Virus record (IMG/VR): IMGVR_UViG_3300008266_000118
DNA length: 64,000 bases
Direction: 5' to 3' (one strand)
Source of the DNA: a virus
Shown: one piece after another, positions 1-64,000 of the stretch
How the letters are laid out: every line of letters begins with the position of its first letter
Numbering within the stretch: the first letter of the stretch is position 1
The notes under the pieces: generated by a model
The model's database searches: none
Told to the model about the DNA's origin: nothing
Seen by the model: only the letters and a program-made list of their open reading frames with translations
Program-made: the position numbers and the translations under genes

Positions 1-4
1 ATAT

Positions 5-241
5 TTGGTAAAAGAGCTTGGCGATATATTAGACGCAAGATTTATTAAACCAATGCAAGACTTATTAATTGTTAACGCAGTTAATAAAGCCAAAAAACTT
101 GAACGTGAGCAGATGATTGATTTTGCAGATAACTACGTTGACAATTGCGTAATACCAAACGAAAATATGGCAATACCTACTATAATGGATGTGCCAAATT
201 ACTACGAACAAACATACGGAGGTAACAATGAAAGCAACTGA
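5..241 (+). CDS. hypothetical protein, 5'-truncated (frame is open to window start at nt 2)
   Basis: ORF runs off the left edge; same strand and packing as the downstream early genes. Confidence 0.4.
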   Translation: MVKELGDILDARFIKPMQDLLIVNAVNKAKKLEREQMIDFADNYVDNCVIPNENMAIPTIMDVPNYYEQTYGGNNESN

Positions 242-626
242 TTTGAGAATTGGTAATTTAGTGACTGATGAATTTTACGATTCATTTAACACGATACTTA
301 AAGTTGAAAGTATTAATGAGTTTGGGATAAACTTAATTATTGAAGATGATGGTAATTATCCTGAAATTGCTTCACGTTGGATTGAACCTGAGCTTACTTT
401 TGACAAATTGCGAGGCATCCCATTAACAGAAGAATGGCTTTTGAAGTTTGGGTTAAAAAGCGAATTAAATGGTTATTATTATATTGATGACTTTGTAATT
501 AGCTTAGATGGGTATGTTTATTTTGGAATTGAAGAAAAATACATCAGGTCAATTGAGTTTGTTCATGACCTACAGAATCTGTATTACGCAATAAAAGGAG
601 AGGAACTAACCTATGACCCTAATTAA
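189..626 (+). CDS. hypothetical protein
   Basis: 145-aa ORF, tightly packed in the + strand operon. Confidence 0.4.
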   Translation: MCQITTNKHTEVTMKATDLRIGNLVTDEFYDSFNTILKVESINEFGINLIIEDDGNYPEIASRWIEPELTFDKLRGIPLTEEWLLKFGLKSELNGYYYIDDFVISLDGYVYFGIEEKYIRSIEFVHDLQNLYYAIKGEELTYDPN

Positions 627-819
627 ACAAGAATCCCACCTATTAACCTGCGATAGTTGCGGGTATGAGATGCAGATTGATGGGAAATATAAAGACCCAC
701 AAAAATGGTATGTAGAATATAAATTACTTGAAAATGTTAAACACTACTGCCCAGACTGCCACATAGTAGATGAACACGATAAAGTGATTATTAGAAAAAA
801 GGAGGATAACAATGAGTAA
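613..819 (+). CDS. small zinc-ribbon protein (CxxC...CxxC)
   Basis: two Cys pairs (CDSCGYE ... CPDCH); start overlaps upstream stop. Confidence 0.45.
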   Translation: MTLIKQESHLLTCDSCGYEMQIDGKYKDPQKWYVEYKLLENVKHYCPDCHIVDEHDKVIIRKKEDNNE

Positions 820-1009
820 CGAAACATACGAACAAGCCTTATATTTTAACAAAGGTTTTGAATCAGGTGCTAAATGGCAGGCAGAAAGAATGTATAGTGA
901 GGAAGATATGGAGGAATATGCTCAATACTATTGGCAAGCAGGTATAAATAATAGATATGTTAATAGTCTTACCCCTAAAGAATGGTTTGAACAATTTAAA
1001 AAGAAATAA
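812..1009 (+). CDS. hypothetical protein, paralogue of 62978..63196
   Basis: shares the GAKWQAER motif and a C-terminal EQFKKK with the ORF at 62978..63196. Confidence 0.5.
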   Translation: MSNETYEQALYFNKGFESGAKWQAERMYSEEDMEEYAQYYWQAGINNRYVNSLTPKEWFEQFKKK

Positions 1010-1099
1010 CTATGCGAGTAAAAACACCAAAAAATATTCGGGTTAAGTCGCCTAAAATGAAGGTTAGTAAACAACAAAAGAAACGCAATGACCTAACTT

Positions 1100-1396
1100 T
1101 TGCTTTTAAAAATTCAAGTCATTCACAAAGCAATAACCAAGCCAACCAATGAAGCGAGCAATGCTACTCGGTATATTACTAATAACGAAAACACAATGAT
1201 ACAAATAGCTAAAGCTTTTACTATATTAGTACTATGGTTTATCCTTATAGATTTTGCCATGCTACTGATAAATTATCCATCTGACATTGCTTTCTATGGC
1301 GGATGGGCTACAATACTGATAGGTATATTCTGTACCTATTTTTTAATTACATATAAACCAACAAACAAAACAAAAAACAATGAAAAAACAATTTAG
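1100..1396 (+). CDS. small membrane protein (2 TM); true start probably an internal Met
   Basis: two hydrophobic helices (FTILVLWFILIDFAMLLI / WATILIGIFCTYFLI). Confidence 0.35.
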   Translation: MLLKIQVIHKAITKPTNEASNATRYITNNENTMIQIAKAFTILVLWFILIDFAMLLINYPSDIAFYGGWATILIGIFCTYFLITYKPTNKTKNNEKTI

Positions 1397-2210
1397 ACTT
1401 GCGCTACTTGCGCTAACAATCATGATTTCTGCATCATGCACTCGAATCTCAGTAGGCTCAGTAGGAGTTATGGTAAATCAATTTGGTACAGACAAAGGTG
1501 TTATGGATGCCACGGAGTGTACAGGCACTGTATGGTACAATCCTATCAAGTATGACATCTACGAGTTCCCTACGACCATTCAGCACAAAGAATACTCACA
1601 AACAGAAGATTTAGACGAATCATTTGTGGTAAACAGTAAAGATGGAGCTGAATTTCATGTAAGCCCGATTGTAAACTACTCTGTGATTCCTGAGAAAGTG
1701 GTAGACGTATTTAAAGCCTATAAGAAAGAGTTACCCGAATTAGAGGTAGGATTTATCAAGACAGCCGTATATGATGCGTTTAGGATAGCTACAAATAGCT
1801 TTACATCTGATTCCTTGATAAGCAATAGAAGTACATATGAGTTGAAGGTAAGACAATTGCTAGACAAAGAGTTGAATAAGAATGGCTTTATCGTGCATCA
1901 ATTTACAAGCAATCTATCCTATCCTGAAACATTTAAGAAAGCTATTGAAGCTAAAAACGCAATGACACAACAAGCAATGCAGGCAGAGAATAAAGTAAAG
2001 TTTGCTGAAGCTAACGCAAAAATACAAATTGCTACCGCAGAAGGTAATGCTCGCTCTTTGATTATTCAAGCTGAAGCTGAAGCTACCGCAAATAGATTGA
2101 GACAACAATCTTTAACTCCACTATTGATTAACCAACAATTTATAGCCAAATGGAATGGCGTTCTACCTATGTACGGACAAGTACCATCATTATTCAAAAA
2201 CATCAACTAA
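1380..2210 (+). CDS. SPFH/band-7-like lipoprotein
   Basis: lipoprotein signal MKKQFRLALLALTIMISASC; C-terminal Ala/Glu/Gln-rich region (QAEAEATANRL) typical of SPFH/HflKC proteins. Confidence 0.5.
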   Translation: MKKQFRLALLALTIMISASCTRISVGSVGVMVNQFGTDKGVMDATECTGTVWYNPIKYDIYEFPTTIQHKEYSQTEDLDESFVVNSKDGAEFHVSPIVNYSVIPEKVVDVFKAYKKELPELEVGFIKTAVYDAFRIATNSFTSDSLISNRSTYELKVRQLLDKELNKNGFIVHQFTSNLSYPETFKKAIEAKNAMTQQAMQAENKVKFAEANAKIQIATAEGNARSLIIQAEAEATANRLRQQSLTPLLINQQFIAKWNGVLPMYGQVPSLFKNIN

Positions 2211-2230
2211 AAACATAACAAGCAAAACAC

Positions 2231-2671
2231 ATGAAAAACAACAAAACACAAACAGCTAGAGAGGAAGTAATCAACTACTTAACATCAAGCGTACCTGAAG
2301 GAGCAACATTTACTTCAACGGAAATCGCTACCAAGTTTAATCACTCCGCCACACACCTTGTTACTATCAGCCATCTATTGAAAATGGGGCATATATACAA
2401 GATAAAAAGGGGTGTATATAAATGTTTTACCACTCTTTTTACAGATGATAACCTAGCCAAAAAGATTAAAGACCATGCCAATAAAACACAGAGGGGTTAC
2501 TACGATGCTAAAAGAGAGCGGTCTGTCAAAGAAGTAGAGGCACTTAAAATCCCTTTAAATCTCAAGGCTATAACCACCATCACTGATTACCCTGATAGCA
2601 CTTTAATCGAAGAGCTTAAAAGAAGAGGGTACAAGATTATGAAACCTGTTAACCAATACGAGGAGGTGTAA
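2231..2671 (+). CDS. hypothetical protein
   Basis: 146-aa ORF in operon. Confidence 0.4.
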   Translation: MKNNKTQTAREEVINYLTSSVPEGATFTSTEIATKFNHSATHLVTISHLLKMGHIYKIKRGVYKCFTTLFTDDNLAKKIKDHANKTQRGYYDAKRERSVKEVEALKIPLNLKAITTITDYPDSTLIEELKRRGYKIMKPVNQYEEV

Positions 2672-2674
2672 GTA

Positions 2675-2842
2675 ATGAAAGTACAAGTAACTATAAAGAA
2701 AGCTAACGCTTTGCCTAATTACCCATATTTGGGAATAAGAAAAGATGTGGGTTTAATTGTGCTTTTCATCAAAGCTGAAACGGGTGTGGTTATTCGTGGT
2801 ACTATACATAATAATGTAGGAGAATATTCAAAAATAAGCTAA
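2675..2842 (+). CDS. small hypothetical protein (55 aa), absent from ORF track
   Basis: ATG at 2675 preceded by GAGGAGGTG; fills the gap between flanking genes. Confidence 0.3.
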   Translation: MKVQVTIKKANALPNYPYLGIRKDVGLIVLFIKAETGVVIRGTIHNNVGEYSKIS

Positions 2843-2888
2843 ATTGATTTACCTTATATTGAAAAACTTTATTAAATAAAGAAAAAAC

Positions 2889-3128
2889 ATGAAAAAACTA
2901 TTATTAATTTCAATCATTACCATTCTATTCTCATGCAAGAAAGAGTGTAATTTCCCACCAGCACCCTATGGTACGCCTAATGATGTATCTGAATACACAA
3001 GCGCAGGGTACAACACCATTACCTATACCTACTACTGCTATAATGGAAGGTACACCGCAGTAACGTACACCAACACAGATGCGTGTCAATGGTCTGAATC
3101 TTACTATTATTCTACTTGTATAAAGTAA
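2889..3128 (+). CDS. small Tyr/Cys-rich lipoprotein
   Basis: signal plus lipobox MKKLLLISIITILFSC. Confidence 0.5.
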   Translation: MKKLLLISIITILFSCKKECNFPPAPYGTPNDVSEYTSAGYNTITYTYYCYNGRYTAVTYTNTDACQWSESYYYSTCIK

Positions 3129-3135
3129 GCAGCAC

Positions 3136-3957
3136 ATGAAATATTTTATTGACACAGAGTTTATCGAGGGAACTCAAACCAAAAAGATTTTAGGAATACC
3201 CTATGGTAAAACACCTCCCACTATTGACCTCATTAGCATAGGTATTGTTTCAGAAGATGGGCGTGAATACTACGCCATATCCAAGGACTTTAACTTGCGT
3301 GAGGCATGGGAGAGATACCAAATTGAACAAAAGTGGTATTCCATAGATTCTGAAAACCAATCAACAAGAAATGTGAAGGTGTATTGGATAAGAGAAAACG
3401 TGCTTAAACCAATATGGGTAGAACTATCACTTAAAAGTTGTGAAGGAAAGGGTGCAATTGTAAATGGAACATATATAAATGCAGAACAAAATAGGCTTTT
3501 CACAGAGCAGTGCATTAAAGAATCAAATCAATTTACCTATAACAACTTGAAAATGCTTATCAACAAGTACGGCAAGACCAATGCTGAAATAGCCACAGAG
3601 GTAAAAGAGTTTTGTAAACCAAATAGAGTTTATGAGGTAGTACAACCAATAACAATAAAGTATTCTGAAATACAAAATCCTGAGTTCTACGCTTACTATG
3701 CAGATTACGATTGGGTAGTGTTTTGTTGGTTGTTTGGTAAAATGAATGACCTCCCCGATGGTTTCCCAAAATACTGCATTGACCTGAAACAAGAGTTGGA
3801 TAGGAAAGCTGTTCTATACTTTACAGATAAAACATTAGAGCAAAATATTTCCTACATAAAGAATAGGAACGATTACCCCAAAGAAACCAACGCTCACAAC
3901 GCCTTGGCAGATGCACGTTGGAACCAAGAGCTATATAACTTCATAAAATCATTGTAA
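3136..3957 (+). CDS. DEDDh-family 3'-5' exonuclease (DnaQ/RNase T-like)
   Basis: Exo I motif FIDTEF near the N-terminus and Exo III motif HNALADA near the C-terminus. Confidence 0.6.
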   Translation: MKYFIDTEFIEGTQTKKILGIPYGKTPPTIDLISIGIVSEDGREYYAISKDFNLREAWERYQIEQKWYSIDSENQSTRNVKVYWIRENVLKPIWVELSLKSCEGKGAIVNGTYINAEQNRLFTEQCIKESNQFTYNNLKMLINKYGKTNAEIATEVKEFCKPNRVYEVVQPITIKYSEIQNPEFYAYYADYDWVVFCWLFGKMNDLPDGFPKYCIDLKQELDRKAVLYFTDKTLEQNISYIKNRNDYPKETNAHNALADARWNQELYNFIKSL

Positions 3958-4223
3958 TGAAAAAGGTTGCAACTCAAAAGGGTCATGACTATAAATTAGT
4001 CATATACAACGGCAGGGTGAAAGTTTATGTTGACGGATATGTAATGTTCTGTTTCAACCAAATAGACTTCGTAGGCTACTACTGCTACAAAGATGATACT
4101 GACCTATACGGCTTGGACATATACCTCAATAGACAAGGTGCAGGGCATCAAATCATGGAAATCTATTTCAAGACCAAAACTAATTGGCTTAACATCATCA
4201 AACTTTTAGACGAGAAACTTTAA
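3957..4223 (+). CDS. hypothetical protein
   Basis: 88-aa ORF, ATGA start/stop overlap with upstream gene. Confidence 0.4.
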   Translation: MKKVATQKGHDYKLVIYNGRVKVYVDGYVMFCFNQIDFVGYYCYKDDTDLYGLDIYLNRQGAGHQIMEIYFKTKTNWLNIIKLLDEKL

Positions 4224-4260
4224 CTACGGGAACAGGTATAACTGAACAAACAAAAAGATT

Positions 4261-4875
4261 ATGGGATGCGATATACATATGTATGTAGAGTACAAAAAAG
4301 AGATGCCTATTAAGGGCGTGCAACAACAAAAATGGGTTTCAGGTGACTACTTTAAACATAACCCCTACAAAGGGATTGATTATGACGATGAATTTTTCCG
4401 CATAGAGTTATATGGAAACAGAAACTACGCTTTGTTTGCTACACTAGCAGGGGTAAGGGATTATTCAGAATTAAACAAGCCTGTTTCTGAACCAAAGGGG
4501 ATGCCTGACGATTGCTGCGAATTTGTAAAGAAAGAATGTGATGGATGGGATATAGATGGTCATACACATTCATGGCTTACTCTTAAAGAAATAAAGGATT
4601 ATCAAGCTAAATCCCCTACATTCCAAACTTCAGGGCTGATAAATCCTGAAGCAGTAATAGAGTTTGATAAAAATGGAACTATTCCAAAAGCTTGGTGTCA
4701 ATACACTAACATGGAAGGATGGGAAAGAAGGAATTGGTCAGAGCCAAATGAAACATTACTACCATTAATTGAATTACTGCAACAAAGAGCGCATGAATTA
4801 TTGCAATACAAATGGCACGAATACGATACCGCTAATGATGAAAATATTAGAATCGTATTTTGGTTTGACAATTAA
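4261..4875 (+). CDS. hypothetical protein
   Basis: 204-aa ORF. Confidence 0.4.
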   Translation: MGCDIHMYVEYKKEMPIKGVQQQKWVSGDYFKHNPYKGIDYDDEFFRIELYGNRNYALFATLAGVRDYSELNKPVSEPKGMPDDCCEFVKKECDGWDIDGHTHSWLTLKEIKDYQAKSPTFQTSGLINPEAVIEFDKNGTIPKAWCQYTNMEGWERRNWSEPNETLLPLIELLQQRAHELLQYKWHEYDTANDENIRIVFWFDN

Positions 4876-4921
4876 CAGAATAAACTAACAGGGGGAACGG
4901 CTGAACCGAACACAAAATAAT

Positions 4922-5299
4922 ATGGAAAAAATAATGATTAGCCAACCAATGAATGGCTTTACCGAAGAACAAATTGTAGAAACACGAAACAGATTTTTAG
5001 AATTTGCTACTAAAGAAAACTTGCAAGTAGTAAACACTTATTTTAATGATGAGTGGTACTCAAAAGATGCTATGACACAAAGGGGTGTAATTCAGATACC
5101 ATTATGTTTTTTAGCAAAATCAATTGAAAACATGAGTTTATGCCATAAAGCCTATTTTGCAAAAGGATGGGAAAATGCAAGAGGTTGTAAGATTGAACAT
5201 GAAATAGCCCTTAAATATGGTTTAGAGATAATCTATGAAAGTCCTGCCAAGGAACGATTATCTCATTTAACAGTTGTCGTACAGAATACCATTGGGTAG
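4922..5299 (+). CDS. DUF4406 / nucleoside 2-deoxyribosyltransferase-like protein
   Basis: size and motifs (ISQPMNG ... KGWENARGCKIEHEIA) recalled as resembling the phage DUF4406 family. Confidence 0.4.
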   Translation: MEKIMISQPMNGFTEEQIVETRNRFLEFATKENLQVVNTYFNDEWYSKDAMTQRGVIQIPLCFLAKSIENMSLCHKAYFAKGWENARGCKIEHEIALKYGLEIIYESPAKERLSHLTVVVQNTIG

Positions 5300-5331
5300 A
5301 ACATTCACAATCATCTTTTTAATTACAAAAA

Positions 5332-5541
5332 ATGGATAATGAAATAAAAATAGTGCCATACGGAAGTTGGTACACGCTTAAAAGAAATGGTGACGAAATC
5401 ACCATCACAGGTTATGACCCTTCACAAGAAATAGACGTTGGAAGAGACCATGTAGGTAAATTCAATAACGAAGCAAATAGGGTTAATTCTTTCTACTCGG
5501 CAACAGCTAATTTAATTGAAAATGAACCAAGAATTAATTGA
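5332..5541 (+). CDS. hypothetical protein
   Basis: 69-aa ORF. Confidence 0.35.
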   Translation: MDNEIKIVPYGSWYTLKRNGDEITITGYDPSQEIDVGRDHVGKFNNEANRVNSFYSATANLIENEPRIN

Positions 5542-5812
5542 CGAATACATCCGATGGTCTAAAGATACTTTCGGGGATGAAAATTGGATTAACGTGCTAT
5601 CAAAACTCAGGACTGAAGAAGTATGGGAGTTCAGGGAAGCCGTGGTACTTAAAAATAAAGAGCAACAATTAGAGGAATTAGCAGATTGCTTTTTCCTCTT
5701 ATTCAAGCTAGCTCATCTAACAGGTTTTAATATTGAAGATATTGAATCAGGGATGGCAACCAAACTCATTAAACTACATAGCAGGCAGTATGTAAACGGA
5801 AAAAAAATATGA
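5516..5812 (+). CDS. MazG-like nucleotide pyrophosphohydrolase
   Basis: EEVWEFREA ... EELADCFFLLFKLAHLTG matches the MazG EExxE / ELaDvl helix pair. Confidence 0.6.
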   Translation: MKMNQELIDEYIRWSKDTFGDENWINVLSKLRTEEVWEFREAVVLKNKEQQLEELADCFFLLFKLAHLTGFNIEDIESGMATKLIKLHSRQYVNGKKI

Positions 5813-5975
5813 TAAGATACAACACTTACTTTACAGTAGATGGAGTCAGGAAAAGCAAAGTATATGAGGCTGAATCTGTAGACTCAGAGAAGATTAGAAA
5901 AAAAGTTCTTAGAGACTTTAAAGGTGCAACAGACATTAAAGTAAGGCAAAGCAACAACGGAGGGGAGGGTCAATT

Positions 5976-6392
5976 ATGAAAGATTTTATAGAATACCTAT
6001 CAAAGAAATATCAATTTAATATTGACGATGAAACGCTTTTATTCAGAGAAGTATCACCTATAAAAAGTAGTGAAGATATTTTTGAGTATATGTTAAGCGA
6101 GATATGCTTCTACTCCGAGTTTAGCCCAAGCCAAGTGCTAGGCAAGACAAGGAAGAGGGAGATAGTATATGCTAGACACCTATTAGCCTTTTTTCTAATG
6201 AAATCAGGCGCTTTCTCTTTAACAAGGGTAGGACAAAAGATTGGTGGCAGAAATCACGCAACTATCATTAATTCAAAAAGGGTAGCTGAAGACTTACTAT
6301 CTGTTAAGGACGAAATAATGTATCCACTTTATTTAAAAACCAAACATTTAATTCATGAAAATAATACTAGCAGCAGCCCTGTCAAGTTATAG
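5976..6392 (+). CDS. hypothetical protein
   Basis: 138-aa ORF. Confidence 0.4.
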   Translation: MKDFIEYLSKKYQFNIDDETLLFREVSPIKSSEDIFEYMLSEICFYSEFSPSQVLGKTRKREIVYARHLLAFFLMKSGAFSLTRVGQKIGGRNHATIINSKRVAEDLLSVKDEIMYPLYLKTKHLIHENNTSSSPVKL

Positions 6393-6714
6393 ACCAAAAG
6401 CAGATGGCTCTTTCTCCCTTTCATTTGGCACATATATCCTTTCTGAAGAAGCTAAGATTCAAATCATGAAGCTGCACAATGCTTCAGGCATCCTTCTATT
6501 TACAGATAAGGATAAGGTAGAGCAAGATGATGTGGATGTAATAGACAATATTGACATTGAGCTAGGTAACAATAAAAGCCAAAGCGAAAGAATCAGGAAT
6601 GTCTACTACAAGATATGGGAACAGGACTTTAAAGAACACATGGACTTTAAAACCTACTATATCAATGAGACAAATGCAATAATCAAGTACTTGAAAGGTA
6701 AGCTTCGTGAATAA
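6355..6714 (+). CDS. hypothetical protein
   Basis: 119-aa ORF. Confidence 0.35.
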   Translation: MKIILAAALSSYRPKADGSFSLSFGTYILSEEAKIQIMKLHNASGILLFTDKDKVEQDDVDVIDNIDIELGNNKSQSERIRNVYYKIWEQDFKEHMDFKTYYINETNAIIKYLKGKLRE

Positions 6715-6845
6715 AAAAAAACTATGAAAAACCTGTTAAAAATAATCCTATTCAGGATAACCCCCTTTTTCCTTGCATTCTTTTTGATTATAATATGCTT
6801 TGTACTTCTTACCTTTAAACTTGTTATCCTACAGCTTTATAAAGC

Positions 6846-7223
6846 ATGGATACGCATAAAAAACAAAGTAAAGAGAGCATGAGTATTACTATTAAAATAG
6901 CCCCATTGTCAATAAACAGAGCTTACCGTGGCAAAAGATTCAAAACTCCTGAGTACGAAAAATGGTCGAAAGATGTAATCATACTTTTACCTAAAAAGTT
7001 TCAAATGCCTGATGCCCCTTATGAGATGGAGATAGTATTTGGATTTAGTAATAAGGCTAGCGATGTAGATAATGGCAATAAAACCTTCATTGATTTGCTG
7101 CAAACAAAGTACAAGTTCAATGACAAGGAGATATACAAGCTAACGTCTATCAAAAAGATAGTCAAGAAAGGTCAGGAATTTATCACCTTTAAAGTTAAGA
7201 CATACGCAGATGAAACCCAATGA
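6846..7223 (+). CDS. rusA: RusA-like Holliday junction resolvase
   Basis: size about 125 aa; PLSINRAY ... DVDNGNKTFIDLL matches the RusA catalytic Asp region. Confidence 0.55.
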   Translation: MDTHKKQSKESMSITIKIAPLSINRAYRGKRFKTPEYEKWSKDVIILLPKKFQMPDAPYEMEIVFGFSNKASDVDNGNKTFIDLLQTKYKFNDKEIYKLTSIKKIVKKGQEFITFKVKTYADETQ

Positions 7224-7298
7224 AAATAAAATAGACGACCTGTTTATAGTGCTAGCTATTTATGCGGTTGTATTGACGGCAGTACATCTGTACGTCTA

Positions 7299-7862
7299 CT
7301 AAAGAAAGTCAACTACGATAGTATGTGGTGCTTTTTTGTTTCCTCCAAAGTAGATAGGGGCTGAGAATCCTCTTTTAGAGGGTATCTCCTGAGTCAAATT
7401 CCAATGAGTTGATTCTACACTATATGTTACATATGTGGCATAAGGCGTAATGGACATACTATATTCTCTCCCTATCTCACAGGAGAAAGGAGTTAAACCT
7501 AATGTCTCAGCATATTCCCTTCTACCATCGGTATATAGGTACGGAGCAACCTGTATACAATCACTTTGTATGTCATAGCGCCACCCAAATCGTGCGCTAT
7601 TCTCATGCATTTGAAACTGCTTAATTAGAGGGGTGAATCCAAAGGAAACCCCAAACAATTTATTCCAATCCTTTTGGTCTTCTCCTACGCTGTATCGGCA
7701 GGAGTCTGTAAATCTAATCTTTTTTTCAATCGGAGCGCCCGACCAAATACCTGTGAATTGGGTCAAGCACATATGCATTCCTTTTAGTATTTTCATCTTT
7801 TCCAATGTAAAGCAACTAAACACAATATAACCACCCATGAGGCTATAAAAGCCCACATCCAA
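7299..7862 (-). CDS. hypothetical protein; true start probably an internal Met
   Basis: 187-aa ORF downstream of the lysis genes; aromatic-rich, possibly envelope-associated. Confidence 0.35.
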   Translation of the reverse strand: MDVGFYSLMGGYIVFSCFTLEKMKILKGMHMCLTQFTGIWSGAPIEKKIRFTDSCRYSVGEDQKDWNKLFGVSFGFTPLIKQFQMHENSARFGWRYDIQSDCIQVAPYLYTDGRREYAETLGLTPFSCEIGREYSMSITPYATYVTYSVESTHWNLTQEIPSKRGFSAPIYFGGNKKAPHTIVVDFL

Positions 7863-8248
7863 TTCTTATTCTCAATTTCTATCGCCTTTGATGGCACTAT
7901 AACCTCTTTGGTATAGTATATGGTATCCGTTCTAGTAAACAAACGGTCTTTTATGTGTACTTTAGTCTTTACCTGTCTCAACGAATCTAAAGACAAAGAT
8001 ATAGACACAAGCGAGTCGCTATATATCTCAGCGTACTCTTGCGTGATGGAGTCAATATTAATCTTCGCCTCTATCACTTCCCCCTTAATAAAAATAGTAT
8101 CTAATTCTACAATCGTATCGTGAATAATAACCTTTGTCTCTAAGGTCTTGATTAGTTCAGGGTGTTTCTCTATCAAACGATTGAAACGCTTCTGAGGCGT
8201 ACAAGAAGCCAAAAGCAAAGAAAGCAAGATGATGTTTATGTATTTCAT
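7793..8248 (-). CDS. candidate unimolecular spanin (lipoprotein with C-terminal TM)
   Basis: N-terminal lipobox MKYINIILLSLLLASC plus C-terminal TM WMWAFIASWVVILCLVAL; sits next to the lysis enzyme and holins. Confidence 0.4.
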   Translation of the reverse strand: MKYINIILLSLLLASCTPQKRFNRLIEKHPELIKTLETKVIIHDTIVELDTIFIKGEVIEAKINIDSITQEYAEIYSDSLVSISLSLDSLRQVKTKVHIKDRLFTRTDTIYYTKEVIVPSKAIEIENKNWMWAFIASWVVILCLVALHWKR

Positions 8249-8330
8249 TTCTTTTTATTTTTTCTATACTCGTATTCCATTTTAATTAGCATACTAATTA
8301 CAACGAAAACACAAATATACACAAACATGG

Positions 8331-8765
8331 CTACATTATTTCGATAGTGATTTTCTCTTTCTTTTCTACCTTCTTTAACTCAGCCATAAATTTAGCCATG
8401 GCAGCAACTGAAGCGCCAATGAAATTTTCCCCTTTAGTTGTTCCTAATAAGATACAGCCATGGGAGTCGGCTGCCTTATTACCTGCATGGATACGGATAC
8501 CCTCAAATCCTTTTACGTTAGGTATCTCAGGCAAGTACTTCTGAAACCTATTAGAGAACGATAATACGAGATTGTATTTGCCACGAGGGATTGCAGTCAG
8601 ACCATAGACTTTTGTTTCGCCTGCGTCATCTAAATCCCCGTCCTTATTACTATCTCTATCGAAATCTTCTAATGTGTAACAAAAGAACTTGCCATTAATA
8701 TGCAATTCCCCGATAGTAGACTCTTTACTGAATGTTTTCCTGATTACCTTGATTTCCATTTCCAA
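8331..8765 (-). CDS. YkuD / L,D-transpeptidase-fold peptidoglycan enzyme (putative lysin)
   Basis: motif IHAGNKAADSHGCILLG resembles the YkuD catalytic H...SHGC; adjacent to two holin-like genes. Confidence 0.45.
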   Translation of the reverse strand: MEMEIKVIRKTFSKESTIGELHINGKFFCYTLEDFDRDSNKDGDLDDAGETKVYGLTAIPRGKYNLVLSFSNRFQKYLPEIPNVKGFEGIRIHAGNKAADSHGCILLGTTKGENFIGASVAAMAKFMAELKKVEKKEKITIEIM

Positions 8766-8952
8766 AAAAATTAGATAAGAATAAACCTGATGCGCCTAAT
8801 ATACCAATGAACATAGCCACTTTACTTTCACCAAAATATGCGAAAGTACCCGCTACGGTAGAACAGGTCAAGAATAAGGACATCCCTAATCTCGCTATGT
8901 TCTTTGGAGTTGGTTTAAAGAAGTATTTAAAACCGTAATTGTAGTTTTTCAT
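8725..8952 (-). CDS. holin-like small membrane protein (2 TM)
   Basis: 75 aa, two TM helices, overlaps neighbours, lies in the lysis cassette. Confidence 0.45.
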   Translation of the reverse strand: MKNYNYGFKYFFKPTPKNIARLGMSLFLTCSTVAGTFAYFGESKVAMFIGILGASGLFLSNFFGNGNQGNQENIQ

Positions 8953-9131
8953 TTAGAGAATAGTTCTTTAATTATTTTGATAGCGGTAAGGACAGATACT
9001 ACTGATGCTAACAAATAAGCTAACATTTGGAATAAGGGCATTATTTGCGCAACTGCTGCCCCTAAGGCAATCAGCCACGCAAATATGTTTTCTAAGATAA
9101 TTACTCTATTTTGGTGAATAACGGGTAACAT
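8949..9131 (-). CDS. holin/antiholin-like small membrane protein (2 TM)
   Basis: 60 aa, two TM helices; start overlaps the stop of the previous gene. Confidence 0.45.
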   Translation of the reverse strand: MLPVIHQNRVIILENIFAWLIALGAAVAQIMPLFQMLAYLLASVVSVLTAIKIIKELFSK

Positions 9132-9157
9132 TGCTTCAAGTGCTTTTTTTTTAAAAA

Positions 9158-9631
9158 TTATTTATTGGTTTGGCTCTCCTCTTGCTGACGGATTATTTCC
9201 GCCTCTAAAGCTTCTAGGTACGCTTCTTCAGACACATTAAACACATAACCGTTTAAAGTATCATAAATAGGCGCAGACATAAACAACAGTTTACCCTCTA
9301 GCTTTATTGGCTCATACTTGTCTAGTTCAAAAGATATCTCTTCTTTTCTCCATGCTTTTAAAGCAGCAAAAAGTTCTTTCTCCTTTGAGTCATCCATTAC
9401 AAGTATTTCAGCACCGTTCTGTAGCCTTTCTGTTTTAGCCTTTTTGTTAACACCTTCACCTTCAATGATTGCAAAATCCTTTCTCAAAAAATGTTCTTCA
9501 TCTGAAAGGTCTGCATACTCATCTTGGTATGCTTTAGTAAATTTCTTGGCAGCTAAACCTAGCTTGCTAAATGCTGCTTCAGACACTTGTTTGGCAGTGT
9601 TGTACTTAATTAAAAATTCTCCTTTTTTCAT
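9158..9631 (-). CDS. hypothetical protein
   Basis: 157-aa ORF in late operon. Confidence 0.4.
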   Translation of the reverse strand: MKKGEFLIKYNTAKQVSEAAFSKLGLAAKKFTKAYQDEYADLSDEEHFLRKDFAIIEGEGVNKKAKTERLQNGAEILVMDDSKEKELFAALKAWRKEEISFELDKYEPIKLEGKLLFMSAPIYDTLNGYVFNVSEEAYLEALEAEIIRQQEESQTNK

Positions 9632-9644
9632 GTTCCTTTTTTTT

Positions 9645-9938
9645 TTATTTTACGATTGCAAATGTAACTGTTGGATAGTCTTTTTGCAAGCCTAATAAAA
9701 CAGCATTTTGCACTTCTTCAAATGATGGATTAGCTCCTTCATGAGTATAAGTACCTACTTGTGCAATAGGGCTAAAACTTGCAGGTTGATTTTGTGTAGC
9801 TTCTGTGTATTTACCAATCTGAGCAACACCTAATGTAGGTTGATACTTAGATGGTGATACCATGTAAACTGTGATTTTTTGGTCTTTGTATTCGCTTACG
9901 CCATCTTGGGCTAGAATAACTCCTGTTGATTGTATCAT
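9645..9938 (-). CDS. hypothetical protein
   Basis: 97-aa ORF in late operon. Confidence 0.4.
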   Translation of the reverse strand: MIQSTGVILAQDGVSEYKDQKITVYMVSPSKYQPTLGVAQIGKYTEATQNQPASFSPIAQVGTYTHEGANPSFEEVQNAVLLGLQKDYPTVTFAIVK

Positions 9939-9969
9939 ATTGTTGTTTTTATAAATTATTGTTTATTAA

Positions 9970-11487
9970 TTAAACTGCACCCCAAGCAGTACCATTATAA
10001 AAGTTTAATACTTGTGTCGTTGTGTTGTAAATTACTAATCCTTCGGCAGGAGTAGCAATGTTATCTCTTTGAGTTGTAGTCATTCTTGGTGGTAAGAAAC
10101 CTTTTGTAGTACTTTCAACATCAAGTTTTGCACTTGCATGACCGTAACCACCATTTCCCACTATCATTTGAGCAGTGTTTACTCTAACATAAGTAGTAGA
10201 AACTATAGGTAAATCACTTACAGATGATGTAATACCTGCATAGTCAGAAATTGTTATACCGCTAATATTCAAAGAAGCTGCTGCTCCTGCATTATTTTTT
10301 AAAGCAAATACGCCATTAGAAGTAGCTTCTAAGTATCCTCTTGTAGATATAATATAAGCCCCACCTGCAACAACAGTCATATTCAACCCACTACTTATTG
10401 AACTTCCTGTTGTCAATTCTCCTGTTCTACTTACCAAAAACTTACTACTTGAACCAACCTGCAAATCCATGAGGTTGTGGGTCATTCCTGTTATATCAGT
10501 TTCAGTAGCATTTAAAAAAATACCTGTAGCTGTTCCTGAAGTAGTAAAACCATTGCGATTTAATGTATAATCAATCCATAAACCTCTTGGGTTTGCAGTT
10601 GAATTTCCTGACGGAACAAAACTTGATTGAGCATAAATAATTGCCCCTGTACCACTTGTAGACCTATTGTTATTTGTTTTAAATTGATGAAATCCGCTTT
10701 GCCCATTATAGTCTAAAAAAGGCTGAGTAACCATATATTCTATATGATAACCTCCTCTTGCTATGGTTATGTAGTTTGTACTATTTGCACCACCATATAT
10801 GTAACCACTTCCTGCTCCTTGACCAAAATATATATTACCAAGACTATTAACTGATAACCCAAGAGTTGTATTATCAGACCAATACCATCTTTGTATATCT
10901 TGACCTACTCCTCCTTCAATCCTTACAGCAGGGTTAGTACCGTCACCTTTTACATGAAGTCTTGCAGATGCAGTAACGCTTCCTGTCCCAATATAAGCAT
11001 TTCCTAATACATCTAAAGTGTTAACAGCATCTTGTGTTCCACCTGATAGCTGTATAGCAGTACCGCTTGCACCTAAAACTATACTTCCACCAAGATTGTT
11101 TATTACATTTGTTTTGTTGCCAATATAAACAATTCTATATCTTGTGTTAGCAGGAGCAATGTGTAATCCATTAGCTGAACCTCCAACATCTTGAGTCATC
11201 CATATACCTCCAGAACCGTTGTTTTGAGTATTAGCCATATTAGATATTTTCAATCCAATAAAGTTTGTATCTGCATTAAAAGCAGTATAGTTTGGTGAAA
11301 TATCTAACCCAATTAAATATTGACCACTTGCTGTAGCAACTAATGAAGGGCGAATATAACCCCACCTTAACGTGTCGTTAGCTGTGTTTCTTGAAGTAAA
11401 TGTTCCTGTAACATCAAAAATAGAATCGTTGTTGCTTACAGAATTACGAATAGCGGATATACCGACTTGCGTAGTACTTAATTGCAA
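9970..11487 (-). CDS. tail fibre-like protein (G/S/T/N-rich); TTG start
   Basis: 505 aa, low-complexity Gly/Ser/Thr/Asn composition typical of fibres; predicted start codon is TTG. Confidence 0.45.
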   Translation of the reverse strand: MQLSTTQVGISAIRNSVSNNDSIFDVTGTFTSRNTANDTLRWGYIRPSLVATASGQYLIGLDISPNYTAFNADTNFIGLKISNMANTQNNGSGGIWMTQDVGGSANGLHIAPANTRYRIVYIGNKTNVINNLGGSIVLGASGTAIQLSGGTQDAVNTLDVLGNAYIGTGSVTASARLHVKGDGTNPAVRIEGGVGQDIQRWYWSDNTTLGLSVNSLGNIYFGQGAGSGYIYGGANSTNYITIARGGYHIEYMVTQPFLDYNGQSGFHQFKTNNNRSTSGTGAIIYAQSSFVPSGNSTANPRGLWIDYTLNRNGFTTSGTATGIFLNATETDITGMTHNLMDLQVGSSSKFLVSRTGELTTGSSISSGLNMTVVAGGAYIISTRGYLEATSNGVFALKNNAGAAASLNISGITISDYAGITSSVSDLPIVSTTYVRVNTAQMIVGNGGYGHASAKLDVESTTKGFLPPRMTTTQRDNIATPAEGLVIYNTTTQVLNFYNGTAWGAV

Positions 11488-11696
11488 TGGACTTGGGTCT
11501 CCTTCGCCATCTGTTACAGCCCTTAAAGTTGTATCTAATGGTGTGTTAATCGTACTATCAAGGTTTAATATACCCTTGTAGTTCGTACCTATATTATTTC
11601 AATTCTTTGACGTTGCAGTACCCCACACAAAAAGAGAAACTATTGCAGTGGTAATACGCTGCAACTTTGAAATACCTAATCCTAATCCTAATCTTG

Positions 11697-11999
11697 TCAT
11701 ATTGGTAGTGTAGCGTTATTACCTCCGTACATACGGACAACTCCTGATGTTAAAGTTATGGCTGTAATCTTGCCATAGATAATAGTACCTGCTGAATGAC
11801 TAGCAACTCCTGAGATACCTGTATCAGTAGCACCATCAATTGTGATGCTAGCTATAACAGCATTACTAAGAACTTGAACGGCAGTCCAATTTCCTGTTTT
11901 TGCAGCAGTATCTGATATAGTTAAGTTCTGACCTGTTTGACCAAAGCTTGTTTGCCAACCATTAACAAATAGCATGATAATTTTATCGTACCAATTCAT
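11697..11999 (-). CDS. hypothetical structural protein
   Basis: 100-aa ORF; TATCTTTG promoter box just upstream. Confidence 0.4.
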   Translation of the reverse strand: MNWYDKIIMLFVNGWQTSFGQTGQNLTISDTAAKTGNWTAVQVLSNAVIASITIDGATDTGISGVASHSAGTIIYGKITAITLTSGVVRMYGGNNATLPI

Positions 12000-12069
12000 A
12001 TTATTTTATTTTAAACAAAGATACCAATTATGTACAGGAGTATTAATAAGCGAAAACCCAAAATACACC

Positions 12070-15000
12070 CTATTTAAATAGAGACCTAAATATGTTTCTA
12101 AATTTAGTTACAGCACCTAGAATGACTATATACACAGAGCTTTCTACTTTTACAACCCCATACTGACCTATAGGCTGATTGCCTGCATATTTATTGAAAG
12201 CACCAAACCAATTGTCAAAACGCTTCTGAAAAGTCGTAACCGTATGCGGGAAAACCGTATCTCCATTCACGCTGATAGCCACGGTAGGGTCTGTAAAAGC
12301 ATACCCTTCACCGACACTTAAACCTGCACTGAGAAACCTCTTATCTGACATCCCATTTTTATTTACCACAAAAGATACCCTAAATATTGAAGCACCTGCT
12401 CCTAGATAATCTAGAACGCCTGTTCCGCCAAAAAGCTCATATATCTGATTAAAATCAACTATGCTAGGCTTTGGAGCTAAAGTCATGTTCTGATAAAAAA
12501 AGTATCTAGAAGGAACAAAAGAAGCAAAGGTTGAGAAGTTATTTGTCCTCTCATTGAATAATAGAGTCTTACTATCTGCACCCCAAGTCATGATAACAGA
12601 TGCGTGTTCTATATCAAAAACCTGAATCATATCGTACTCAGAATCGGCATTCATCGTCAAGAAGAACGAGCGCATACTATTCTCATCACTCAATACTTTT
12701 ATGCCATCTCCCCCATACCTACAGTACTTTTTAAACTCAGGAGAGAACCAATACAAGGTAGAATTTCCATTATTATTATTACCTACAAGTACGCAGGTTT
12801 GTAGACCTGTTCCGTAGGTAGATATGATATTCTCCCTTTGGTTATATACACCTCCCGTGCCAATCAATACTTCCCCTCCACCCTGTGTTCCTATAGCCAC
12901 ATCTGAAAGGTATGGCAAAACAGAAATAGCTCTAGGCTGTATAGATACCATGTAATTATTCACATCTCGTATAGCAGCAATATTTCCGTTCTTTGTATCC
13001 AAGTCCCTAAAGTCAAGCGCCAAAACCTTTCTATAAAAGTCCTGCAATGAATTGACGGGCTTCTGCTGAGAGTAGTATATGCGAGAAATAAAATTAGATT
13101 CAGAAGGTAAATTTGGATTGTATGCCGTTAACTTTAATGGATACTTAGCAGAAAAACCATCATCATAATTAAACTGCTCCTCTACTACATCTGAAATCGT
13201 TTCAAATGGAAATAAGTAGCTAACTATATTCTCATGACCAAACAAATTGTATGTGGTCTTATCAGAGGTATAGTCATTATACAACATTTGAGTATTTATC
13301 TTCTGTTGACCATAATAGGCTATAAAGGAAGTACGAATGCTTGTAGCGTCAAAGGTAGACCAATACCTAATCTTCAATATACACTTTTGCGTGTATGTAT
13401 CCCCACCAAAAACATCTAATGCAGGGCATACTCCTGTAGACAATTCATTTACATTTAAGTATGTACCTGTTGGCACTATATTAATCGAAAATAAATCATA
13501 CTGCTCTCCAACTACAGGTCTGATGTATTGAGCATAATACAAACCGTTATCAGATGCAATGGTATTAGGCACTAAGCACCCTGAAGTAGCTAAAGACATA
13601 TTCTCCATTGAACCTGAAGCAGAATTGTATACATTTATGTTTGGTCTGTATTTTAAAGAAGTACTTCTGATGGAAGGTATACCTGAATTAGGCTCTCCAA
13701 CTGCTTCTTCAAAGTTAGTGTAGCGACCATCAGTAACCGAAGCATCAATACCTTGAGCGGATTCTATTTCTCCATAATATTCTGCATAAGAACCTAATTG
13801 ACTACCATTTGTGGAGTATATACCACTTAAATTACTTAAAATCTTAGGGCAGTCGTAATATTTTAAAACATCCCCTGTACTAGGCTGCGTTTGATTAACC
13901 CTCGTATCATGAGAAAAGAACATTGAGAACAATCTTTCATCAGCTATTACGCTATATGTAGAACCATAAGCGCCATTACCTGTAGGAATAGATGCATAGT
14001 AACCTGCATTGTAAGCCCCTGCATTAAAATAATCTGCGGGCATTACAACACCTGTACCTAAAACGGTTGGATTACACTCTGCTCTCCATATTGAAACACC
14101 GTTGATTTGGTCTTTTATAGAAGAGACATCTAATCCTGATAAGATGGCGTAATAAGCGTAAGTCTCATAGGTATCTGCACCTGTACTAGACGTGAACAGA
14201 CTTATATCGTTTCCATCCCAATCGTTATTGAAGTAATCTATAAAGTAAGGAGAAGAGATGTAACCATTTTTGTAGTGAAAACGAGCAAATAAAGCGTATG
14301 TCTCATTCAGCATATACCCCACTTTAGTAGCGCAATTTACAGGCAATTGATACTCTCCAACCTTAGTTGAGTCAAAATCTTGAGCGCCAAGTGGTGTAAT
14401 CGTAAAACCTGAAGTTGAAGTTAAAAAAAGGTTTGTAGTTGAAGAAAATTTATAACTAGCACCCAAATAAACAATTTGACCTGCTGTTATGGAAAAAGTA
14501 ATATCAAAATTAGAATCTTTTTCAAACATATCTCCACTAGCAACTGCTACTCCATTTACAAATAACGACCATTTAAATGGCGCTAAAAGTTGTGCGACTC
14601 CACTATAACCAACACTACCTTTTATTCTGTAATTCCCTGTATTAGTGGCTGTCCAAAATCCACTTGAAGAACTATATTCACTAGCAGGGTTGTTTATAAT
14701 TTCAGAAAATTTTAATGGAGCGTTTATACCTGTCTGTTGAGCGTTAGATATTGGATTCCATGGAATCTCATCGCTACTAGGGTCAGCCGAAACCGTTACC
14801 CCTAATTCTGCTACCGAAACCAAAGCACCCACACCCTCCATGGCATACTTGCCTTGAGATATTGTAATGGCACTAGCAATAGCAGCTAAATCAGGGTCGT
14901 CTGCGCCAATCTCTAAATTTGCTAGATTTAACCTATTTTTCTTTATTTCTAGCGATTTTGCCTTTAAGATAACAGGGTCTGTTTGTGGCAAAAGTTCTGT

Positions 15001-16278
15001 ATTTAAAGAGGTAGTACCTGTCTCCGTACCTGTATGAGTTACGGTAAATTCAGAATCTGTAACATCAAAACGACCTACGATATAAGCGGTATTCGCACCA
15101 CCCGCATTGTAAATACAAGCAAGCTCTACAAAGTTATATATGTTAGGCAAAGCATTTTGAACTAATAAAACATTCGCTTTAGAAGTTATTGTTCCGCTCT
15201 TCTCTCCTTGAATCTTTATATAGACACTAGGAGTATTAATAGAAGCTTTAAAAACAGGTATAACATTTGGAGTTAATACACTCCACTCTGTCGTATTTTC
15301 TGTTCCATTCAATCCAAAGCGAACCGAATAGCGATAACCACCGCTCGGCAATGAACCACCTGACTGCAATTGGTCGCTATAAGTAACTAAGCCTGCATTA
15401 TTTATTAACTGCAAATTAGTTTGCTCGTTAGCCTCGTTGTAAATAATGTATCCCGAAGTAGGTGTATCCCAATCAACTATATTATACTTTGCAACACAAT
15501 CTTCTGTGTATGCTTCAGGTATGTACAATACCTTTGGCTTGTTCGTATTATCAGTCCAATATAAAGCCCACGACTGATTACTAACCTTCTCCACTCTAAT
15601 ATCAATAGCCTCTGTAGTAGGCAAGATAAAGCGCCATGTTCTCAATATCCTAACGTAAGACCATGTTACATTCTTTGTAGCAATACCTATCTCAATGGCG
15701 TTAGAATCTCCTGTAGTAGAAAATACAAACAATCTATTCTCTACATTCCAAGTGGTAATAGGGATTAACCTGTCTGCCGTATAAGCTTCTTGAACGACAA
15801 TCTCTTCCTGATACAATCCGTCTACCTGCCATAAGAAGGAAACACGCACAGGAGCTGAATTAAACTCCGTATAAAACACAAAAGAATTTCCATCTACAGA
15901 CAATTGGAAGTCTCCAACATCATACCCATACGATAACATTGTAAGGGTGAATAGGTCTGAAAATATGTAAAAGTCTGCATTATCAGCAGCATAAACAATG
16001 CCTTGACCTAATAGAGTGCCGTCAGCACCATAAAAATAAAAGGTAATATCTACGTTAGCTTCATAACTTAACTTTGTGTACTGAACGACATCTTCTATAT
16101 CAGGAATAGGAAAAGCTAGAGTAGAACTCTTCATAGGACTAATTGAGCTAATCCCGCTTTTCTCTGTAGACATGGTTTCAACATTAAGAGCATCAACATA
16201 TCTATCTGACTTAACTACTCTTAAATCGGAGTCGAAATCTAATCCGCCACCAAATGTATTTACCTGTACGTCTTGCAT
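12070..16278 (-). CDS. giant structural protein (1402 aa), probably tail/baseplate or adhesin
   Basis: long uninterrupted ORF in the structural module; promoter box 18 nt upstream of the ATG. Confidence 0.5.
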   Translation of the reverse strand: MQDVQVNTFGGGLDFDSDLRVVKSDRYVDALNVETMSTEKSGISSISPMKSSTLAFPIPDIEDVVQYTKLSYEANVDITFYFYGADGTLLGQGIVYAADNADFYIFSDLFTLTMLSYGYDVGDFQLSVDGNSFVFYTEFNSAPVRVSFLWQVDGLYQEEIVVQEAYTADRLIPITTWNVENRLFVFSTTGDSNAIEIGIATKNVTWSYVRILRTWRFILPTTEAIDIRVEKVSNQSWALYWTDNTNKPKVLYIPEAYTEDCVAKYNIVDWDTPTSGYIIYNEANEQTNLQLINNAGLVTYSDQLQSGGSLPSGGYRYSVRFGLNGTENTTEWSVLTPNVIPVFKASINTPSVYIKIQGEKSGTITSKANVLLVQNALPNIYNFVELACIYNAGGANTAYIVGRFDVTDSEFTVTHTGTETGTTSLNTELLPQTDPVILKAKSLEIKKNRLNLANLEIGADDPDLAAIASAITISQGKYAMEGVGALVSVAELGVTVSADPSSDEIPWNPISNAQQTGINAPLKFSEIINNPASEYSSSSGFWTATNTGNYRIKGSVGYSGVAQLLAPFKWSLFVNGVAVASGDMFEKDSNFDITFSITAGQIVYLGASYKFSSTTNLFLTSTSGFTITPLGAQDFDSTKVGEYQLPVNCATKVGYMLNETYALFARFHYKNGYISSPYFIDYFNNDWDGNDISLFTSSTGADTYETYAYYAILSGLDVSSIKDQINGVSIWRAECNPTVLGTGVVMPADYFNAGAYNAGYYASIPTGNGAYGSTYSVIADERLFSMFFSHDTRVNQTQPSTGDVLKYYDCPKILSNLSGIYSTNGSQLGSYAEYYGEIESAQGIDASVTDGRYTNFEEAVGEPNSGIPSIRSTSLKYRPNINVYNSASGSMENMSLATSGCLVPNTIASDNGLYYAQYIRPVVGEQYDLFSINIVPTGTYLNVNELSTGVCPALDVFGGDTYTQKCILKIRYWSTFDATSIRTSFIAYYGQQKINTQMLYNDYTSDKTTYNLFGHENIVSYLFPFETISDVVEEQFNYDDGFSAKYPLKLTAYNPNLPSESNFISRIYYSQQKPVNSLQDFYRKVLALDFRDLDTKNGNIAAIRDVNNYMVSIQPRAISVLPYLSDVAIGTQGGGEVLIGTGGVYNQRENIISTYGTGLQTCVLVGNNNNGNSTLYWFSPEFKKYCRYGGDGIKVLSDENSMRSFFLTMNADSEYDMIQVFDIEHASVIMTWGADSKTLLFNERTNNFSTFASFVPSRYFFYQNMTLAPKPSIVDFNQIYELFGGTGVLDYLGAGASIFRVSFVVNKNGMSDKRFLSAGLSVGEGYAFTDPTVAISVNGDTVFPHTVTTFQKRFDNWFGAFNKYAGNQPIGQYGVVKVESSVYIVILGAVTKFRNIFRSLFK

Positions 16279-16295
16279 CTTGAAATTATTTATAG

Positions 16296-16303
16296 CAAAG
16301 ATA
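16296..16303 (-). promoter_or_regulatory. Bacteroidetes-type -7 box (TATCTTTG on minus strand) for the 1402-aa gene
   Basis: fits TAnnTTTG; the same TTATCTTTG context recurs at 12015, 19675, 24549 and 45375; related TACATTTG at 26919. Confidence 0.5.
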
Positions 16304-16373
16304 ATTTTTTCCTTGCATTATTGCTATAGACTTTTGTATACAGGAATTTTACTTTCCAACCATTTTATAGGAA

Positions 16374-17051
16374 TTAAACTAGGGCAGGTTTAGTAGCGCC
16401 TCTGCCTTGAGATGAAGTATCGTTGTCTACGTTATCTTGTATCTGATTAAGAGTAATACCAACCTTCTGCTTGAACAAATCCATAACTATCGTAAAGATA
16501 TCTTCACTCATCGGATATGGGTCTGTCTCTACATTAAAATTGCTAGCTTCTATTGGGTCTACTAAAATACCTTCAACCCAAATCTCCTTCAACATCTTGT
16601 TGCCATACACATTTATCTTGTCATCGGCAGTCATATACAAAATATGCTTGCCATCATTCAAGTAACCTCTAGTCTTCAAGTTGTCAATATCTGTGCGTGT
16701 ATACACTTTCTTAAATGCCTGAGTCAACCTTTTAGCACCTACATAGATATCACCGCTAACTGATTTTGATATATTGACAAAACGAGGTGAGTCAAATATC
16801 AAATAATCTATCTCAGAATCTTGAGCAGCAGAATCAATAGCTATAAGAAAAGATTGTATACAAGCAGGGTCTACTTTCTTAGAAGCAGCAATAGTCTGAC
16901 TGCCGTTATATTTAATCAGTATAGCCTCTTGCCTTAATGTAGGTATCAAAGCCTCCACCGCTTCAAAATCAGAATATTTACCCCCAATCTTAACCTCAAA
17001 GGCATTAACCACCCTTACTAGTAAATCTGCGTACTCGTTTAATTTTTTCAT
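16374..17051 (-). CDS. structural protein, hypothetical
   Basis: 225-aa ORF overlapping its neighbour in the late operon. Confidence 0.4.
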   Translation of the reverse strand: MKKLNEYADLLVRVVNAFEVKIGGKYSDFEAVEALIPTLRQEAILIKYNGSQTIAASKKVDPACIQSFLIAIDSAAQDSEIDYLIFDSPRFVNISKSVSGDIYVGAKRLTQAFKKVYTRTDIDNLKTRGYLNDGKHILYMTADDKINVYGNKMLKEIWVEGILVDPIEASNFNVETDPYPMSEDIFTIVMDLFKQKVGITLNQIQDNVDNDTSSQGRGATKPALV

Positions 17052-17713
17052 ATAGCTCTATTATCGTTTGCTTGTACTGCGCTTTGAGTTTGGAAGAAAG
17101 AATCTTCCCTGTAAGCGTTAGCAGCTATTTGTAATGCGTTATCAATAATCATATTGTTAGTCATATTCCCATAAAAGCTAGTAGCTGCAAGGAAAGTAGC
17201 ATCACCAAAGTCATATGGGAAAACATCCCTGAAATAACGAACATTTTTTGATGTAATATTAGTGCTTGGGTATATATAGATATAGGTATCATTACCCGTA
17301 TAATTAGCCTCATTGGCAGTAGAACGATACCTATACCTTGGATACCTGTAAGTACCCTGAGAATATGGACTAATCACCTCTGCATCATTCAATGGTTGAG
17401 CTATTTTAGTGTATGTAGTCCCACCAACCACATAAGTTACCTGTAGGTTAACCAAACGCTCAAATGGGTCTAATGCAGGCACGTCTGCTGCACAATCAAT
17501 ATAAGCATCTGTATTGGCTAGAGTAATTTCTTTCAACAAAGGAGATAACTCCGTAGTAAATGAGCTATCTAAACCTAATTGGTTATACATCTTCTTTAGC
17601 ACTACTTGAGCGCTCTTTTGAAAGATACTATTTAACTCAGCGTCTTCTATTATACCTGAAGCATACGCATCCCACTGCTGATTGAAGATATCTTTGATTT
17701 CCTGATTTGTCAT
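17048..17713 (-). CDS. structural protein, hypothetical
   Basis: 221-aa ORF with ATGA start/stop overlap. Confidence 0.4.
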   Translation of the reverse strand: MTNQEIKDIFNQQWDAYASGIIEDAELNSIFQKSAQVVLKKMYNQLGLDSSFTTELSPLLKEITLANTDAYIDCAADVPALDPFERLVNLQVTYVVGGTTYTKIAQPLNDAEVISPYSQGTYRYPRYRYRSTANEANYTGNDTYIYIYPSTNITSKNVRYFRDVFPYDFGDATFLAATSFYGNMTNNMIIDNALQIAANAYREDSFFQTQSAVQANDNRAI

Positions 17714-18510
17714 TTAAGTGCGTTTACTTTGTGATTGATAAATTGATAATCAATTGAAGATGGCATAGCTGCAATAGCTTTAACGTGCGCCTTACCCCTC
17801 TTCCAATTGTTTTCATGCATCTGAATAACATAAGCAGGGTATTTGTCCGCATTATCCATCTTGTACTGATACAAGACAAATTCGGTCAAAGCCTCTTCAG
17901 CATAAGCAGGCACTAACAAAGAACCGCTTTCATCTACCAAGTTTCCTAAATAGGAAATATAAGCATAGGTAAATGCACAATTAGTACTGAAGTACATTAC
18001 ATTGTTGACTACATTGACCGTGATATAAGGTTTAGCTTCATCTACTCCCTGTATTGCAATGCCACCTAAACCATCGTAAAAAGCACCATTAAGAAATACA
18101 GGGATAGTTCCGCTAGTATTACCGTTGAATGTTTGCTGCGTTGCAACCCCTAAAGAAGCATTTGATTGATTGCCGATATTTTGAATAACCGTTTCCGTAG
18201 AGCTATTAGTTAGAAAAGCTCCATTCCCATCCAATAAATCTACAGGGAAAAATAAGCGTATAGGATATGTTTTTGTAAAGCGAATAAAGTTAGATGGCAA
18301 TGGCGCACGAAAATCTTGTATAGGGATTTTGGTTTCAAATGGAATCATTGTCCCTAAATTACGCAACCTCTTTATCCCTCTATTAATGATATCTATCAAG
18401 TACATATCATCAACAGTGGTATCACGCATTCCAAGGCGCATCTTCACGCCTGCCAAAATAAAATCTTGGTCTACAGTATCGTATATACCTTCTTTTGAAA
18501 GATTATTCAT
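17710..18510 (-). CDS. structural protein, hypothetical
   Basis: 266-aa ORF. Confidence 0.4.
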   Translation of the reverse strand: MNNLSKEGIYDTVDQDFILAGVKMRLGMRDTTVDDMYLIDIINRGIKRLRNLGTMIPFETKIPIQDFRAPLPSNFIRFTKTYPIRLFFPVDLLDGNGAFLTNSSTETVIQNIGNQSNASLGVATQQTFNGNTSGTIPVFLNGAFYDGLGGIAIQGVDEAKPYITVNVVNNVMYFSTNCAFTYAYISYLGNLVDESGSLLVPAYAEEALTEFVLYQYKMDNADKYPAYVIQMHENNWKRGKAHVKAIAAMPSSIDYQFINHKVNALK

Positions 18511-18618
18511 ATAGCAAATATAAGTTAAAATAAAGCAAAAAAAAATAGCCCCTTAGAACTCAAAGTCCCAAGAGGCTACACAGACAAATCAAACATTAAA
18601 ACAACGTAACGAAGTTAG

Positions 18619-19689
18619 CTATTTGCTAGCTATTTCTAAAATTTTTCTATCTACATACGAATCAAAGGCAGCGTACTTTTCTTTGATACTAATCAACAGC
18701 GACTCTCTCTTTTCTCCATCCTGTTCTTTTAATGCATTATAAATCTCGGTATTTATTACCTTTTTCTCCTTCAATGTAGGCTCTTGCTTTATGTCAGAAG
18801 ACACACCCACTTCTTTAATCTCAGCTACTTCTTCAGGTGCTGCATACCCAACTTTTCCATACAATAGCTTACGAGGCTTCTCGTTTACTATAAAGTAGTT
18901 GATACACTCGCTTTCCTCTTTTCCAATAGGCTCTAAGTTAAACTCGTAGAATCCGTTATTAAAACTTACAATACCATCTTCTACCGCCTGTCTGTATTTA
19001 GAAATCAAGTTGTAATGAGAATCCTTTAAGATGCGCTCTAGGTCAAAAGGATTAAGCTTTAACTTAAATACCACTTTGTTATAAAGCTCGTCTAGCGTAG
19101 CACCCTTAACTTGCACGTTATAGGCGTAACAGAACTCAATAAATTGGTCTTTACTCTTGTTGTACAAGTCTGTCACAATCATCAAACCTTCTGTTAGCTT
19201 TTGATTTTTTTCGCTTTCCTTGCGCTCGATTTGACTCTCCTCGATTAATTCAAACAAGATGTTTTGACCTATAGCCGTGTTTATGTTTTGACCTTGTGAA
19301 TCTTTAACCAAAACTTCAGGGTGTTTTTTCAAGAAGTAGTGAGCTAACCTAACAATCCTGTTGGCTCTCTTTTGGTCTGCATCAGCCATCCTATCCTCAT
19401 CCTCTTCGGCATAATAGCTTTTCTCTATAAAGCACCTAGTATTCTTCGTGCCTTTTACATTTTCAATCTGTGATAAAGACCAAGACAATATATCTGACTC
19501 AATCTTTTCGTCCATCTCAGGGATTTCAAACAACTCGCCCCTCTTACTTACATAAGTAACGTAGCCTGTTTTCTTGTCTCTTTTACTGAACTGAAGTCTT
19601 CTGCCCAATTGGTTTTCAAATCGGTAGATTACTTTAAATGTGTGTTTTTTGCCTTCCATTTTCTTTTTTTTTAACAAAGATAACGTCAT
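18619..19689 (-). CDS. hypothetical protein; true start probably the Met at about 19659
   Basis: a TATCTTTG promoter box lies inside the first codons of the track ORF, so the downstream ATG (MEGKK) is the likelier start. Confidence 0.4.
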   Translation of the reverse strand: MTLSLLKKKKMEGKKHTFKVIYRFENQLGRRLQFSKRDKKTGYVTYVSKRGELFEIPEMDEKIESDILSWSLSQIENVKGTKNTRCFIEKSYYAEEDEDRMADADQKRANRIVRLAHYFLKKHPEVLVKDSQGQNINTAIGQNILFELIEESQIERKESEKNQKLTEGLMIVTDLYNKSKDQFIEFCYAYNVQVKGATLDELYNKVVFKLKLNPFDLERILKDSHYNLISKYRQAVEDGIVSFNNGFYEFNLEPIGKEESECINYFIVNEKPRKLLYGKVGYAAPEEVAEIKEVGVSSDIKQEPTLKEKKVINTEIYNALKEQDGEKRESLLISIKEKYAAFDSYVDRKILEIASK

Positions 19690-19708
19690 TTACATAAAAA
19701 AAACAAAC

Positions 19709-20962
19709 TTAATATATATATTCTCCTATGTGACCAATAGGGATAGAGCCATCACACCATACTTCCCTGCCCATCTCATTAAGCCTTTTGCAGAAATTAA
19801 TATCCTCGCCAATAAAAGTTCCATCGTCAAAACGACCATAATCAAAAGGGTGTGGCATGAACCTAATCGCAGACAATTTTATCAGCATAAAACCTGTAGG
19901 AATGGCAAATACCTTTTCTAAACCCTTTGACATATTGTAGTCGTAGATATTACCCTTATCATCTAGGTTTTTAACAGTGCCATGGGCGGGCAATTGTCGA
20001 ACATTATAACAACCTCCGACAACCTCTTTGTTATGGGCTAGCAGTTTTAGTATTCCGTCTTCAGGGAAACGCAAATCAGCGTCAACGAACATCAAATAGT
20101 CAGAACCATTTTTTATTGCACCATAGACTATCTCATTTCTCATTTGATGCAAATACGTCCCAATCTCAAAATCAAAATCTATATCGTAACCGCTTTGGCT
20201 AGTATTAACGATAGCATTAATGATTGAGCCAACAGTTTTTACATGAACCTCTCCTCTAGTTGGAACGCCTATGGTTATCTTTGTCCTTCTAACCAAATAG
20301 TCCCTGCCACTTTCAAATAAATTGTAATAGAAGTTCATGTTAACCCTTCCGTTACCGTGTACCACCATTGGAGCAAAACCTGTTTGATTGTTCACCAAAT
20401 AACCATCTATAACCCTAAAATCAGAAACATCTATTTTATATAAAGTTTGAAATGTGGCGCAGTTGTAATCAATAGGTATATTGTACTGCAAAACCTTTCT
20501 AATTAACCACTCTTGGTCATCAGCTTCTTCAGCAGGGGTCTCTTCCTCAAACAACTTAATAAAGAAGTCGGATTGCATATAAAAACCACCCGCATTAGGA
20601 TACTTGAATCTTTCATTGCTAGTGAAGTTTAATGCCATTTCAGGGTCATTCTTTCCTGTCCAACAATTTACTTCACCTGAAACATAATTGTCCGCAATTG
20701 GAAAGAAGTCAACGCTTTTCCTGACAAACAATGTGTCAAAAGCATCCGTAAATAAAAAGTCTTTTTCTTGTGGGTTTTGTTTAAGAAAGGCGTATATCCC
20801 ATGCATTTTGCTTGAAGCTCCACGCCACTCGCCTTCAATAACCATGTAACGCCATCCAAAGGTATTCAATGAAGCTTCTAGCATTGCACACCTTTCCCTT
20901 TTGTCGGTAACTGTTAGTACTATCATATTTTTCTTTCTTTTTTTTTCTTTTGTTCGGTACAA
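19709..20962 (-). CDS. two-domain glycosyltransferase (C-terminal GT2-like, DxD)
   Basis: LMFVDADLRF (DxD) and GEDINFCKR motifs in the C-terminal half; sits inside the structural module. Confidence 0.5.
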   Translation of the reverse strand: MYRTKEKKRKKNMIVLTVTDKRERCAMLEASLNTFGWRYMVIEGEWRGASSKMHGIYAFLKQNPQEKDFLFTDAFDTLFVRKSVDFFPIADNYVSGEVNCWTGKNDPEMALNFTSNERFKYPNAGGFYMQSDFFIKLFEEETPAEEADDQEWLIRKVLQYNIPIDYNCATFQTLYKIDVSDFRVIDGYLVNNQTGFAPMVVHGNGRVNMNFYYNLFESGRDYLVRRTKITIGVPTRGEVHVKTVGSIINAIVNTSQSGYDIDFDFEIGTYLHQMRNEIVYGAIKNGSDYLMFVDADLRFPEDGILKLLAHNKEVVGGCYNVRQLPAHGTVKNLDDKGNIYDYNMSKGLEKVFAIPTGFMLIKLSAIRFMPHPFDYGRFDDGTFIGEDINFCKRLNEMGREVWCDGSIPIGHIGEYIY

Positions 20963-20965
20963 ATA

Positions 20966-21006
20966 TATGCATAAAAACCAAAAACCCCCTACTTTTCAGT
21001 AGAGGG
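20966..21006 (-). terminator. rho-independent terminator after the Ser/Thr-rich structural gene
   Basis: minus-strand hairpin GCCCTCTACTG-AAAA-GTAGGGGG followed by TTTTTGGTTTTTAT. Confidence 0.6.
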
Positions 21007-21049
21007 CTTGAGGGGAACGTATGGAAAAAAAAGAAAAAAAAGGTTTCTT

Positions 21050-22096
21050 TTATAGAGGTAATGCTCTCCACTTGAACAAGTTCAAGGTGCTTCCTGAAGT
21101 TAAGGCAGTGGTATTGCTTGACACATAAGTAGTATTACTTAACACGCCCAACACCTTGCTAATAACAGGAGTAGAAACAGAAACCAAGTAATCACCACCC
21201 ACAACATCTACAGAAGACAAAGCTCCTGTTACAGTCTGAACTTGGGTTGTGCTATTTAAAGCACCTGCGGTAATTGCACTAGTTAAAGCTGAACCTGCAA
21301 CTCTATAACCTGCTGCTAGACCTGTGATAGTTCCATAAGAACCTAACAAGTCACTGTAGTTAGCAGTAGAAGCGGTAGTAGCGCCTGTGTCAAACTTAAC
21401 CAAAACAACCGCTTGCAAGGTAGAAATCTCTCCTTTGAAAGCTCCACTTCCACTATAGGTAGTGCTGATATAATCAATCACCACTTCAGTGTAGTAGTAG
21501 CCTGCTGTCAAGTTACCCAAATCAGAGTAGGTCAAAGCGTTACCTGAAGTAGCGTAAGCATACTTGCTTTGCAACGCAGCTACAGTACCTTTAGCAGCTT
21601 TACCTACAGTACCATTTGCAGCTGATAGGTTTGTGAAAATCACTTCAGTTTGGCTAGAGTATGAATCAACATTAGCAGAAGTTCCACCTACTACGAAGAA
21701 AGGAAAACCTGTAGTACCTGTCAATACGATGGTAGCAGTACCTGTTGCGACTACACTTAAATCTGTATCAGCATTGATGATTGCTCTAGCTTGATTGCTA
21801 ATAAGAGTAGCAGTAGTAGTAGCAGCTGAAGTGAAAGAAACCAACTTTACCTTAGGTAATCCTGTACTTTTACTGAATGCGTTTATATAGAAAGTGTAAA
21901 CTGTATTAGCTGCTGAAGTAGGAGTAATAGTGATAACACCTGCTGTCTCTGCTTGAGGAGCAGTAATACTCACATTTCTAACATTATACGCATCAGCTGA
22001 AGCTACAGAAGCGATGTTCAAAATACCGTCTGAACCTACGGAAACATCAGTTCCTAATGCGGTAACTGAGTTTAAAACTTTAATTGCACTTATCAT
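21050..22096 (-). CDS. Ser/Thr/Ala/Gly-rich abundant virion protein (decoration or major tail candidate)
   Basis: 348 aa with strong S/T/A/G bias; followed by a strong rho-independent terminator. Confidence 0.45.
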   Translation of the reverse strand: MISAIKVLNSVTALGTDVSVGSDGILNIASVASADAYNVRNVSITAPQAETAGVITITPTSAANTVYTFYINAFSKSTGLPKVKLVSFTSAATTTATLISNQARAIINADTDLSVVATGTATIVLTGTTGFPFFVVGGTSANVDSYSSQTEVIFTNLSAANGTVGKAAKGTVAALQSKYAYATSGNALTYSDLGNLTAGYYYTEVVIDYISTTYSGSGAFKGEISTLQAVVLVKFDTGATTASTANYSDLLGSYGTITGLAAGYRVAGSALTSAITAGALNSTTQVQTVTGALSSVDVVGGDYLVSVSTPVISKVLGVLSNTTYVSSNTTALTSGSTLNLFKWRALPL

Positions 22097-22125
22097 TTGT
22101 ATTTTATTTTATTTTTTATTAAAAA

Positions 22126-23460
22126 TTAGTTACCATGATACATACAAGCAGCAGGATTCATCAACTGAGTTTGCTTATCCAAAGTAAAGTTAACTTGGCA
22201 TCCTTTCTTATCGGTAGCACCGTTTTGAACAGGATTACCTTTAGAGTCCATAGAACCCGCAACTTCCCAACGGAAAACATCAGCAGTGTTACCAAAGTAA
22301 TAGTCGCATACAAATGGTACACCAACACCTTGCTCGGTCTTGCACATATCTGTGTTCATCCACATAGCAGAACGTGAGCGGTTAGAGTATCCTGTTGTAG
22401 CATCTACACCAAAGATTTGCTTGTTATCAAGGAATGGGTCTTTGATGAACTTCAATTTCAAGCCTTCAAATCCATAAGTATAGATATTGATGCCTTCAAC
22501 TTCTTGTCCACCTACCACGTTATTCTTACCCGCAGTTAATACATATCCATCCAATGACTCTTGGATATCACCTAAGTACTGAGAACCGCAAAGAACTACG
22601 ATTTCTTCACCTGTGAAACCACCATTAGACACATACTGACGGATTACGTTCTTCAAAGTAGTTTCGGTTATAGCACCTGAAATACCTTGTGAGAATCCAC
22701 CCATAGTGTTGATTTGGTTGATTAATGAAGCGCCTACAGGTTTGTTAGCATCAGCTACAGCAGGGATGTTAGAATACAAACGAGCATAGTAAGTTTGCAT
22801 TAAACGCTGAAGAGCTTGGCTTTCTTTTTGTAAAGCGTAGAAATCTGAACCGTATTGGTTCTTGATGTAAGTTTTGTTGTTAACATCTTCGTGTGAGATG
22901 TAAGCACCTGCATCATACTGAGCAATGTAATTGCTATATTCAGTAGGCAAAGTGAAAACGGTCTCAGGAGTCAAACGATTGTTGATGTTACCCAACGCAC
23001 CTCTGTCTGAAACAATCTCATCGGCAAGGAAGTCGGCAGTGTCGCTGAAAGCAGAGTTACCTGTTCCTGTTGGCGAGTAAACGCAACGGATTGTCATAGT
23101 ACCTGCACCATTTGCAACAACTTCAGCCAAAGCACCACTCACAGAGATAACAGCGTTACCTACAGGGATTGCTTGGAAAGTAGTGTCAGCAAAAGTTAAC
23201 ACTAACAAAGCTCCGCTAGCGGTTCTTACGTTAATGGTAGCAGCAGGGTAGTCATTAGGCATCCTGTTGATGTTGAACTTACGATTGGTGGTCTTTTTCA
23301 AGATAGCACCATCTAGAACGTCAATTAGTTTTGATAACGCAGGACGTGCAAACTGCGGATTCATGATAGGCACTAAAGCTTCTACGCTTCTAGGCACTAA
23401 GTTACGTTGGTCAAATATTGACTGTAACGAATCTTGATTACTGATGTACGGAGTACTCAT
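22126..23460 (-). CDS. major capsid protein candidate
   Basis: 444 aa, directly downstream of an acidic coiled-coil scaffold-like gene; this order is conserved. Confidence 0.5.
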   Translation of the reverse strand: MSTPYISNQDSLQSIFDQRNLVPRSVEALVPIMNPQFARPALSKLIDVLDGAILKKTTNRKFNINRMPNDYPAATINVRTASGALLVLTFADTTFQAIPVGNAVISVSGALAEVVANGAGTMTIRCVYSPTGTGNSAFSDTADFLADEIVSDRGALGNINNRLTPETVFTLPTEYSNYIAQYDAGAYISHEDVNNKTYIKNQYGSDFYALQKESQALQRLMQTYYARLYSNIPAVADANKPVGASLINQINTMGGFSQGISGAITETTLKNVIRQYVSNGGFTGEEIVVLCGSQYLGDIQESLDGYVLTAGKNNVVGGQEVEGINIYTYGFEGLKLKFIKDPFLDNKQIFGVDATTGYSNRSRSAMWMNTDMCKTEQGVGVPFVCDYYFGNTADVFRWEVAGSMDSKGNPVQNGATDKKGCQVNFTLDKQTQLMNPAACMYHGN

Positions 23461-23491
23461 TTGTTTTGTTTATTTTAAAAAGGGTTTATAA

Positions 23492-24520
23492 TTAATCTAC
23501 ATTAATCACTCTTTGTTTTACATTGATTCCCCAAGACTTTTGATTTTCCTTGAGTTTGTCAACGGGTTCTGCAACGGGTGAATTACCTTTATTTGAACCA
23601 TCGGGATTTGCAAAACGCTTCATTGTTCCTTTCTTGCCCATCTCAAAAGCATTCTCGGCAATCTTTTGCCAATTCTGACTGATGAACTTGTTGAACAAAA
23701 AATCTTTTGCATTTAACTCTCCTGTTTTCACATCAATGTAAGGGGCTAGCTCATTCATGTTGTAATTTTTCTTTGTCTCCTCGATGAACTCCTTAGTCAT
23801 TTCGACACCATATACATCACCGCCAACAAGTTTTTCTGCAACCGAATCAATTACTACAAAGTCATTAGCTTTTATGACTTCTTCATTTTTTGCAATTTGT
23901 TCGGGTGTCAATTGTTGCGCCTTGAGTTGGGTCTCATACTCTTGTAGTCCCTTTATGATTTCATTCTCGTTTACAGACAATTCTTCTCGGAGTTGCTTCT
24001 CAATTCGAGCTTTCTCTAGACGGCTCTTGCCCTCGAAGATACTCATCTCTTCTTCTATGGCTTCCTCTAGCTCTTCTCCCTCTAATTGGAACTCACTCTT
24101 AACTTTTGCTGCAATCATCTCTTTGAATGACATCTTGGATACATCGTTGCCTACAATCTTTTGGGCTATCTCTTTCAAATCCTTACCTAATGTCAGTGCT
24201 TTAATAAAAGGATTGTTCTCGTATTGTTCTACCTGATTACGATATTGCTCGTACTCCTGTAACTTCTTCTGAACGTCCTCACTTAAAGCTTCTTGAGTTT
24301 CGGCTTTTTTAGGTTCTTCTACCTGTTTCAGTTTGTCAAAGAGCGAATTAACTTCTAATTCTGTTGTTGTTTCTTCCGCAGGTTTTTCAACTACGGGTTT
24401 TTGTTCTGTTGTCTGTTCTACTGTTTCAACCACCGTTTCCGCAGTAGTTTCTTCATTTTCTTCATTTTTTTGCTCAGAAAGTGCTTTTAACACTTGGTCA
24501 GCATAATAATCGTTTACCAT
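23492..24520 (-). CDS. scaffolding protein candidate
   Basis: 342 aa, highly acidic Glu/Lys/Gln-rich coiled-coil composition; located between portal and capsid. Confidence 0.5.
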   Translation of the reverse strand: MVNDYYADQVLKALSEQKNEENEETTAETVVETVEQTTEQKPVVEKPAEETTTELEVNSLFDKLKQVEEPKKAETQEALSEDVQKKLQEYEQYRNQVEQYENNPFIKALTLGKDLKEIAQKIVGNDVSKMSFKEMIAAKVKSEFQLEGEELEEAIEEEMSIFEGKSRLEKARIEKQLREELSVNENEIIKGLQEYETQLKAQQLTPEQIAKNEEVIKANDFVVIDSVAEKLVGGDVYGVEMTKEFIEETKKNYNMNELAPYIDVKTGELNAKDFLFNKFISQNWQKIAENAFEMGKKGTMKRFANPDGSNKGNSPVAEPVDKLKENQKSWGINVKQRVINVD

Positions 24521-24548
24521 TTTTTTTATTTTTTTTTATTCCTGATAG

Positions 24549-24556
24549 CAAAGATA
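24549..24556 (-). promoter_or_regulatory. -7 box TATCTTTG upstream of the scaffold gene
   Basis: same motif; 29 nt upstream of the ATG at 24520. Confidence 0.45.
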
Positions 24557-24598
24557 ATACACTTTTATATTACACTTTTATTCACTAGATTTGCATAG

Positions 24599-24811
24599 GT
24601 GTTAAATGCACCCTACAATAAAATCAACACTTACATGGATAATCAAGAAGAGAAAGAGAATTTAAAAAAGCAAAGGATATACGTCTATCTTTTACCTCAC
24701 AGGAAAAAGAAATTAAGACAAGTAGCCGACCAATTAGGAATGAGTGATAGTACGTTTTTAATTATGTGCTACAACTTTTGGATGCAACACAATAACAAGT
24801 CTTTAAATTAA
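24599..24811 (+). CDS. small HTH DNA-binding protein encoded by an opposite-strand moron
   Basis: only + strand gene inside the late region; QRIYVYLLPHRKKKLRQVADQLGMSDSTFL looks like a helix-turn-helix; flanked by a bidirectional terminator. Confidence 0.45.
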   Translation: MLNAPYNKINTYMDNQEEKENLKKQRIYVYLLPHRKKKLRQVADQLGMSDSTFLIMCYNFWMQHNNKSLN

Positions 24812-24814
24812 AAA

Positions 24815-24845
24815 CCCCGATTTTTAGGTCGGGGCTTTATTTATT
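24815..24845. terminator. bidirectional terminator between the portal gene and the HTH moron
   Basis: CCCCGA-TTTTTAGG-TCGGGG hairpin flanked by A-run on the left and T-rich sequence on the right. Confidence 0.55.
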
Positions 24846-26901
24846 GCATTTGTTGCATTTCTTGTTTAGCTAAAGAAGCGTCAGCATTTATCGCTGCCAC
24901 ATTCTCTTTGCCTTGTTGCTGCATCTGAGCTTGCTGCATCTGAGCTTGTAATTGAGCCTGCTGCATCTGCTCTTCACGCATCTGCTTCTCTTTCTCAACC
25001 TTCTCAAAGTAATTATACATCTCGCTCTTATTGTCAATCTGTAGTAATTTAACATAGTTTGAAATAGACATACCACCATTCTGTGCTAGAGCAGATGCGA
25101 ATTGTTTCAACTGCTCTTTCTCTTGCTCTTGCAATACACCATCAGGGTTGATATCTAAAAGGAAGTCTTCAAACTGCATCCTCTTCATATCTTCTAGCTT
25201 TAGAACCTCAACCATGGCATCTCCAATAACTAAGGTCAAATCACTATCTTCCTTCTCAGGTAATACTAACTTGGCATAATCAGCACTAAACTCTAACAGG
25301 TTTTTAATACCTGTCATAATGTTTTTGTAGTACCATGACATACCTAATGTACTTTGCTGTAAGTTAGAGTTAACAACAGCGGCACTTTGATATTGAGCTT
25401 GGAAGCCACGAGTCTGTTGCGGGATATTAATGATATCAGCAATTACGCTATCATAGTAACTAATCATATCCATGTAATAACGAACATTCGGGTCTAGAGT
25501 CCAATCTAAAGTCTCTACTAAATTCTGTCTCTTTGAATCAGGTGTCTCGTCAATATCTGCACCCTCCAAAACAATCATATTAGATTGCTTTAATTGAGAG
25601 ATTACATCAGGGGCAGTCAAACCTTCAGGCAGTTTGCTAGCATTTATGACAAAGGATTTACCTACGGCTCTAGAAGACAATTCAATCATCTTAGTAGCAA
25701 AGGCATCTTTGATATCTTGGTATCTCTTTAACATACCTACGATACCCATGTTATTACCTAAGATAGTATTTGGCGTAACGGTTCTAAAACGCAATCTCTT
25801 GCGAGTCTTATCCATCTTATTCCATACCTGACCTTCGCTAACCTTACAATTTTTTAAATATTTGTTTCCAATATAAACACCTTCCCTCAGTACCTCTACC
25901 CACTCACCGTCCATCTTCTCTAAAGAGCGCCACTGACCTCTAACAACCATCACCTTTGGAACCCCATTATTTAACTGCCACCACACTAAACCATTTACAC
26001 CCACATAGGTATTATACTGCGCCCACATAGTTTGAGCTTTAGCCATGGTCTGCAAGTCTTCAATCTCATCTTCTTCCCAATCAAATTCATCAAGCAAATC
26101 AGGGACACTCATAGCCATGATAGACCCTGCGTAGTCATCATCCTCGTGTTGGTCATCATTCTTACTCATATCAACAATAGCAGATTCAGGCGGTACAATG
26201 CGCCATTTAATCATTCCGCCATGTTCATACACTTCTATGGTAGACTGCCCGCCTAATGAAATGTATTGACTGAATTTAGCCAACGTAGGCATATATCTAT
26301 TGGTAATGAGAATATGTTTGGATATGTTTTGGTAAGCAATCTCCATACTCTCTTGAAAATCTTCTAGGTATTTATCTAACTCCTCTTGGGTTTTGAAATC
26401 CCTGTCAATAGGTTTAAAACCAACACCTGTAGCCATCTCTATTATATCAAAGAAAACCTTTTGTTGAGCCTTCAACTTAATGAAGTCCATAATCTCCTTC
26501 TTAACCGATACGGCATCTTTAGAGTATGCAGTTACATTTATGGTCTTAGGTAATGGCTCTAGCATTTGCCTAACAACACCATCAATGTGCAATAATATCT
26601 TGGTAATATCCATACCCCTAGTCATAGGGAAACGAGTGCTTTGCCCTAATTCATCTTGCACAAAGAAACCGTAATCAGAAGGATTCTGCCTGCCGAAGAA
26701 ATATTGGCATTGAGCTAAATAACTAGTAACATATCTATTATCATCAGTACCAATAGTTGCTGAAGTAGCATCAGCTCCGAAAGAAAATAAACGCCTATTC
26801 CACATTGAGGCTATAAACTGTAAATTCTTCCTGTATTCATCATCATCAAACTCAACAGCTTGAGGTGGTTGAACTCCTATTCCTGAATAAAATGTACTCA
26901 T
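24841..26901 (-). CDS. portal protein candidate
   Basis: 686 aa, immediately downstream of the terminase candidate; Q-rich C-terminal tail; promoter box TACATTTG 18 nt upstream. Confidence 0.45.
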   Translation of the reverse strand: MSTFYSGIGVQPPQAVEFDDDEYRKNLQFIASMWNRRLFSFGADATSATIGTDDNRYVTSYLAQCQYFFGRQNPSDYGFFVQDELGQSTRFPMTRGMDITKILLHIDGVVRQMLEPLPKTINVTAYSKDAVSVKKEIMDFIKLKAQQKVFFDIIEMATGVGFKPIDRDFKTQEELDKYLEDFQESMEIAYQNISKHILITNRYMPTLAKFSQYISLGGQSTIEVYEHGGMIKWRIVPPESAIVDMSKNDDQHEDDDYAGSIMAMSVPDLLDEFDWEEDEIEDLQTMAKAQTMWAQYNTYVGVNGLVWWQLNNGVPKVMVVRGQWRSLEKMDGEWVEVLREGVYIGNKYLKNCKVSEGQVWNKMDKTRKRLRFRTVTPNTILGNNMGIVGMLKRYQDIKDAFATKMIELSSRAVGKSFVINASKLPEGLTAPDVISQLKQSNMIVLEGADIDETPDSKRQNLVETLDWTLDPNVRYYMDMISYYDSVIADIINIPQQTRGFQAQYQSAAVVNSNLQQSTLGMSWYYKNIMTGIKNLLEFSADYAKLVLPEKEDSDLTLVIGDAMVEVLKLEDMKRMQFEDFLLDINPDGVLQEQEKEQLKQFASALAQNGGMSISNYVKLLQIDNKSEMYNYFEKVEKEKQMREEQMQQAQLQAQMQQAQMQQQGKENVAAINADASLAKQEMQQMQ

Positions 26902-26918
26902 TTGAAAATATTTTATTA

Positions 26919-26926
26919 CAAATGTA
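26919..26926 (-). promoter_or_regulatory. -7 box TACATTTG upstream of the portal gene
   Basis: TAnnTTTG; 18 nt upstream of the ATG at 26901. Confidence 0.4.
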
Positions 26927-26952
26927 CTACTTTAAACTGATAATCAATAGTG

Positions 26953-28794
26953 CTATACTTTCAACTCTTTTTCATACCACACAGGTTTCATTGACCCATT
27001 CTGCATCTCATACTTAACCATTTGAATCTTCCTAATAATCTTTACCTGAGTCCTATTACTCAGTATATCTCCCGAACCCCAACCATATAGTGCAGCCATA
27101 AAAGCATCCAAAATGTCCGTATTATCGTTAGACCCTTTGGTCGCATCTATTAATAGTTCTTTGAAGTAGACCATGTGGGAGTATTTCTTGAAATATATGT
27201 TTGCTGCCTCTATCTGCCAACGGAGAATAATATCTGCTCGGTAGAACCATGGCTTAGACCTATCCACCCAACCCGACTTATTCAAGTCTTTGCGTAGCAT
27301 AATCATCTTGCTAAGTCCTTCGTTAATCAGCATTTGTAGCAAATTTTCTGCACCCGCATTTAACTCGCACATTATCTTGCATCTGCCATATTTATTGTAG
27401 TGCTTTGCTAGGTTCATTAATTGAATATTGGCGTACTCTATACTTCTTGGTCTTTCTAAATAGATTGCAACAGGGCAGAATTGAATCTCACCCTGTGGGT
27501 CAACCCCTTTAGTTACTACGGCAGCGTACTTTGAATTACCACTGCTGCTACTAGTTAAATCAGAGGTCATAATGGTATCCCCTCCAATAATATAGTCTAC
27601 ACCTTCTTTTGGCTGCTCTAATATTAAAATAGGGCTATCTTTAACAGGGTCGGCAATAACAGAAGTGGCAGATACATTTATCTTATGAGGAACAGGTTTA
27701 AACTCCTGTTTTACCTTTGGCAGTTCTGTTAGCTGTGCATTAATCTTTTCTACGGTATATTCATCAAACAAACCACCACCCGCAAAGTTGAAGATATCAT
27801 TAATGTCTAATGGGTTGTTTTTAATGTAAGCGTTTAATTGGCTTTTGTCATCTAACTTTTCAAGTTCTTCTCGCCTTCTTAAAATCTCTTCTCGTGCCTT
27901 CTCATGGTTAGAGTGACCATTTACCATGTGCTTTCCAAAAGTAGCAGGCAGAAACAGAGTTTTAATCCTTAGAGCTTCAGCATTAGTGTATATATCCTGT
28001 ATCCTTCTGATGTCTTCTGAACTGATTGTATCTTCAGCTGTTCCGCCCATCATCAATCCACCGACAATCTTATTGATGGAATGGTCTGTAAAACACTCTA
28101 TCGCTGATGGGTAAAACTTCATCAGCCTTGGCATTAAAGGAGCTTCATCTGCAAAGCCATACATAGCACCTGAACCCGAAAACGCTGTGGCAGCTTTATC
28201 ACTCTCCTGTGTATCCCTGAAAGACAACTCCGATTCAGCGTACTTCTCTTCGCCATACTGATTGAAATACTTCATACCTATTTTTAGGTACGCATCATTT
28301 TTAGTCTGATTCTTATTTATTAGGTCGGGCTTAATAACAGGATTCATTTCTTCATAAGCCACCATTGTTTTCTCTGTAAACAAAGAGCTTAATGTAGTTT
28401 TATCCTTAGAAGTTATAATGCTTTTAGAATTGGGGAATACACGAGAGAAATAAAAGGGTAAATTCATCCCCCAACTTGAAAAACCGATACCCCTCGCTTT
28501 TAAGAAAAACATAGCATACCCATCATCCATAGATTGCTTGAACTTCTGCGATATAAGAACATCTGCATCCCTAACTGTTGGGTAATACATAAGCCCTCTA
28601 ATCCTATCCTTCAGCATGATTTCTTGAGCATAATAGTAAAGCATACCATTGACATCTTCACTATACCCTTCTACCCAATACTTCTTCTGCTTTGCCCAAT
28701 ACTTCTCCTCTTCATAAGCACTCTTAAACACGGTAGGATGTGGCTTTCTCGTAAAGAAAGGAGCAGGCGCTTTTATCTTATCAACTATTATCAT
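26953..28794 (-). CDS. terminase large subunit candidate
   Basis: 613 aa, sits upstream of the portal with ATGA overlap to a small upstream gene; no clean Walker A seen by eye. Confidence 0.45.
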   Translation of the reverse strand: MIIVDKIKAPAPFFTRKPHPTVFKSAYEEEKYWAKQKKYWVEGYSEDVNGMLYYYAQEIMLKDRIRGLMYYPTVRDADVLISQKFKQSMDDGYAMFFLKARGIGFSSWGMNLPFYFSRVFPNSKSIITSKDKTTLSSLFTEKTMVAYEEMNPVIKPDLINKNQTKNDAYLKIGMKYFNQYGEEKYAESELSFRDTQESDKAATAFSGSGAMYGFADEAPLMPRLMKFYPSAIECFTDHSINKIVGGLMMGGTAEDTISSEDIRRIQDIYTNAEALRIKTLFLPATFGKHMVNGHSNHEKAREEILRRREELEKLDDKSQLNAYIKNNPLDINDIFNFAGGGLFDEYTVEKINAQLTELPKVKQEFKPVPHKINVSATSVIADPVKDSPILILEQPKEGVDYIIGGDTIMTSDLTSSSSGNSKYAAVVTKGVDPQGEIQFCPVAIYLERPRSIEYANIQLMNLAKHYNKYGRCKIMCELNAGAENLLQMLINEGLSKMIMLRKDLNKSGWVDRSKPWFYRADIILRWQIEAANIYFKKYSHMVYFKELLIDATKGSNDNTDILDAFMAALYGWGSGDILSNRTQVKIIRKIQMVKYEMQNGSMKPVWYEKELKV

Positions 28795-29090
28795 ATTGCT
28801 CTTGTATTAGACTTTTCAGCCTTTTTAGTTGTAGCAACTTTCTCTTGAATGATAAAAAATGAAGACCCCTTTTCTAAAGAAGCCATAATCTTCTCTGCAT
28901 CTTTAGCCAATAAGAAGATGTTTTTTGCGAAAGGGTCGCTATCAAAATCTAGGCTTTTATTCTTAATCTGTTTAGTGATGTGTTCTACACCTTCTAATAG
29001 GGCGGTATAGAATTTAGCATGGGGCAAACCCTCATACTTAGCTAGTTTTTCCTCTAACTCTTTTATCTTTTCCTTGTCCGTCATGGACAC
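28791..29090 (-). CDS. possible small terminase subunit
   Basis: 99 aa, overlaps the start of the terminase-large candidate. Confidence 0.3.
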   Translation of the reverse strand: MSMTDKEKIKELEEKLAKYEGLPHAKFYTALLEGVEHITKQIKNKSLDFDSDPFAKNIFLLAKDAEKIMASLEKGSSFFIIQEKVATTKKAEKSNTRAI

Positions 29091-29097
29091 AAAGATA

Positions 29098-29391
29098 CTA
29101 TTTCTTGGCTCTGTTTTTAGATTTATTTTGCAGCTTAAACCCGTTCTTCAACGTACCGCCATCCTTCCTACTCTTGATATGAGCCACATCTAGCGCAGCC
29201 TTACCACCATTTTTACCTTTACCGTATATCCCTAATTCACGCCTTTTACCATTCAATTCTGCACGATACTCCTTCATTTCCTTTTTCTTGTTTATCTCCT
29301 TTTGAGACTCCCTACGCTTCTCAGCGCTTTTAGGGTTTTCGGCATAAAACCTAGAAGTTTTACTATTACCCATACTAGTTAATGATAACAA
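29098..29391 (-). CDS. small basic protein, hypothetical
   Basis: Lys/Arg-rich 97-aa ORF. Confidence 0.35.
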   Translation of the reverse strand: MLSLTSMGNSKTSRFYAENPKSAEKRRESQKEINKKKEMKEYRAELNGKRRELGIYGKGKNGGKAALDVAHIKSRKDGGTLKNGFKLQNKSKNRAKK

Positions 29392-29767
29392 AATTTAAAA
29401 ATATAGGAGAGTTTGTTGGGTTTAAGCTATCAAAATTACCGATAGTTACAGAGACTGTTGTTCCTGTTATTTCGTAGCTTAAAACAAAAGGAATACCAAG
29501 ACCATCATATTTTATAGAAAAAGAAAGTACAGAGCTTGCCGAAATACTAGAGTTGGTAAACTGAAATACATAGAAATCACTAACATTTATTGGTTGCGTA
29601 TATTCTACAATACCTGACCTACCATTAATAGTAGCAGTACTAATACCCGATGCGGTATTATTACTATTAAGCTTCAACAAATAAGTAGCTAAAATTGACG
29701 AAAAGTAATCCGTTAAATCAGCTAACTGCGTAGTATTCCACGCCTTTTTAAATACACCTAATGCCAT
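29375..29767 (-). CDS. hypothetical structural protein
   Basis: 130-aa ORF. Confidence 0.35.
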   Translation of the reverse strand: MALGVFKKAWNTTQLADLTDYFSSILATYLLKLNSNNTASGISTATINGRSGIVEYTQPINVSDFYVFQFTNSSISASSVLSFSIKYDGLGIPFVLSYEITGTTVSVTIGNFDSLNPTNSPIFLNFVIIN

Positions 29768-29769
29768 AA

Positions 29770-29991
29770 TTAATTTATAATATAATCTAACACTGCATCC
29801 ATAGCTTGATAATCATCATTGCCTATAGATATAGCATAATCTTCGTAATCTAATAAAATAGAATCCCAACCATCTAGGTTCTGAGTAGGAATCCCCCTAC
29901 CTAATTGCATACCTCTTAAAGAAGCCTTGTTTAAGTACTTCTTCATTTCAGTATTCATGCTAGCTAAACGTACACTCGGCTGCCTTACCAT
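29770..29991 (-). CDS. hypothetical protein
   Basis: 73-aa ORF. Confidence 0.35.
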   Translation of the reverse strand: MVRQPSVRLASMNTEMKKYLNKASLRGMQLGRGIPTQNLDGWDSILLDYEDYAISIGNDDYQAMDAVLDYIIN

Positions 29992-30866
29992 TGCTCTTCA
30001 ATAATTGAATAAAACTCTTGCGCCTCATCTAGCAAGTTCTGCATATATTGTAAATCAATTCCATAAGACTGAGCCTCCGAGAATCCCGCTACATTATAGT
30101 TAGCAATCAATTTCAATAGGTTGTTCTTTATATCTATGCTAGCATTTGCATTGTTAGCTAAAAGAATAAAATACCTTTGCAATGTTTGGTATATCTGCCC
30201 TGTAGTACAGAAGTATGTGGTTGTCTCAGAATCTAGCAAAGATATTGAAGGAGTGCCTGTAAAAGTAAATGTAGTTGCGGATGTAAACATTTCTCCCGCA
30301 TATATTTTACCACCATTTACTGTTATATAATCACTAACATTTGAGGCTACAACGATATATGTCCCCGCTGAAACAGTTCCCGCCTTATAAGAAGTGGTGA
30401 ACACCTGATAGTTTAAAGTGAACACATTATCTTCAAAAGTAAGAGAAGTGGTATTATACGTTTGGTCAGGAGAAAAAGAAACATACCCGCTATCAGATGG
30501 TATCCATGTTTGCCTCTGTCCATAGAAACCCGTCTCTGTTGCAGTATCAGTCCCTGACAAACTATAATCTGAAGCCAAATAAACCGTAGCTCCACTAACA
30601 TAAGATACACCATTTATTGTGGTACTTTGATTTAAAGTATACTCTCGCCAAGCCTCCAACTGAGAAGTAGTAACCGCTTCATTTACGCTGTTTACCGTTG
30701 CAAACATGAAACGAACTGCTGTAACGTCAAAGATAGAACCTGTGTAAGTAGAAGCGTCATACACCTCAACCGAGGTTAGTATGTTCTCGTCAAATGAAAT
30801 TAAATTGCTAGGTGTAATCATTTTTATCCGTAAGTAATTGTTCCAACAGAAGCAAGAATACACCAC
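29985..30866 (-). CDS. tail fibre / receptor-binding-like protein
   Basis: 293 aa, Ser/Thr/Tyr-rich, adjacent to a tail-fibre gene. Confidence 0.4.
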   Translation of the reverse strand: MVYSCFCWNNYLRIKMITPSNLISFDENILTSVEVYDASTYTGSIFDVTAVRFMFATVNSVNEAVTTSQLEAWREYTLNQSTTINGVSYVSGATVYLASDYSLSGTDTATETGFYGQRQTWIPSDSGYVSFSPDQTYNTTSLTFEDNVFTLNYQVFTTSYKAGTVSAGTYIVVASNVSDYITVNGGKIYAGEMFTSATTFTFTGTPSISLLDSETTTYFCTTGQIYQTLQRYFILLANNANASIDIKNNLLKLIANYNVAGFSEAQSYGIDLQYMQNLLDEAQEFYSIIEEQW

Positions 30867-31984
30867 TGACTAGTGTTTTTTGCTTGAAGTATAACCCCTC
30901 CCTGCAAAGCTCCTCCTGACTTGTGAGACAATGTTACATATGTAGATACATTATCGTCAATGGTATTTGTTCCGTAAGCAGTTACGGTGCGGTCAGCACT
31001 TGATGTGTTCTTTACAAATATCACCTTACCAACATCATCTGATGTTATCTGAGGCAAAGTTGCATTACCTGTTATATACCATACATCATAACCAAAGCTG
31101 ATAGTATTTCCTGTGGTCAAAGCACGACCTATCTTACTATTAAAAGTACTCCAATCTGTTGATGATAAAGCACCTCTTGCACTTGATGTGGCTGTAGGTA
31201 TGTTAATTGTAATTGTGGTGCTAGAAGAGTTTACAGCAATATCTGAACCTGTTGTACCTGTAGCTACGGTTAAAGCACCCGTGAGTGAATTAACACTTGG
31301 AACGGCAGATGCCAATGTTATAGTGCCTACTCCGTTTGTAACCGACATACCTGCACCCGCTGTTATTGTCGTAATAGCGTAACCTGTTCCATTACCTATA
31401 GCAATCTGTCCATTGGCGGGAGTGGTAGACACACCCAAACCACCTTTACTTATTGGAGTAATACCTGTCGCATCAGCGCTAGCTAAATTAATCGCACCTG
31501 TAGTTAAAGCTGAAGTACCCTTGCGTAAGATACCATTAGTCAAGCCATCAATTCCATCTAAGAAAGATAATTCTGTTGTAGTAATAGTTGAACTCTCAAC
31601 AATAGCGCCACCGCTTGAAACCATCACCTTATTATTGCCTAAGGAAGTTGTACTATTTGTACCACCTTTTGCAATAGGTATGGTAGGCAAATCGGCACTA
31701 ACTAAAGCTCTAAATGTTGGCGCTCCTGTTGAACCATTAGGAGAGGCTAAAACCTTATTTGTAGTTTGAGATACTTGAGCAAAAGAAACGGCAGGGGTTG
31801 TTGTACCTGTAGCAACGCTTGCGGTAAACAAAGGACTTAAATTCCCAACAGTTACTTCTGTAACCGTACCATCTCCCGTACCCGTTGCATTAAGGGCAGT
31901 TTCAATGGTATCCCAATTATCATCAACCTGTGTAGTTGATAATTCGCTACTCTGATTTCTTCGCTTTTTTAAAACTACTGTCAT
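30824..31984 (-). CDS. tail fibre protein
   Basis: repeated fibre motifs IPIAKGGTNSTTSLG / ISKGGLGVSTTPANG / ARGALSSTDWSTFNSK, typical of phage tail-fibre proteins. Confidence 0.6.
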   Translation of the reverse strand: MTVVLKKRRNQSSELSTTQVDDNWDTIETALNATGTGDGTVTEVTVGNLSPLFTASVATGTTTPAVSFAQVSQTTNKVLASPNGSTGAPTFRALVSADLPTIPIAKGGTNSTTSLGNNKVMVSSGGAIVESSTITTTELSFLDGIDGLTNGILRKGTSALTTGAINLASADATGITPISKGGLGVSTTPANGQIAIGNGTGYAITTITAGAGMSVTNGVGTITLASAVPSVNSLTGALTVATGTTGSDIAVNSSSTTITINIPTATSSARGALSSTDWSTFNSKIGRALTTGNTISFGYDVWYITGNATLPQITSDDVGKVIFVKNTSSADRTVTAYGTNTIDDNVSTYVTLSHKSGGALQGGVILQAKNTSQWCILASVGTITYG

Positions 31985-32014
31985 GTTTCAAATATAATTT
32001 TTTTATATCAATTT

Positions 32015-32308
32015 TCAATATCCACCTTCCCAATAGCCCGCTACAACATAACCATCAGGAGCAGCATAATCTAAAGACCATTTGCCTATTCCGTTGGCAC
32101 ACGCATTCTTTTGCGAATTACTAGAGTAGATAGAGTCCATTACAAACAATGCATTTGATTGCAAGAGGATATTGTCAAGCAATTCTAATATCTGCCCGTA
32201 AGGCATACCTGTATTCATTAGTGTAGCTATTTGCTGCACTTGAGCATACTGATTCTTTTTTATGTTTTCAGTAATAATAGCTAATTGACTATCACTCCTC
32301 TGTTTCAT
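32015..32308 (-). CDS. hypothetical protein (possible fibre assembly/chaperone)
   Basis: 97-aa ORF between fibre genes. Confidence 0.3.
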   Translation of the reverse strand: MKQRSDSQLAIITENIKKNQYAQVQQIATLMNTGMPYGQILELLDNILLQSNALFVMDSIYSSNSQKNACANGIGKWSLDYAAPDGYVVAGYWEGGY

Positions 32309-33165
32309 TGTTGTAAGAAATAAACTTTATCTTGAGCGTAAGTTAAAAGGTCTTGAGCCTTTATTAGACTGATATTATTGGTAGAAGCCATATTCTCAAT
32401 AGCCTCTAGCATTAGACGTATCTGTAAAATATCTTCTTGTGAAATAGATGCCAAAGAAAACGAATCCACAATCACTTCGTATAAGTTTTGACTTATGTTG
32501 TATAAAGACACAAAATACTGATTAGTGGCTGCGTATAATTGATTGACGTTTGGATTTCCACTTGACACGGTTATATTGTTTGTGCTGAATGCAGTAAAAA
32601 CCTCTCCTACATAGTAAATATTACCTTCATAAGAGACAGCCCCTGTTCCCGAAACTAAATAAGTATTTCCACTAACAGCAGCCGTTATGGGTGTTTGTTG
32701 TGGATAATACACCTCGTACTGCAACTCTCTAATAGCATCTTCAACTAGTTCGCCTGTTTCATTTAATTCTGTTGTACTTAAATCCAATGCCACTTCAGCT
32801 GCTGTAGGAAGCCAAGACTGAGGGTAAACGTAGAAGCCTGTTTCCACCCATTCAGAAACAACGGATATGCCTGCACTCTGAGGAACAAAATAAGCACCTG
32901 TGCTAAATGATTTGTTATTAACCGTACAAGCTGCTCCTGTTAATTGATACTCCTTGTATCGAGTAAAAGAACCACTACTCAAAGTAGCTACACTAGATAA
33001 TGAAGCATAGGTAGCCGTTTTCAACCTAATAATAGTTACATCACCGTATGCAATATTCCCTCCTTGGCTATATGCCGTAGAAGACGTTGTACCCGTAATA
33101 TCTTTAAAGGCTAAAGAAACCCCTGATGCCGTTGGTAATATCTGTGTTTTTAATTCAAGTGCCAT
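32305..33165 (-). CDS. tail fibre-like protein
   Basis: 286 aa, Ser/Thr-rich, in the fibre cluster. Confidence 0.4.
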   Translation of the reverse strand: MALELKTQILPTASGVSLAFKDITGTTSSTAYSQGGNIAYGDVTIIRLKTATYASLSSVATLSSGSFTRYKEYQLTGAACTVNNKSFSTGAYFVPQSAGISVVSEWVETGFYVYPQSWLPTAAEVALDLSTTELNETGELVEDAIRELQYEVYYPQQTPITAAVSGNTYLVSGTGAVSYEGNIYYVGEVFTAFSTNNITVSSGNPNVNQLYAATNQYFVSLYNISQNLYEVIVDSFSLASISQEDILQIRLMLEAIENMASTNNISLIKAQDLLTYAQDKVYFLQQ

Positions 33166-33177
33166 ATTACAAATATA

Positions 33178-36100
33178 CTATTTTTTAGCTACTATAGGGT
33201 ACTTCACAACCCCTTTATCTTCAATGTGAGTTTTCAAAAAGGCGTTATATATTTTCCTGAATTGCTCTCTAGCCATTTGTTTTTTAACCTCTTCTGTTAC
33301 ATTACGATTTAAGATAATATCTTTTAATGCCTGACTATTTAAAACTTCTTCTTGGGTAGGGTTTACTTTTCCATACAATTCTTTATTAGCCTCATCTTTG
33401 GCTTTTGCCATAACACTTTTAGGCATTACATACAAATAACCTTTATCCTCATCCTCTTTCAAAAACAAAGACAACTTGGCTACATCTTTAGGCTTAATGT
33501 TTGATTCGGATAGTTTAATCAAATCCTCTTTATTTTTAAACTCATACTGATATCCAAACTCAGGTTCAAGCGCACCAATAAAAGCATTTATTCTATCCAC
33601 CTTAGGATTTTGTATGTTATTTAAAGCCGAACCCGCATCCCTTAAAGTTCCACTAGCCGTTACAAAGGCAATCGTTTTTACTATTGGATACATTGCAGCA
33701 TCAGCGCTAGGTAAACCTGCTTCTTTCAATGCCTCAGATTCTTTCTTCCACTCTTCAGTCTCCCTCTTAAATAATTCATATGTAGCAAACATTGAACCAC
33801 CTATTTGAGGTTCTATTGAAAGAGGTTTATTAGGGTCTAGAGGAGTTCCTTTAGGGTCAAAAGAAGGGTCTGTTTTCCTAATCTCTTCAGTGTATTTTTC
33901 TTTTTGATTCTCCCAATATAAATTAGCTGCAATACCTACAGCAATATCTCCAATAACACCTGCGCTTCCCAAGAAAATATCAGTACCAAGTCCAACCAAA
34001 AATTGAGTTAAAGATTTCTCATACAAATATACTTGCTCTTCATCATCATCATCTAAAGACTTGGCGATTGCAGATAAGGTTAATTGAGTTAATACGGATG
34101 CGGTGGCTCTAAAAGCAGCTTGTTGAGCAATATAAGCAGCCATGGATTTGACGTTTTCATAAGTCTCTTCATTGGTTAGTGAAGAACGATTAAAGGCTAA
34201 ACGTCTTGCATTTTTCAAGAACTCTTGATGTGTATTTACTTGAAAAGACTTGAACATATACAGCATTTGAGCTAAACCTGTATTGCTAAGTTTTTTACCT
34301 TGTTGTGCTGAAGATGATATAGAGTTCAATTGTTGCTGCCAAGTCTCTCCCGCATTTAAGGCGTTTTCATCTATACCTTCATTTTCTATTTTTTCTAAAA
34401 TTTGCTCATCAGTAATGCCTTTGTTTGTTTTCTTCAGGTAATCTATATAACCTGCAATTATATTAAACCTAGACACCCTGTAATCTCCAAAATCTAATAA
34501 TTCTTCAGTAGTAACTTCTTTTCCTAAAACTCTTCTTACTTTATTTATGGCAGGCTTTATTATATCTCCTAATTTAAATTTCTCTCCAATCGTACGAAGA
34601 CCTGAAACCGTAGAGCGAGTACCGCCCATCAAATATTCTGCGGGATAAGATTTTATATTTGGAAGAGCTAAACTCTTAAACACCCTTTTAACAATAGTGC
34701 TATTGTCAATTATCTTGTCGCTTAACTCTTTGTTTGATAGTATTTTATAAGTTAACCTAGAAGTCTTTGGGCTTAAAATAAAATTAGCAAATAAGGCGGG
34801 TATTACTTGCTTTGGTAACTGAAACGGATGGTTCAATACAAACCCGTAATACATGGAAGATATTGAACTTGCAAGCTGATTTAATATCAAATTCTCGTCA
34901 TTCAAGCTAACATTTCCATAAGTCAATTCTCTCTTTACTTGGCTTATCAATGCGTTTTGCATCACCTTTGCATCAGACAAAACCTTATCTTTCACCAAAG
35001 ATTGAATACCTACTTTATCTGAGTATATAGAGTTTATGATATCGTTGATTTCTTGTTGACCATAAGCCACCAATAAATTCTGCCAAAAACCTTTAGAGAA
35101 GTTTTCTCTTAAACCTATACTGTAATTACCTGTTGCAACCGACCTTTTCTTAGCCCTGTCTTGAGTTCTAGACACACCTGAGTAATCAGATAGAATAGAT
35201 TGTATTGTAGCTTCATCCTCTTGTGTAACATCCTTGCTGATGTCCATAGCAGAAAACCTAGGGAAGTAGTTTACAATACCTCTAAAAGGAAGACCTAAAC
35301 CAATCTCCATTCCATTAGCAAAGTCAGGTCTTGTCTTTGCAAACTCCCCTATCAAATAGTCATATAAATCTTGCTCCTTGGCATCCAACTTATCTTGAAT
35401 ACTTTCACGAGTTACGTCTTCTACAAGTTCATATGTAACACTTTCTTTTCCAAAAACAAGGTCTTTTATAACACCAAAACGCTCTAGAGCTTTCAATGCA
35501 TTTTTAGCTTTTTCAATATTAACTTTAGTTCTTTGGTTCAAGTTTTGTGCAGCCATCATTTGCTCGTACAAATTCGCTGCACTTCTAGCATAAACGGTTG
35601 TATCATTCTTGAATTGCTCTTGCTGCTCCTCTGCTGTCAATCCTTCGTCATACTGATTTATAAAAGCAAAGGTTTCAACGGCTACAGAACTTTCAAGCGC
35701 CTTAGAACCTAATGCCCTCATCTTTTTCTCAAAACCTGTCATGGTATTGTTGTGGTAACGCTCAATCTTAGAAATCATGCTATTCCACTTACCAAAAACA
35801 AAAGAGGTCAACGCTGCTTCTGAAACAACACCAAAAGCTTGAGATGTAATTGTAGCGGGTACTGACCTAAGAGACTTTTCTGTGATATTTAGTAACTTCC
35901 TAATCTTACCTGACACATCCTTTAAAACTTTGTATAGACCCTCTTTTCTTTCTGCTTGAGATAATTTTGAGCGAAACTTATCATACCCCATGAAGTTGCC
36001 ATCATACAATATGCCATCTAAAACATTAGATAAAAGAATTAACTCATTTAGACTGAACATTGATAAGTCTGCATTCTGAAGAAGAGAGAAGTCTAAAACC

Positions 36101-37113
36101 ATAGACTCTGTGCTAGCTAAATCGAAATCCTCTTTAAACTCTTCAGCATTTTGCTCTAGCATTATTTTGATATTCTTCGCTACTTCCTTTGCCTTGTCCG
36201 TTTTGGATATCTTATCCAATAAAGCTGCATCAGCATCTAAAATAGCCGACTGTTCTTCTAGTTTTTGTACAAACGCTTTATAATCTTCAAACGAATTGAT
36301 ATCTGTATCTTCAAATACACCTTCTTTTATCAGTGATTCATACTCCTCTTCCAAGGCTAAATCTGCCAACATCTCGTTTATTGCGTTAATATTTCTTTTG
36401 TACTCAGCAATATAACTACTTTCTTCATCAATAAAATCTTTCAACTTATCATCTATATTGCCAAAAGTAGAAGCACCTTTACCTCTTCTATCTAAAAACT
36501 CTTGCAGTAAAGCTGCATAAGTATCTAGGTCAGAAACCTCCATAGGAGAAGGGAAAGATATATCTTTGATAAACTTCTTATTACTAGCAGTTAGTTTATC
36601 CTTGCTTTTTAACTTACCTATTTCCTTTAGTAAGCCCTTTACTTTTTCCACTTTATCAAAATAAACTTCAGCGTCTTGTTGCGACTGAACGGTTAAAAGA
36701 AAGCGAGCAAAGGTTTTTTCATTCCTAATTTTACCAATAGCCTTTTCTATAGATTCACTAGAAGATATTTTATTTGTCCTTAAAAAATCTCTAGCTTCTT
36801 CTTGAAGAGAATCGATTTTACTTTTCTCCTCTTTAGCTCCTGTTTTTGAACCCTCTTCTTCAGCAGTATAAATCATCTTATTTAACTGCTTGACGGTTTT
36901 CTTTATATATTCTCTAAGTTTTTTGCCTACGCCTAAACTCTCAATAAACTTGTTTTCTACTATCTTATATCCGTCAATGGATATTTTCTTGTCATTAGAA
37001 AGAAGCTGTAATCCACCATTGGCAAGCCAAGCATTAAACTCAGCCTCACCCATCTCTTTAGGTAGGTTATATTTCTTTTGAGCCTCTTCGCTAATATTAA
37101 CAGTACAAGCCAT
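33178..37113 (-). CDS. giant virion protein (1311 aa), probable internal/ejected protein
   Basis: long coiled-coil-rich ORF next to the polyvalent protein and upstream of fibres and terminase. Confidence 0.45.
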   Translation of the reverse strand: MACTVNISEEAQKKYNLPKEMGEAEFNAWLANGGLQLLSNDKKISIDGYKIVENKFIESLGVGKKLREYIKKTVKQLNKMIYTAEEEGSKTGAKEEKSKIDSLQEEARDFLRTNKISSSESIEKAIGKIRNEKTFARFLLTVQSQQDAEVYFDKVEKVKGLLKEIGKLKSKDKLTASNKKFIKDISFPSPMEVSDLDTYAALLQEFLDRRGKGASTFGNIDDKLKDFIDEESSYIAEYKRNINAINEMLADLALEEEYESLIKEGVFEDTDINSFEDYKAFVQKLEEQSAILDADAALLDKISKTDKAKEVAKNIKIMLEQNAEEFKEDFDLASTESMVLDFSLLQNADLSMFSLNELILLSNVLDGILYDGNFMGYDKFRSKLSQAERKEGLYKVLKDVSGKIRKLLNITEKSLRSVPATITSQAFGVVSEAALTSFVFGKWNSMISKIERYHNNTMTGFEKKMRALGSKALESSVAVETFAFINQYDEGLTAEEQQEQFKNDTTVYARSAANLYEQMMAAQNLNQRTKVNIEKAKNALKALERFGVIKDLVFGKESVTYELVEDVTRESIQDKLDAKEQDLYDYLIGEFAKTRPDFANGMEIGLGLPFRGIVNYFPRFSAMDISKDVTQEDEATIQSILSDYSGVSRTQDRAKKRSVATGNYSIGLRENFSKGFWQNLLVAYGQQEINDIINSIYSDKVGIQSLVKDKVLSDAKVMQNALISQVKRELTYGNVSLNDENLILNQLASSISSMYYGFVLNHPFQLPKQVIPALFANFILSPKTSRLTYKILSNKELSDKIIDNSTIVKRVFKSLALPNIKSYPAEYLMGGTRSTVSGLRTIGEKFKLGDIIKPAINKVRRVLGKEVTTEELLDFGDYRVSRFNIIAGYIDYLKKTNKGITDEQILEKIENEGIDENALNAGETWQQQLNSISSSAQQGKKLSNTGLAQMLYMFKSFQVNTHQEFLKNARRLAFNRSSLTNEETYENVKSMAAYIAQQAAFRATASVLTQLTLSAIAKSLDDDDEEQVYLYEKSLTQFLVGLGTDIFLGSAGVIGDIAVGIAANLYWENQKEKYTEEIRKTDPSFDPKGTPLDPNKPLSIEPQIGGSMFATYELFKRETEEWKKESEALKEAGLPSADAAMYPIVKTIAFVTASGTLRDAGSALNNIQNPKVDRINAFIGALEPEFGYQYEFKNKEDLIKLSESNIKPKDVAKLSLFLKEDEDKGYLYVMPKSVMAKAKDEANKELYGKVNPTQEEVLNSQALKDIILNRNVTEEVKKQMAREQFRKIYNAFLKTHIEDKGVVKYPIVAKK

Positions 37114-37116
37114 TTT

Positions 37117-37614
37117 TTACAATTTAAATATCATTTTTTCAGCAACCAAAAAACCCGCCTTATCCTCAATATCTACCAATGTGGCACAAGCGTCAATATA
37201 AAACTTCATTGCATCTTGCTGTATTTTCAGGAACTGCAATAAATGGTTGTAGGTCATTTGGTCTAAAGTACAAACCTCAGAAGCTGCTTTTTTATACATC
37301 CCTGAAACCTTATTCTCCATGGCTAAAGCTAATTCAACTATTTCATACAAATTACTAGCCTCCTCAACAAACTCTTCAATAGCGGGAGTCTGAAAGTAAG
37401 AACCTTGACCTGTTACATATTCATAGTGAATAAGGAAATGCTCTCTCTCTTCTTTACTCTCGTTTAAAAAGTACGCTTCCGCCTTTAGGAAACCTTTCTC
37501 GTTACAAAGATTTGCTAGTTGAACATAGAAAGAAGATTGCGCTATCTCTATTGAAATCAAAGGTTTTAGGACTTCCATAACCTTTTCGTCTAACTTGTAC
37601 ATTTTATGACTCAT
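37117..37614 (-). CDS. ferritin-like four-helix-bundle protein (Dps-like?)
   Basis: helix-pair motifs SSFYVQLA ... ESKEEREHF (ExxH) ... ELALAMENK; only a partial di-iron signature. Confidence 0.3.
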   Translation of the reverse strand: MSHKMYKLDEKVMEVLKPLISIEIAQSSFYVQLANLCNEKGFLKAEAYFLNESKEEREHFLIHYEYVTGQGSYFQTPAIEEFVEEASNLYEIVELALAMENKVSGMYKKAASEVCTLDQMTYNHLLQFLKIQQDAMKFYIDACATLVDIEDKAGFLVAEKMIFKL

Positions 37615-37633
37615 AATCTTTCAAATTTAATAT

Positions 37634-40600
37634 TTATTTACCCCATTTACAACTAGTGGAGACGATTACACCTGACTCCTGAAGCTTGTCCCTAATCTCA
37701 TCTATATGTTCCATTATTTTGGCAGCCTCTTTAATAGCTTTTTTATCCGCTTCTTTCAAAGCTTTTTCAGCCTTTTTCTTGGCTGTTGGACTTGCAGCCG
37801 TCTTTGCGCTTTCCTCTTGCAGTAATGCATCAAAAGCTTTCGTAACATTCTCTAGCTTGGCTTTATCCCCGATAGCTCTAGCAGTTTTATAATCCTCAAC
37901 AGTTATTTCTTCCATAGACTTAGAGCCATCATACTTGGCGTATGTGTTTTGAATCTGTTGTGGAGATAAACCTGTCTCTTCTGCTATCGCCAAAACATTT
38001 TTAGGAAACCCTTGCTTCTTCTTTTTAATATCCACACCAAGCATCTGAGAATAGATATTCTCCATCTTTTCGTTTAACTCTATATCTATATCGCTATTTA
38101 TTATTCCGTTATATATTTCAGTTAACCACTCTTTGAACTTATCGAATAACCTCTGTAAACCTTTACTAGGAGCTTTACCGTCAGATAGGTACTTTTCAAA
38201 ACCTCTTGCGAAAAATTCACTAGTTTCAATAGTCCACCCTTTAGTTCCTGCACTTTCTACAATTTCATTCTTTTCATTATCAGTAAGGTAATGTTCAAAA
38301 ACGTGAGCAAGTTCATGTAGTGGAGTAGAAACATTAGGGTCAGATAAAGCATAAATAACCGCTTGTCCGTCCATATTCACCATCATTGCTCCTCTAGCCT
38401 TAACAGCATCTTTTTGAAACTTTATTGATTCTTCTATACTTACAGCGTTTTCGTCAAATACAACATAGTTAAAACCTCTTGCAGTTTTAGATGTTGCGCC
38501 TCTTGATATACTTTCAGCAGCGTATTTTATTCCATCAATTCCGTTTTCAAGTAAGAATAATGATGCAGCTTTATCTCCGCCTAAAACATAGCCAATATTT
38601 TCATAAAAATATTTCCCTACTTCAGCTATATTATAATGACCTAATGATAATCCATTTTTTGAATATAAATCAAAACCATATTTACTATCACCTTTAATTG
38701 TGTATCCTTTTGCTATTAAAGCTTCTTTTATTTTATAAAAATTTTCTTCACTAACAGGTTTATCCCACTCCAACCAAGTGTATTCGCTTTGTTCTTTTCC
38801 CTTAAAGAGAGAAACTTTATATAGACTTCTAGATAAATTAAATTTATCAGAATTTTTACTTAAATATGAGTAATAATTAGCATTACTTTTTAATTCGTTT
38901 TTTACAAAATTAATTACCTTATCTAGTTTGGAGGCTCTAGAAGATTGATATTGCATTGCTTCGTACAAAAACCTTCTAGATTGTTCTACCCCTTTAAATA
39001 TTATATCTGTACCATTTTTAGCATTCTCTTCAGATACACCTGCCTTAATAAACATATCGTATACTGAATTGTATTTATTTTTATCAAAATCCCTTAATGT
39101 TTTTTTAGCCTGCTCAATTTTATCCTGACTATATTCATAGTCACGCATCATTTTAATAACTAACGGATGTTTTTCGTCAACTTTTATTTTAAGTTGCTCT
39201 TGATAATAACTACTGATATCATCTAAATATTCTTTAAATTTAGCTAGATTAAAAATTCTACCTGTAAACCAACTATAAAACTCTTCATTGCTTTCATCTA
39301 ATGAAACAAATAATTTATCAAAAATAGAGTTCTCCTCTAATTCTTTATTTTCAAACTTTATTTTAGCTAATTTTTTAGCGTAAAGCTTTGCAATATCCTT
39401 TAAGTCGGTAAAATATAATCCCCATCCAAAAGCTTGCGCACCTTCACCTGTACCTATCTTTTCGGTAGTAAATTTATCAAACTCATATGGAGAACCGTGC
39501 CAAGCTGCCATCTGCATTTTTACCCCTTGAGGCAAATCTTTCTCACTAGATTTTTTAAATTGTACAGTCTTATAGATTTCTGACTTTTCAACACCCTTAC
39601 GTTTAGCCATAGCACCTATCATTTTATCCATAACAACAGCTTGCGCTAACGCCTGAACACGATTTAAAGCAAACAAGTCTCTACCGATATTGTATAGGTC
39701 TCTAATGTTTTTAGGATTAACACCTGAAACTTCTGCTACAGACTTCACCTCTGCTTCACTAACCTCTTCTTCTTTAACAGGCGCTTCTTCAGCCTTCTCA
39801 GTAGGTGTAGGTTGTTCTTTACCTAATTTAACATCTACAACTATTGGTAGTGAGCCATTAGTTTTGATTTGATTTGATATTTTTTCAATCTCGTTTAGCT
39901 TTGATTCAAGTCCTTTAATATCATTGTTGATTAAATCAAGTACCAAATCAAGTGCTAACCTTTGCTCTTTTGTATATGTAGGTATAGCTTCGTATTCTTT
40001 TCGCACCCTATCAAGAACGCTTGAATGAAATCTCTCAAGATATTCTCTACTATCAACAGCATCAGTCCATTTCAGATTGCTTTTATCAAAATCTTCTATG
40101 GTTTTTACAGACTCATCAATAGGTGTATAACCATTTTTATTTTTAGCTATCCAATCTCTAAGTTTTTCAACCTTTTCCATTAAATATCTAACATCGGGCT
40201 TATCTCCTCTTGAAGAGAGTTCACGCAATATATCCCCTGCATTTTCAATTCTTTCTCTCCATACTTGCGAGTTTCCCCACAAACCTTTTTCCTTTCCAAC
40301 TGTATTTTCTGCGGTTGCATCTTGAACCTGAAATGCTGTTCCAAATTCTATTTCCCCTTGAGCAGGTTCACCCTTATCAGACTTTACTTCTTCTTTGGCT
40401 TCACCTTCTTGGATAACAGGCTCTTTATTTGGTTCTCTCTTATCAATAATACTTGAAGTACCGCCATCCTCTGCGCCTCCAACATCGGTTCTTGCGCTAG
40501 TATCTCCTGAACTAATTTCATTTTCCACTGTGCTTGACTCTTGTATGGCATCTTTGTTTTGTTTTGAATAAGCCTCATCTACGGAAGCCCGTGTTTTAAC

Positions 40601-43186
40601 ATCATTATATATTTCAATCTCAAATAAAGGTAAAGAATCAGGGTTGCTAAGTATAGACTCTACCTGCTCCTTTGTTGAAACAACAGGCACTTCGTTACCC
40701 TGAATCTTAATTAAATACACAGGTTCTGAACCTTTTAGTATGTTTTTAATTTCATTCTCTTTTTCTGCTATCAACTCTTTAGCTGCTTGACTAGCTAAAT
40801 CATTTTCGTTTTCTGTCAATAGTTCTTTTGCCTTTTCAATAGCAACAAACTTATTGACCAAAGCAGCCTTCACATTGTCTTCTACGTTTATATTCTGAGC
40901 TTGATTAATTCCGTTTAGAGTATATTTTAATAACGCTTTAGCCTCTTCGTATTGCTTTGAATCTATAGCATCATTATTCCTCATAACCTCTAACATCAGA
41001 TTAGCTTGACTCTCACCGCCCGTCCCTAAAGAAGTCATCAAAGCATTTATCTTTTTATCAATATCAGGAGTATTATTCAACGAAAATAAAGTAAAGCCCT
41101 GTGACATACCTGCACCTATAATGCCTTCTTCTACTGCTTGAGGAGATGTCATATAGTCTAAGTATGATACATCTTTACCCTCTGATTCAGCCTTCGCCTT
41201 TGCTTGCGCCCATCCTTGAGCGGTTTCCTCTAGATATCCACTTCCCGCCTCAATAACTGCCGAGTTTAAAAACTTAAAAGAATCGCCAAATACAGGCAAC
41301 ATTTGAGCTATATTTAAAGGTATAGTGGCAAAGTTGTATTTACCTACAGATGCAGCTATCTCAGAGGCTTCTGAAACAGATTTTCCTTCATTGATAGCAT
41401 CATTGAAAGCACTACCTTGCTCAAGAAATCTTTCAGCTTCCCAACCAATAAGACCACCACCTATTACGCTAGAAATAATTTCAGCCCTACGGGTAGCACC
41501 TAAAGCCTTAACTAGCATACCTGCGCCTGCACCGCCCAACAACCCAAAAGGCATTGTTGCAACGGTAAAGGGGATAGAGCGGACACCATTAGCTATCCAC
41601 CAATCTGTATTAGTAATGTTATCCCAAACACTTCCTTCTGAAAAAACAGGCAATTCATTGTATAGATTAGATTGGGCAACCCAATTCTGAAGCTCTCCTG
41701 TATTTACGCCAACATAAGACAAAGCACCACCGACAGTCCCTGCCACATCTCCCCATCCCGCCATAATAGCTGTTTGCATCTTCTCTACATTACCAAGATT
41801 TGCAAAAGCGGTGGTATTTCTCAATCCCTCTAACCTCATCTCAGAATCAAAGTTCTTTTGGAAGGTAGCTTGGTAGTCCTCTAAATAACCCTTAGGAAGA
41901 CTAGAACTATATTTAGATACCTCCTCTTTGATTCTTTTCTGTGACTTCTCCTTCTCTATGTTAAATTGAGCTTGTACTTTCCTGTTATATCTTGTTTGTA
42001 TATCCTTTACCTGCTCCTCTGTTTCTTGCTTCAACTGATTAAACTTTGGAGCGTACATAGCATTCGTATCACTCTCTAGTTGTTTTCCAATAGCTTCTAA
42101 CTCTTGTTTCATTTGAGCATTAGCAACATCAGATGTCATCTGACCCGATTGAACCAATTGAACGTATTGATTGTACACTTGGTTTTTCTGTTCTTCAAAC
42201 TGAGCGGTGAAGTAGTCCTTCATCTCTAGATTTAAAGCATCAGCATTGCTTTTAACTTTTGAGGTTAAACCATCAACCTCTCCTTTAAACTCAGCGTTGA
42301 TTTCTTTATTGGGTGTCTTAGCTATCTGCTCTAACCTTTGTTGTTCTTGGGATATTGTATTCTTTATGTTCTCTTGAAACATACCCTCTTTTACAACTTC
42401 TCCTTCTTTTGTCTTGATGCCCGTAATCGCTGTTAAAGGAACTTTCTTTTGCTCTTGAAACTGCAAGTCAGTAAGCATTGCTGCGTTCTGAGTTTGAGTC
42501 TTAACTTTTAAAGAAGACAAGGTGTTTTGAACTATACTTTGTTTATCAAAAGAAGAAAGCTCTCTTCCTGTCTCTCTCTTTATCTTTTCAGCATACAGGT
42601 CTACAGCTTTTGATATATTTTTAACATTTGGCGTACCTGCGGGTATAACTTTCTCCCCGTACATGGTAGGCATATCTTTCTGAGAAATAAATAACTCAGG
42701 GTCTTTTTGAACCGTCTCTAATATCCCTGCATTTACCTGTTCTAAGAACTTCTTCCTTTGCTCTCTACTTTCTACAGTAGCAGCTAAGTCTCTAGTACCT
42801 ACAAATTCAGTGCTAACAGGTTTTTCTACCTGAACCTCTAGTTTTGGTAGTTTTCCTGTAGATGCGGATGGAGTAGTACTTTTCGGTGGCTTTGAAGCTG
42901 ATGGGGAAACAGTGCTTGAAGTAAGCGGTAATAAAGGCTCTTCCTCTTTCCCACCAAACGGCTGATTGCCATAAAGTACTTGTTGTTCTTTTTTTTTTAA
43001 GTAGGTATCCTTGATGTAGTTAAACTTTTCTTCTGACAACTCCTCTCCAATGGTTGAATAAAAATTTTTAACAAAATCTTCTTCTTTACCCTTATAGGTT
43101 TCCTCTATATACTTCAACTTATCTTCTGTCAACTCTCTATTTTTAGAGGTGTATAAGTTCTTTACAAATTCATTAAAATCAGGCAT
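37634..43186 (-). CDS. polyvalent giant virion protein (1850 aa): PARP-like ADP-ribosyltransferase plus PolyVal-type HExxH metallopeptidase
   Basis: PARP-like AAWHGSPYEF (nt ~39491-39502) and GWGLYFTD (nt ~39404-39430); HELAHVFEHY zincin motif (nt ~38303-38317); N-terminal tandem peptide repeats; Gly-zipper segment. Confidence 0.6.
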   Translation of the reverse strand: MPDFNEFVKNLYTSKNRELTEDKLKYIEETYKGKEEDFVKNFYSTIGEELSEEKFNYIKDTYLKKKEQQVLYGNQPFGGKEEEPLLPLTSSTVSPSASKPPKSTTPSASTGKLPKLEVQVEKPVSTEFVGTRDLAATVESREQRKKFLEQVNAGILETVQKDPELFISQKDMPTMYGEKVIPAGTPNVKNISKAVDLYAEKIKRETGRELSSFDKQSIVQNTLSSLKVKTQTQNAAMLTDLQFQEQKKVPLTAITGIKTKEGEVVKEGMFQENIKNTISQEQQRLEQIAKTPNKEINAEFKGEVDGLTSKVKSNADALNLEMKDYFTAQFEEQKNQVYNQYVQLVQSGQMTSDVANAQMKQELEAIGKQLESDTNAMYAPKFNQLKQETEEQVKDIQTRYNRKVQAQFNIEKEKSQKRIKEEVSKYSSSLPKGYLEDYQATFQKNFDSEMRLEGLRNTTAFANLGNVEKMQTAIMAGWGDVAGTVGGALSYVGVNTGELQNWVAQSNLYNELPVFSEGSVWDNITNTDWWIANGVRSIPFTVATMPFGLLGGAGAGMLVKALGATRRAEIISSVIGGGLIGWEAERFLEQGSAFNDAINEGKSVSEASEIAASVGKYNFATIPLNIAQMLPVFGDSFKFLNSAVIEAGSGYLEETAQGWAQAKAKAESEGKDVSYLDYMTSPQAVEEGIIGAGMSQGFTLFSLNNTPDIDKKINALMTSLGTGGESQANLMLEVMRNNDAIDSKQYEEAKALLKYTLNGINQAQNINVEDNVKAALVNKFVAIEKAKELLTENENDLASQAAKELIAEKENEIKNILKGSEPVYLIKIQGNEVPVVSTKEQVESILSNPDSLPLFEIEIYNDVKTRASVDEAYSKQNKDAIQESSTVENEISSGDTSARTDVGGAEDGGTSSIIDKREPNKEPVIQEGEAKEEVKSDKGEPAQGEIEFGTAFQVQDATAENTVGKEKGLWGNSQVWRERIENAGDILRELSSRGDKPDVRYLMEKVEKLRDWIAKNKNGYTPIDESVKTIEDFDKSNLKWTDAVDSREYLERFHSSVLDRVRKEYEAIPTYTKEQRLALDLVLDLINNDIKGLESKLNEIEKISNQIKTNGSLPIVVDVKLGKEQPTPTEKAEEAPVKEEEVSEAEVKSVAEVSGVNPKNIRDLYNIGRDLFALNRVQALAQAVVMDKMIGAMAKRKGVEKSEIYKTVQFKKSSEKDLPQGVKMQMAAWHGSPYEFDKFTTEKIGTGEGAQAFGWGLYFTDLKDIAKLYAKKLAKIKFENKELEENSIFDKLFVSLDESNEEFYSWFTGRIFNLAKFKEYLDDISSYYQEQLKIKVDEKHPLVIKMMRDYEYSQDKIEQAKKTLRDFDKNKYNSVYDMFIKAGVSEENAKNGTDIIFKGVEQSRRFLYEAMQYQSSRASKLDKVINFVKNELKSNANYYSYLSKNSDKFNLSRSLYKVSLFKGKEQSEYTWLEWDKPVSEENFYKIKEALIAKGYTIKGDSKYGFDLYSKNGLSLGHYNIAEVGKYFYENIGYVLGGDKAASLFLLENGIDGIKYAAESISRGATSKTARGFNYVVFDENAVSIEESIKFQKDAVKARGAMMVNMDGQAVIYALSDPNVSTPLHELAHVFEHYLTDNEKNEIVESAGTKGWTIETSEFFARGFEKYLSDGKAPSKGLQRLFDKFKEWLTEIYNGIINSDIDIELNEKMENIYSQMLGVDIKKKKQGFPKNVLAIAEETGLSPQQIQNTYAKYDGSKSMEEITVEDYKTARAIGDKAKLENVTKAFDALLQEESAKTAASPTAKKKAEKALKEADKKAIKEAAKIMEHIDEIRDKLQESGVIVSTSCKWGK

Positions 43187-43195
43187 ATTGTTTTG

Positions 43196-44635
43196 TTATA
43201 AATTAGAGTCTACTGTTCCTGCTACAGCTTTTTTCTTTGGAGCTACAGAACCTTTTTTGTTACTAGAAGGGGCAGGGGTTTTTGACTGAAATGGTTTTAA
43301 CCTAAAGACAATCCCATTTTTTCTCAACTCGTTGATAGTTCTTTGTGTTTCTGCACTTTTTTTATCTCCCGCAATCTTACTGAATAACCTATTAAATATA
43401 TCGCTAGTCATTGGTGTTACTACCAATTTATCAGACAAATCACTACGTTTTTTATTATATAAAATCCAACTTGTATTACCATCAGAATATATGCTTTGTA
43501 TATCCCCCTTAACAGGCTTACCTGTTGTTTCGTCTATAAAATCAATTTCACCTAAATCCGATATCTTAACTTTCTTCCAATCGGCTGTTGGGTTTTTAGA
43601 CACTAACAATCTCATAGCTTCAGCACTTCCACTTGCGGAACCACTTTCACCTTTATCTACATTTTGATTGTTATATGTTGCATCATATACCTGTTGAGCA
43701 GGTATACTTTCAATAGGCAATGTTTTGTTACCAATCTTTATACCACCCTCAACGGTAGAAACAAAACTTGCTTGGGTAGGCTTTCCTTTTACGCCAATTT
43801 TTTGTTGATTCAGGTCTTCTATTCTTTGTTTAGTGTACTCAAAAACACCTTGCTCTACAACTTGAGGGTCTCCGCTTCCACCATACTTTTTATCATAGAA
43901 CTTTTGAAAATCAGGGTCGTATAAAACACTTTTCATATAACCCTCTCCACTCATTAAAGCATCAGATGTTACAGCTATCTCATTTGGAGTCATCTTTCTT
44001 TTTACACTGTAATTATCTGTACCCGTAGCAGCATCAGCCAAAGAACCAAAAGTGATATCATTTCTAAGCGCAGATTTCAATACGTTAGAGTATACCTTAT
44101 TCAAATCTGTCGCATCAGGAACTTCAACAATATAATCTCCCAACTGCCCTTTAACAAAAACAGGGGCGTATGCTTTATTAAATTTCGCAGCGTCCTCTTC
44201 TTTACCTGAATTTATTAACTCCCCTACCTTGTTTGCATAATCATACTTCTTAGGGCTTTTCAACTCACTAATAGCATTATCCTTACTTGCAAGATAATCT
44301 CTTAGATAAGTTGCTCTAGCTTTTGATTTTGCCTGAGATTCATAATCCCCACTTTCAAGAGCTAAAGAAAATTCAGTATATAAGTCATTGGCAATCTTTT
44401 CGGCTTCTTTTGCAACGCCTAAGTTTTTAAACTTACCAATATCTACTCTAGAAGCTTTAGCTATAGAGGCAGCTCTAGCTTGTGCTTTAGCTGCTTTAGC
44501 AGCCTCTATTTGCGCTTTCCTTAAATCATTTCTTTCCGCCATCTGAATGCCACGAGTAATATCCATACCCGTAGGAGCATTAGCCCTATTTATGAGCGCA
44601 CCTGCTTCGCCTATACCTGCTGTTGTGTCTACCAT
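43196..44635 (-). CDS. virion-associated protein, hypothetical (479 aa)
   Basis: ORF immediately upstream of the polyvalent protein. Confidence 0.4.
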   Translation of the reverse strand: MVDTTAGIGEAGALINRANAPTGMDITRGIQMAERNDLRKAQIEAAKAAKAQARAASIAKASRVDIGKFKNLGVAKEAEKIANDLYTEFSLALESGDYESQAKSKARATYLRDYLASKDNAISELKSPKKYDYANKVGELINSGKEEDAAKFNKAYAPVFVKGQLGDYIVEVPDATDLNKVYSNVLKSALRNDITFGSLADAATGTDNYSVKRKMTPNEIAVTSDALMSGEGYMKSVLYDPDFQKFYDKKYGGSGDPQVVEQGVFEYTKQRIEDLNQQKIGVKGKPTQASFVSTVEGGIKIGNKTLPIESIPAQQVYDATYNNQNVDKGESGSASGSAEAMRLLVSKNPTADWKKVKISDLGEIDFIDETTGKPVKGDIQSIYSDGNTSWILYNKKRSDLSDKLVVTPMTSDIFNRLFSKIAGDKKSAETQRTINELRKNGIVFRLKPFQSKTPAPSSNKKGSVAPKKKAVAGTVDSNL

Positions 44636-44639
44636 TTAT

Positions 44640-45377
44640 TTAATCTCCAAATGTTTCGTCGTCAAAATCAAACAAAGATGCCTGCCTACTAGCCAATGCT
44701 CGATTAAACCTTGGAGGATAATACCCTCCACTAAAACCTGAACCACCACCTGAAGAATCCATAAGCCCATATGTACCTGCGGTTGTTAAGTCTGAACCCA
44801 AACTATTTAACAAGTTGGTTCTATAAGCTCTTTGACTAGCGATTGCTTGACCTAGCATGTTCTCTTGTTGGAATCTCCTATTAGCAGCCATTCCTACGTT
44901 TTGATTTTGAATACTTTGCATTGTATTAGCTGCACCCATTAAACGTGAGTATGCTGCATTTCTATTCTGCCTAGCTAAAGAAGCGTTCTGCGCTGCAAAT
45001 TGATTGTACTGACCTAGCTGATTAGCCGACAAAGCTCCTGATATGGCTCGGCTCATAGAACCACCGCCAATAGACCTAGCGTTAGCTGCCTGAGTATTCA
45101 AACCTCTTCCAAGGCTTTGCTCAAAACTAGCTCTTTCTGCTCCTGAAAATCCTTGTGGATTAGAAATATCACCTAAAGCACCTGAATAAATTCGAGCGAT
45201 AGCGGGATTTACAGCGTATTGAGGTAAAGCTTGTCTGCCTAAAGCGTCTAACTGTCTTTGAGCCTTTCGTTGTTGCGAATAAGAATCAATAGCTCCAACT
45301 CCTTTTGCAGCTGTTCCTAAACCCATTAATACAAGAGGTAGTACTGCCATAATTTTTTTTATATTATTTACGAACAA
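44640..45377 (-). CDS. secreted/membrane-anchored Q/N/G-rich protein; true start probably Met at 45350
   Basis: signal-like MAVLPLVLMGLGTAAKG followed by a Q/N/A/G-rich low-complexity region with GGGSGFSGGYY; a promoter box overlaps the track start. Confidence 0.4.
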   Translation of the reverse strand: MFVNNIKKIMAVLPLVLMGLGTAAKGVGAIDSYSQQRKAQRQLDALGRQALPQYAVNPAIARIYSGALGDISNPQGFSGAERASFEQSLGRGLNTQAANARSIGGGSMSRAISGALSANQLGQYNQFAAQNASLARQNRNAAYSRLMGAANTMQSIQNQNVGMAANRRFQQENMLGQAIASQRAYRTNLLNSLGSDLTTAGTYGLMDSSGGGSGFSGGYYPPRFNRALASRQASLFDFDDETFGD

Positions 45378-45446
45378 AGATACTTTTTCCTAAGAAATAA
45401 AACAAACTTGCTTTTTTTATTTGGATTTGTCTTTTTTTTAAATATA

Positions 45447-45454
45447 CCTTTGTA
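45447..45454 (+). promoter_or_regulatory. -7 box TACCTTTG for the rightward replication operon
   Basis: TAnnTTTG in the divergent intergenic region 45378-45478. Confidence 0.4.
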
Positions 45455-45478
45455 GCCTAACGCCTAATCAATGCGAAA

Positions 45479-45706
45479 TTGATTATACATATTATGGCTT
45501 ACGAATTAATATTTAATTCTACAGAAAGAAGCGAAACCAATACTAACTTGGTTGTTCGTGTAAATCAGTTTAACGAGGTATCCCTCACAATTACAAATCC
45601 AAAAGACATTGACGAAGCAAAGTCGCATTGTGTTACTTTGGAGAAAACCGCAGCTATCAAGCTAGCTAAAGAACTTAGAAGACAAATTTCTTACTTACAG
45701 GACTAG
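45479..45706 (+). CDS. hypothetical protein (track start is TTG; likelier ATG at 45494)
   Basis: first gene of the rightward operon; TACCTTTG promoter box at 45447-45454. Confidence 0.4.
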   Translation: MIIHIMAYELIFNSTERSETNTNLVVRVNQFNEVSLTITNPKDIDEAKSHCVTLEKTAAIKLAKELRRQISYLQD

Positions 45707-45709
45707 TGT

Positions 45710-46327
45710 ATGATGTATGCTGTCAATCAAGACGGGGTAAAACACCTACCGTCTAAAGAGGGCGATTTCTACTGCCCCTGCTGTGATAGTAAGGTTGTGG
45801 CTAAAATGGGTAGTATCAAAATACACCATTGGTCGCACTTATCTTCTGAAATCTACTGCGAATCTCGCCCGATGTCTGAATGGCATTTGGAATGGCAATC
45901 TCATTTTCCACCTGAGATGGTTGAGGTTTATGTCAACAAGAAAAGAAGGGCAGATGTTCTCTTGCCTAACAATGTTGCTATTGAATTTCAAAACTCTCCT
46001 ATCTCACTAGAAGATGTTCTTGCTAGAAACCAACACCACAAGGATGGAGTAATATGGGTTCACAATTTTATAGAACAAACTCTTAACAAGCAGTTTTTTA
46101 ACAAAACCGAAGTGAAGAAAGGTTTGTATCGTGCCTTATGGAAAAACCCTATCCATCTTTTTGACAGGCAAAGGGTTAGAGGAGAAGAGGTCTACTTTCA
46201 ATTTTCTGAACAAACTTTAGGTAAAGTCTGTTGGGTAGACTACTCAACCAAACCTTACGCATCTTTCTCTTTCTACTTAAAAACAAAGAAAGAGTTTTTA
46301 TCAAACTTTAATTTACAGCCAAAATGA
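45710..46327 (+). CDS. CoiA-like nuclease domain protein
   Basis: N-terminal CPCC cluster and HHWSH ... EWHLEWQSHF region resemble the competence-protein CoiA family. Confidence 0.4.
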   Translation: MMYAVNQDGVKHLPSKEGDFYCPCCDSKVVAKMGSIKIHHWSHLSSEIYCESRPMSEWHLEWQSHFPPEMVEVYVNKKRRADVLLPNNVAIEFQNSPISLEDVLARNQHHKDGVIWVHNFIEQTLNKQFFNKTEVKKGLYRALWKNPIHLFDRQRVRGEEVYFQFSEQTLGKVCWVDYSTKPYASFSFYLKTKKEFLSNFNLQPK

Positions 46328-47025
46328 AAAAGGATACATATTATTTCCCCCACGATTTTAACGCTCACAATGATGAGAAATGTCTATGCCTGATATCCGA
46401 ACTCGGTATGCAGGGTTATGGTCTCTATTGGGCTTTTATTGAAGCTATGCATGAGACATCTGATGGCAGATTAAAAAACAACCTACTCAATGGTTTTTCA
46501 ATTAGGTTCAATACCGACAAAGAAATTCTACTGAAATTTTATAACACTGCTATAGCACTTGAGTTATTTGTTACAGATGGAGAATTTTATTGGAGTGAAA
46601 GAGTTTTGCAAAATAAGGAAGATTTTGACGAAAAAAGACAGAAAAAATCAAAGGCGGGACGGCTTGGAATGCAGGCTAGATGGGCGAAGAATAACAGTGT
46701 TATAACAGATGATAACACAACTATAACAAAACATAACAAAGGAAAGGAAAGGAAAGGAAAGGAAAAGAAAGGAAATGAAAGTAAAGAAAAGTATACCGAT
46801 TTCATCGAGAGTGTTTGTTTGATTACTAGCAAAAACTATAGAGGGGATAAAAAAAGTGAAGCAGCTTTCAATGCTAGGATGAAAGAAGGGTATGAAGTGG
46901 AAGACATTTTAGAGGCACTTGAAAATGCAATCAAGCAAGAGATTCACATCAAAAACAACTACAGATACCTAACGCCTGAATTTATTACAAGACAAGACAA
47001 AATCGAATTATACAAAAACAAATGA
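46324..47025 (+). CDS. DUF4373 (Lin1244/Lin1753-like N-terminal domain) replication-associated protein
   Basis: N-terminal YFPHDFNAHNDEKCLCLISELGMQGYGLYWAFIEAM matches the DUF4373 signature; contains a (GGAAA)5 microsatellite. Confidence 0.5.
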   Translation: MKKDTYYFPHDFNAHNDEKCLCLISELGMQGYGLYWAFIEAMHETSDGRLKNNLLNGFSIRFNTDKEILLKFYNTAIALELFVTDGEFYWSERVLQNKEDFDEKRQKKSKAGRLGMQARWAKNNSVITDDNTTITKHNKGKERKGKEKKGNESKEKYTDFIESVCLITSKNYRGDKKSEAAFNARMKEGYEVEDILEALENAIKQEIHIKNNYRYLTPEFITRQDKIELYKNK

Positions 47026-49082
47026 CAAAAATATCAATATACGAAAACAAGTGGGATACAACGAGCAAGTATACCATCACAATAGAGCAAGCATTAGCCC
47101 GAATTAAAGACGGCAAGCACAAAGATACCATACTCCATTTGCGAGCGATTGAATCGAAGGCTCAGTATGACATGGAGAAAGGTCTTTTGTCGGGTGTTTG
47201 TTTCTCAGGCACGTTTGAATCAAGGACAGATGATGGTCTTATCGAACATAGCGGTATTGCCTGTGTTGATTTTGATAATCACCCCAACGCCATAAAGCTG
47301 AAAGAGGAATTGACAAAAGACGAGTATGTCTATGCCTGTTGGCTCTCTCCTCGTGGAAACGGAGTAAAGGCATTAGTGAAAATCCCTGCGGAAAAGGAAA
47401 ACCACAGAAGATACTACGAAGCTTTGTTTGAAAGATATCCTGATTCAGATAAAACCTGCAAGAACGAGAGTAGGTTATGTTTTGAGAGTTATGACCCTGA
47501 CTTGTACTTGAACAAAGATTCAAAGCTATTCACCAAGTTCATAGAAAAGAAAGTGGTTGAAATGAAGAGAAGGGTTGAGACTGATGACGAAAAGGTTTTT
47601 GAAAAACTCATCACTTGGCAGTATAAGAGGTCTAGCCACTTTGAAAGCGGTAACAGGAATACTTTCATCTACACTTTGGCTTCAGCACTATGCAGGTGCG
47701 GGATTAATAAAAGTTCTGCCGAAAGTATGATAGTGTACAAGTATTCCATTGATAGCGATTTTAGTCAGAGCGAGATGATGACTGCCATCAATAGTGCATA
47801 CAAAACAAATGCCTCTCAGTTTGGCTCTAGAGCTTTTGATAACGAAGAGACATACTACAAGACCGTTGACATCAAGGGAGATATCAAAGCCTACGAGGAA
47901 GAGCAGTTTAACCTGACTGATGTTATCTTTGGGGATACCGAAGGTGTATTGGATGTATACCTGAATGGGTATGGCGCAGCAGAGTCTACATTCTTCCCTC
48001 AGATAGACCCAATATTCAAATGGAAAAAAGGGGATATTTCACTTATGTCGGGTATCGGTAATCACGGTAAATCTTCCTTTACATTGCAGTTGATGTTAAT
48101 CAAGTCAATCTACAACGGAGATAAATGGGCTTTATTCGTCCCTGAAAATATGCCTGCAAAGCTTTTCTACTCAGAGTTAACAGAAATGCTCATAGGTTGC
48201 TCTATAGAACCCGAAAACCCTCATAGACCGCATATATCTCAAATCGAACAAATACAGGAGTGGCTATCAGAACACTTTATCGTTGTTCACCCTGTGCAGA
48301 GCAAGCCAACTCCTGAATACATCAAATCTAAGTTCCTTGGTCTTATCATGAAGTACGGAGTAACAGGCATACTATTCGACCCATTCAACAAACTACTAAG
48401 GGATTATAAATCGGCAGGCGAAAGGGATGATAGGTTTCTTGAGGCTTTCCTGACAGACCTTTCTGTATTCACCAAGCATCACAACATCTTTTGCGTGATA
48501 ATCGCTCACCCAACAAAACTGTCAAAAGGACTAGACGATAAGGACTATCCTTGCCCAAATGTTTTCAATGTGGCAGGTGGAGCTTCTTGGAATAACGCCA
48601 TGGATAATATCGTCTTCTTCCATAGACCATTCAAGATTTCAGAACCAATGAACCCTCTATGTCAATTCACATCTTCTAAGATTAGATGGAAGAAAATTGT
48701 CGGACAAGAAGGTACGGTAGACCTGATGTACAACTTCAAGAAGAGGCGCTTCTACATTGACAATATGAACCCTTTGGAAGGAAATCCATTCAACTTCAAT
48801 ACAGAAATAGTTAAGTTTGATGATATCAAGTCTTCAGTATCTGTTAAAGGGGAGACCACAAACCCTTACGATATGTCGGAAGCCGACCACACCGAGATAC
48901 TAGCAAACTCCTTTGGACTAGAAAGTAGTATGAACAAGAAAGACTTTATGGTAAACATGAAACAGGTGATGCTTCAGTATAAGTACCCTGTCTCTAAGGC
49001 TACTGTGTTCAGGGATTACTATCTAAAAACATCTAAGATAGTCGAGCAAGAAGGCGAGTACGTCATGAATATTTTTGAATAA
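47022..49082 (+). CDS. primase-helicase-like P-loop NTPase (686 aa)
   Basis: Walker A MSGIGNHGKSSF and Walker B-like GILFDPFN in the C-terminal half; N-terminal primase-like region; replication context. Confidence 0.55.
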   Translation: MTKISIYENKWDTTSKYTITIEQALARIKDGKHKDTILHLRAIESKAQYDMEKGLLSGVCFSGTFESRTDDGLIEHSGIACVDFDNHPNAIKLKEELTKDEYVYACWLSPRGNGVKALVKIPAEKENHRRYYEALFERYPDSDKTCKNESRLCFESYDPDLYLNKDSKLFTKFIEKKVVEMKRRVETDDEKVFEKLITWQYKRSSHFESGNRNTFIYTLASALCRCGINKSSAESMIVYKYSIDSDFSQSEMMTAINSAYKTNASQFGSRAFDNEETYYKTVDIKGDIKAYEEEQFNLTDVIFGDTEGVLDVYLNGYGAAESTFFPQIDPIFKWKKGDISLMSGIGNHGKSSFTLQLMLIKSIYNGDKWALFVPENMPAKLFYSELTEMLIGCSIEPENPHRPHISQIEQIQEWLSEHFIVVHPVQSKPTPEYIKSKFLGLIMKYGVTGILFDPFNKLLRDYKSAGERDDRFLEAFLTDLSVFTKHHNIFCVIIAHPTKLSKGLDDKDYPCPNVFNVAGGASWNNAMDNIVFFHRPFKISEPMNPLCQFTSSKIRWKKIVGQEGTVDLMYNFKKRRFYIDNMNPLEGNPFNFNTEIVKFDDIKSSVSVKGETTNPYDMSEADHTEILANSFGLESSMNKKDFMVNMKQVMLQYKYPVSKATVFRDYYLKTSKIVEQEGEYVMNIFE

Positions 49083-49151
49083 AATAAAAAAAAGCTTGCA
49101 TAATATGTAAGATGGGTGTATCTTGCAACCACATTAATAAAATAAAAAAAA

Positions 49152-49493
49152 ATGGAAGCATTATTTGTAACAAAAACAACAGAACGGAGTGGCGAAAAAG
49201 ACGGTAAAGGGTGGCGTGTTTGCAACTTCCTTATTGAAACAAAGGGTAAGTACCCAAAGAAAGTATTATTGGAAGGCTTTAATGCCATTGCCGAAGAAGT
49301 GGATGCTTTAGAAGAAGGTGATGAAATAGAGGTTTTATTTGAGCCTGAAGCTAAAGAGTACAACGGTAAGTGGTACAATTCCATCAAGTGTTTTAAGTTG
49401 GAATTACTGAAGAGTAAAGAGAAGCCAAAGGCTAAAGGCAAAGCGAGTAAAGTCGCTGATACTGAGGATAATACAGATGATTTGCCTTTTTGA
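49152..49493 (+). CDS. small OB-fold-like protein with SSB-type C-terminal tip (DDLPF)
   Basis: acidic C-terminus ending DTEDNTDDLPF mirrors the bacterial SSB C-terminal DDDIPF tail; located after the helicase. Confidence 0.45.
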   Translation: MEALFVTKTTERSGEKDGKGWRVCNFLIETKGKYPKKVLLEGFNAIAEEVDALEEGDEIEVLFEPEAKEYNGKWYNSIKCFKLELLKSKEKPKAKGKASKVADTEDNTDDLPF

Positions 49494-49734
49494 TGTAATA
49501 GAACGTAAAAAAAAAGAAAAAAGAAAAAAGATGCAAGAGTATATATCTAAAGATGTAGTTAGATGTAGCGGGCAGTTGAATGGGGTTGGCGTTAATTGTC
49601 ATATAAGGTTTGACTGCCTGCGCTTCTTGCAGTTTAGAGAAGATTTTAAAAACAAAGAGGAGGGGCGGTACATCAACCCTTCTCCATTTGAAGGTTTGAA
49701 TTGCCCCCTATTAAAGAGAAAAGAAAATGGCTAG
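49477..49734 (+). CDS. small Cys-rich protein (likely start at Met 49531)
   Basis: CSG...C...NCHIRFDC cysteine pattern. Confidence 0.3.
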   Translation: MICLFDVIERKKKEKRKKMQEYISKDVVRCSGQLNGVGVNCHIRFDCLRFLQFREDFKNKEEGRYINPSPFEGLNCPLLKRKENG

Positions 49735-50119
49735 CAAAAAGATAAGCCTACCAAGTGAAGAGGGGATACTATGGAAGCCAAAGAAAGACCCTGCAAAAAA
49801 GCAGGTATTAGACCCGATAACAGGCAAGAGGTTGAATAGATACGGAAAGATGCCAAAGAAAGTGGTATTCTTTGACTTTCTACCTGAAGGTTGGGATACT
49901 CGTCCTTGGCGCTTACAGGTATACTCTTTCTTAGAAAAGGCTGCCGAAAACGTAGGAACAACTCCTAGGCATATGTTGACAAACATGGGTTACAACACAG
50001 AGGCTAATATGACTTGGTTACAAGCTATGAGAAAAGACAACCCAAGATATAAGAGGATGCAAATGGATATGCTTGTAAAGATAAGCAGGCTGACAAATAC
50101 ACCTTTCACACTTTATTAA
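49727..50119 (+). CDS. hypothetical protein
   Basis: 130-aa ORF. Confidence 0.4.
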   Translation: MASKKISLPSEEGILWKPKKDPAKKQVLDPITGKRLNRYGKMPKKVVFFDFLPEGWDTRPWRLQVYSFLEKAAENVGTTPRHMLTNMGYNTEANMTWLQAMRKDNPRYKRMQMDMLVKISRLTNTPFTLY

Positions 50120-50276
50120 AAAAAATACGACAATGAATTTAAGTTTATTTAATTTTTCAACTGAATTGGTTTTTATAGAGGTCTTGTCTGTTCGCATTAA
50201 AGGAATAGGCGAGAGAGCTTTGCTTTATGTCGGAGATGGTAATTTGGAATTTTTCTTCATAAAAATCAAATAGAGT

Positions 50277-50384
50277 ATGTCTTCATTTTATATTTTACTT
50301 GGCATTATAGGGGTAATTGCTTTATCCATGTTGATAGCAATACCAATAGCTTATTTTGTAGAGAAGAAAAAGAGAAGTTAACGC
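50277..50384 (+). CDS. 35-aa single-TM peptide, absent from ORF track
   Basis: MSSFYILLGIIGVIALSMLIAIPIAYFVEKKKRS; ends 4 nt before the tRNA-like element. Confidence 0.25.
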
Positions 50385-50388
50385 AAAC

Positions 50389-50474
50389 GGAGAGGTGGCG
50401 CAATTGGCAGACGAGCAGATAGGCGATAATATCAATAGGATGCGGGTATGCAGGTTCGAATCCTGCCCTTTCCG
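50389..50474 (+). tRNA. tRNA-like element, 86 nt, type-II length, anticodon arm not resolvable
   Basis: acceptor GGAGAGG/CCTTTCC (one G-U), D-loop AATTGG motif, canonical T-arm GCAGG-TTCGAAT-CCTGC; manual 5-7-5 search finds no anticodon stem-loop. Confidence 0.45.
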
Positions 50475-50518
50475 CAATTATGTTGTTTTTTGTAATATAA
50501 AATATCATATGTATATTT

Positions 50519-50797
50519 GTGTTTATGAAAACGGTTAGCAAAAAAGATATGCCTTGCAATAAAGCAAAGGCTACTCCAAGTCATCCAAAGAAAAGCCACA
50601 TCGTCAAAGCTTGTTCAGGCGGTAAAGAAAAGATAATCCGTTTTGGTGAGCAGGGCGCAAAAACTGCGGGCAAACCTAAAGCAGGGGAATCAGACAAGAT
50701 GAAGAAAAAAAGAGCTTCATTCAAAGCTAGACACGGAAAGAATATCGCTAAAGGTAATATGTCTGCTGCGTTTTGGAGTGACCGTGTGAAGTGGTAA
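50519..50797 (+). CDS. small basic protein, DUF5872-like (ATG at 50525)
   Basis: C-terminal KKRASFKARHGKN...AAFWSDRVKW matches the recalled DUF5872 signature RRKSFRARHNC...KWKARYW; leaderless TATATTTG promoter box at 50512-50519. Confidence 0.4.
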   Translation: MFMKTVSKKDMPCNKAKATPSHPKKSHIVKACSGGKEKIIRFGEQGAKTAGKPKAGESDKMKKKRASFKARHGKNIAKGNMSAAFWSDRVKW

Positions 50798-50818
50798 ACT
50801 GTTGAAAATCAATTAGTT

Positions 50819-51415
50819 ATGGGTAAGGTAAAAGATATATCAGGTGAGGTTTTTTCAAACTTACTTGTTTTAGAGTTTTTAGAAATAAAAAACACTAATT
50901 CATTGTGGTTGTGTAAGTGTCTCTTATGTAGTGAAACTACAAAGGTTAGTAAACCTAATCTACTAAGCGGAAACACTAAAGATTGCGGGTGTAAAAAAAG
51001 TGAAAAAATTTCAAACGCCATAAGGACTCATGGTCTTTCAAAAACCCCTACTTGGAACTCTTGGTTTAAAATGCATAGAAGGATAAAAGAAGGTGAAAAG
51101 CATAGTAAAATTTATGGGCAAATAACCGTTTGTGAAGAATGGGACAGTTTTGATACTTTTTTGAAAGATATGGGAGAAAGACCAAAAGGTACTTCTATAG
51201 ACAGGATAGATAATACAAAAGGGTATTATAAAGAAAATTGCAGATGGGCTACTCCAAGCGTTCAATGTAGAAACAGAGGAAACAATGTAATGATTACACA
51301 TAACGGGGAAACTTTGTGCGCTAAAGATTGGGGTAAAAAACTTGGAATGTGTAGAAGTAGGATATCTAAAAAGTTTAAAGAAGGTGTTTCAATAGAGCAA
51401 TTGTTAAACGAATAA
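50819..51415 (+). CDS. HNH homing endonuclease (HNH_3-like)
   Basis: SIDRIDNTKGYYKENCRWATPSVQCRN matches the HNH_3 D-x-I-D-N ... N-C-R motif; free-standing in the accessory region. Confidence 0.55.
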   Translation: MGKVKDISGEVFSNLLVLEFLEIKNTNSLWLCKCLLCSETTKVSKPNLLSGNTKDCGCKKSEKISNAIRTHGLSKTPTWNSWFKMHRRIKEGEKHSKIYGQITVCEEWDSFDTFLKDMGERPKGTSIDRIDNTKGYYKENCRWATPSVQCRNRGNNVMITHNGETLCAKDWGKKLGMCRSRISKKFKEGVSIEQLLNE

Positions 51416-51418
51416 AAC

Positions 51419-51598
51419 ATGAAAGCAAAGAGTACAGTTAACAAGGCAGGCAATTACACCAAGCCTACGATGCGCAAGGCTTTATTTGAAAAGATTAAAG
51501 CAGGTACTTCGGGTGGTAAAAGTGGTCAGTGGTCAGCAAGAAAAAGCCAAATGCTAGCTAGAGAGTACAAAGCTAAAGGCGGAGGATATCGTGACTAA
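51419..51598 (+). CDS. small basic protein (59 aa), absent from ORF track
   Basis: MKAKSTVNKAGNYTKPTMRKALFEKIKAGTSGGKSGQWSARKSQMLAREYKAKGGGYRD; K-rich, similar in flavour to its neighbours. Confidence 0.35.
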   Translation: MKAKSTVNKAGNYTKPTMRKALFEKIKAGTSGGKSGQWSARKSQMLAREYKAKGGGYRD

Positions 51599-51830
51599 AA
51601 GGAGGGAGCAGCAGAGTTTAGACAAGTGGACTAAACAGGAGTGGACTACACCTAGCGGTAAGCCATCAGGCAAGACAGGAGAAGTGTATGCTCCAAAGAA
51701 AAAGATTGAGAGCTTGAAACAGACACCTCAAGGTAGGAAGAAGCTAGCAGCTGCAAATGCTGCTAAGAGAAAGGCTACAAAAAAGGGGGAGCAGTACGCT
51801 AAACACGGGCTTCACAAAGGAATGAAATAG
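51591..51830 (+). CDS. small basic protein
   Basis: 79 aa, Lys-rich. Confidence 0.35.
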   Translation: MTKRREQQSLDKWTKQEWTTPSGKPSGKTGEVYAPKKKIESLKQTPQGRKKLAAANAAKRKATKKGEQYAKHGLHKGMK

Positions 51831-51924
51831 GTTTTTTTCCATAGTTATAAGTAAAAAAAAGGCTAGTACGGGTTAAACCATGCTAGCTTTTTTCTTTTTT
51901 TTAGGAGGTGGTAAAATGGAGCTT

Positions 51925-52044
51925 TATTTATTTCTTCTTGCTCATCTTAGCCATCATCTTCGCTTTCATTGCCTTCTTCATTGGAGCAGGCATCTCTTTG
52001 GCAACTTTCTTAGCAGCTACCATCTTCGATTTCATTGGTGTTTT
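51925..52044 (-). CDS. 39-aa Lys/Met-rich repeat peptide, absent from ORF track
   Basis: MKTPMKSKMVAAKKVAKEMPAPMKKAMKAKMMAKMSKKK; encoded over an 18-bp direct DNA repeat; shares the MKTP N-terminus with the upstream gene. Confidence 0.25.
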
Positions 52045-52072
52045 CATTGTGTTTTATTTTTTGGGTTTTGGT

Positions 52073-52444
52073 TTATTCTAATCTTTCTCTCACACTCTTT
52101 TTCAACTTCATTTTGTCATAAAAATCCTTGTCTCCTTTTCTTTTAGCGACCACCTTGTCAAAGGTAACACTAGCTTTCATAGCCTTATACCCTGACTCTA
52201 CTTTATGTTTGTCTCTTGGGTTTTTAGGAGAGGCGCTAGATGTAGCCAATTCTCTAGGGTCTTTCATCTTCGGGTACATTATCTCTACAGACCTATAGTC
52301 CTTTAAAGAGTTTTTCATGTCCGTTGAGTCTTTTTTAAACTCAATATCTTTACCCATCTCCATCCACTTACTTCTCATCTGAGCTTCAGTGCTTTTCTTT
52401 TCAGCAGGCTTTTTAGGCTTTGGTTGCTTTACAGGTGTTTTCAT
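52073..52444 (-). CDS. Lys-rich basic protein
   Basis: 123 aa, begins MKTPVKQPKPKKPAEKK. Confidence 0.4.
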   Translation of the reverse strand: MKTPVKQPKPKKPAEKKSTEAQMRSKWMEMGKDIEFKKDSTDMKNSLKDYRSVEIMYPKMKDPRELATSSASPKNPRDKHKVESGYKAMKASVTFDKVVAKRKGDKDFYDKMKLKKSVRERLE

Positions 52445-52459
52445 AAATACAAAGCTATA

Positions 52460-52648
52460 TTATTCTTTTTTATTTTCAAAATACAAGCCATCGTAGAAGT
52501 CTTTGATACTCTTGTATACTACAGCCATGTTGTCTGCACCAACCCCTTCGTTGTACATAACCCTGCAATTCTCTACATAACCCTCTTTTGTCTCTCCTGT
52601 GGTAAAGTGGATAGTAATCCCTTTGACCTCTAATTTACTTGTGTCCAT
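52460..52648 (-). CDS. hypothetical protein
   Basis: 62-aa ORF in the leftward operon. Confidence 0.35.
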   Translation of the reverse strand: MDTSKLEVKGITIHFTTGETKEGYVENCRVMYNEGVGADNMAVVYKSIKDFYDGLYFENKKE

Positions 52649-52681
52649 TTTTGATTTTTTGATTTATTTATTTATTTGATT

Positions 52682-53188
52682 CTACATACCTTTCTTCACC
52701 ACGGCTTCCGTCTTGGTAATATTCTCATCTATCTTATCGTAAAAGCCTTTCCTATTCCCACAGAAAATAAAGAAAGGGTTGACCCAATACTCAGACTGCC
52801 CCTTCTTCATCAAGAAGAAAGATTCAACCAATTCCTTTATCCCTTTAGAAGCAGTAAAGCGTGAGATGCCTAACTCCTTCTGCAATCTAGAGTGCTTCAG
52901 ATTTATATAGTCCGTATTCTCCCCTAAAGAGTAGATAATAAACAAAAGGACATCCCTACCATTCTGACCTAGCATACCAAAGATGATGCCCTTAACCCTA
53001 CTCGGTCTAAAGACACTTGTATGCCTAGGGCTGTCCATAAAAAAGACCTCAGACTTCGTCCCATGTCTCTTCGTAGCTATACCACTATCAACCCTATTAG
53101 GGTCTACAACATGATAATCCTTTACTATCTCAATACAGGTTAGCTGAAAAGTAGGATTCTTTACAAAAGGATTTATATCTTCTTTCAT
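52682..53188 (-). CDS. winged-HTH DNA-binding protein (candidate replication initiator/regulator)
   Basis: HTH-like LQKELGISRFTASKGIKELVE; gene sits beside the iteron-like repeat region. Confidence 0.4.
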   Translation of the reverse strand: MKEDINPFVKNPTFQLTCIEIVKDYHVVDPNRVDSGIATKRHGTKSEVFFMDSPRHTSVFRPSRVKGIIFGMLGQNGRDVLLFIIYSLGENTDYINLKHSRLQKELGISRFTASKGIKELVESFFLMKKGQSEYWVNPFFIFCGNRKGFYDKIDENITKTEAVVKKGM

Positions 53189-53475
53189 TTTTTATACCCC
53201 ATCTCTATGTTATAATACCAATCACTAAGACCTGTACTCTTCTCTACAATCCTAATACCCCGATGACCTATCTTAACACAACAATCTTTAGAAAAGACTA
53301 CATCATCACAGTAAGAAACAGTAAAGCAATCAATACTATCCAACCACTCTTTCCATACCTTTTTATCCCATGCATTAGGATTCTCTACATCATTATCCAA
53401 TGCATCCCTATCATAAAAAGGTGTAGCACGTTTTTTCATCTTACCTATGTCCATACAAAAACAAAGATACAGCAA
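53185..53475 (-). CDS. hypothetical protein
   Basis: 96-aa ORF; first gene of the leftward operon from the divergent region. Confidence 0.4.
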   Translation of the reverse strand: MLYLCFCMDIGKMKKRATPFYDRDALDNDVENPNAWDKKVWKEWLDSIDCFTVSYCDDVVFSKDCCVKIGHRGIRIVEKSTGLSDWYYNIEMGYKK

Positions 53476-53685
53476 ATGTTGATTCTAGCAAACATGGCTC
53501 TATGATTATCAGGCAGTTAAAAAGTGCTAAAACATGCAAATGTTGAAATTGATTTTTATAATCACCTCTATCACACATCTTTACATCACACTCTCGTATC
53601 TATTGTATATACTGCAATGTTACCTTTTACAATACTTGCCATACATCCGTGCTTAAAAAAAACGGTGTGTTCAAAAAAAATGTAT

Positions 53686-53835
53686 GTGGTGTAGGTGTAG
53701 GTGGTGTATGAGACGTAGGTAAGGTTTTTATGTATGGCATAGATGCTATATGAGATGGAGGTATAGATATTGCATGAGATGTGGGTATCATACAAGATGG
53801 AGGTGAAATTGTAGGCGCTATATGAGATGGAGATA
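53686..53835. repeat. iteron-like degenerate direct repeats (5x YATGAGAYGKRGG, plus GTAGGT x2 and a 16-bp exact pair 72 bp apart)
   Basis: copies at 53707, 53749, 53773, 53793, 53821; GCTATATGAGATGGAG at 53745 and 53817. Confidence 0.5.
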
Positions 53836-54024
53836 ACCCCACCTCACCTGCGGTCGCTGCCCCTCGAAAAAAAATACCCGTACCCCTATTTCGTGTTTTC
53901 CTATTTTGGGACAAAGTTTCATATTGAGGCTATCGTCCTATTATGAATCACAAGTTTCAAATTCGGTTTATAGTTTCATTTTGGTGTCGATGGTTCAAAA
54001 TGGGAGATTTAAGAGAATACCCAT

Positions 54025-54123
54025 CTACCTGCTACCTGTTTAGACTCATTCTAAATTAACATTTTATTTGCTTTTGTGGTTTATTTTGATATATGCATAT
54101 GCTTGTTTAGAATCATTATAAAT
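54025..54123. promoter_or_regulatory. candidate origin/regulatory region: CTACCTG x2, a 19-mer direct repeat GTTTAGAnTCATTnTAAAT x2, and an AT-rich tract
   Basis: 19-mers at 54038-54056 and 54105-54123; the flanking sequence is very AT-rich. Confidence 0.4.
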
Positions 54124-54350
54124 AAAATATTTTTTTCTGCTTTTGTATTTTTATTAGCCTGATTTTCAGGTAGTTAGATAAATAAATGTATAGTGTATAG
54201 TTTTGAGGACACTTTATTTGATTTGGTGACCCTATCTTGCAGGTGTATTTGAGGGGTTAGGGTTTGGGGTTGTTCTATTGATAGGTTTGAGTGTGGGCGA
54301 AATGCTTTATCCTAAGTGGCTTCAAACCTTTGTTATGAGTTCTTATATTT

Positions 54351-54806
54351 ATGAAAAAAACCAATACAAGCGCGAGCGAAAGCAGCGCGAAAACTACCAA
54401 GGTAGTTGCAAATGTGCCTGTTAAGAAAGCCAATGAGTTCAAGCAAAAGGGAGCGAAAGCAGAGGTAACAGAGAAAAAAGCAAAGGTGTTAAGTGACCCA
54501 AAGGTTCTTTATTTGGCAGAGGGCAAAAAGGGTAAAGACTTAATGAGCGCCAAAATTGAATCTAACAGATTGAACAAAGCGGAATTAAAAAGTTTGTCAT
54601 TTCAAATTAAGCAATTCCAAAAGCATGGCAGTGTTTTCTTGTCAACCTTTCGATTGGGCAGAATGGAGGATATAACGCCAAAAAATCTGATTCCGCACAT
54701 TGGAACAGGTGACGCAAAGAGACAGGCAAAAAATGGGGGTAATTGGTCTTATTACATGCTTGAAACGTGTGTGGCTAATTATTACAAAAGCAAAGCGAAA
54801 AAATAG
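54351..54806 (+). CDS. hypothetical basic protein
   Basis: 151-aa ORF, first gene rightward of the divergent region. Confidence 0.4.
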   Translation: MKKTNTSASESSAKTTKVVANVPVKKANEFKQKGAKAEVTEKKAKVLSDPKVLYLAEGKKGKDLMSAKIESNRLNKAELKSLSFQIKQFQKHGSVFLSTFRLGRMEDITPKNLIPHIGTGDAKRQAKNGGNWSYYMLETCVANYYKSKAKK

Positions 54807-54842
54807 GTTTTCGGTTCGAGGGGTTCGAGTCCCCTCTTTGCT
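54789..54842 (+). ncRNA. truncated tRNA-like minihelix (acceptor + hairpin + T-arm; no anticodon arm); may also act as a terminator
   Basis: acceptor AGCAAAG/CTTTGCT, hairpin CGAAAA-AATAGG-TTTTCG, T-arm AGGGG-TTCGAGT-CCCCT; overlaps the stop of the upstream CDS. Confidence 0.35.
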
Positions 54843-55443
54843 TCAAATTTACTAAAAACATATGCGAAATGCATATGAGTAAAATAGTGCGCTAATTGCG
54901 CGCGACATCGAAAATCCGTTCCTGAAAACGACATAGGGAACGTGTAATTAGTCGGGTTTCTTGGATATACTTGCATGGGGCGTGAACCCCTATCTGTAAA
55001 AAGAACAGATATTTTTTCAACTGCTATGTGGTTGTTTTTATCCGAATAAAAAAATGCTTATAAATGTAAAACGCTCAAACCGATAGCAAGGTAAAAGAGC
55101 GTATAGAAATAAAACCAAAAAAGCCACATTGTGAAATGCGCTCTAAGTTTTATTTTGATATCTGCCTGAAAAGTGAGGCAATCCACTATGTTACGAGAGC
55201 CGACGTGCTTTTGTAAACTCGCAAAAATCGCTACGAAAAGTAGAGAGTGGAATTTACACCCATACAAAATAGTTTTGTGTGTGGTGTATCTAAAATCGCA
55301 AAAATCAAAAATGTAAAAAAGAAACCTATTCAAGCCTATAATGGCTTTTTATGTGCGTATATAAACGCTAATTGCTCACTTTGACTGAAGTAATTCAGAA
55401 TACTATTGTTCCGAGATGTGAGATGTAAAAGACAGGACAAAAC

Positions 55444-55492
55444 AGGAGGAAATTGGTGTGGTGGGTTCGATTCCCACCTCCTCCTCAAACCA
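55444..55492 (+). ncRNA. tRNA-like minihelix (acceptor + D-loop remnant AATTGG + T-arm) followed by ACCA
   Basis: acceptor AGGAGGA/TCCTCCT 7 bp perfect; T-arm GGTGGG-TTCGATT-CCCACC; trailing CAAACCA. Confidence 0.35.
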
Positions 55493-55760
55493 AATAAATA
55501 AAAAACGTATGCCAATCAAGAAAAACAAAACAAACGAACAGATGTTCAGGGCTTTATTCAAAGAATTAGAAGGTTCTATCTTCCCTGCCCTACTAAGAGA
55601 GAGGATTGTAAATATCATGGAATTGACCGTGTATGACATCAAAAACAACCCAAAACAATGGGAGAGAAGTTTCATTCACCCAAGTATGTACGAAGAGTTA
55701 AACAAAATCGTGCAAAAGCATTTAGGTTTCAGCAAAGAAATAAACGACAAAACCAAATAA
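55458..55760 (+). CDS. hypothetical protein (likely start at Met 55508)
   Basis: the N-terminal part of the track ORF overlaps the tRNA-like minihelix. Confidence 0.35.
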   Translation: MVGSIPTSSSNQINKKRMPIKKNKTNEQMFRALFKELEGSIFPALLRERIVNIMELTVYDIKNNPKQWERSFIHPSMYEELNKIVQKHLGFSKEINDKTK

Positions 55761-55946
55761 ATAAAAACGTATGGAAGAGCTAGATTTAAATACCTACTTA
55801 TTAGTGGGTGAAGTACAAATCATTAAAACCAAGTAGAAAAAAACATGGGCTTAATCTTTTTTTGGTCAGTGCAGATTGTTATGTCTGTGCTGACCTTTCG
55901 TTTTGTAGAACGTAACAACAAAAAATCAAATAAATAAAATAAAACT

Positions 55947-56210
55947 ATGTCATTTAAAAACCTACCAAGCAAAGCAATACACGGAAATGGTATTCAATAC
56001 CTCGTGTTTTATCCAAACGGATACGGAGCATCAATCGTCAAACACCACTTTTCATACGGAGGGGATGCGGGTTATTGGGAGTTAGCCGTAGCCAAAGGGA
56101 ATGAAGAAGAGTGGGCAATATGCTACGATACACCCATAACAAGTGATGTTTTGGGGTGGCTATCAGATGAAAAGGTTGATGAAACCCTACTCGAAATAGA
56201 AAAGTTGTAA
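55947..56210 (+). CDS. hypothetical protein
   Basis: 87-aa ORF. Confidence 0.4.
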   Translation: MSFKNLPSKAIHGNGIQYLVFYPNGYGASIVKHHFSYGGDAGYWELAVAKGNEEEWAICYDTPITSDVLGWLSDEKVDETLLEIEKL

Positions 56211-56216
56211 AAATTA

Positions 56217-56289
56217 AGTCAGGTGGCGAAATTGGTTAAACGCTATGAGCGATGGCTCTATTGTGCAGGTTCGAATCCTGTCCTGACTG
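56217..56289 (+). tRNA. tRNA-like element, 73 nt, degenerate anticodon arm
   Basis: acceptor AGTCAGG/CCTGACT 7 bp perfect; GCG-AAATTGG-CGC D-arm; T-arm GCAGG-TTCGAAT-CCTGT; the middle region folds as GAGC-GATG-GCTC with no 7-nt anticodon loop. Confidence 0.4.
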
Positions 56290-56309
56290 CAAACCAAATA
56301 AAAACAAAC

Positions 56310-56504
56310 ATGAAAACATTAGAAACAATCGCCTATACGATAGGCAGTATCTTAATCTTATTTATTTTAGAAGGAGTGATGACGCTAGGACACGCCTTTG
56401 ACTTTGAAAACTACAGCCTATTCGGTTGGATAATTCAAACCATGCTAATTACCCTTGCAATAGTATTGGGTAATATAGAAAGACTAAGCGAAGAAAAAAG
56501 TTAA
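56310..56504 (+). CDS. small membrane protein (2 TM)
   Basis: MKTLETIAYTIGSILILFILEGV ... WIIQTMLITLAIVLG; the track ORF start at 56223 lies inside the tRNA-like element, so the start is trimmed to 56310. Confidence 0.4.
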   Translation: MKTLETIAYTIGSILILFILEGVMTLGHAFDFENYSLFGWIIQTMLITLAIVLGNIERLSEEKS

Positions 56505-56532
56505 AAAACCAAATAAACAAACAGACAAAACC

Positions 56533-57762
56533 ATGCAACAAACATTAATCTTTTCAGAGTCTTTCATTGATTTCTTAGGGAATATTTCAGATGAAAGCAA
56601 AATCGCACGTTTAATCCTATCTTGTAGACGTGCTAGACGTGATGGTTTCTACTACCTGTACAATGCCGTACTGAAGATGGATGAGGTAAACTACATCACC
56701 TATCGCAACAATGGGCTTATGTCCTATATGCCTGCCGATAGGGTGCAAGAAACAAATGATGATGGTAGTTGGAAACGTGAAGGCAGACAAGAAGGTAAAC
56801 CTGCTCGTGTCATGAGACGCATCTTCACAAAAAGTGCGTTGAAGTGCTTGAAAGATTCTGACTTTGAAATCTTCAACAACAAGTACAAAAGCCAATACAG
56901 TACATCCGACTTCACCTTTGAAGTACTGCCCGCCTCATCTATACCTGATGTATATTGTATGGAGCAAATGAGTGGTGGTGCATCCCTCGGTAATTCATGC
57001 ATGAATGGTGATAGGGATTACCTAGATATATACAAAAACTGCAACAAGCTAGAGATAATTGTATTGAAAAATGCTCAAGGTCTACTTGCAGGTCGTGCCT
57101 TATTATGGACACTTGAGTATGAAGAAAAAGAAATCAAGTTAGCTGACCGCTTCTATGTGGCTGAAGACCATATGTACGATGCCTTCCTTACCTATGTAGA
57201 GTCAAACAAATGGTGGAGAAAAGATTCATACAAAACATACTCCTACAAGCAGACATTCATAGATGGTGATGGTAATAATGTGATAACCACTTTTGTAGTA
57301 GAAACTCCCACAGATTTTGACCTTTACCCATACATAGACACCTTTTCGTATGGCGGTGAGGGATGGCTAACCAATTCTAGTGAAAGAAACCACACATATG
57401 TATACAACCAAACAGATGGTTACAGAGAAGGAGGTGGTATCTATGACGAGATTAATGAGTGTATGATTAGCTTAGAAGATTCTATAACGATAGAAAGAGG
57501 ACAGCGAAGAGGTGTAACCACCCACGTTGACAATACTGTTGTTGTTGATGAACGTGTTTGGTGGATAAAGGATGATGATATCAGATGTATAAATGATAAG
57601 TACTACCATTCAGACGATGTTGTATACTCCGATTACGATGGAGAAGACCATCTAGAGTGCGATTGCGTATACTCTGAACATCACGAAACATTCATCCTCA
57701 GGTCAGAAGCCTATAGAGTAGCAGGAAATTATTATCACGAAGACGTAGTAGAGAGAGCATAA
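56533..57762 (+). CDS. hypothetical protein (409 aa) with Asp/Cys/His-rich C-terminus
   Basis: long ORF; no family recognised. Confidence 0.4.
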   Translation: MQQTLIFSESFIDFLGNISDESKIARLILSCRRARRDGFYYLYNAVLKMDEVNYITYRNNGLMSYMPADRVQETNDDGSWKREGRQEGKPARVMRRIFTKSALKCLKDSDFEIFNNKYKSQYSTSDFTFEVLPASSIPDVYCMEQMSGGASLGNSCMNGDRDYLDIYKNCNKLEIIVLKNAQGLLAGRALLWTLEYEEKEIKLADRFYVAEDHMYDAFLTYVESNKWWRKDSYKTYSYKQTFIDGDGNNVITTFVVETPTDFDLYPYIDTFSYGGEGWLTNSSERNHTYVYNQTDGYREGGGIYDEINECMISLEDSITIERGQRRGVTTHVDNTVVVDERVWWIKDDDIRCINDKYYHSDDVVYSDYDGEDHLECDCVYSEHHETFILRSEAYRVAGNYYHEDVVERA

Positions 57763-57766
57763 AATC

Positions 57767-58747
57767 ATGAAAGACAGATTAGACAGATTAAACGAAGTAC
57801 TTAAAGTACAATCCGCTTCTTATGAGCAGTGGAGAATGTTTGCATTTATCATCAGGAAAATCAAGGAATCTAACTATGATTTTTATGTTGATGATGGCAA
57901 TATTTATATAGAGAAAGGTGATTCTTTTGCCAAGCCTTGTATCGTCGCACACATGGATACCGTGCATCCTATTGCAGAAGACTTATCTATCCTCAATGTT
58001 AGTGGAAAGCTAACAGGTTTCAACAAGGTTACAATGACACAGACAGGTATAGGTGGTGATGACAAGGTAGGTATCTTCATTGCTCTAGAGTGTCTCAACT
58101 TATTTGACAATATCAAAGTAGCTTTCTTCAGGGACGAAGAGGTAGGTTGCGTAGGTAGCTACGTTGCAGATATGGCTTTCTTTGATAACTGCACATTCGT
58201 ACTCCAATGCGACAGAAGAGGCAATAGAGATTTCATTACTACCGCATCAGGCACAGAGTTAAGTTCAAAGGTGTTTCAAAAGACCATCAAGAAAACTATC
58301 AAGAAGTTCGGCTACTCATTCACATCAGGTATGATGACAGATGTTATGGCTCTCAAAGAGAATGGTCTTAGGGTATCATGTGCTAATATCAGCTGCGGAT
58401 ACTACAACCCTCATAGCGATAATGAGTATGTAGTAGTGAAGGATGTGATGAATTGCCTTGACATGGTCATGGATTTGATATACTCATATGGCGATGAAAT
58501 CTTCCCGCATGAGTATGTGAGGACATATCCAAAGTACAATTACAATACTATCAAATGGGAAAGCAAATGGGATAAAAGTCCTTGGAAGAGTGAGTGGGAT
58601 ACCAAGCCTTTGATAGAAAATACATATACACCCAAAAACAAAATGGTTAGCGAGTGTCCATCTTGTAGCATGGTTACTGAATTGATATATGACACCTACT
58701 TCGACTCACATCTATGCTCAGAATGTATCTCTATCTTTGCAAGGTAG
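57767..58747 (+). CDS. M42/M20-family metallopeptidase-like protein with C-terminal zinc ribbon
   Basis: ordered motifs AHMDTVHP, GIGGDDKVGI and DEEVGCVGS match the metal-ligand blocks (H-x-D, D-D-K, E-E) of M42/M20 peptidases; C-terminal CPSC...CSEC. Confidence 0.45.
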   Translation: MKDRLDRLNEVLKVQSASYEQWRMFAFIIRKIKESNYDFYVDDGNIYIEKGDSFAKPCIVAHMDTVHPIAEDLSILNVSGKLTGFNKVTMTQTGIGGDDKVGIFIALECLNLFDNIKVAFFRDEEVGCVGSYVADMAFFDNCTFVLQCDRRGNRDFITTASGTELSSKVFQKTIKKTIKKFGYSFTSGMMTDVMALKENGLRVSCANISCGYYNPHSDNEYVVVKDVMNCLDMVMDLIYSYGDEIFPHEYVRTYPKYNYNTIKWESKWDKSPWKSEWDTKPLIENTYTPKNKMVSECPSCSMVTELIYDTYFDSHLCSECISIFAR

Positions 58748-58800
58748 GCATTCACAATCATCTCTTTCTTTTTTTTTATCTTATAACACAAAAAAAAATT

Positions 58801-59049
58801 ATGACAAAAGTAACAATCTTGGGGCAAAGTGAACCCAAACAAAAAGAATTAAAACCTATTGAGTTTAAAATGAAACTTAGCGACACAACCACCTCTCTTA
58901 AAGAAGCAATTTTAAAGCCAAATAGATGGGATAATATTGAGTTAATAGCATTTAAATATAATGGTGTTTATGATTTAATGTATGCTTATGATGATAATAG
59001 AAATGAAGGACTTTTATACCTCGGACACTTTAATGATGGAGTAGTGTAA
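58801..59049 (+). CDS. hypothetical protein (start trimmed to ATG 58801)
   Basis: track ORF 58714..59049; the upstream part overlaps the previous gene. Confidence 0.35.
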   Translation: MTKVTILGQSEPKQKELKPIEFKMKLSDTTTSLKEAILKPNRWDNIELIAFKYNGVYDLMYAYDDNRNEGLLYLGHFNDGVV

Positions 59050-59051
59050 CT

Positions 59052-59441
59052 ATGGCAACACAATTTTATAAATCAATACCTGAGAGTATTAAGGGTAAAT
59101 TAGAGGAGTATAATAATAAATACCCTTTGACACATGGATTAGGATTAAATAAAATAGTAAATTTAGGAGATGCTTTTTATTTTAGTGATACCCCAGAAGG
59201 TCGTGAATTTTGGATTAAACAAGCATCAAACAACACCTTCCCGCAATGGTCAGACGAACTTAACCGATTCATTGACCCGCCACAAGTTAACGCCATAACC
59301 GTAAATGCAGATGAATATCAGGCTATGAGGGAAGTAATGGTATCTTACCTTAAAGATTTATATCCTAAACCTTTTCTACATGATAGCATACTTGCAGCAG
59401 CTAAGCGTATGGGTATTGACATTAACGAAATAACTAACTAA
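59052..59441 (+). CDS. hypothetical protein
   Basis: 129-aa ORF. Confidence 0.4.
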   Translation: MATQFYKSIPESIKGKLEEYNNKYPLTHGLGLNKIVNLGDAFYFSDTPEGREFWIKQASNNTFPQWSDELNRFIDPPQVNAITVNADEYQAMREVMVSYLKDLYPKPFLHDSILAAAKRMGIDINEITN

Positions 59442-59445
59442 ACTT

Positions 59446-59715
59446 ATGACACAACTAAACGAACTAATCAACAAGCACATTGATAACATTTTATTCAATG
59501 GATGCCAACTATCTAAAGAAATGCTTACCCTTATGTTTGATGGGGTGGTAGCATTGGCGAACCTGCAAGAATCAATGACCTCTAATCAAAGGTATCTCGA
59601 TTCACTTCCTACTGCTTTTGGTAATGGGGGTAATGACCATGTTAACACAATCGGGCAACATATCACTGAACCTGAATCAATAAGTGAAGTTACCGAACAC
59701 CCTAATAAATACTAA
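59446..59715 (+). CDS. hypothetical protein
   Basis: 89-aa ORF. Confidence 0.4.
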   Translation: MTQLNELINKHIDNILFNGCQLSKEMLTLMFDGVVALANLQESMTSNQRYLDSLPTAFGNGGNDHVNTIGQHITEPESISEVTEHPNKY

Positions 59716-59717
59716 CT

Positions 59718-59921
59718 ATGACACAAAAAGAGATAGACAAAGCCATTAATGAAGGCAAAGAGTTAAAATTGATTTTTTATATCAGGCAGAGGGCATATGC
59801 TATTGGTACGACCAAAATAACTGAAAAACAATTTGATGCAGCCCGCATAAGATTTGAAGGTAAATTAGATTTTACGCCCGTTCATAGCGGATTAACAACT
59901 CACATTTATAAACTAAAATAA
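59718..59921 (+). CDS. hypothetical protein
   Basis: 67-aa ORF. Confidence 0.35.
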   Translation: MTQKEIDKAINEGKELKLIFYIRQRAYAIGTTKITEKQFDAARIRFEGKLDFTPVHSGLTTHIYKLK

Positions 59922-60134
59922 ACAACTATGCCAAACATGAGCTATTGTAGGTTTGAGAATACCTACCGAGATTTAAAAGATTGCTACGACAGCCTAGAGG
60001 ACAAACCTTTTGAGGAGTTGAGCGAAAGAGAACAAAAGTATGCCAAGAAACTAATTGAACTTAGTGTTAAGATTTCAGAAGAGCTTGAATACTTACTTAC
60101 TGATTAATACAAACATAAAACAAACAACAAAAAC

Positions 60135-60611
60135 ATGAAAAATTTATTTGAAATCAACCTAAACAAAAATACTTCAATTGAAGTGTTAGACGTAAAAGAG
60201 TGTGTAACACCTAGTATTTACTTGTGTTTCGAGTTTACTATTAAAAGGGATTTATGCTCCACTAAATGTAGGGCGTGGGGGAATTTTTGTAAAATGAAAA
60301 CTTTCTCTAAACAAACTAGAGAAGGAGAGTATGTAGGTTTTGATGACCCCGACTTTGAAATACTTGAGACTAAAATTGGCAATGTAATTGTTGATGATAG
60401 ACATAAACTAAAGAAACAATTAATTGAAATGGGTTTATCTTCACTATCAAACTTCATAGACATCGAAATGGCTGATATTTGCGACACAATAAATAAGATT
60501 GCTAGAGATATGCCCATCATCAAGATGAACTTTGGATATATGCCTATTTACAACGAACTTCCACTTAGACCAACAGAAGAAGAAACAACAGAAGAAAATA
60601 ACAATAATTAA
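60135..60611 (+). CDS. hypothetical protein
   Basis: 158-aa ORF. Confidence 0.4.
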   Translation: MKNLFEINLNKNTSIEVLDVKECVTPSIYLCFEFTIKRDLCSTKCRAWGNFCKMKTFSKQTREGEYVGFDDPDFEILETKIGNVIVDDRHKLKKQLIEMGLSSLSNFIDIEMADICDTINKIARDMPIIKMNFGYMPIYNELPLRPTEEETTEENNNN

Positions 60612-60833
60612 AAAAAATATTAACAAACAAAATGACCATTAAAGAATTAAAAAAAGCTATTTCTAATTGCAATGACAATGATGAAGTAGTAGTAGAAATA
60701 CATGAGGGAGTTCGCCATGAAGATTTGTATGACTTTACAGTTGACAAGATAGATGGGATACACCTCCAAGATGGCACTAAAATTTCGGAAATAAGACTTT
60801 GTATTTAATCACACAAAAACAATAAAAAAAAAT

Positions 60834-61718
60834 ATGACAAAACAAGAAAAAACATTCAATCTGCTTGAAGCTACAGGACTTAATTGGACTGTAAACAAAG
60901 AAAAATTATTTACAACTAACGGCTTAGAAACCGAATCTTATGGCGTCTTTCGTAACGATAACAACGATTGGCTCGGCACGGTGGGTAAGAAGTACACTCC
61001 TATGCAAAATTGGGAACTTGCAGAGACCATCATAGAAGCAACCGAAGGCATTGGCTTATTTACTTCCAAAGGCGGTCTGCTAGATGGTGGGTGTAAAGTA
61101 TACCTACAAGCAGAACTGCCCGATGAGTTTATTGGTCGTTCAGGTGTCAAGAGACACATAACAGCCTTGAACTCTCACGATGGGACGACATCTATCGGGT
61201 TCGGCTCTTCTTCTACGGTTGTGGTATGCGAGAACACTTTCTTTCAAGCCTACAAAGGATTGGATAAGTTCAGGCACTTTGCTAGTGCTAGCGATAATAT
61301 CAAGGCAGCAATAAACGACCTTAGAAAGGCATTAGAGTTAGACCAAATGCTAATGGATAACTTTAAGCGAATGGCAGACATGGAGATGAAAGATGAAATC
61401 GTAGAGAGAGTAATCAAAAAGATTTTCTCTGTAGACCCATCCTCGCAACAAAACGATTATAGCAAGAGGAAGATTAATCAGGTAAATGCTTTTGCATCTG
61501 CCCTCAACAAAGAGATACAACTAGAGGGTAAAACTGTTTGGGGTCTATTCAATGGGGTTACAAGGTATACCAATCATATTGCAGCACCATCTACCAAAGA
61601 AAAGAAAGAAGACTACCTGATGTCGGGTGGTGGATATAAGATATCAAACACCGCATACGACACTATTATGTCTTGGGTTTTAGAGAATAGTCATAAAGAC
61701 TATGTACTTGTAAGTTAG
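60834..61718 (+). CDS. DUF932 (phage/plasmid-like TIGR03299) protein
   Basis: N-terminal LLEATGLNWTVNKEKLF...ESYGVFRNDNNDWLGTVGKKYTPMQNWE matches the DUF932 signature. Confidence 0.5.
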   Translation: MTKQEKTFNLLEATGLNWTVNKEKLFTTNGLETESYGVFRNDNNDWLGTVGKKYTPMQNWELAETIIEATEGIGLFTSKGGLLDGGCKVYLQAELPDEFIGRSGVKRHITALNSHDGTTSIGFGSSSTVVVCENTFFQAYKGLDKFRHFASASDNIKAAINDLRKALELDQMLMDNFKRMADMEMKDEIVERVIKKIFSVDPSSQQNDYSKRKINQVNAFASALNKEIQLEGKTVWGLFNGVTRYTNHIAAPSTKEKKEDYLMSGGGYKISNTAYDTIMSWVLENSHKDYVLVS

Positions 61719-61774
61719 TCATGTTGTAACCTCGAACCCATAGAGCTAAGAGGTTACTTTAATTTTTAAAAGAT

Positions 61775-61960
61775 ATGATACAAATAATAATGATTACTCT
61801 GTTTATCATCTTGGTAAGAAGAGAGTACAAAAACGAGCAAAAAGAATACAGGCAGAAGTATGGAATGAGTAAGAAAGAGTTCCTAGCTATGCGTAAACGT
61901 ATGAACCCCGAAGGTAAAACAAGTCTAAGGCAGTGGATACAAGACTTAGCTAAAAATTAA
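61775..61960 (+). CDS. small membrane/basic protein
   Basis: 61-aa ORF. Confidence 0.3.
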   Translation: MIQIIMITLFIILVRREYKNEQKEYRQKYGMSKKEFLAMRKRMNPEGKTSLRQWIQDLAKN

Positions 61961-62294
61961 AAACAAACGTATGCTAAAAGGATTTTTTATGATTGCACTT
62001 TCAATAGTGTTCTACTACCTGATATTTTCAAACTTCAATCCACATAGTGGTATCTTCCTTACCATGATGAATACGCTAATTTTTGTAGGTGGCGTATCTA
62101 TTGTAGAGGAGGCAGTAAACAATCACAATCATCATCAAAAAAAATAATTATGGATTCAATTTTAAGGGAATGCCCTGAATGCGAGGGAAAAGGAGTTGGA
62201 TACTTTTCCTGTTGCACAGGAGAAAGCGTTAATGAAGAATATGCCATGTGTCCTGAGTGCTTTGAACACTTGGGTCTAGAACAATGCCTGAACT

Positions 62295-62588
62295 GTGATG
62301 GAGCAGGAGTTACTTAGTAAAAAAGATAAAAACAAACGAAAGACCATGTTTAAAATAGTAAGACAGAGCAAGAGATATTGCCTGAAGAGAGTGTTAGGCT
62401 CAACCCTTTACTTCATACAAGACAAAGAGAATGACAAGACAACCGCAATGTTTCAGCAGAAGACAGAGCTGTGGAAGAAGATAAGATACCCTAATCTGTG
62501 CAATAACAAAGATTTTGATGTATACTGCTCAACTGCATTTGATTTACAAACAACAGATTTTAATGAAATCAATTTAATTTTGTCATAA
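62295..62588 (+). CDS. hypothetical protein
   Basis: 97-aa ORF. Confidence 0.35.
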   Translation: MMEQELLSKKDKNKRKTMFKIVRQSKRYCLKRVLGSTLYFIQDKENDKTTAMFQQKTELWKKIRYPNLCNNKDFDVYCSTAFDLQTTDFNEINLILS

Positions 62589-62590
62589 CT

Positions 62591-62788
62591 ATGACACAAG
62601 AACAATTTCAATTTGCTTTACTAAGCTTGGAGTTTAGTGAAGAGTATCGTGAGATGACAGACGAAGAGAAGTGGGAGAACACACCTGCTATGTACAAGGA
62701 TTTTCGTAAGTCTTATTTCTTTGACCCTGAAGCAGACGAAGTAGATTGTATTATTAATTACCTAAAAAACCAAAACAACAATGAATGA
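62591..62788 (+). CDS. hypothetical acidic protein
   Basis: 65-aa ORF. Confidence 0.35.
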   Translation: MTQEQFQFALLSLEFSEEYREMTDEEKWENTPAMYKDFRKSYFFDPEADEVDCIINYLKNQNNNE

Positions 62789-62981
62789 ACAAGAAATCAG
62801 AACTCTATCTAACATGATAGACTCAGAGTTCTACTCAAGACAAAACACAATGGCTAAAGATGAAATATTAGTGTCCATTGCTCAAAAGTTGGGACTCCCA
62901 AACAAAGGTGAGTTGTCAACCGCTTTCCTCAACACCTACGGTAGGGTTGTTATTCACCACCAAATAACATTTGAGTTATGA
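62781..62981 (+). CDS. hypothetical protein
   Basis: 66-aa ORF. Confidence 0.35.
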   Translation: MNEQEIRTLSNMIDSEFYSRQNTMAKDEILVSIAQKLGLPNKGELSTAFLNTYGRVVIHHQITFEL

Positions 62982-63196
62982 CAGAAACACTTGAAGAAGC
63001 CGCTGAAAAATATGCTGACTTCAGTAACGACCATGTTCCCGCAACTTTTGGAGGTAAATTCAATGAAACTACAAAAAGGGATTTCATCGCAGGCGCTAAA
63101 TGGCAGGCAGAAAGAATAATGCAATTATTAAAAGATAATGATTATGAATACGAGGGAGTATATGACCTTTTAGAACAAGAATTTAAAAAGAAATAA
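62978..63196 (+). CDS. hypothetical protein, paralogue of 812..1009
   Basis: shared AGAKWQAER motif and a ...EQEFKKK C-terminus. Confidence 0.5.
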   Translation: MTETLEEAAEKYADFSNDHVPATFGGKFNETTKRDFIAGAKWQAERIMQLLKDNDYEYEGVYDLLEQEFKKK

Positions 63197-63197
63197 C

Positions 63198-63623
63198 ATG
63201 GAAAGAGATTTTATACCATACGAAGAAGCGGTAGAACTCAAGGCATTAGGATTTGATGAACCTTGTTTTGGGTATTATATTAGCCTTGGTGATAATAAAG
63301 AAAACCCATTTAAACTTATAGAGATACAATCAGAAAAAGGACAATTTGAATGGACAGATAATGTTTACTATGCACCACTTTACCAACAAGCATTTAGATG
63401 GTTTAGGGATAATCATGGATTAAAGCATGATATTGATGACCATGTGGGTGCTAAGTTTTATTATAAGATAAAAAGCTTTACAGATAAATATGACAACTAC
63501 GATGACATTGTAAAGCTAATAAGAGAAGAAAAAGACCCTAATAAAATAGAGTTTAACTCCTACGAAGAGGCAGAAATAGAATGCTTAAAAAAACTGATTG
63601 AAATAGTTAAAAAGAAAAAATAA
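63198..63623 (+). CDS. hypothetical protein
   Basis: 141-aa ORF. Confidence 0.4.
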   Translation: MERDFIPYEEAVELKALGFDEPCFGYYISLGDNKENPFKLIEIQSEKGQFEWTDNVYYAPLYQQAFRWFRDNHGLKHDIDDHVGAKFYYKIKSFTDKYDNYDDIVKLIREEKDPNKIEFNSYEEAEIECLKKLIEIVKKKK

Positions 63624-64000
63624 TGGAAAACATGGAAATGAAACCCGAAAGCATCCTTGCGTTATTCACAGGGTGTGATGCCCAACAGAGAGCATCCTTT
63701 ACTTCACAGATTATTGATGGACTAGATGGAGGATATATAGACCCTCTTAAAATTATGTCGTCAATAAAAAACCTGCAAGCTATCTTAACTGACATCGAAG
63801 CATTCGCAAAACCAATGGTTATCGAAGAACTAGAAAAGAATGGCGGTAAATTAGAATTGTATGGTATGTCCTTGCAAAAGAAAGAAGGAGGTACTAAGTA
63901 CGACTTCAGTAAGACAAACGATTTGACCTACTCAGAACTATCAGCTAAATTAGAAAACGCAAAGAAGAGTCTAAAAGAAAGAGAAGACTTCCTGAAATCA
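63624..64000 (+). CDS. hypothetical protein, 3'-truncated at window end
   Basis: ATG at 63624 (MENMEMKPESIL...) stays open to the window end. Confidence 0.4.

Follow-up and report, generated by a model that had tools for sequence, protein, structure and literature searches.

The locus described here lies in a 64,000-nucleotide stretch of viral DNA (IMG/VR record IMGVR_UViG_3300008266_000118; the whole stretch is called the window below), in which the genes are ordered TerL-portal-scaffold-MCP. The major capsid protein (MCP) matches SU10_MCP of Pfam weakly (2.5e-4). Its identity across relatives is 78-93%, and this variation is independent of the presence of the glycosyltransferase gene studied here (GT). 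The capsid gene is followed by ST348, then by GT and by p356, the next structural gene (Table 1). An earlier note on this sequence placed GT immediately downstream of ST348, and the positions of the ORFs confirm it. In relatives, matches to p356 start at residues 6-12 of the longer ORF (tblastn); where GT is absent, p356 comes directly after ST348.

Table 1 Features of the locus, with positions in the window.
Feature	Position	Strand	Remark
Major capsid protein gene, 444 aa	22126..23460	(-)	Directly upstream of the ST348/GT pair; gene order
ST348, 348-aa Ser/Thr/Ala/Gly-rich protein	21050..22096	(-)	ORF immediately downstream of the capsid gene
Variable C-terminal module of ST348, residues ~262-348, 'type I'	21053..21313	(-)	Co-occurs with GT
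Intrinsic terminator past ST348, with a T-tract behind it	20982..21009	(-)	Terminator scan
GT upstream region: TATATTTG box, then A-rich leader	20927..20981	(-)	Direct sequence reading
GT N-terminal domain, residues 1-212, PLOD/LH3/R699-like GT-A (predicted)	20291..20926	(-)	
GT C-terminal domain, residues ~213-405, minimal GT-A (predicted), stop codon included	19709..20290	(-)	
Putative Bacteroidetes-type promoter TTTG-N21-TATCTTTG before p356	19675..19707	(-)	Pattern match
p356, next late/structural gene, 346 aa from the conserved ATG	18619..19659	(-)	Downstream boundary of the cassette

The source is an uncultured, deep-branching crAss-like phage. A DNA-level search of the 6-kb region against GenBank phages gave no match, nor did tblastn with TerL and ST348; the muzzle protein alone matches crAss-like phages, with about 25% identity (tblastn). 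No cultured relative was found by the GenBank phage DNA search or by tblastn. The TAnnTTTG promoter boxes and a BT4734-like primase are consistent with a Bacteroidota host.

Serine and threonine make up 27.3% of ST348, and the four residues S, T, A and G together 49.4%; in the capsid protein these shares are 14% and 32%, in GT 9% and 22%. The unusual composition ascribed to this protein by the earlier note is therefore real. Its gene position and terminator suggest an abundant virion protein. ST348 belongs to no Pfam or PHROG family and has no significant sequence match in the PDB, and Foldseek returned nothing at E < 1e-3. Compared directly with gp36 of crAss001, it shows no detectable sequence homology (hhalign probability 0.1, E 0.6), and gp36 was absent from the PDB profile search; hhalign of ST348 against crAss001 gp33 and BLASTP of p356 against the same protein were both negative. 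Judged by fold alone, ST348 probably corresponds to the auxiliary capsid protein (AUX) of crAss001, gp36, and it resembles an AUX of the outer capsid surface more than a tail protein.

The hairpin that follows ST348 has a folding energy of -20.2 kcal/mol. It had been called the strongest terminator in the window, but ranks third, behind hairpins at 18579..18545 (-) with -22.4 and near 55.9 kb (+) with -21.5. It is kept in relatives with and without GT, and 6 of its 12 pairs carry compensatory changes across 9 lineages (RNAalifold), from which we conclude that it is a real terminator. Beyond it, the box upstream of GT, TATATTTG, fits the Bacteroidetes -7 consensus TAnnTTTG; we propose that this region is the cassette's own promoter. 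The box resembles that of the next structural gene, p356, whose promoter element is conserved in position across relatives with and without GT. In one of the genomic backbones introduced below, backbone C, the GT box repeats the p356 promoter box in direct orientation, so that the same motif stands at both edges of the cassette.

The GT gene spans 19709..20926 and encodes 405 aa from an ATG at 20926. We prefer this start to the TTG at 20962, since the latter falls in the A-rich leader just past the terminator and most full-length homologues begin with MIVLTV or MKVLTV (two have a short MEKKI extension). Of the two-domain, 417-aa enzyme proposed earlier, the two domains stand (Pfam, PHROG) and the length is corrected.

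A Pfam search with GT returned PF25342 (GT_PLOD) on residues 11-211, with 37.7 bits against a gathering cut-off of 27 and an E-value of 1.6e-9; precomputed matches to PF25342 exist for 9 of 10 full-length GT homologues. This half thus resembles collagen glucosyltransferases (Pfam GT_PLOD, mimivirus R699). Its conserved motifs are DxxD in the form TDAFD (D61, D64), NCW, N111, DDQ (D137-Q138) and HGNG (H190-G-N-G). The W, N, DDQ and H are in register with R699 in a HMMER alignment, the reference residues of R699 being D83/D86, W118, N138, D162-Q164 and H216; DxxD lies outside the aligned stretch, so it is matched to R699 by motif alone. The domain is a single unit of ~210 aa that lacks the tandem catalytic and accessory Rossmann domains of R699, and the second domain of the protein is from another GT-A family with its own DxD.

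This C-terminal domain falls in phrog_1574 (residues 225-415, 3.5e-21). Its match to GT2 families of Pfam is weak (residues 290-398) and stays below the cut-offs: 20 bits vs 27 for Glyco_trans_2_3, 13.7 vs 23.3 for Glycos_transf_2 and 15.9 vs 28.8 for Anp1. Residues D282 and D284 of the DxD motif FVDADLRF, already singled out in the earlier note, show no variation in alignments of 15 and of 42 homologues, and the same holds for E374, D375 and H399. The predicted structure is a Rossmann-like GT-A fold, whose closest structures, tied, are STIV A197 and Mnn9. Both halves of GT are therefore predicted to be GT-A nucleotide-sugar folds with intact metal motifs and conserved catalytic motifs, which speaks against the possibility, raised before, that the enzyme lacks a functional nucleotide-sugar binding fold.

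We compared 25 related loci, of which 13 carry GT (GT+) and 12 do not (GT-). The insertion site is constant and both states occur in each of three genomic backbones: GT is an optional, single-gene cassette and, as half of the relatives live without it, dispensable. A metagenome scan gave 13 loci; IMG/VR scans with ST348, as a single sequence or as a profile, gave no match.

The presence of GT co-varies with the C-terminal module of ST348. All 12 loci with a type I or I' module are GT+, against 1 of the 13 with other module types (Fisher's exact p 2.5e-6, with loci treated as independent and phylogeny uncorrected). The loci are not phylogenetically independent; collapsed at 95% identity, their ST348 proteins amount to 22 distinct variants. 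The single exception is lineage L004, with a divergent GT and a type II-like module. Two predictions fixed before look-up were both right: P0096, with a type I' module, has GT, and P0064, with a type I''-like module, does not.

This co-variation is a correlation only, and as module and GT are adjacent, part of it may be due to linkage. When GT+ and GT- loci are paired, the module shows 48-66% nucleotide identity, against 95-97% for the capsid gene and 92-99% for p356; neither flanking gene thus co-varies with GT. In backbones B and C, the DNA between module and GT tracks the backbone and not GT status: in C it is 94-95% identical between GT+ and GT- loci, across which the module and GT status switch. 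Comparing backbones A and B, module and GT are each 79% identical, the DNA between them 59% and p356 58%. The pattern of the intergenic DNA, in C and in A vs B, argues against hitch-hiking as one contiguous block.

Within the ST348 alignment, only two columns separate the 12 GT+ loci (without L004) from the 12 GT- loci. One is residue 296; the other is Ser308 (21173..21175), within the motif VS(V/I)STP of the type I module. At one of these columns, the nearest GT- relatives have Thr in place of the Ser of GT+ loci. We also considered N-glycosylation at NST/NTT sequons in the type I module and rejected it, since the same sequons are present in the GT- variants L011 and L029; to our knowledge, the cytoplasmic N-glycosyltransferases described so far are not GT-A enzymes.

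Relatives of the C-terminal domain are found near capsid genes elsewhere. They directly follow the capsid gene in four other podophage genomes, those of Microcystis phage Mel-JY34, of two T7-like phages and of one P22-like phage; viral contig L035 has one two ORFs past the major head gene, and L039 has two downstream of a head-related gene (a weak head maturation protease match). Standalone relatives of the N-terminal domain, from an IMG/VR single-protein scan, occur in ~34-kb phages, where three GTs cluster ahead of the terminase gene, away from capsid genes, and give no support for a capsid link of the N-terminal domain alone.

As GT occurs almost only with one variant of ST348, it probably sugar-coats the virion. 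In its specific form, that GT O-glycosylates the virion and most likely the ST348 capsid-surface protein, we give this explanation an even chance of being correct. The connection drawn in the earlier note between the enzyme and its Ser/Thr-rich neighbour is strengthened, if indirectly, by the module co-variation across three backbones and by the two correct predictions; of its two suggestions for that neighbour, capsid decoration or tail, a protein of capsid-surface type is the likelier.

We picture the process as follows. GT would be a soluble, bifunctional enzyme of 405 aa, made from the optional cassette between ST348 and p356. The cassette would be transcribed past the ST348 terminator from its own TAnnTTTG host-type promoter; with such a promoter placed after the terminator, expression together with the structural genes is expected, probably late in infection. 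The most likely acceptor would be the C-terminal variable module of ST348, Ser308 of its VS(V/I)STP motif being the candidate site. The A197/Mnn9-like C-terminal domain may attach the first sugar to the protein, and the PLOD/R699-like N-terminal domain may then extend it to a disaccharide, using host UDP-hexose. One point counts against this picture: the characterised enzymes R699 and LH3 use Gal-hydroxylysine as acceptor, and the scanned window proteins (ORFs of at least 120 aa except the overlapping 9318-9695, 41325-41690 and 49019-49441) gave no Pfam match to a 2OG/lysyl hydroxylase or to collagen repeats.

A bolder version, which we advance only tentatively and consider somewhat doubtful, is that of a modular 'glyco-cassette': a swappable AUX surface module and its matched PLOD/R699-A197 fusion enzyme would be exchanged among crAss-like phages, placing a disaccharide at about one site per capsid subunit, with Ser308 as candidate.

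One other explanation, close to the alternative offered in the earlier note (a host surface polysaccharide), is that during infection GT alters a glycan of the host envelope, be it LPS O-antigen, capsule or a lipid-linked intermediate. Such an activity could block superinfection or keep progeny off cell debris, and the place beside the capsid genes would then be just a site where insertion of a 'moron' gene is tolerated. We find this unlikely. It leaves both the module co-variation in three backbones and the two correct predictions unexplained, and the recurrence of C-domain relatives right after capsid genes in unrelated phages speaks against it, as does the likeness of the GT promoter to those of late structural genes. 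Moreover, neither a membrane segment nor a partner of the GtrA/GtrB type was apparent (informal sequence reading; Pfam scans), and Pfam scans of ORFs of at least 120 aa revealed no integrase or lysogeny module.

That GT glycosylates another virion protein, such as the capsid protein, the muzzle or the fibres, seems to us likewise unlikely. The link with the module would here stem from a shared recombination history or from structural compatibility at the capsid surface, and adjacency does favour co-transfer of module and GT. C-domain relatives also follow capsid genes in genomes where incidental inspection noted no ST348 homologue, and the window encodes a second S/T/A/G-rich protein, p505 (9970..11487). 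Against this stand the near identity of the capsid gene in GT+/GT- pairs, the intergenic DNA that follows the backbone in B and C, and the fact that just two ST348 columns, one of them changing from Ser to Thr in the nearest GT- relatives, divide the two groups.

Action on phage DNA (glycosylated bases), on a host protein or on a small molecule, for instance in anti-defence, is very improbable. The DNA glucosyltransferases of T4 have a GT-B fold and not GT-A. DNA-hypermodifying phage glycosyltransferases are well known (bioRxiv 10.1101/2023.12.21.572611), and phage accessory genes often serve counter-defence. Still, the ORFs of at least 120 aa yielded neither a hydroxymethylase, TET/JBP or DNA methyltransferase nor any other DNA-modification gene, and likewise no gene for nucleotide-sugar synthesis or supply; for want of base-modification genes we set DNA glycosylation aside. 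The homology of GT is to protein-glycan and capsid-associated enzymes, and its gene lies among the late structural genes, after a promoter box of structural type. Finally, a decaying or non-functional passenger gene, as its absence from about half of the relatives might suggest, is hardly credible: GT is intact with all catalytic residues in 13/13 GT+ loci and, from backbone to backbone, is as well conserved as the capsid protein (79% nucleotide identity in A vs B, where p356 has 58%).

Experimental proof that phage enzymes glycosylate virions exists for only a few systems, mainly from mycobacteriophages, in which the modification changes recognition by antibodies. If GT does glycosylate ST348, virion glycosylation would extend to the Bacteroidota-infecting crAss-like assemblage, with a concrete enzyme-substrate pair and a candidate residue available for testing, and the very common, unannotated phrog_1574 enzymes beside capsid genes in aquatic podophages might be capsid modifiers. 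Should the glyco-cassette hold as well, interchangeable glycan coats would exist on the capsids of a group to which the most abundant viruses of the human gut belong, and the phrog_1574 enzymes that adjoin capsid genes in podoviruses of cyanophage-, T7- and P22-like type would point to widespread capsid glycosylation in aquatic phages. A collagen-type glucosyltransferase domain joined to an A197-like one makes an unusual architecture, which could serve as a compact two-step glycosylation tool.

The earlier note had deemed virion glycosylation rarely documented in phages and undescribed for those of Bacteroidetes. The concept itself is not new: it is documented for mycobacteriophages of cluster F1, Che8 among them (Freeman et al. 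2023, Cell Host Microbe 31:1216, as cited in PMC11256854). On the second part, a literature search found no report of virion glycosylation for Crassvirales or Bacteroidota phages. In the mycobacteriophage system, phage-encoded cytoplasmic glycosyltransferases decorate abundant virion proteins to form a glycan coat and, as here, their genes are accessory and variable between relatives. That system belongs to actinobacterial siphoviruses, whereas ours is a crAss-like podovirus known from sequence alone. According to PMC11256854, the mycobacteriophage genes lie near the right genome end; GT, in contrast, adjoins its proposed target gene, is a single fused two-domain enzyme and would act on a module of an auxiliary capsid protein.

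The two domains recall different viral and cellular enzymes. A197 has been proposed to glycosylate the capsid protein of STIV, its substrates being unproven. STIV infects archaea and has a capsid of double jelly-roll type with a glycosylated capsid protein, B345; A197 is single-domain and essential to STIV, whereas GT is two-domain and optional, and the C-terminal domain shares about 19% sequence identity with A197. R699 and LH3 are protein-glycan glucosyltransferases that add glucose onto protein-linked galactose. Compared with human LH3/PLOD3 and R699, both in PF25342, the phage N-terminal domain has no accessory Rossmann or lysyl hydroxylase domain, is fused to an unrelated second GT-A domain and would work from ~210 aa; R699 needs an antiparallel dimer for activity.

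As for the proposed target, glycosylation of crAss001 gp36 is unreported, the stem 'glycos' being absent from PMC10172136. That protein (AUX; PDB 7QOF) has a PH-like domain split by a flagellin/FliD-like insert and sits 1:1 with the capsid protein on the capsid exterior; in ST348 there appears to be an extra C-terminal module of ~90 residues.

The window is essentially an entire genome of ~64 kb, that of an uncultured, deep-branching crAss-like podophage. Its muzzle protein matches Pfam crAss_MUZ (E 1.4e-44) and human-gut crAss-like phages at ~25% identity, while matches to CrAss_Ring_1 and CrAss_Ring_2 were weak in the Pfam scan; neither TerL nor the 348-aa Ser/Thr-rich protein (ST348) found a tblastn match in 50,697 GenBank phage records. 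TTTG-N(17-23)-TAnnTTTG promoter-like sites, which stand at the starts of several operons (9 matches in the window against 4.9 expected by chance), suggest that the host belongs to Bacteroidota, as do A-rich leaders and a BT4734-like primase. The promoter motifs include a divergent pair where the structural and replication modules meet. No DNA polymerase was recognised among window ORFs of at least 120 aa. The ferritin-like ORF (Pfam Ferritin, 7.8e-12) lies between two very long ORFs (1311 and 1850 aa) that have no Pfam match; judged by position, they could encode a virion RNA polymerase of the crAss type or else cargo proteins. Besides one tRNA found by ARAGORN, two more hairpins on the opposite strand (~54.8 and ~55.4 kb) have the look of T-arms of tRNA (GGTTCGAAT-like) and may mark tRNA genes that are degenerate or were missed.

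Features of the window, structural genes first in their listed order
Feature	Coordinates	Strand	Remark
TerL	26953-28794	-	first
Portal	24841-26901	-
Scaffold-like protein	23492-24520	-
Major capsid protein	22126-23460	-
ST348	21050-22096	-	348 aa
Glycosyltransferase (GT)	19709-20926	-
p356		-	346 aa
Ring protein 1, 221-aa protein, ring protein 2		-	in this order
Muzzle protein		-	1402 aa, last
Polypyrimidine tract	21010-21049	-	CCTTTTTTTTCTTTTTTTTCC
ST348 hairpin and T-tract	21009-20982
p505	9970-11487	-	505 aa
Region with giant ORFs	33178-43186	-
Ferritin-like ORF	37117-37614	-
tRNA	56217-56290	+	labelled His, anticodon printed atg
SPFH/Band 7 protein	1380-2210	+
M42/M28-like aminopeptidase	57767-58747	+
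BT4734-like/PriCT primase-helicase	47022-49082	+
DUF932 protein	60834-61718	+
Bacteroidetes-type promoter motif	19675-19707	-	operon start
Bacteroidetes-type promoter motif	20962-20969	-	operon start
Bacteroidetes-type promoter motif	45375-45452	both	operon start
Bacteroidetes-type promoter motif	50489-50519	+	operon start
Bacteroidetes-type promoter motif	52450-52480	-	operon start

The earlier note placed a 417-aa glycosyltransferase downstream of ST348. The position holds, but the length is 405 aa: the ORF as listed, from TTG 20962, traverses an A-rich leader, and full-length homologues mostly start MIVLTV or MKVLTV (two have a short MEKKI extension), which sets the start at ATG 20926. The motif FVDADLRF is present as described, with both Asp invariant. 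The profile search that the note had called for matched the N-domain (residues 11-211, numbered on the 417-aa ORF) to Pfam GT_PLOD with a score that passes the gathering cut-off (E 1.6e-9), and its sole PDB sequence match is mimivirus R699 (4.6e-7), a collagen galactosylhydroxylysyl glucosyltransferase in which D83 and D86 bind Mn2+ and W118, N138, D162-Q164 and H216 form the sugar pocket (PMC9546862; PMC12279948). In the HMMER alignment, once the chain numbering is corrected by +3, W, N, DDQ and H of the N-domain fall in register with these pocket residues; the TDAFD (DxxD) motif is invariant across the family. The C-domain (residues 225-415, same numbering) belongs to phrog_1574 (3.5e-21), a family without assigned function, and scores below threshold with the Pfam GT2 and Anp1 models; D282, D284, E374, D375 and H399 are invariant among homologues. 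This half resembles A197, a viral glycosyltransferase whose proposed substrate is the capsid protein of STIV (PMC10551542). A nucleotide-sugar fold, whose absence would have spoken against the earlier note, is predicted; no transmembrane segment is apparent.

ST348 is as rich in Ser, Thr, Ala and Gly as had been claimed (49.4%, with 27.3% Ser+Thr); it lacks Cys, and charged residues make up just 8.9%. The sole other large window protein approaching it is p505 (42.6% and 21.4%), which has no Pfam family and may be a fibre or other surface protein, and thus an additional possible glycosylation target. The hairpin 3' of ST348 carries compensatory changes at 6 of 12 pairs across nine lineages with pairing kept, and is therefore a genuine terminator; at -20.2 kcal/mol it ranks third by folding energy, after those following p356 (-22.4) and near 55.9 kb (-21.5), not first as previously stated. 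Between stop codon and terminator lies a polypyrimidine tract, conserved within each genomic backbone regardless of GT presence.

GT is an optional cassette. Among 25 distinct loci of the phage group, gathered by metagenome scan and exact-protein look-ups, it lies between ST348 and the next late gene, p356, in 13 and is absent from 12. Each of three backbones (A, B and C, distinguished by p356 and ring protein 1 similarity to the window) includes genomes of both kinds; one pair, L009 with GT and L011 without, shares 99% (p356) and 97% (ring protein 1) nucleotide identity. The junctions are clean: where GT is absent, the p356 promoter box follows the ST348 terminator, and where it is present, a promoter box, a leader and GT are inserted between the two. 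GT thus comes with a separate promoter box of the structural-gene type, which suggests late co-expression. In backbone C, direct copies of the box, ATATATTTGCA, flank the cassette (L015 compared with L016, L018 and L029, ST348-p356 intergenic region), and recombination between such repeats would delete or insert GT precisely. Homing-endonuclease genes (HNH/NUMOD4, GIY-YIG, DUF559), variably inserted 5' of the portal gene and between the ring protein 2 and muzzle genes in four loci (L028, L030, L033, L034), are a further presence/absence polymorphism of the structural module.

The presence of GT follows the C-terminus of ST348, a mosaic protein whose last ~90 residues exist in several unrelated versions (22 distinct ST348 variants after collapsing at 95% identity). 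GT accompanies module type I (…ALNSTTQVQTVTG…VS[VI]STPV…LSNTTYVSSNTTALTSGS…), that of the window, in 9/9 loci and type I′ in 3/3; it is found with none of seven type II loci, two of type III and three in all that are type I″-like or of one other type, and with the single type II-like variant, L004, where it is only 48-60% identical. Types I and I′ against all others give 12/0 versus 1/12 (Fisher p = 2.5e-6, without correction for common descent). Two predictions made before look-up, GT for P0096 (type I′) and none for P0064 (type I″-like), were both correct. The association extends beyond a contiguous hitch-hiking block, because in backbone C the intergenic DNA from module to GT site is 94-95% identical between genomes with and without GT while the module is 50-63% identical, and between backbones A and B module and GT are each 79% identical, against 59% for the DNA between them, 67% for the ST348 N-terminal part and 58% for p356. 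The capsid gene shows no such co-variation (95-97% identical in pairs with and without GT). Only the columns of residue 296 and Ser308 separate 12 loci with GT (L004 excluded) from the 12 without; Ser308, within VS(V/I)STP, is Thr in the closest relatives lacking GT and is, with low confidence, a candidate acceptor site. The P0009 lineage (L004, L005, L006) alone combines GT with a type II-like module; its enzyme is divergent (48% and 60% identity in the two domains, FADGWDT for FTDAFDT, no precomputed GT_PLOD hit) and may represent a change of specificity that arose in co-evolution with another module.

Relatives of the C-domain are very common (7,991 metagenome hits, >510 in IMG/VR) and lie directly 3' of the capsid gene in four annotated genomes: Microcystis phage Mel-JY34, two T7-like genomes and a P22-like one (coat, hypothetical protein, methyltransferase, GT, tail adaptor). 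With 408 representatives among 1.84 billion, the family of the N-domain is less common. Its standalone members on three IMG/VR phage contigs of ~32-35 kb (L117, L133, L135; 211 aa, ~37-39% identical to the window N-domain) cluster with 355-aa GT-B-like and 253-264-aa GT2-like proteins, between replication/DNA-methylase genes and the terminase gene. Among the homologues searched, the fusion of both domains occurs solely in this crAss-like group.

The analysis shows the predicted folds and the motifs of GT, its cassette nature and its co-variation with the module. As to function, O-glycosylation of the virion is the most likely reading, at about even odds, and its main target would be the C-terminal module of ST348. 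Two steps may be involved, in which the C-domain would prime the acceptor with a first sugar and the PLOD-like N-domain would extend it. Acceptor, sugars, step order and expression timing are what we infer. Another virion protein is a possible target. Modification of the host envelope would fit the moron-like anatomy of the cassette, but leaves unexplained both its co-variation with the module and the recurrent adjacency to capsid genes. Glycosylation of phage DNA is unlikely, given the location of GT within the late block and no hydroxymethylase, TET/JBP or DNA methyltransferase among window ORFs of at least 120 aa.

For crAss-like phages, the literature searched held no description of virion glycosylation. 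Virus-encoded enzymes are already known to glycosylate capsids in mycobacteriophages, in STIV and in giant viruses. Mycobacteriophage glycosylation loci combine glycosyltransferases with a methyltransferase, and two IMG/VR contigs carry reminiscent GT-methyltransferase-GT clusters (phrog_1574-type GTs, small methyltransferase), one shortly 3' of the major head protein (L035, 5995-7700), the other 3' of a weak head-gene match (L039, 5986-7800).

Follow-up and report, generated by a model that had tools for sequence, protein, structure and literature searches.

Why should a phage keep, inside 6 kb of its genome, four sequences that resemble the top half of a tRNA and cannot read a codon? A sequence-only reading of the 64-kb stretch of viral DNA analysed here (the window) had described four such elements, and proposed that they could be decaying tRNA genes, decoys, substrates of tRNA-end enzymes or recombination remnants. 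That interpretation is partly supported by our results. We favor the explanation that the elements, here E1 to E4, descend from phage tRNA-Leu and are tRNA-like RNAs with a function other than decoding, which act as RNase P/RNase Z handles or as scaffolds in early transcripts, and we give it a probability of roughly one half; that they are transcribed, that RNase P and RNase Z cleave them and that the phage benefits is what we infer.

Results

The T-loop pattern GGTTCGANTCC was observed four times in the window, as opposed to 0.02 times expected from shuffles, and the count was still exactly four when one mismatch was allowed. The pattern starts at 50453, 54822, 55464 and 56268, always on the + strand and inside 6 kb; all four T-stems are paired at 5/5 positions and an acceptor helix adjoins each, so that the reported places, the perfect T-stems and a clustering beyond chance were confirmed. 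The trailer N-CAA follows all four alike, and all adjoin stop or start codons. Their setting is between early genes of a Flavobacteria-type phage, and codon reading is impossible. An HNH endonuclease neighbour, previously considered meaningful, does not recur as a partner when related loci are compared. The four do not form a single close set of paralogs: E4 belongs to the dominant AGTCAGG class, E1 looks like the same tRNA-Leu-like design with a variant acceptor, E2 is tentatively a reduced form or acceptor variant of that design, and E3 is a distinct minimal class.

E1 (50389..50474, + strand, 86 nt) was recognized by the Rfam tRNA model and by stem pairing as tRNA-Leu-like, with no usable anticodon arm. 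Its acceptor pairs GGAGAGG (50389-95) with CCTTTCC (50467-73) at 7/7 positions, including G4.U69, and encloses a D-arm (50398-50416), a unique core (50417-50449) and a T-arm (50450-50466); the discriminator G (50474) and the trailer CAA (50475-77) follow. The Rfam score was 30.0 bits (gathering score 29) with the anticodon arm left unaligned, ARAGORN made no call, and the core matched nothing in the related loci, about 1.9 Mb in all. A short + strand ORF (about 50278-50382, unlisted and read from the sequence) ends 6 nt before E1, and the next start codon lies about 50 nt downstream of the E1 end. In L194, the closest relative, the syntenic place is taken by a tRNA-like element other than E1.

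E4 (56217..56289, + strand, 73 nt), assigned to the AGTCAGG family by Rfam, ARAGORN and the shared scaffold, consists of the acceptor AGTCAGG/CCTGACT, a Leu-type D-arm, a unique 21-nt core (TATGAGCGATGGCTCTATTGT), the T-arm GCAGG-TTCGAAT-CCTGT, the discriminator G (56289) and the trailer CAA. The lengths of E1 and E4, their fully paired (7/7) acceptor stems and their Leu-like D-region (GGTGGCGnAATTGG) are thus as first described. Against Rfam E4 scored 41.8 bits, with a 6-nt loop and two non-standard anticodon-stem pairs, and ARAGORN labeled it 'tRNA-His (atg)'; this assignment is not credible, the ARAGORN loop CGATGGC being without U33 (read from the sequence). Genuine tRNAs of related phages reach 50-71 bits. 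The Rfam and ARAGORN check suggested earlier therefore calls both elements tRNAs in a nominal sense, with no credible anticodon, and they are weak tRNA matches, not ordinary tRNAs.

The 574-bp block at 55945-56518, which holds two small genes and E4, is absent in relatives L199 and L200, and its edges are AAA[C/T]CAAATAAA repeats. Such a repeat-bounded block is in line with a role at the DNA level, in which small accessory genes would be shuffled between phages at the conserved halves, these serving as recombination hotspots or cassette boundaries, and the tRNA-like fold would be a relic. Identical 20-30-bp halves also recur within and between phage genomes, and L194 and L041 carry one and the same core on different acceptors. 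However, the cassette boundaries in the window are a different repeat and not the tRNA-like halves, the pairing-preserving compensatory substitutions described below indicate selection on RNA and not on a DNA site, and strand bias, gene co-orientation and tRNA-type leaders and trailers point to RNA as well. We consider a DNA-level role very unlikely.

E2 (54789..54843, + strand, 55 nt) is a reduced tRNA-like element identified by an exact T-loop and a 7/7 acceptor partner. The acceptor, AGCAAAG (54789-95) with CTTTGCT (54836-42), is similar to the AGCAAGG/CCTTGCT class of L023, L042 and L052; inside it are a hairpin, CGAAAA-AATAGG-TTTTCG (54796-54813), and the T-arm AGGGG-TTCGAGT-CCCCT (54819-35), and the discriminator T (54843) and trailer CAA follow. 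Two minihelices of about 42-54 nt had been described; E2 is 55 nt long and, with its internal hairpin, not a bare minihelix. The overlap with a stop codon was verified, as the CDS at 54351-54806 runs with its final codons and its stop (54804-54806) into the E2 5' strand and hairpin, and a terminator scan also flags the T-arm with its TTTGCTT tail, as the sequence-only reading had suspected. E2 is the weakest of the four elements because no ortholog was found in the related loci compared. It could be read as an intrinsic terminator with a chance T-loop-like sequence, and a 7/7 acceptor partner within 150 nt would arise by chance in about 15% of cases (a rough estimate); however, the expectation for an exact T-loop of 11 nt is 0.02 in the window, which makes chance an unlikely source of the one in E2.

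E3 (55444..55486, + strand, 43 nt) is a minimal tRNA-like element supported by an ortholog and by covariation. Its structure is best described as the acceptor AGGAGGA/TCCTCCT (7 bp) and the T-stem GGTGGG/CCCACC (6 bp, enclosing TTCGATT), joined by the D-loop-like linker AATTGGTGT of 9 nt, with C as the discriminator. The ortholog in L199 shows three compensatory pairs in the acceptor and three in the T-stem. In the n=7 sequences that share this architecture 96.7% of cells are paired and both partners vary at 10/13 pairs; no shuffle attained the covariation score of the class (1.05 vs 0.23 in shuffles). Rfam recognized the T-arm alone, as a 15.5-bit tmRNA fragment. The '...CAAACCA' after E3, taken earlier as the end of the element, is not an encoded CCA end; it falls within AAACCAAATAAA, an intergenic motif repeated ahead of four start codons. 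Directly upstream of E3 lies the leader GAGATGTGAGATGTAAAAGACAGG (55412..55440, + strand), whose sequence is kept in L199, whereas the E3 helices changed. A promoter-like site (55381-55409) precedes it, and we infer that the stretch may act as promoter, as the region where a transcript starts or as a 5' leader.

The ORF-poor spacer between E2 and E3 (54847..55443, + strand) is highly structured, with an MFE of -158.5 kcal/mol (z = -6.5 to -6.9, compared with -3.2 to +1.4 in 11 other 599-nt windows), and contains several terminator-like hairpins. Rfam gave no match for it, its sequence is not conserved, and in L199 the corresponding gap shows no unusual degree of structure (z = -1.5). The spacer may be an RNA released or bounded by E2 and E3, an association that is uncertain.

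Both halves of the E4 scaffold are common to 246 family members. At least 246 distinct members occur in at least 120 IMG/VR stretches, and the 3' 23-mer of E4 was likewise found in at least 120. Among 185,579 bacterial and archaeal species the 23-mer had 20 matches, all on MAG contigs, and the E4-type 3' half was present in no isolate genome, a result that does not support the proposed origin as att or recombination remnants of a host tRNA. A D-loop and T-arm pattern search returned 55 viral loci, most of them with the AGTCAGG/CCTGACT acceptor, although the pattern did not require it. Scaffold positions are 90-100% conserved in the 246 members, a figure that counts only at positions left unconstrained by the exact patterns with which the family was gathered, conservation at the pattern positions being by construction. 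Near-invariant are the AGTCAGG acceptor, the tRNA-Leu D-arm, the T-arm and A73-C74 (A73 in 222/246). The cores are unrelated and hypervariable, so that the elements span 54-259 nt, the minimal member of 54 nt lying outside the window, and the phages that carry them range from 26 to 53% GC. The D-arm TGGCGGAATTGGTAGACGC, the U before the T-stem, A73 and C74 are as in genuine phage tRNA-Leu of the same loci, but the acceptor pair A1-U72 is unlike it. Close relatives differ by presence or absence of elements and by swapped acceptors, that is, by rapid turnover. In the literature searched we found no description of this family. It apparently represents a large, phage-specific and undescribed set of scaffolds of tRNA-Leu origin; their structured cores are hypervariable, and the conserved ends on either side look like handles for RNA processing.

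Two further results concern the missing arm and the helices. First, a canonical 5-7-5 anticodon arm was found in 4/246 cores, against 7.1 +/- 2.7 in shuffled cores, and the full-length ARAGORN calls (61/246 members) are distributed over 42 different anticodon types. E1-E4 have no functional anticodon arm, and here, given the Rfam alignment and the ARAGORN loop without U33, the description of intact acceptor and T-arms without one was borne out. Secondly, among 249 elements anchored on D-loop and T-arm only, 223 showed 7/7 acceptor pairing, with 53 distinct stems, and sliding the 3' acceptor strand destroyed the pairing. Orthologous cores also seem by eye to covary. The helices are under selection as RNA structure, through compensatory substitution.

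Decaying tRNA genes, the first of the earlier proposals, might be suspected from E1, which barely exceeds the Rfam threshold. However, the scaffold is near-invariant across hundreds of contigs, the helices change by compensatory substitution, and the anticodon arms are uniformly missing and not partly degraded. We regard decay, or a fortuitous terminator in the case of E2, as highly improbable.

The elements could also be decoys or sponges for defence or toxin enzymes that act on the tRNA acceptor end, T-arm or elbow, in which case abundant mimics would shield the real tRNAs, for example from 3'-end-modifying or -cleaving toxins. The family is multi-copy, phage-restricted and placed in early or accessory regions, conservation is confined to acceptor, T-arm and elbow, and rapid turnover between close relatives is typical of counter-defence loci. 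Yet no defence system or target was identified, the variable covarying cores are left unexplained, and a host-like acceptor would be expected, whereas the acceptor/T-arm is absent from isolate genomes. The version that invokes anticodon nucleases, suggested in the sequence-only reading, is excluded, as the cores are without anticodon loops. Decoys are in our view distinctly unlikely.

Discussion

According to the explanation that we favor, E1-E4 would be transcribed within + strand early and accessory transcripts, and each would fold into a tRNA 'top half', a coaxial acceptor/T-arm helix, on whose T-loop the GG-containing D-loop or linker of E1, E3 and E4 could dock. The host tRNA-end machinery would handle the elements like the phage's genuine tRNAs: RNase P would cut the 5' end, and RNase Z, or trimming and the CCA-adding enzyme, would act after the discriminator. 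As processing handles ('punctuation') and stable scaffolds, the elements would cut polycistronic transcripts at defined points, set the ends of neighbouring mRNAs and structured RNAs, and bear a variable hairpin core as cargo. Among the functions suggested earlier, substrates of tRNA-end enzymes (processing, CCA addition, possibly aminoacylation) fit best.

An acceptor/T-arm minihelix is all that RNase P, RNase Z and the CCA-adding enzyme require of a substrate. Precedents are the plant mitochondrial t-elements (PMC1920247) and RNAC and RNAD of T4, which are transcribed from the tRNA region (PMC3014915). Leader and trailer features are common to family members and genuine phage tRNAs: T stands at -1 in 199/246 members and in 202/295 genuine tRNAs of the same loci, C74 is found in 242/246 members, and the predominant trailers of genuine tRNA genes in related phages, N-CAAA, N-CAAT and N-CTAA, are similar to the N-CAA of E1-E4. 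Moreover, 234/245 members lie between genes, and about 90% point in the same direction as the genes on both sides.

Several observations speak against the handle explanation. An RNase P cut at the E2 5' end would strip the upstream CDS of its last codons and stop, E2 is without an ortholog and may be taken for a terminator, and the structured E2-E3 spacer is not conserved in L199. Because ORFs are absent between the elements of many family arrays, 'mRNA punctuation' is not the whole story. Processing alone requires only the shape, yet conservation extends to the individual nucleotides of the AGTCAGG acceptor and the Leu-type D-arm and to U48 and A73, which points to an additional sequence-specific partner.

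This conservation would be better explained if the elements were leucine-accepting tRNA mimics, CCA-matured, leucine-charged and acting outside decoding, which may donate the aminoacyl group to a transferase or, as competitors, titrate LeuRS, EF-Tu or further factors that bind tRNA. In such mimics the scaffold would retain the features required by LeuRS and do without the anticodon; its D-arm, A73 and C74 match phage tRNA-Leu, and the determinants of bacterial LeuRS are A73 and the tertiary core U8-A14, G18-U55, G19-C56 and, in E. coli, A15-U48. A tRNA-Leu without the whole anticodon stem-loop loses only about 2.5-fold in LeuRS affinity (PMC2377443). However, both E1 and E4 carry G73, and A73G lowers leucylation 143-fold; E1 also has G4.U69, and a G4-U69 mutant is about 40-fold worse (PMC2377443). 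The D-arm is missing from E2 and E3, the A1-U72 pair departs from genuine tRNA-Leu, and among the 30 proteins scanned in the window there is no aminoacyl-transferase or similar gene. Leucine-accepting mimics are thus conceivable, if rather doubtful.

For the favored explanation, that of handles and scaffolds, other phages offer a parallel. A conserved structured RNA of about 125 nt, with compensatory pairs at 10/24 and no Rfam match, begins where one tRNA-like element has its 3' end and stops at the 5' end of the following tRNA or tRNA-like element, or a few nt short of it, in L053, L100, L076, L003, L147 and L178, and in L018 the same RNA is embedded within a scaffold.

The window elements

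As judged from comparative sequence evidence, the four plus-strand tRNA-like elements of the window, here E1 to E4, are putatively functional, anticodon-less RNAs that derive from tRNA-Leu and belong to a widespread phage family. The T-loop sequence GGTTCGANTCC occurs exactly four times in the window, always on the plus strand (50453, 54822, 55464 and 56268), where shuffled sequences predict 0.02 copies; allowing one mismatch added no further copies in the window. In all four elements the T-stem is perfectly paired, the adjoining helix pairs with an upstream heptamer, and this 7-bp acceptor stem is stacked directly on a T-stem (5 bp, or 6 bp in E3) carrying a GTTCRANYC T-loop. The sequence-only reading, which had described acceptor and T-arms as intact and anticodon arms as missing or degenerate, was thus correct in substance and its observation is confirmed, whereas its interpretation holds only in part. 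Some details also required revision. E2 extends over 54789-54843 (55 nt), contains an internal hairpin and overlaps the stop codon at 54804-54806, E3 extends over 55444-55486 (43 nt), and the “CAAACCA” that had been taken for a terminus is part of a repeated intergenic motif and not a CCA end.

The anticodon arm is where the elements depart from tRNAs. A canonical arm (5-bp stem, 7-nt loop, U33 and a purine at position 37) was found in none of E1-E4, and E2 and E3 are without any such arm. The two long elements had been singled out for a check with tRNA-finding tools, with a mixed outcome: the Rfam tRNA model (RF00005, gathering threshold 29 bits) scores both E4 (56217-56289, 41.8 bits) and E1 (50389-50474, 30.0 bits), ARAGORN calls E4 alone of the four, and neither tool gives either element a canonical anticodon arm. 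The ARAGORN call is “tRNA-His (atg)”, with an implied loop CGATGGC that has no U33, and in the Rfam alignment of E4 the anticodon loop has 6 nt and two pairs of its stem are non-standard. The corresponding region of E1 is left unaligned by Rfam and uncalled by ARAGORN. For E2 and E3 Rfam reported nothing even at E <= 10, a T-arm fragment apart.

E1 and E4 share a Leu-type D-arm (TGGCGnAAT(T)GG, one stem mismatch in each), a U before the T-stem, the T-arm [A/G]CAGG-TTCGAAT-CCTG[T/C], and a core of variable length between the D- and T-arms that is not tRNA-like. E2 and E3 have no Leu-type D-arm; in place of the G18G19 equivalents, E3 has only a 9-nt GG-containing linker, and E2 a hairpin without GG. 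Within the window the acceptor [A/G]GTCAGG / CCTGAC[T/C] is found in E4 only, the other three having variant acceptors, GGAGAGG/CCTTTCC (E1), AGCAAAG/CTTTGCT (E2) and AGGAGGA/TCCTCCT (E3). All four elements have C74 and A75-A76, in an N-CAA trailer. The loop GCGAT, present in both E1 and E4, is a chance coincidence (9 such cases observed among cores, 9.6 expected).

A phage-wide family

A pattern search of IMG/VR with the D-loop and T-arm common to E1 and E4 returned 55 loci. Most of these carry the E4 acceptor, AGTCAGG...CCTGACT, though the pattern left the acceptor free, and the segment from D-arm to T-arm is completely different in sequence and length between loci. The 3' 23-mer of this AGTCAGG family occurs in at least 120 IMG/VR viral stretches, with up to seven copies per stretch among the matches listed. 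Across 185,579 bacterial and archaeal species (one genome per species) it was found in no isolate genome, and its 20 matches all lie on MAG contigs, mostly in Bacteroidota bins. From its presence in viral stretches and absence from isolates it follows that the family is a phage element and not a host tRNA. The same distribution, established for the 3' part of E4 and its family, speaks against the proposal that the elements are att or integration remnants of a host tRNA, as does the 5' acceptor strand, which is present and covaries. A role in recombination at the DNA level is possible. Exact copies of the family's 3' half were absent from GenBank phages.

We gathered 246 distinct members from all retrieved loci. 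They are 54-259 nt long (median about 98), with A73 in 222/246, C74 in 242/246 and T at position -1 in 199/246; C75 is present in 14/246. The 5' half, which the 23-mer pattern left free, is 80-100% conserved across AGTCAGG-TG-GCG-AA. Against these norms E4 is a standard member that carries G73, a discriminator found in 19 of the 246. E1 also has G at this position, E2 has T and E3 has C, and where the family has T at -1 the window elements have C (E1, E3) or A (E2, E4).

It had been suggested that the elements are decoys for host anticodon nucleases. Our results do not favor this, since a canonical arm (5-bp stem and 7-nt YU-NNN-R loop) can be drawn in only 4 of 246 cores, as compared to 7.1 +/- 2.7 in shuffled cores, and only two of those four hold the tRNA-like offset. 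Decoys for toxins that act on the acceptor end are possible. Full-length ARAGORN calls were obtained for 61/246 members and are spread over 42 anticodon types, the remaining 185 being uncalled, and members score 31-48 bits with Rfam as compared to 50-71 bits for genuine tRNAs in the same loci.

A second suggestion, that these are decaying tRNA pseudogenes, also finds no support. When elements were anchored on D-loop and T-arm only, the acceptor was fully paired in 223 of 249, a set that also holds genuine tRNAs with a Leu-like D-loop, and the acceptors covary across 53 distinct stems; sliding the 3' strand by 1-3 nt makes the pairing collapse. The cores are essentially unique (185 singletons among 243), and core hairpins of orthologs show apparent compensatory substitution, as judged by eye. 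The scaffold D-arm, U48, A73 and C74 are the same as in the genuine phage tRNA-Leu genes of those loci, which argues that the family is a tRNA-Leu derivative in which the anticodon arm and the long variable arm have been replaced.

Nearly all members (234/245) lie between genes, with about 90% in the same orientation as both neighbors; arrays of 3-8 are frequent, some without any ORF between the copies. Genuine tRNAs in the same loci have T at -1 in 202/295 and trailers N-CAAA, N-CTAA and N-CAAT, and this shared -1 T and these trailers place the elements in the setting in which tRNAs of these phages are natively processed. All-against-all clustering of the proteins of the first 55 loci, in flanks of only ~5-7 kb, gave no ORF family present in more than 10 loci that could be a co-occurring partner, and the commonest families near members are small accessory proteins and primase.

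Several features of individual loci were also recorded. The AGTCAGG member ending at 3807 (+) in locus L002 has a second, internal T-arm-like hairpin, TTGGTTCGATCCCAA, in its core. A short hairpin, GGCTCGGAAAGACGAGC, lies a few to ~12 nt 5' of tRNA-like elements in L184, L019, L017, L174, L151, L149 and L118 (and in L018 and L021), with near-exact matches of 23-27 nt across contigs. Phage tmRNA genes predicted by ARAGORN adjoin tRNA-like elements in four viral contigs (L008 3382-3775, L010 3809-4172, L045 7373-7736 and L048 3887-4250), and their predicted tags are ADLYPSQKASAKVIKLTPVAEQELELAA and ANDNVELQEFALAA.

Individual elements, cores and bracketed RNAs

E1 combines the design of E4 with a different acceptor, which includes a G4.U69 pair. 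In the closest relative of the window (88% primase identity), the position syntenic to E1 is occupied by a different tRNA-like element. The core of that element shares ~80% identity with the core of an AGTCAGG member from another locus, yet the acceptors of the two differ. Cores and acceptors thus behave as separable modules.

An ortholog of E3 occurs in another relative, L199, in which the 409-aa protein is 69% identical. Leader, 9-nt linker and T-loop are conserved between the two, and three acceptor pairs and three T-stem pairs have changed on both sides. Five more metagenomic sequences have the same architecture built from unrelated helices, and a metagenome pattern that included the E3 leader gave no matches. 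Over the E3 architecture 96.7% of cells pair, changes are compensatory at 10 of 13 pairs, and the covariation score is 1.05 as compared to 0.23. Covariation thus identifies E3 as a self-contained 43-nt helix-linker-helix.

E2 is the weakest of the four. In its favor are the exact T-loop, an acceptor that pairs at 7/7 positions and is similar to the AGCAAGG class, and an internal hairpin; against it stand the lack of an ortholog and a T-arm open to a second reading as a terminator. A terminator scan flagged the hairpin GAGGGG-TTCGAGT-CCCCTC with its tail TTTGCTTCAA; this tail, however, has an interruption, and the hairpin loop is the exact T-loop. Orthologs of E2, and of the cores of E1 and E4, were absent from the compared loci.

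We also considered whether E2 and E3 could form opposite ends of a tmRNA or of one giant scaffold. As in the tRNA-like domain of tmRNA, acceptor and T-arm are present, the D-region is reduced and there is no anticodon, whereas the window elements have neither a tag reading frame nor pseudoknots. ARAGORN found no tmRNA in the window, the 17-nt match of the E3 T-arm to the Rfam tmRNA model (positions 347-363) reaches 15.5 bits against a threshold of 47, and with E3 self-contained by covariation and without ARAGORN or Rfam support both ideas were rejected. The ORF-poor spacer between the two elements (54847-55445, +, 599 nt) is the most structured segment tested (z = -6.5 to -6.9, as compared to -3.2 to +1.4 in 11 other windows) and holds a series of hairpins at ~54993-55040 and 55332-55352, of which several resemble terminators. 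Rfam gave no match to the spacer, and the equivalent gap in L199 is neither conserved in sequence nor unusually structured.

Among cores and spacers, the generic tRNA model was the sole Rfam match to a known RNA family. That the cores serve as antisense guides to neighboring genes was rejected, as the longest complementary match averaged 7.3 nt in the own locus and 7.8 nt in control loci; for the window cores it is only 11 nt.

In other loci the tRNA-like elements bracket a conserved structured RNA of ~125 nt, found at 14096-14232 in the closest relative (L194) and also in L053, L100, L076, L003, L147, L131, L178 and L018. It has the invariant blocks TGACACGCACGGCA and TACCTCAC.GTGCGTAGGTAA, double changes preserve 10 of its 24 predicted pairs, and no Rfam family matched it at E <= 1; it appears to be a phage ncRNA as yet undescribed. 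Its start coincides with the 3' end of one tRNA-like element; on the other side it runs up to the 5' end of the next tRNA-like element or of a genuine tRNA-Leu, or stops a few nt short of it. One locus has it embedded inside a scaffold. Such bracketing is as expected if other RNAs are released or held through RNase P and RNase Z recruited by the elements.

Proposed function and known systems

The most likely function of the elements would be that of processing handles and scaffolds, to which RNase P and RNase Z would be drawn so that other RNAs are released or held. Shape alone should suffice for processing, and the conservation of acceptor and Leu-type core nucleotides therefore suggests an additional, sequence-specific partner. 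Leucyl-tRNA synthetase (LeuRS) is the obvious candidate: the enzyme ignores the anticodon and needs A73 together with the tertiary core, and tRNA-Leu bodies without an anticodon arm stay LeuRS substrates in vitro (PMC2377443). The dominant family has the whole set, namely A73, U8-A14, G18-U55, G19-C56, A15-U48 and a regular acceptor helix. The window elements, however, deviate from it, as E1 and E4 carry G73, which costs 143-fold in that system, and E1 has the G4.U69 pair that was strongly deleterious there (PMC2377443). The minimalist tRNA-Leu molecules of that study resemble the dominant family in that the anticodon arm is absent and A73 and the D/T-loop tertiary core are kept, and differ from it in being laboratory constructs rather than natural genes.

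From these observations we tentatively propose, with odds of about one in four, that Bacteroidota-type phages carry a natural modular “tRNA chassis”, a tRNA-Leu scaffold whose anticodon and variable arms have been swapped for hundreds of structured RNA cargos, giving stable, precisely processed and possibly leucine-charged small RNAs that could serve during infection as aptamers, decoys or regulators. E1-E4 would then represent four units of this kind, two of them miniaturized. On this proposal the scaffold may retain all anticodon-independent features that tRNA maturation requires and, in the majority of members, those that LeuRS recognizes.

In engineered tRNA scaffolds, the gammaherpesvirus tRNA-miRNA encoded RNAs and mascRNA, all of them synthetic or eukaryotic, a tRNA-like module recruits RNase P/RNase Z and stabilizes or releases an attached or embedded RNA. 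A bacterial-virus counterpart with variable embedded cores was absent from the literature searched. The closest analogues in logic are the engineered scaffolds and the t-elements of plant mitochondria. The t-elements are described as degenerate tRNA-like structures, mainly acceptor and T-arm, that lie inside polycistronic transcripts and help to form the 5' and 3' ends of mRNAs, and RNase P and RNase Z are mentioned repeatedly (PMC1920247). The logic we propose is identical, and the placement is alike, acceptor/T-arm minihelices being found in sense orientation between genes both in the window and in the family. The phage family differs in its multi-copy arrays, some of them ORF-free, its near-invariant tRNA-Leu-type scaffold and its hypervariable structured cores.

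Among phages, the closest precedents are RNAC and RNAD of T4 and, in Tenacibaculum phage pT24, the “tRNA-Undet” genes. RNAC and RNAD are themselves tRNA-like. They are small RNAs from the T4 tRNA region, to which no biological role has been assigned (PMC3014915), and have been confirmed by Northern blot (PMC9697503); these are two RNAs, compared to hundreds on a common scaffold in Bacteroidota-type phages, and there is no apparent sequence relationship. In pT24 (L193, LC168164), a cultured jumbo phage of a Flavobacteriia host, tRNAscan-SE makes four calls at 3278-4235, tRNA-Sup, tRNA-Undet, tRNA-Pro and tRNA-Undet, which were reported only as “4 tRNAs” (PMC5502841). In both Undet copies the acceptor, D- and T-arms are normal and the anticodon arm has given way to a long stem capped by a 3-nt loop, but their acceptor sequences and D-arm type are different, so that they do not represent the AGTCAGG/Leu-type scaffold.

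A description of the AGTCAGG family was not found in the literature searched, the coverage of which was incomplete. If the chassis proposal is true, the elements constitute a previously unrecognized class of non-coding RNA genes of phages, at present overlooked or annotated wrongly as unusual tRNAs. The family is present in at least 120 IMG/VR stretches and absent from cultured bacterial genomes. Because tRNA finders assign members arbitrary isotypes (42 anticodon types) or miss them (185/246), tRNA counts for Bacteroidota phages, and the codon-usage and suppressor-tRNA inferences drawn from them, are contaminated. The design, in which the tRNA top half is invariant, the structured core is free in form and conserved RNAs are sometimes bracketed, would be the natural counterpart of the engineered scaffold. 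It suggests that the host's RNase P, RNase Z and CCA addition, and possibly its LeuRS, are put to use by phages for making small RNAs. A route to phage-encoded regulatory or counter-defense RNAs could thereby open.

Genome setting

The window (GC 36.7%) is a tailed-phage genome. The minus strand carries, at ~7-45 kb, the structural module, which encodes among others a portal, a large terminase and virion proteins. Early and replication genes are on the plus strand; E1-E4 are set among small early/accessory genes of the plus strand. Homologues nearest to the window primase/helicase are from phages of Flavobacterium, Cellulophaga, Maribacter and Tenacibaculum. The 7-kb block has no relative among GenBank phages, and searches of IMG/VR with three proteins found no close relatives. 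None of the 30 window proteins scanned is a tRNA-related enzyme. The sole candidate for an RNA-end-related enzyme among them is a 273-aa protein (3136-3957, +) with a 3'-5' exoribonuclease Rv2179c-like domain (Pfam PF16473, 36.5 bits).

The motif AAACCAAATAAA lies just 5' of consecutive start codons on the plus strand, at 55487, 55750, 56291 and 56506, and with one mismatch at 55923; at up to one mismatch there are 11 matches, 2.07 being expected. Copies flank a 574-bp block (55945-56518) that contains an 87-aa gene, E4 and a 64-aa gene and is missing from the relatives L199 and L200, which suggests cassette gain or loss at these repeats.

An intergenic region of ~870 nt separates divergent minus- and plus-strand gene blocks. 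It holds iteron-like direct repeats at 53679-53836 (four copies of ATATGAGATGGAGGT, spaced 42, 42 and 30 nt, plus related 35-nt units), which could be a replication origin or regulatory region, and its part 53867-54176 is conserved in L199. Where the plus-strand block meets the convergent minus-strand block, a strong bidirectional terminator-like hairpin, AAAAAGGCTAGTACGGGTTAAACCATGCTAGCTTTTTT, is found at 51856-51900; weak Rfam matches to leader and ctRNA families at this hairpin were dismissed as spurious. Small proteins are encoded beside E1 and the HNH endonuclease at 50519-50797, the product of which matches phrog_7595, and at 51419-51830. These genes show 66-76% similarity at the DNA level to hypothetical genes of Roseobacter, Synechococcus, Methylophilales and Puniceispirillum phages, which suggests that they are widely exchanged accessory genes.

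Follow-up and report, generated by a model that had tools for sequence, protein, structure and literature searches.

A RepL-associated repeat array in the longest non-coding region of a freshwater crAss-like phage: a candidate plasmid-type origin and control region

RepL-Type and Related Replicons

[quoted passage not shown] The pHW126 Rep protein is reported to be distantly related to the RepL protein of pSN2, with an identity of only about 10% (PMC2831885). RepL proteins of the pSN2 type, gathered in the Pfam family PF05732, are ~18 kDa in size and combine an HTH with conserved N, P and G residues (PMC5703833, PMC5779722), and biochemical work has yet to define an origin for any member of PF05732 (PMC5703833). 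In crAssphage (Carjivirus communis), an origin has been predicted directly upstream of repL using Ori-Finder and GC skew, with nanopore read coverage as support, and a phage-plasmid lifestyle has been proposed (preprint PMC10983915). The repeat anatomy of that origin is undescribed, and the same preprint (PMC10983915) equates the crAssphage protein with the RepL of phage P1, which is of a different family. The oriL of P1 is located within repL itself and requires an AT-rich tract there, with no iterons known (PMC9948254).

Genomic Setting of the Intergenic Region

The window, a stretch of 64,000 nucleotides, derives from a freshwater crAss-like phage of ~65 kb, the longest non-coding gap of which separates two diverging operons, with the RepL operon reading leftward and the gene at 54351 reading rightward. 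The initial annotation had the leftward operon starting at a TTG at position 53475; nonetheless, the start codon of relatives aligns with an ATG at 53454, which is most likely the true start, and the gap consequently extends over 896 bp, from 53455 to 54350. Family searches with the product of the rightward gene returned no match. No close DNA or protein relatives were found among deposited phages, and a search of IMG/VR with a single protein as query revealed no close relatives. Conspecific strains differ from the sequence by a 27-bp indel at 54008..54009. Scans of the region for sigma-70 promoters and intrinsic terminators gave matches at chance level only. The features of the region are listed in Table 1; the inverted copy of the array motif, the G-tract/T8 block, the GCAAATGTTGA pair and the Bacteroidota-type promoter were missing from the initial annotation.

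Table 1. Features of the intergenic region and its flanking genes, ordered by position in the window.
Feature	Position	Strand	Sequence or remark
RepL-like gene	52682..53188	-	168 aa, winged-HTH, Pfam RepL PF05732
orf89, first gene of leftward operon	53185..53454	-	species-specific insertion between conserved promoter and RepL-like gene
Bacteroidota-type promoter of RepL operon (predicted)	53462..53492	-	motif scan
GCAAATGTTGA, copy 1	53472..53482		reads TCAACATTTGC towards repL; exact direct pair, 64 bp apart
Best-conserved island of promoter-proximal block	53503..53522		RepL-sense TTTTAACTGCYTGATnATCA; alignment, 10 variants
GCAAATGTTGA, copy 2	53536..53546		exact direct pair with the copy at 53472
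Inverted copy of array motif	53565..53578	+	CCTCTATCACACAT; 14.8 bits (PWM)
Conserved island	53590..53611		RepL-sense GTATAT..ATAGATACGAGAG; ATACGAGA invariant in all variants
Spurious ORF	53627..53914	-	95 aa, not called by gene callers
Direct-repeat array	53682..53834	-	five strong copies and one degenerate (53682), all facing repL
G-tract/T8-9 block	53836..53912	-	RepL-sense GAAAACACGAAATAGGGGTACGGGTATTTTTTTTCGAGGGG...GGTGGGGTTA; invariant alignment columns
AT-rich tract	54037..54205		19-22% GC; ~68-bp duplication of operator and T-rich segment
17-bp palindrome, copy 1 (operator-like)	54039..54055		TTTAGACTCATTCTAAA
17-bp palindrome, copy 2 (operator-like)	54106..54122		TTTAGAATCATTATAAA; 67 bp from copy 1
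Rightward gene	54351..54806	+	151 aa, lysine-rich N-terminus

The RepL-Like Protein and Its Operon

A winged-HTH protein encoded by the leftward operon had been put forward as a possible initiator, and its family relationships agree with that proposal. The protein scores 24.5 bits (E=2.2e-5) against Pfam RepL (PF05732), above the curated gathering cut-off of 20.3 bits by which membership is defined, and 43 of the 70 homologues in its family also match this profile, with a best E-value of 1.3e-9. An AlphaFold2 model has a wHTH core with a pLDDT of 87.7, and N137, P138 and G144 are invariant, with the motif YWxNPxxxFxGNR; the length of the protein, the wHTH of the predicted model and the conserved N, P and G are all traits of PF05732. 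Eight plasmids, including a 5.0-kb and an 8.8-kb one, carry homologues with identities of ~27-34%, all annotated as 'replication/maintenance protein RepL'. Its profile match places the protein in the family of pSN2-type initiators from small plasmids. No HUH-type domain was detected in a family search. In fold searches, matches to the regulators CodY, CRP and MarR were at least as strong as those to initiator winged-helix domains.

The RepL of P1, on the other hand, has no PF05732 match and is aligned to the RepL-like family by hhalign with a probability of 36% over the HTH only; by this comparison, the phage protein and P1 RepL are unrelated. Similarity between the crAssphage RepL and the RepL-like protein was undetectable by tblastn.

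The gene that precedes the RepL-like gene, orf89, is identical among same-species contigs and gave no match in family searches. It is absent in all relatives at 80-89% RepL identity, in which the ATG of RepL aligns with that of orf89, and to judge from this alignment it is an insertion specific to the species of the phage.

The Direct-Repeat Array

The five strong copies of the array motif, which is 14-15 bp long and reads ATATGAGATGGAGGT on the + strand, with the core CCTCCATCTCATAT, start at 53706, 53748, 53772, 53790 and 53820 and span 53706-53834 on the same strand. Their successive spacing of 42, 24, 18 and 30 bp corresponds to 4.0, 2.3, 1.7 and 2.9 helical turns, and the copies are thus not helically phased. 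The five degenerate copies previously described, together with a 16-bp exact pair 72 bp apart, are all present in the sequence. Over the array, the RepL-sense strand is essentially without G and the + strand essentially without C. With regard to shorter repeats, the reported pair of CTACCTG was located at 54025-54038, whereas GTAGGT, given as two copies, occurs three times.

The array is unique within the genome. A PWM of the motif exceeds 20 bits on the + strand of the 64 kb at the five array copies only, and a PWM including the units of relatives reaches at least 14 bits on either strand at six sites, namely the five array copies and a single inverted one. Allowing up to 2 mismatches, ATGAGATGGAGG occurs 18 times, compared to 3.8 expected; the 13 matches outside the array are scattered and the three strongest, which were those checked, all lie inside ORFs, for which reason a role of the motif as a dispersed phage promoter was rejected. 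A cluster of inverted motifs on the far side of the G/T9 block, with the 27-bp strain-specific segment included, was likewise rejected, with the PWM finding nothing of 7 bits or more.

The minus-strand reading frame across the repeats remains open because the repeat spacings are multiples of 6. It had been considered a probable artefact, and the comparison with nine relatives bears this out: an ORF over the array is conserved in none of them, and a real protein-coding ORF spanning the repeats was rejected on these grounds. Mini-ORFs (MRWR/MRRR) with a preceding GGAGG inside the repeats were dismissed, as they are absent as a conserved feature in relatives.

The Promoter-Proximal Block

The array is followed, towards repL, by a conserved block of ~170 bp that shows islands of conservation, with an identity of ~72% as compared to 78% for the CDS. 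The predicted promoter of the RepL operon consists of a -33 element TTTG (53489-53492), a 19-nt spacer and a -7 box TATCTTTG (53462-53469) located 7 nt from the operon ATG, so that the predicted transcript would be near-leaderless. It is kept in most relatives and degenerate in two of them (L026 and L027). The motif TAnnTTTG is enriched upstream of genes in this genome (18/64, as opposed to 4.6% at random positions), and the element probably functions as a promoter.

Between the array and this promoter, 70-85 bp upstream of the -33 element, lies the inverted copy of the array motif, the only site of at least 14 bits in the 64 kb outside the array. When the proximal block was shuffled, 2 of 2000 sequences reached its score. 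The copy, which is not conserved at that position among relatives, is a candidate autoregulatory operator. In the upstream member of the GCAAATGTTGA pair, AACATTTGC is invariant in 10 distinct variants, while the promoter-side member keeps AACA.TT and varies at three positions. The best-conserved island includes a 9-bp palindrome, TGATnATCA, and carries CTGCTTGATTATCA in relatives and CTGCCTGATAATCA in the window. It resembles the RCR nick site, which we take to be CTTGATA (CTTG/ATA), over a 6-7-mer only.

The G-Tract Block, Palindromes and AT-Rich Tract

On its other side, the array adjoins the G-tract/T8-9 block, which is found in every lineage and includes a degenerate TCCCAAAATGGGA palindrome at 53899-53911. 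A hairpin, a terminator and an Rfam match were looked for in this block and none was found. Closer to the rightward gene are two 19-mers, initially described as a repeat pair 67 bp apart; the pair is present, but its members are near-perfect 17-bp palindromes with the consensus TTTAGAAT-N-ATTCTAAA, which are operator-like rather than direct-repeat iterons. One or two copies are kept in relatives, 135-205 bp upstream of the divergent gene, and control of that gene appears to be their more likely function.

The palindromes lie within the very AT-rich stretch of the initial annotation. Its base composition was confirmed, with 19% GC at 54037-54156, yet it is only the third least stable 100-bp segment in the 64-kb window (-107 kcal/mol; mean -125.7, sd 5.7, or ~3 SD below average stability) and is therefore not unique. 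The small hairpin CCTGA-TTT-TCAGG is found at 54158-54170, as had been noted. At least 200 bp separate the tract from the array. The tract is a candidate DUE, a candidate promoter region of the rightward operon, or both.

Conservation in Relatives

At 80-89% protein identity, the layout of palindromes, G/T9 block, repeats, proximal block and promoter is kept, and the motif core is conserved across lineages while the spacers differ. The array is identical in six same-species assemblies. Nonetheless, close relatives carry from about 0-1 to 6 repeats, even where the RepL-like protein and the flanks are identical, so that the multi-copy array would be dispensable in some lineages unless short-read assemblies have collapsed it. 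The comparison with related phages suggested in the initial annotation has thus found motif and architecture to recur, such that the repeats cannot be set aside as unconserved, and the copy number to vary. Among ~50 more distant RepL-like loci, upstream arrays are missing from most, and their status as a family-wide trait of RepL-like genes is unsupported. In two small RepL plasmids, exact tandem repeats of 21-22 bp precede repL by ~100 bp, and a metagenomic member of the RepL family has four repeats phased at 22 bp.

Comparison with Known Replicons

The pHW126-type plasmids of Gammaproteobacteria (pHW126, pIGRK and pIGMS31) resemble this locus in their small wHTH Rep and AT-rich DNA; their origin lies upstream of rep, as is proposed here, its iteron-like repeats share one orientation, and Rep is autoregulatory and nicks the DNA beside the CR. 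The elements follow in the same order, here a conserved G/T9 block, repeats, an inverted copy with the promoter, and rep. The counterpart of their CR would be the G-tract/T8-9 block abutting the array, by analogy and not by homology. The differences lie in their four regular ~20-bp repeats, as opposed to five or six copies with a 14-15 bp core and irregular spacing, and in their ssi element, for which no equivalent was identified here. In addition, the repeat number of the phage module differs between relatives, its inverted copy is not conserved, and it is situated in a 65-kb genome, where a further gene separates rep from its promoter.

The pSN2-family RepL plasmids of Firmicutes and others share with the phage the protein family itself, with ~18-19 kDa proteins and an HTH, a non-coding region preceding rep and a short ORF following it, and two small members also have tandem repeats upstream of repL. 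These are, however, plasmids of 2-9 kb classed as rolling-circle replicons with dso and sso, whereas the present locus belongs to a Bacteroidota phage. In crAssphage, a RepL-domain gene is likewise found at a strand-switch point, with a second candidate origin elsewhere.

With the classical iteron origins (P1 oriR/incA with RepA, pPS10, lambda ori with O), the locus has in common an AT-rich tract, same-orientation repeats beside an initiator gene, for which the array exceeds the classical minimum of three, and inverted partial repeats near the promoter, which in the annotation of P1 serve autorepression. Classical iterons nonetheless measure 17-22 bp with a phasing of ~11 or 22 bp, often accompanied by DnaA boxes and with the DUE adjacent, and their initiators are either Rep_3/RepA proteins with two winged-helix domains (WH1-WH2) or lambda O, neither of which corresponds to the RepL-like protein. 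Phage P1 RepL/oriL offers a parallel in the 'RepL' name and as a phage-borne accessory replicon dependent on transcription of the rep operon. Inside the phage RepL-like gene there is no marked AT-rich minimum except at the 5' end (~29% GC), and the gene is not among the ten lowest-GC windows. Origins of the pC194/phiX174 dso type are served by a HUH/Tyr initiator, in contrast to the RepL-like protein, which has no HUH-type domain.

Proposed Function and Alternative Explanations

Taking this anatomy together with the statistics, conservation and protein family membership, our leading interpretation, to which we assign a probability of roughly 0.4 as a whole, including a Bacteroidota host, is that the gap houses both the origin and the autoregulatory elements of a RepL module of plasmid type, closest in kind to pHW126/pIGMS31 and to the predicted repL-upstream origin of crAssphage. 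The region can reasonably be viewed as a putative example of the already proposed crAssphage-type origin and control region. Towards repL, the module would be ordered as AT-rich tract with palindromes, G-tract/T8-9 block, array, proximal block with the inverted copy, and promoter. We infer that the RepL-like protein would bind the array repeats and nucleate an initiation complex, which would open or nick the DNA in the adjacent conserved block or the AT-rich tract; at the inverted promoter-proximal copy, the same protein would autoregulate an active operon promoter. A probable additional role of the palindromes in the AT-rich part would be that of operators controlling the rightward operon.

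An origin had been suggested for this region from the outset, and the follow-up supports the suggestion in part. In its favor are the genome-unique motif array, with its one further copy inverted beside the promoter, the conserved architecture and the invariance of the array within the species, the PF05732 neighbor with its RepL-annotated plasmid homologues, the repeats upstream of rep in small RepL plasmids and pHW126-type replicons, the origin predicted next to repL in crAssphage, and the presence in the longest non-coding stretch of an AT-rich tract ~3 SD below average stability. The suggestion is weakened by the unphased spacing, by the lack of DnaA boxes (TTATCCACA with at most 1 mismatch is absent from 53400-54400) and by the distance of the AT-rich tract. 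Variation in repeat number, the lack of arrays at most distant RepL-like loci, the unconserved inverted copy, the equally good fold matches to transcription factors and the want of a biochemically defined PF05732 origin (PMC5703833) weigh in the same direction. The cumulative GC skew, proposed earlier as a check on an origin at 53500-54350, has its minimum at ~45.5 kb instead, beside a complete second replication module (DnaD-like and primase-helicase, 45.4-49 kb), and owing to both the main lytic origin may be situated there.

The main rival, which we consider less likely than the leading interpretation, is that of a purely transcriptional control of the two divergent operons. The repeats, palindromes and conserved blocks would then act as promoters, operators and activator sites, with a regulator of the phage, whether the RepL-like wHTH protein or a different one, serving only as transcription factor and replication starting elsewhere. 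The conserved host-type promoter abutting the operon ATG, with TAnnTTTG boxes being a genuine genome signal, would be expected under this explanation, but the repeats lie 250-380 bp upstream of it, beyond typical operator distance. The fold matches to CodY, CRP and MarR have to be set against a score above the Pfam cut-off for an initiator family, whose plasmid homologues are small-plasmid rep genes. Conservation of the proximal block in islands, at an identity below that of the CDS, is typical of regulatory DNA, and the 17-bp palindromes have the form and, in relatives, the position of classic dimer operators; an array with one inverted copy at the promoter is nonetheless the layout of an iteron-type or pHW126-type replicon. 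The separate replication module and the GC-skew minimum are readily accommodated by this rival.

It is improbable that the array is a neutral, fast-evolving minisatellite arising by slippage or unequal recombination within an ordinary long promoter region, its unit being functional as a single copy or non-functional elsewhere. The variation from about 0-1 to 6 copies between close relatives with identical flanks would be accounted for, yet six independent assemblies of the same species show no variation in the array. Irregular unit lengths and the lack of helical phasing would also fit, but not the conservation of the motif core at 80-89% protein identity despite differing spacers, nor the single orientation of all copies with one inverted near the promoter. 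Arrays are lacking at most RepL-like loci and several contigs break here, as variable repeats would predict; where present, however, the array invariably adjoins one and the same conserved G/T9 block.

Less probable still is a long non-coding RNA, comparable to the early intergenic transcripts of phi14:2, or a structured leader RNA. The early region of that phage (locus L025) has long, highly transcribed intergenic stretches (bioRxiv 10.1101/2020.03.07.982082), and the gap is the longest gene-free stretch of the present genome, but the two regions have no repeats in common and no comparable neighbor genes, these being without family matches, and the analogy was rejected. Folding of the plus strand is slightly more stable than that of shuffled sequences (z=-1.89), whereas the proximal block (z=+0.62) and the minus strand (z=-0.72) lack a folding signal, and the central part, G-only or C-only by strand, is unable to form hairpins. 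An Rfam search gave no match even at E<=1, and neither a known RNA family nor a stable RNA structure was found. Lastly, a site where the physical ends of the genome meet, either as direct terminal repeats or at a packaging site and with the flanking operons pointing inward, is hardly credible and was rejected: both operons do point away from the region, short repeat arrays occur beside the terminal repeats of T7-like phages and the contigs of several relatives stop no more than 650 bp upstream of repL, but these ends are scattered (-177, -289, -293, -399, -496 and -647), and same-species contigs of 45-63 kb as well as a 13-kb relative read through the region and end elsewhere.

Implications for crAss-Like Phages

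To account for how crAss-like phages replicate and persist without lysogeny, a RepL-driven phage-plasmid lifestyle has so far been proposed for the gut prototype only, without a described cis-acting anatomy. The present locus provides a compact candidate in a 65-kb freshwater relative, and since this candidate is precisely delimited and accompanied by natural variants of about 0-1 to 6 repeats, the origin hypothesis is directly testable. The name 'RepL' in the crAss literature mixes two unrelated families, P1 RepL and pSN2 RepL, and other experimental precedents consequently apply. A bolder extension, which we regard as rather doubtful, is that the RepL module and its array form a functional replicon for a phage-plasmid carrier state, separate from a lytic origin at ~45.5 kb. 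If this were true, small environmental crAss-like phages would persist extrachromosomally as phage-plasmids, and lineage-specific differences in repeat number would adjust copy number or set apart incompatibility groups among strains circulating together.

The repeat array and neighbouring elements

At 896 bp, the divergent gap at 53455-54350 exceeds every other non-coding gap of the genome, the runner-up being 334 bp. The five repeats described there in the initial annotation are real, lying on one strand with a 16-bp exact pair 72 bp apart. When a PWM built from the window's copies and the relatives' repeat units was scanned over both strands of the 64 kb, only six sites reached at least 14 bits: the five array copies and an inverted copy, the score of which was reached in 2/2000 dinucleotide shuffles of the proximal block. 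A dispersed promoter motif was excluded, as the three strongest motif matches beyond the array all fall within ORFs. The 95-aa ORF over the repeats, already suspected of being an artefact, is conserved in no relative and is open in the window because every repeat spacing is a multiple of 6.

Other elements required some revision. Two copies of the supposed 19-mer are present, but each is a 17-bp near-perfect palindrome (consensus TTTAGAAT-N-ATTCTAAA). The AT-rich tract has 19% GC and ranks third for low GC and duplex instability (~3 SD below the mean); similar tracts occur at 2.8 kb, 38.8 kb and 45.4 kb. For the leftward operon, the most probable start is ATG 53454, not TTG 53475.

Features of the window, of its relatives and of the compared plasmids
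Feature	Position	Strand	Description
Crassvirus muzzle protein gene	12070-16278	-	
Second replication module	45378-49082		CoiA-like nuclease; Lin1244_N/Phg_2220_C (DnaD-like) initiator; BT4734_N+PriCT_1+AAA primase-helicase
Direct repeat, convergent gap	51949-52049		35 nt, 80% identical, 66 bp apart
RepL-like gene	52682..53188	-	wHTH product
orf89	53185-53454	-	89 aa
Inverted copy	53565-53578		
Array copies (starts)	53706, 53748, 53772, 53790, 53820		
Degenerate copy of TCCCAAAATGGGA	53899-53911		
G-tract run GGGGTTAGGGTTTGGGG	54253-54269		telomere-like; 80 bp upstream of rightward gene
tRNA-like elements	50389-50474, 54819-54833, 55461-55477, 56217-56290		
Relatives, element 1 (in order towards RepL-like gene)			divergent gene
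Relatives, element 2			AT-rich DNA with 1-2 copies of 17-bp palindrome
Relatives, element 3		RepL-sense	conserved G-tract/T8-9 block, GGGnnGGGGTATTTTTTTTTG...GGGTAGGGGTTAC
Relatives, element 4			repeat units, number variable, core CCTCTATCTCATAT
Relatives, element 5			~170-bp block; sharply conserved islands ATACGAGA, AACATTTGC, TTTTAACTGCYTGAT (the last including a TGATnATCA palindrome); second, less well conserved AACATT(T/A)G
Relatives, element 6			Bacteroidota-type promoter TTTG-N19-TAYCTTTG, ending 7 nt before ATG
Priestia RepL plasmid, 5.0 kb (L089)	470-513		exact tandem 22-bp repeats
Bartonella RepL plasmid, 8.8 kb (L090)	354-395		exact tandem 21-bp repeats

Conservation and variation in relatives

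In relatives at 80-89% protein identity, the repeat core and the order of the elements are kept upstream of the RepL-like gene; the promoter-proximal inverted copy is not kept. Between lineages, the proximal block is ~72% identical, compared with ~78% for coding sequence, and consists of constrained islands within otherwise diverged sequence. The gene orf89 has no family match and is an insertion at the exact junction of the conserved promoter/ATG with the RepL-like gene. Same-species contigs carry it unchanged; none of the relatives at 80-89% identity has it, and it is found only in the window's species.

The array is plastic between lineages and stable within the window's species. Contigs encoding P0002, the RepL-like protein of one relative lineage, carry roughly 1, 2, 3, 5 or 6 units with identical protein and identical flanks, while the closest relatives have one unit (L026, 89%) or no clear unit (L027, 85%); low repeat numbers in low-copy contigs may stem from short-read assembly collapse. 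The five-copy array is identical in six independent assemblies of the window's species, and over the whole region the only differences from the window are a few SNPs and an indel of 27 bp at 54008/54009. The 27-bp segment (AAGTCTCATCCTCGTCCATCCGTCCCA) is missing from the window and present in six other same-species assemblies.

Further variation has been observed on the side of the divergent gene. Some relatives have a ~600-bp insertion between this gene and the AT-rich tract (loci L010 ~1600-2250, L026 ~100-600 and L029 ~80-600), ending in a tRNA-like 3' end (GGTTCGATTCCCTCACTGCTAGCC, divergent-gene strand), which may be an intron-containing tRNA or other structured RNA. The G-tract run of the window is not common to relatives that are without this insertion. 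The palindrome TCCCAAAATGGGA occurs in 3-5 copies in some relatives (L001/L005 upstream regions), and a distant RepL-like gene (31% identical) is preceded by a similar pair, GTCCCAGAATGGGAA (L018 2165-2198).

The RepL-like protein and comparable replicons

The adjacent wHTH product of 168 aa, proposed initially as the initiator, does belong to an initiator family, with a match to Pfam RepL (PF05732) above the curated cut-off. An exhaustive search gave 316 representative relatives; 43/70 aligned members have their own PF05732 match (best E=1.3e-9), and tblastn against plasmids retrieved 8 records, 5.0-kb and 8.8-kb plasmids included, with all matches annotated 'replication/maintenance protein RepL'. 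Judging from sequence comparison, the name RepL covers two unrelated families, P1 RepL and PF05732. The phage P1 protein (P1 50726-51571) has no PF05732 match, and its HTH alone aligns with the RepL-like family alignment (hhalign probability 36%). Since P1 RepL lies outside PF05732, the relevant precedents are pSN2-type small plasmids (PMC5703833; PMC5779722) and not P1 oriL, an origin located within repL that requires an internal AT-rich tract (PMC9948254); a P1 oriL-type replicon was rejected for this locus. The crAssphage literature merges both proteins into one family, and one preprint gives PF01719 for RepL.

When ~50 RepL-like genes of viral and metagenomic contigs were surveyed for repeats in their 600-bp upstream regions, against shuffled controls, the window alone was clearly above the controls (5 copies vs a shuffle maximum of 3). 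Upstream of a metagenomic RepL-like gene (L084), at 39 to 139 bp, are four repeats phased at 22 bp, and in each of two small RepL plasmids two exact copies of a 21-22 bp repeat stand in tandem ~100 bp ahead of repL. RepL with upstream repeats would accordingly seem only partly a conserved module.

In the plasmids pHW126, pIGRK and pIGMS31, the wHTH Rep has been reported as distantly related to pSN2 RepL, and the experimentally defined minimal origin comprises a conserved region and four 20-bp iteron-like repeats upstream of rep. This Rep binds both these repeats and, at its own promoter, inverted repeats related to them. It also regulates its own expression and nicks the DNA beside the conserved region. 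The window mirrors this layout in its order of conserved block, repeats, inverted copy, promoter and rep. For crAssphage, an origin has been predicted directly upstream of a repL gene and a phage-plasmid lifestyle proposed (preprint, PMC10983915), RepL-domain ORFs having been described at strand-switch points in the original paper (PMC4111155).

Phage genome and host

The window represents essentially one complete phage genome: the protein encoded by the rightward gene is 100% identical on at least 18 contigs, the longest of 64,879 bp, and gene order is the same in same-species contigs of 45-63 kb. The phage is classed as crAss-like from its gene content, with a 1402-aa protein matching the Crassvirus muzzle protein PF25731 (E=1.4e-44) and with portal and large terminase found. 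For a crAss-like phage with this muzzle protein, ~64.9 kb is a small genome. No virion RNA polymerase was recognised, as the 1850-aa and 1311-aa proteins lack a DFDxD motif.

Freshwater metagenomes are the source of the relatives. A Bacteroidota host is probable, given the BT4734-like N-terminal domain of the primase-helicase and the enrichment of the Bacteroidota -7 box TAnnTTTG, found on the sense strand within 70 nt upstream of 18/64 genes, compared with 4.6% of random positions and only 1/64 genes on the antisense strand. In 8 genes the box lies just 4-7 nt before the ATG, a layout common with the RepL operon promoter, so near-leaderless mRNAs would be expected. Such boxes mainly precede structural genes on the minus strand, along with the RepL operon; their absence from most rightward genes points to another class of promoter or to another polymerase.

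Among the four tRNA-like elements, one has an Rfam tRNA match (30 bits) uncalled by ARAGORN, two are T-arm or 3'-end-like fragments, and one, called as tRNA His, has an unusual anticodon (ATG). A direct repeat is present in the convergent gap that separates the rightward block from the end of the RepL operon.

Proposed origin function and alternative explanations

The candidate origin of the initial annotation stands as to its sequence features and is partly supported as to function, but not as a classical iteron origin. The repeats show no helical phasing, DnaA boxes are absent from the region, and the AT-rich tract lies at least 200 bp from the array; with neither the phasing nor the DnaA boxes nor the initiator type of that class, the locus falls outside it. 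The most likely reading, with a probability of about 0.4, is that the region serves in cis as origin and autoregulatory region for a PF05732 RepL replication module carried by a crAss-like phage. Such a module would work like the pHW126/pIGMS31 replicons, and the AT-rich, palindrome-bearing part would double as promoter/operator region of the rightward operon.

A serious rival places the main lytic origin in an AT-rich divergent gap at ~45.5 kb, which adjoins the second replication module and contains no direct repeats. The cumulative GC skew, suggested initially as a check, has its minimum there and not at 53455-54350, although skew in this genome simply follows gene orientation. A purely transcriptional control region is a live alternative, somewhat less likely than the origin reading. 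Largely neutral repeat expansion, as in a minisatellite, is also a live alternative, though less likely still: repeat-number variation would fit it, but the core is conserved, orientation and anchoring to the G/T9 block are fixed, the array is invariant within the species and an inverted copy is present. A non-coding RNA is opposed by the lack of any Rfam match in the region even at E<=1, by the lack of a folding signal (z=+0.62, -0.72, -1.89), by a central part unable to form hairpins because its composition is G-only and C-only, and by the lack of resemblance to the long transcribed intergenic region of phi14:2. A genome terminus is contradicted by the scattered contig ends of relatives and by long contigs spanning the region.

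If the main lytic origin does lie at ~45.5 kb, the RepL locus would be a secondary plasmid-type origin at most.
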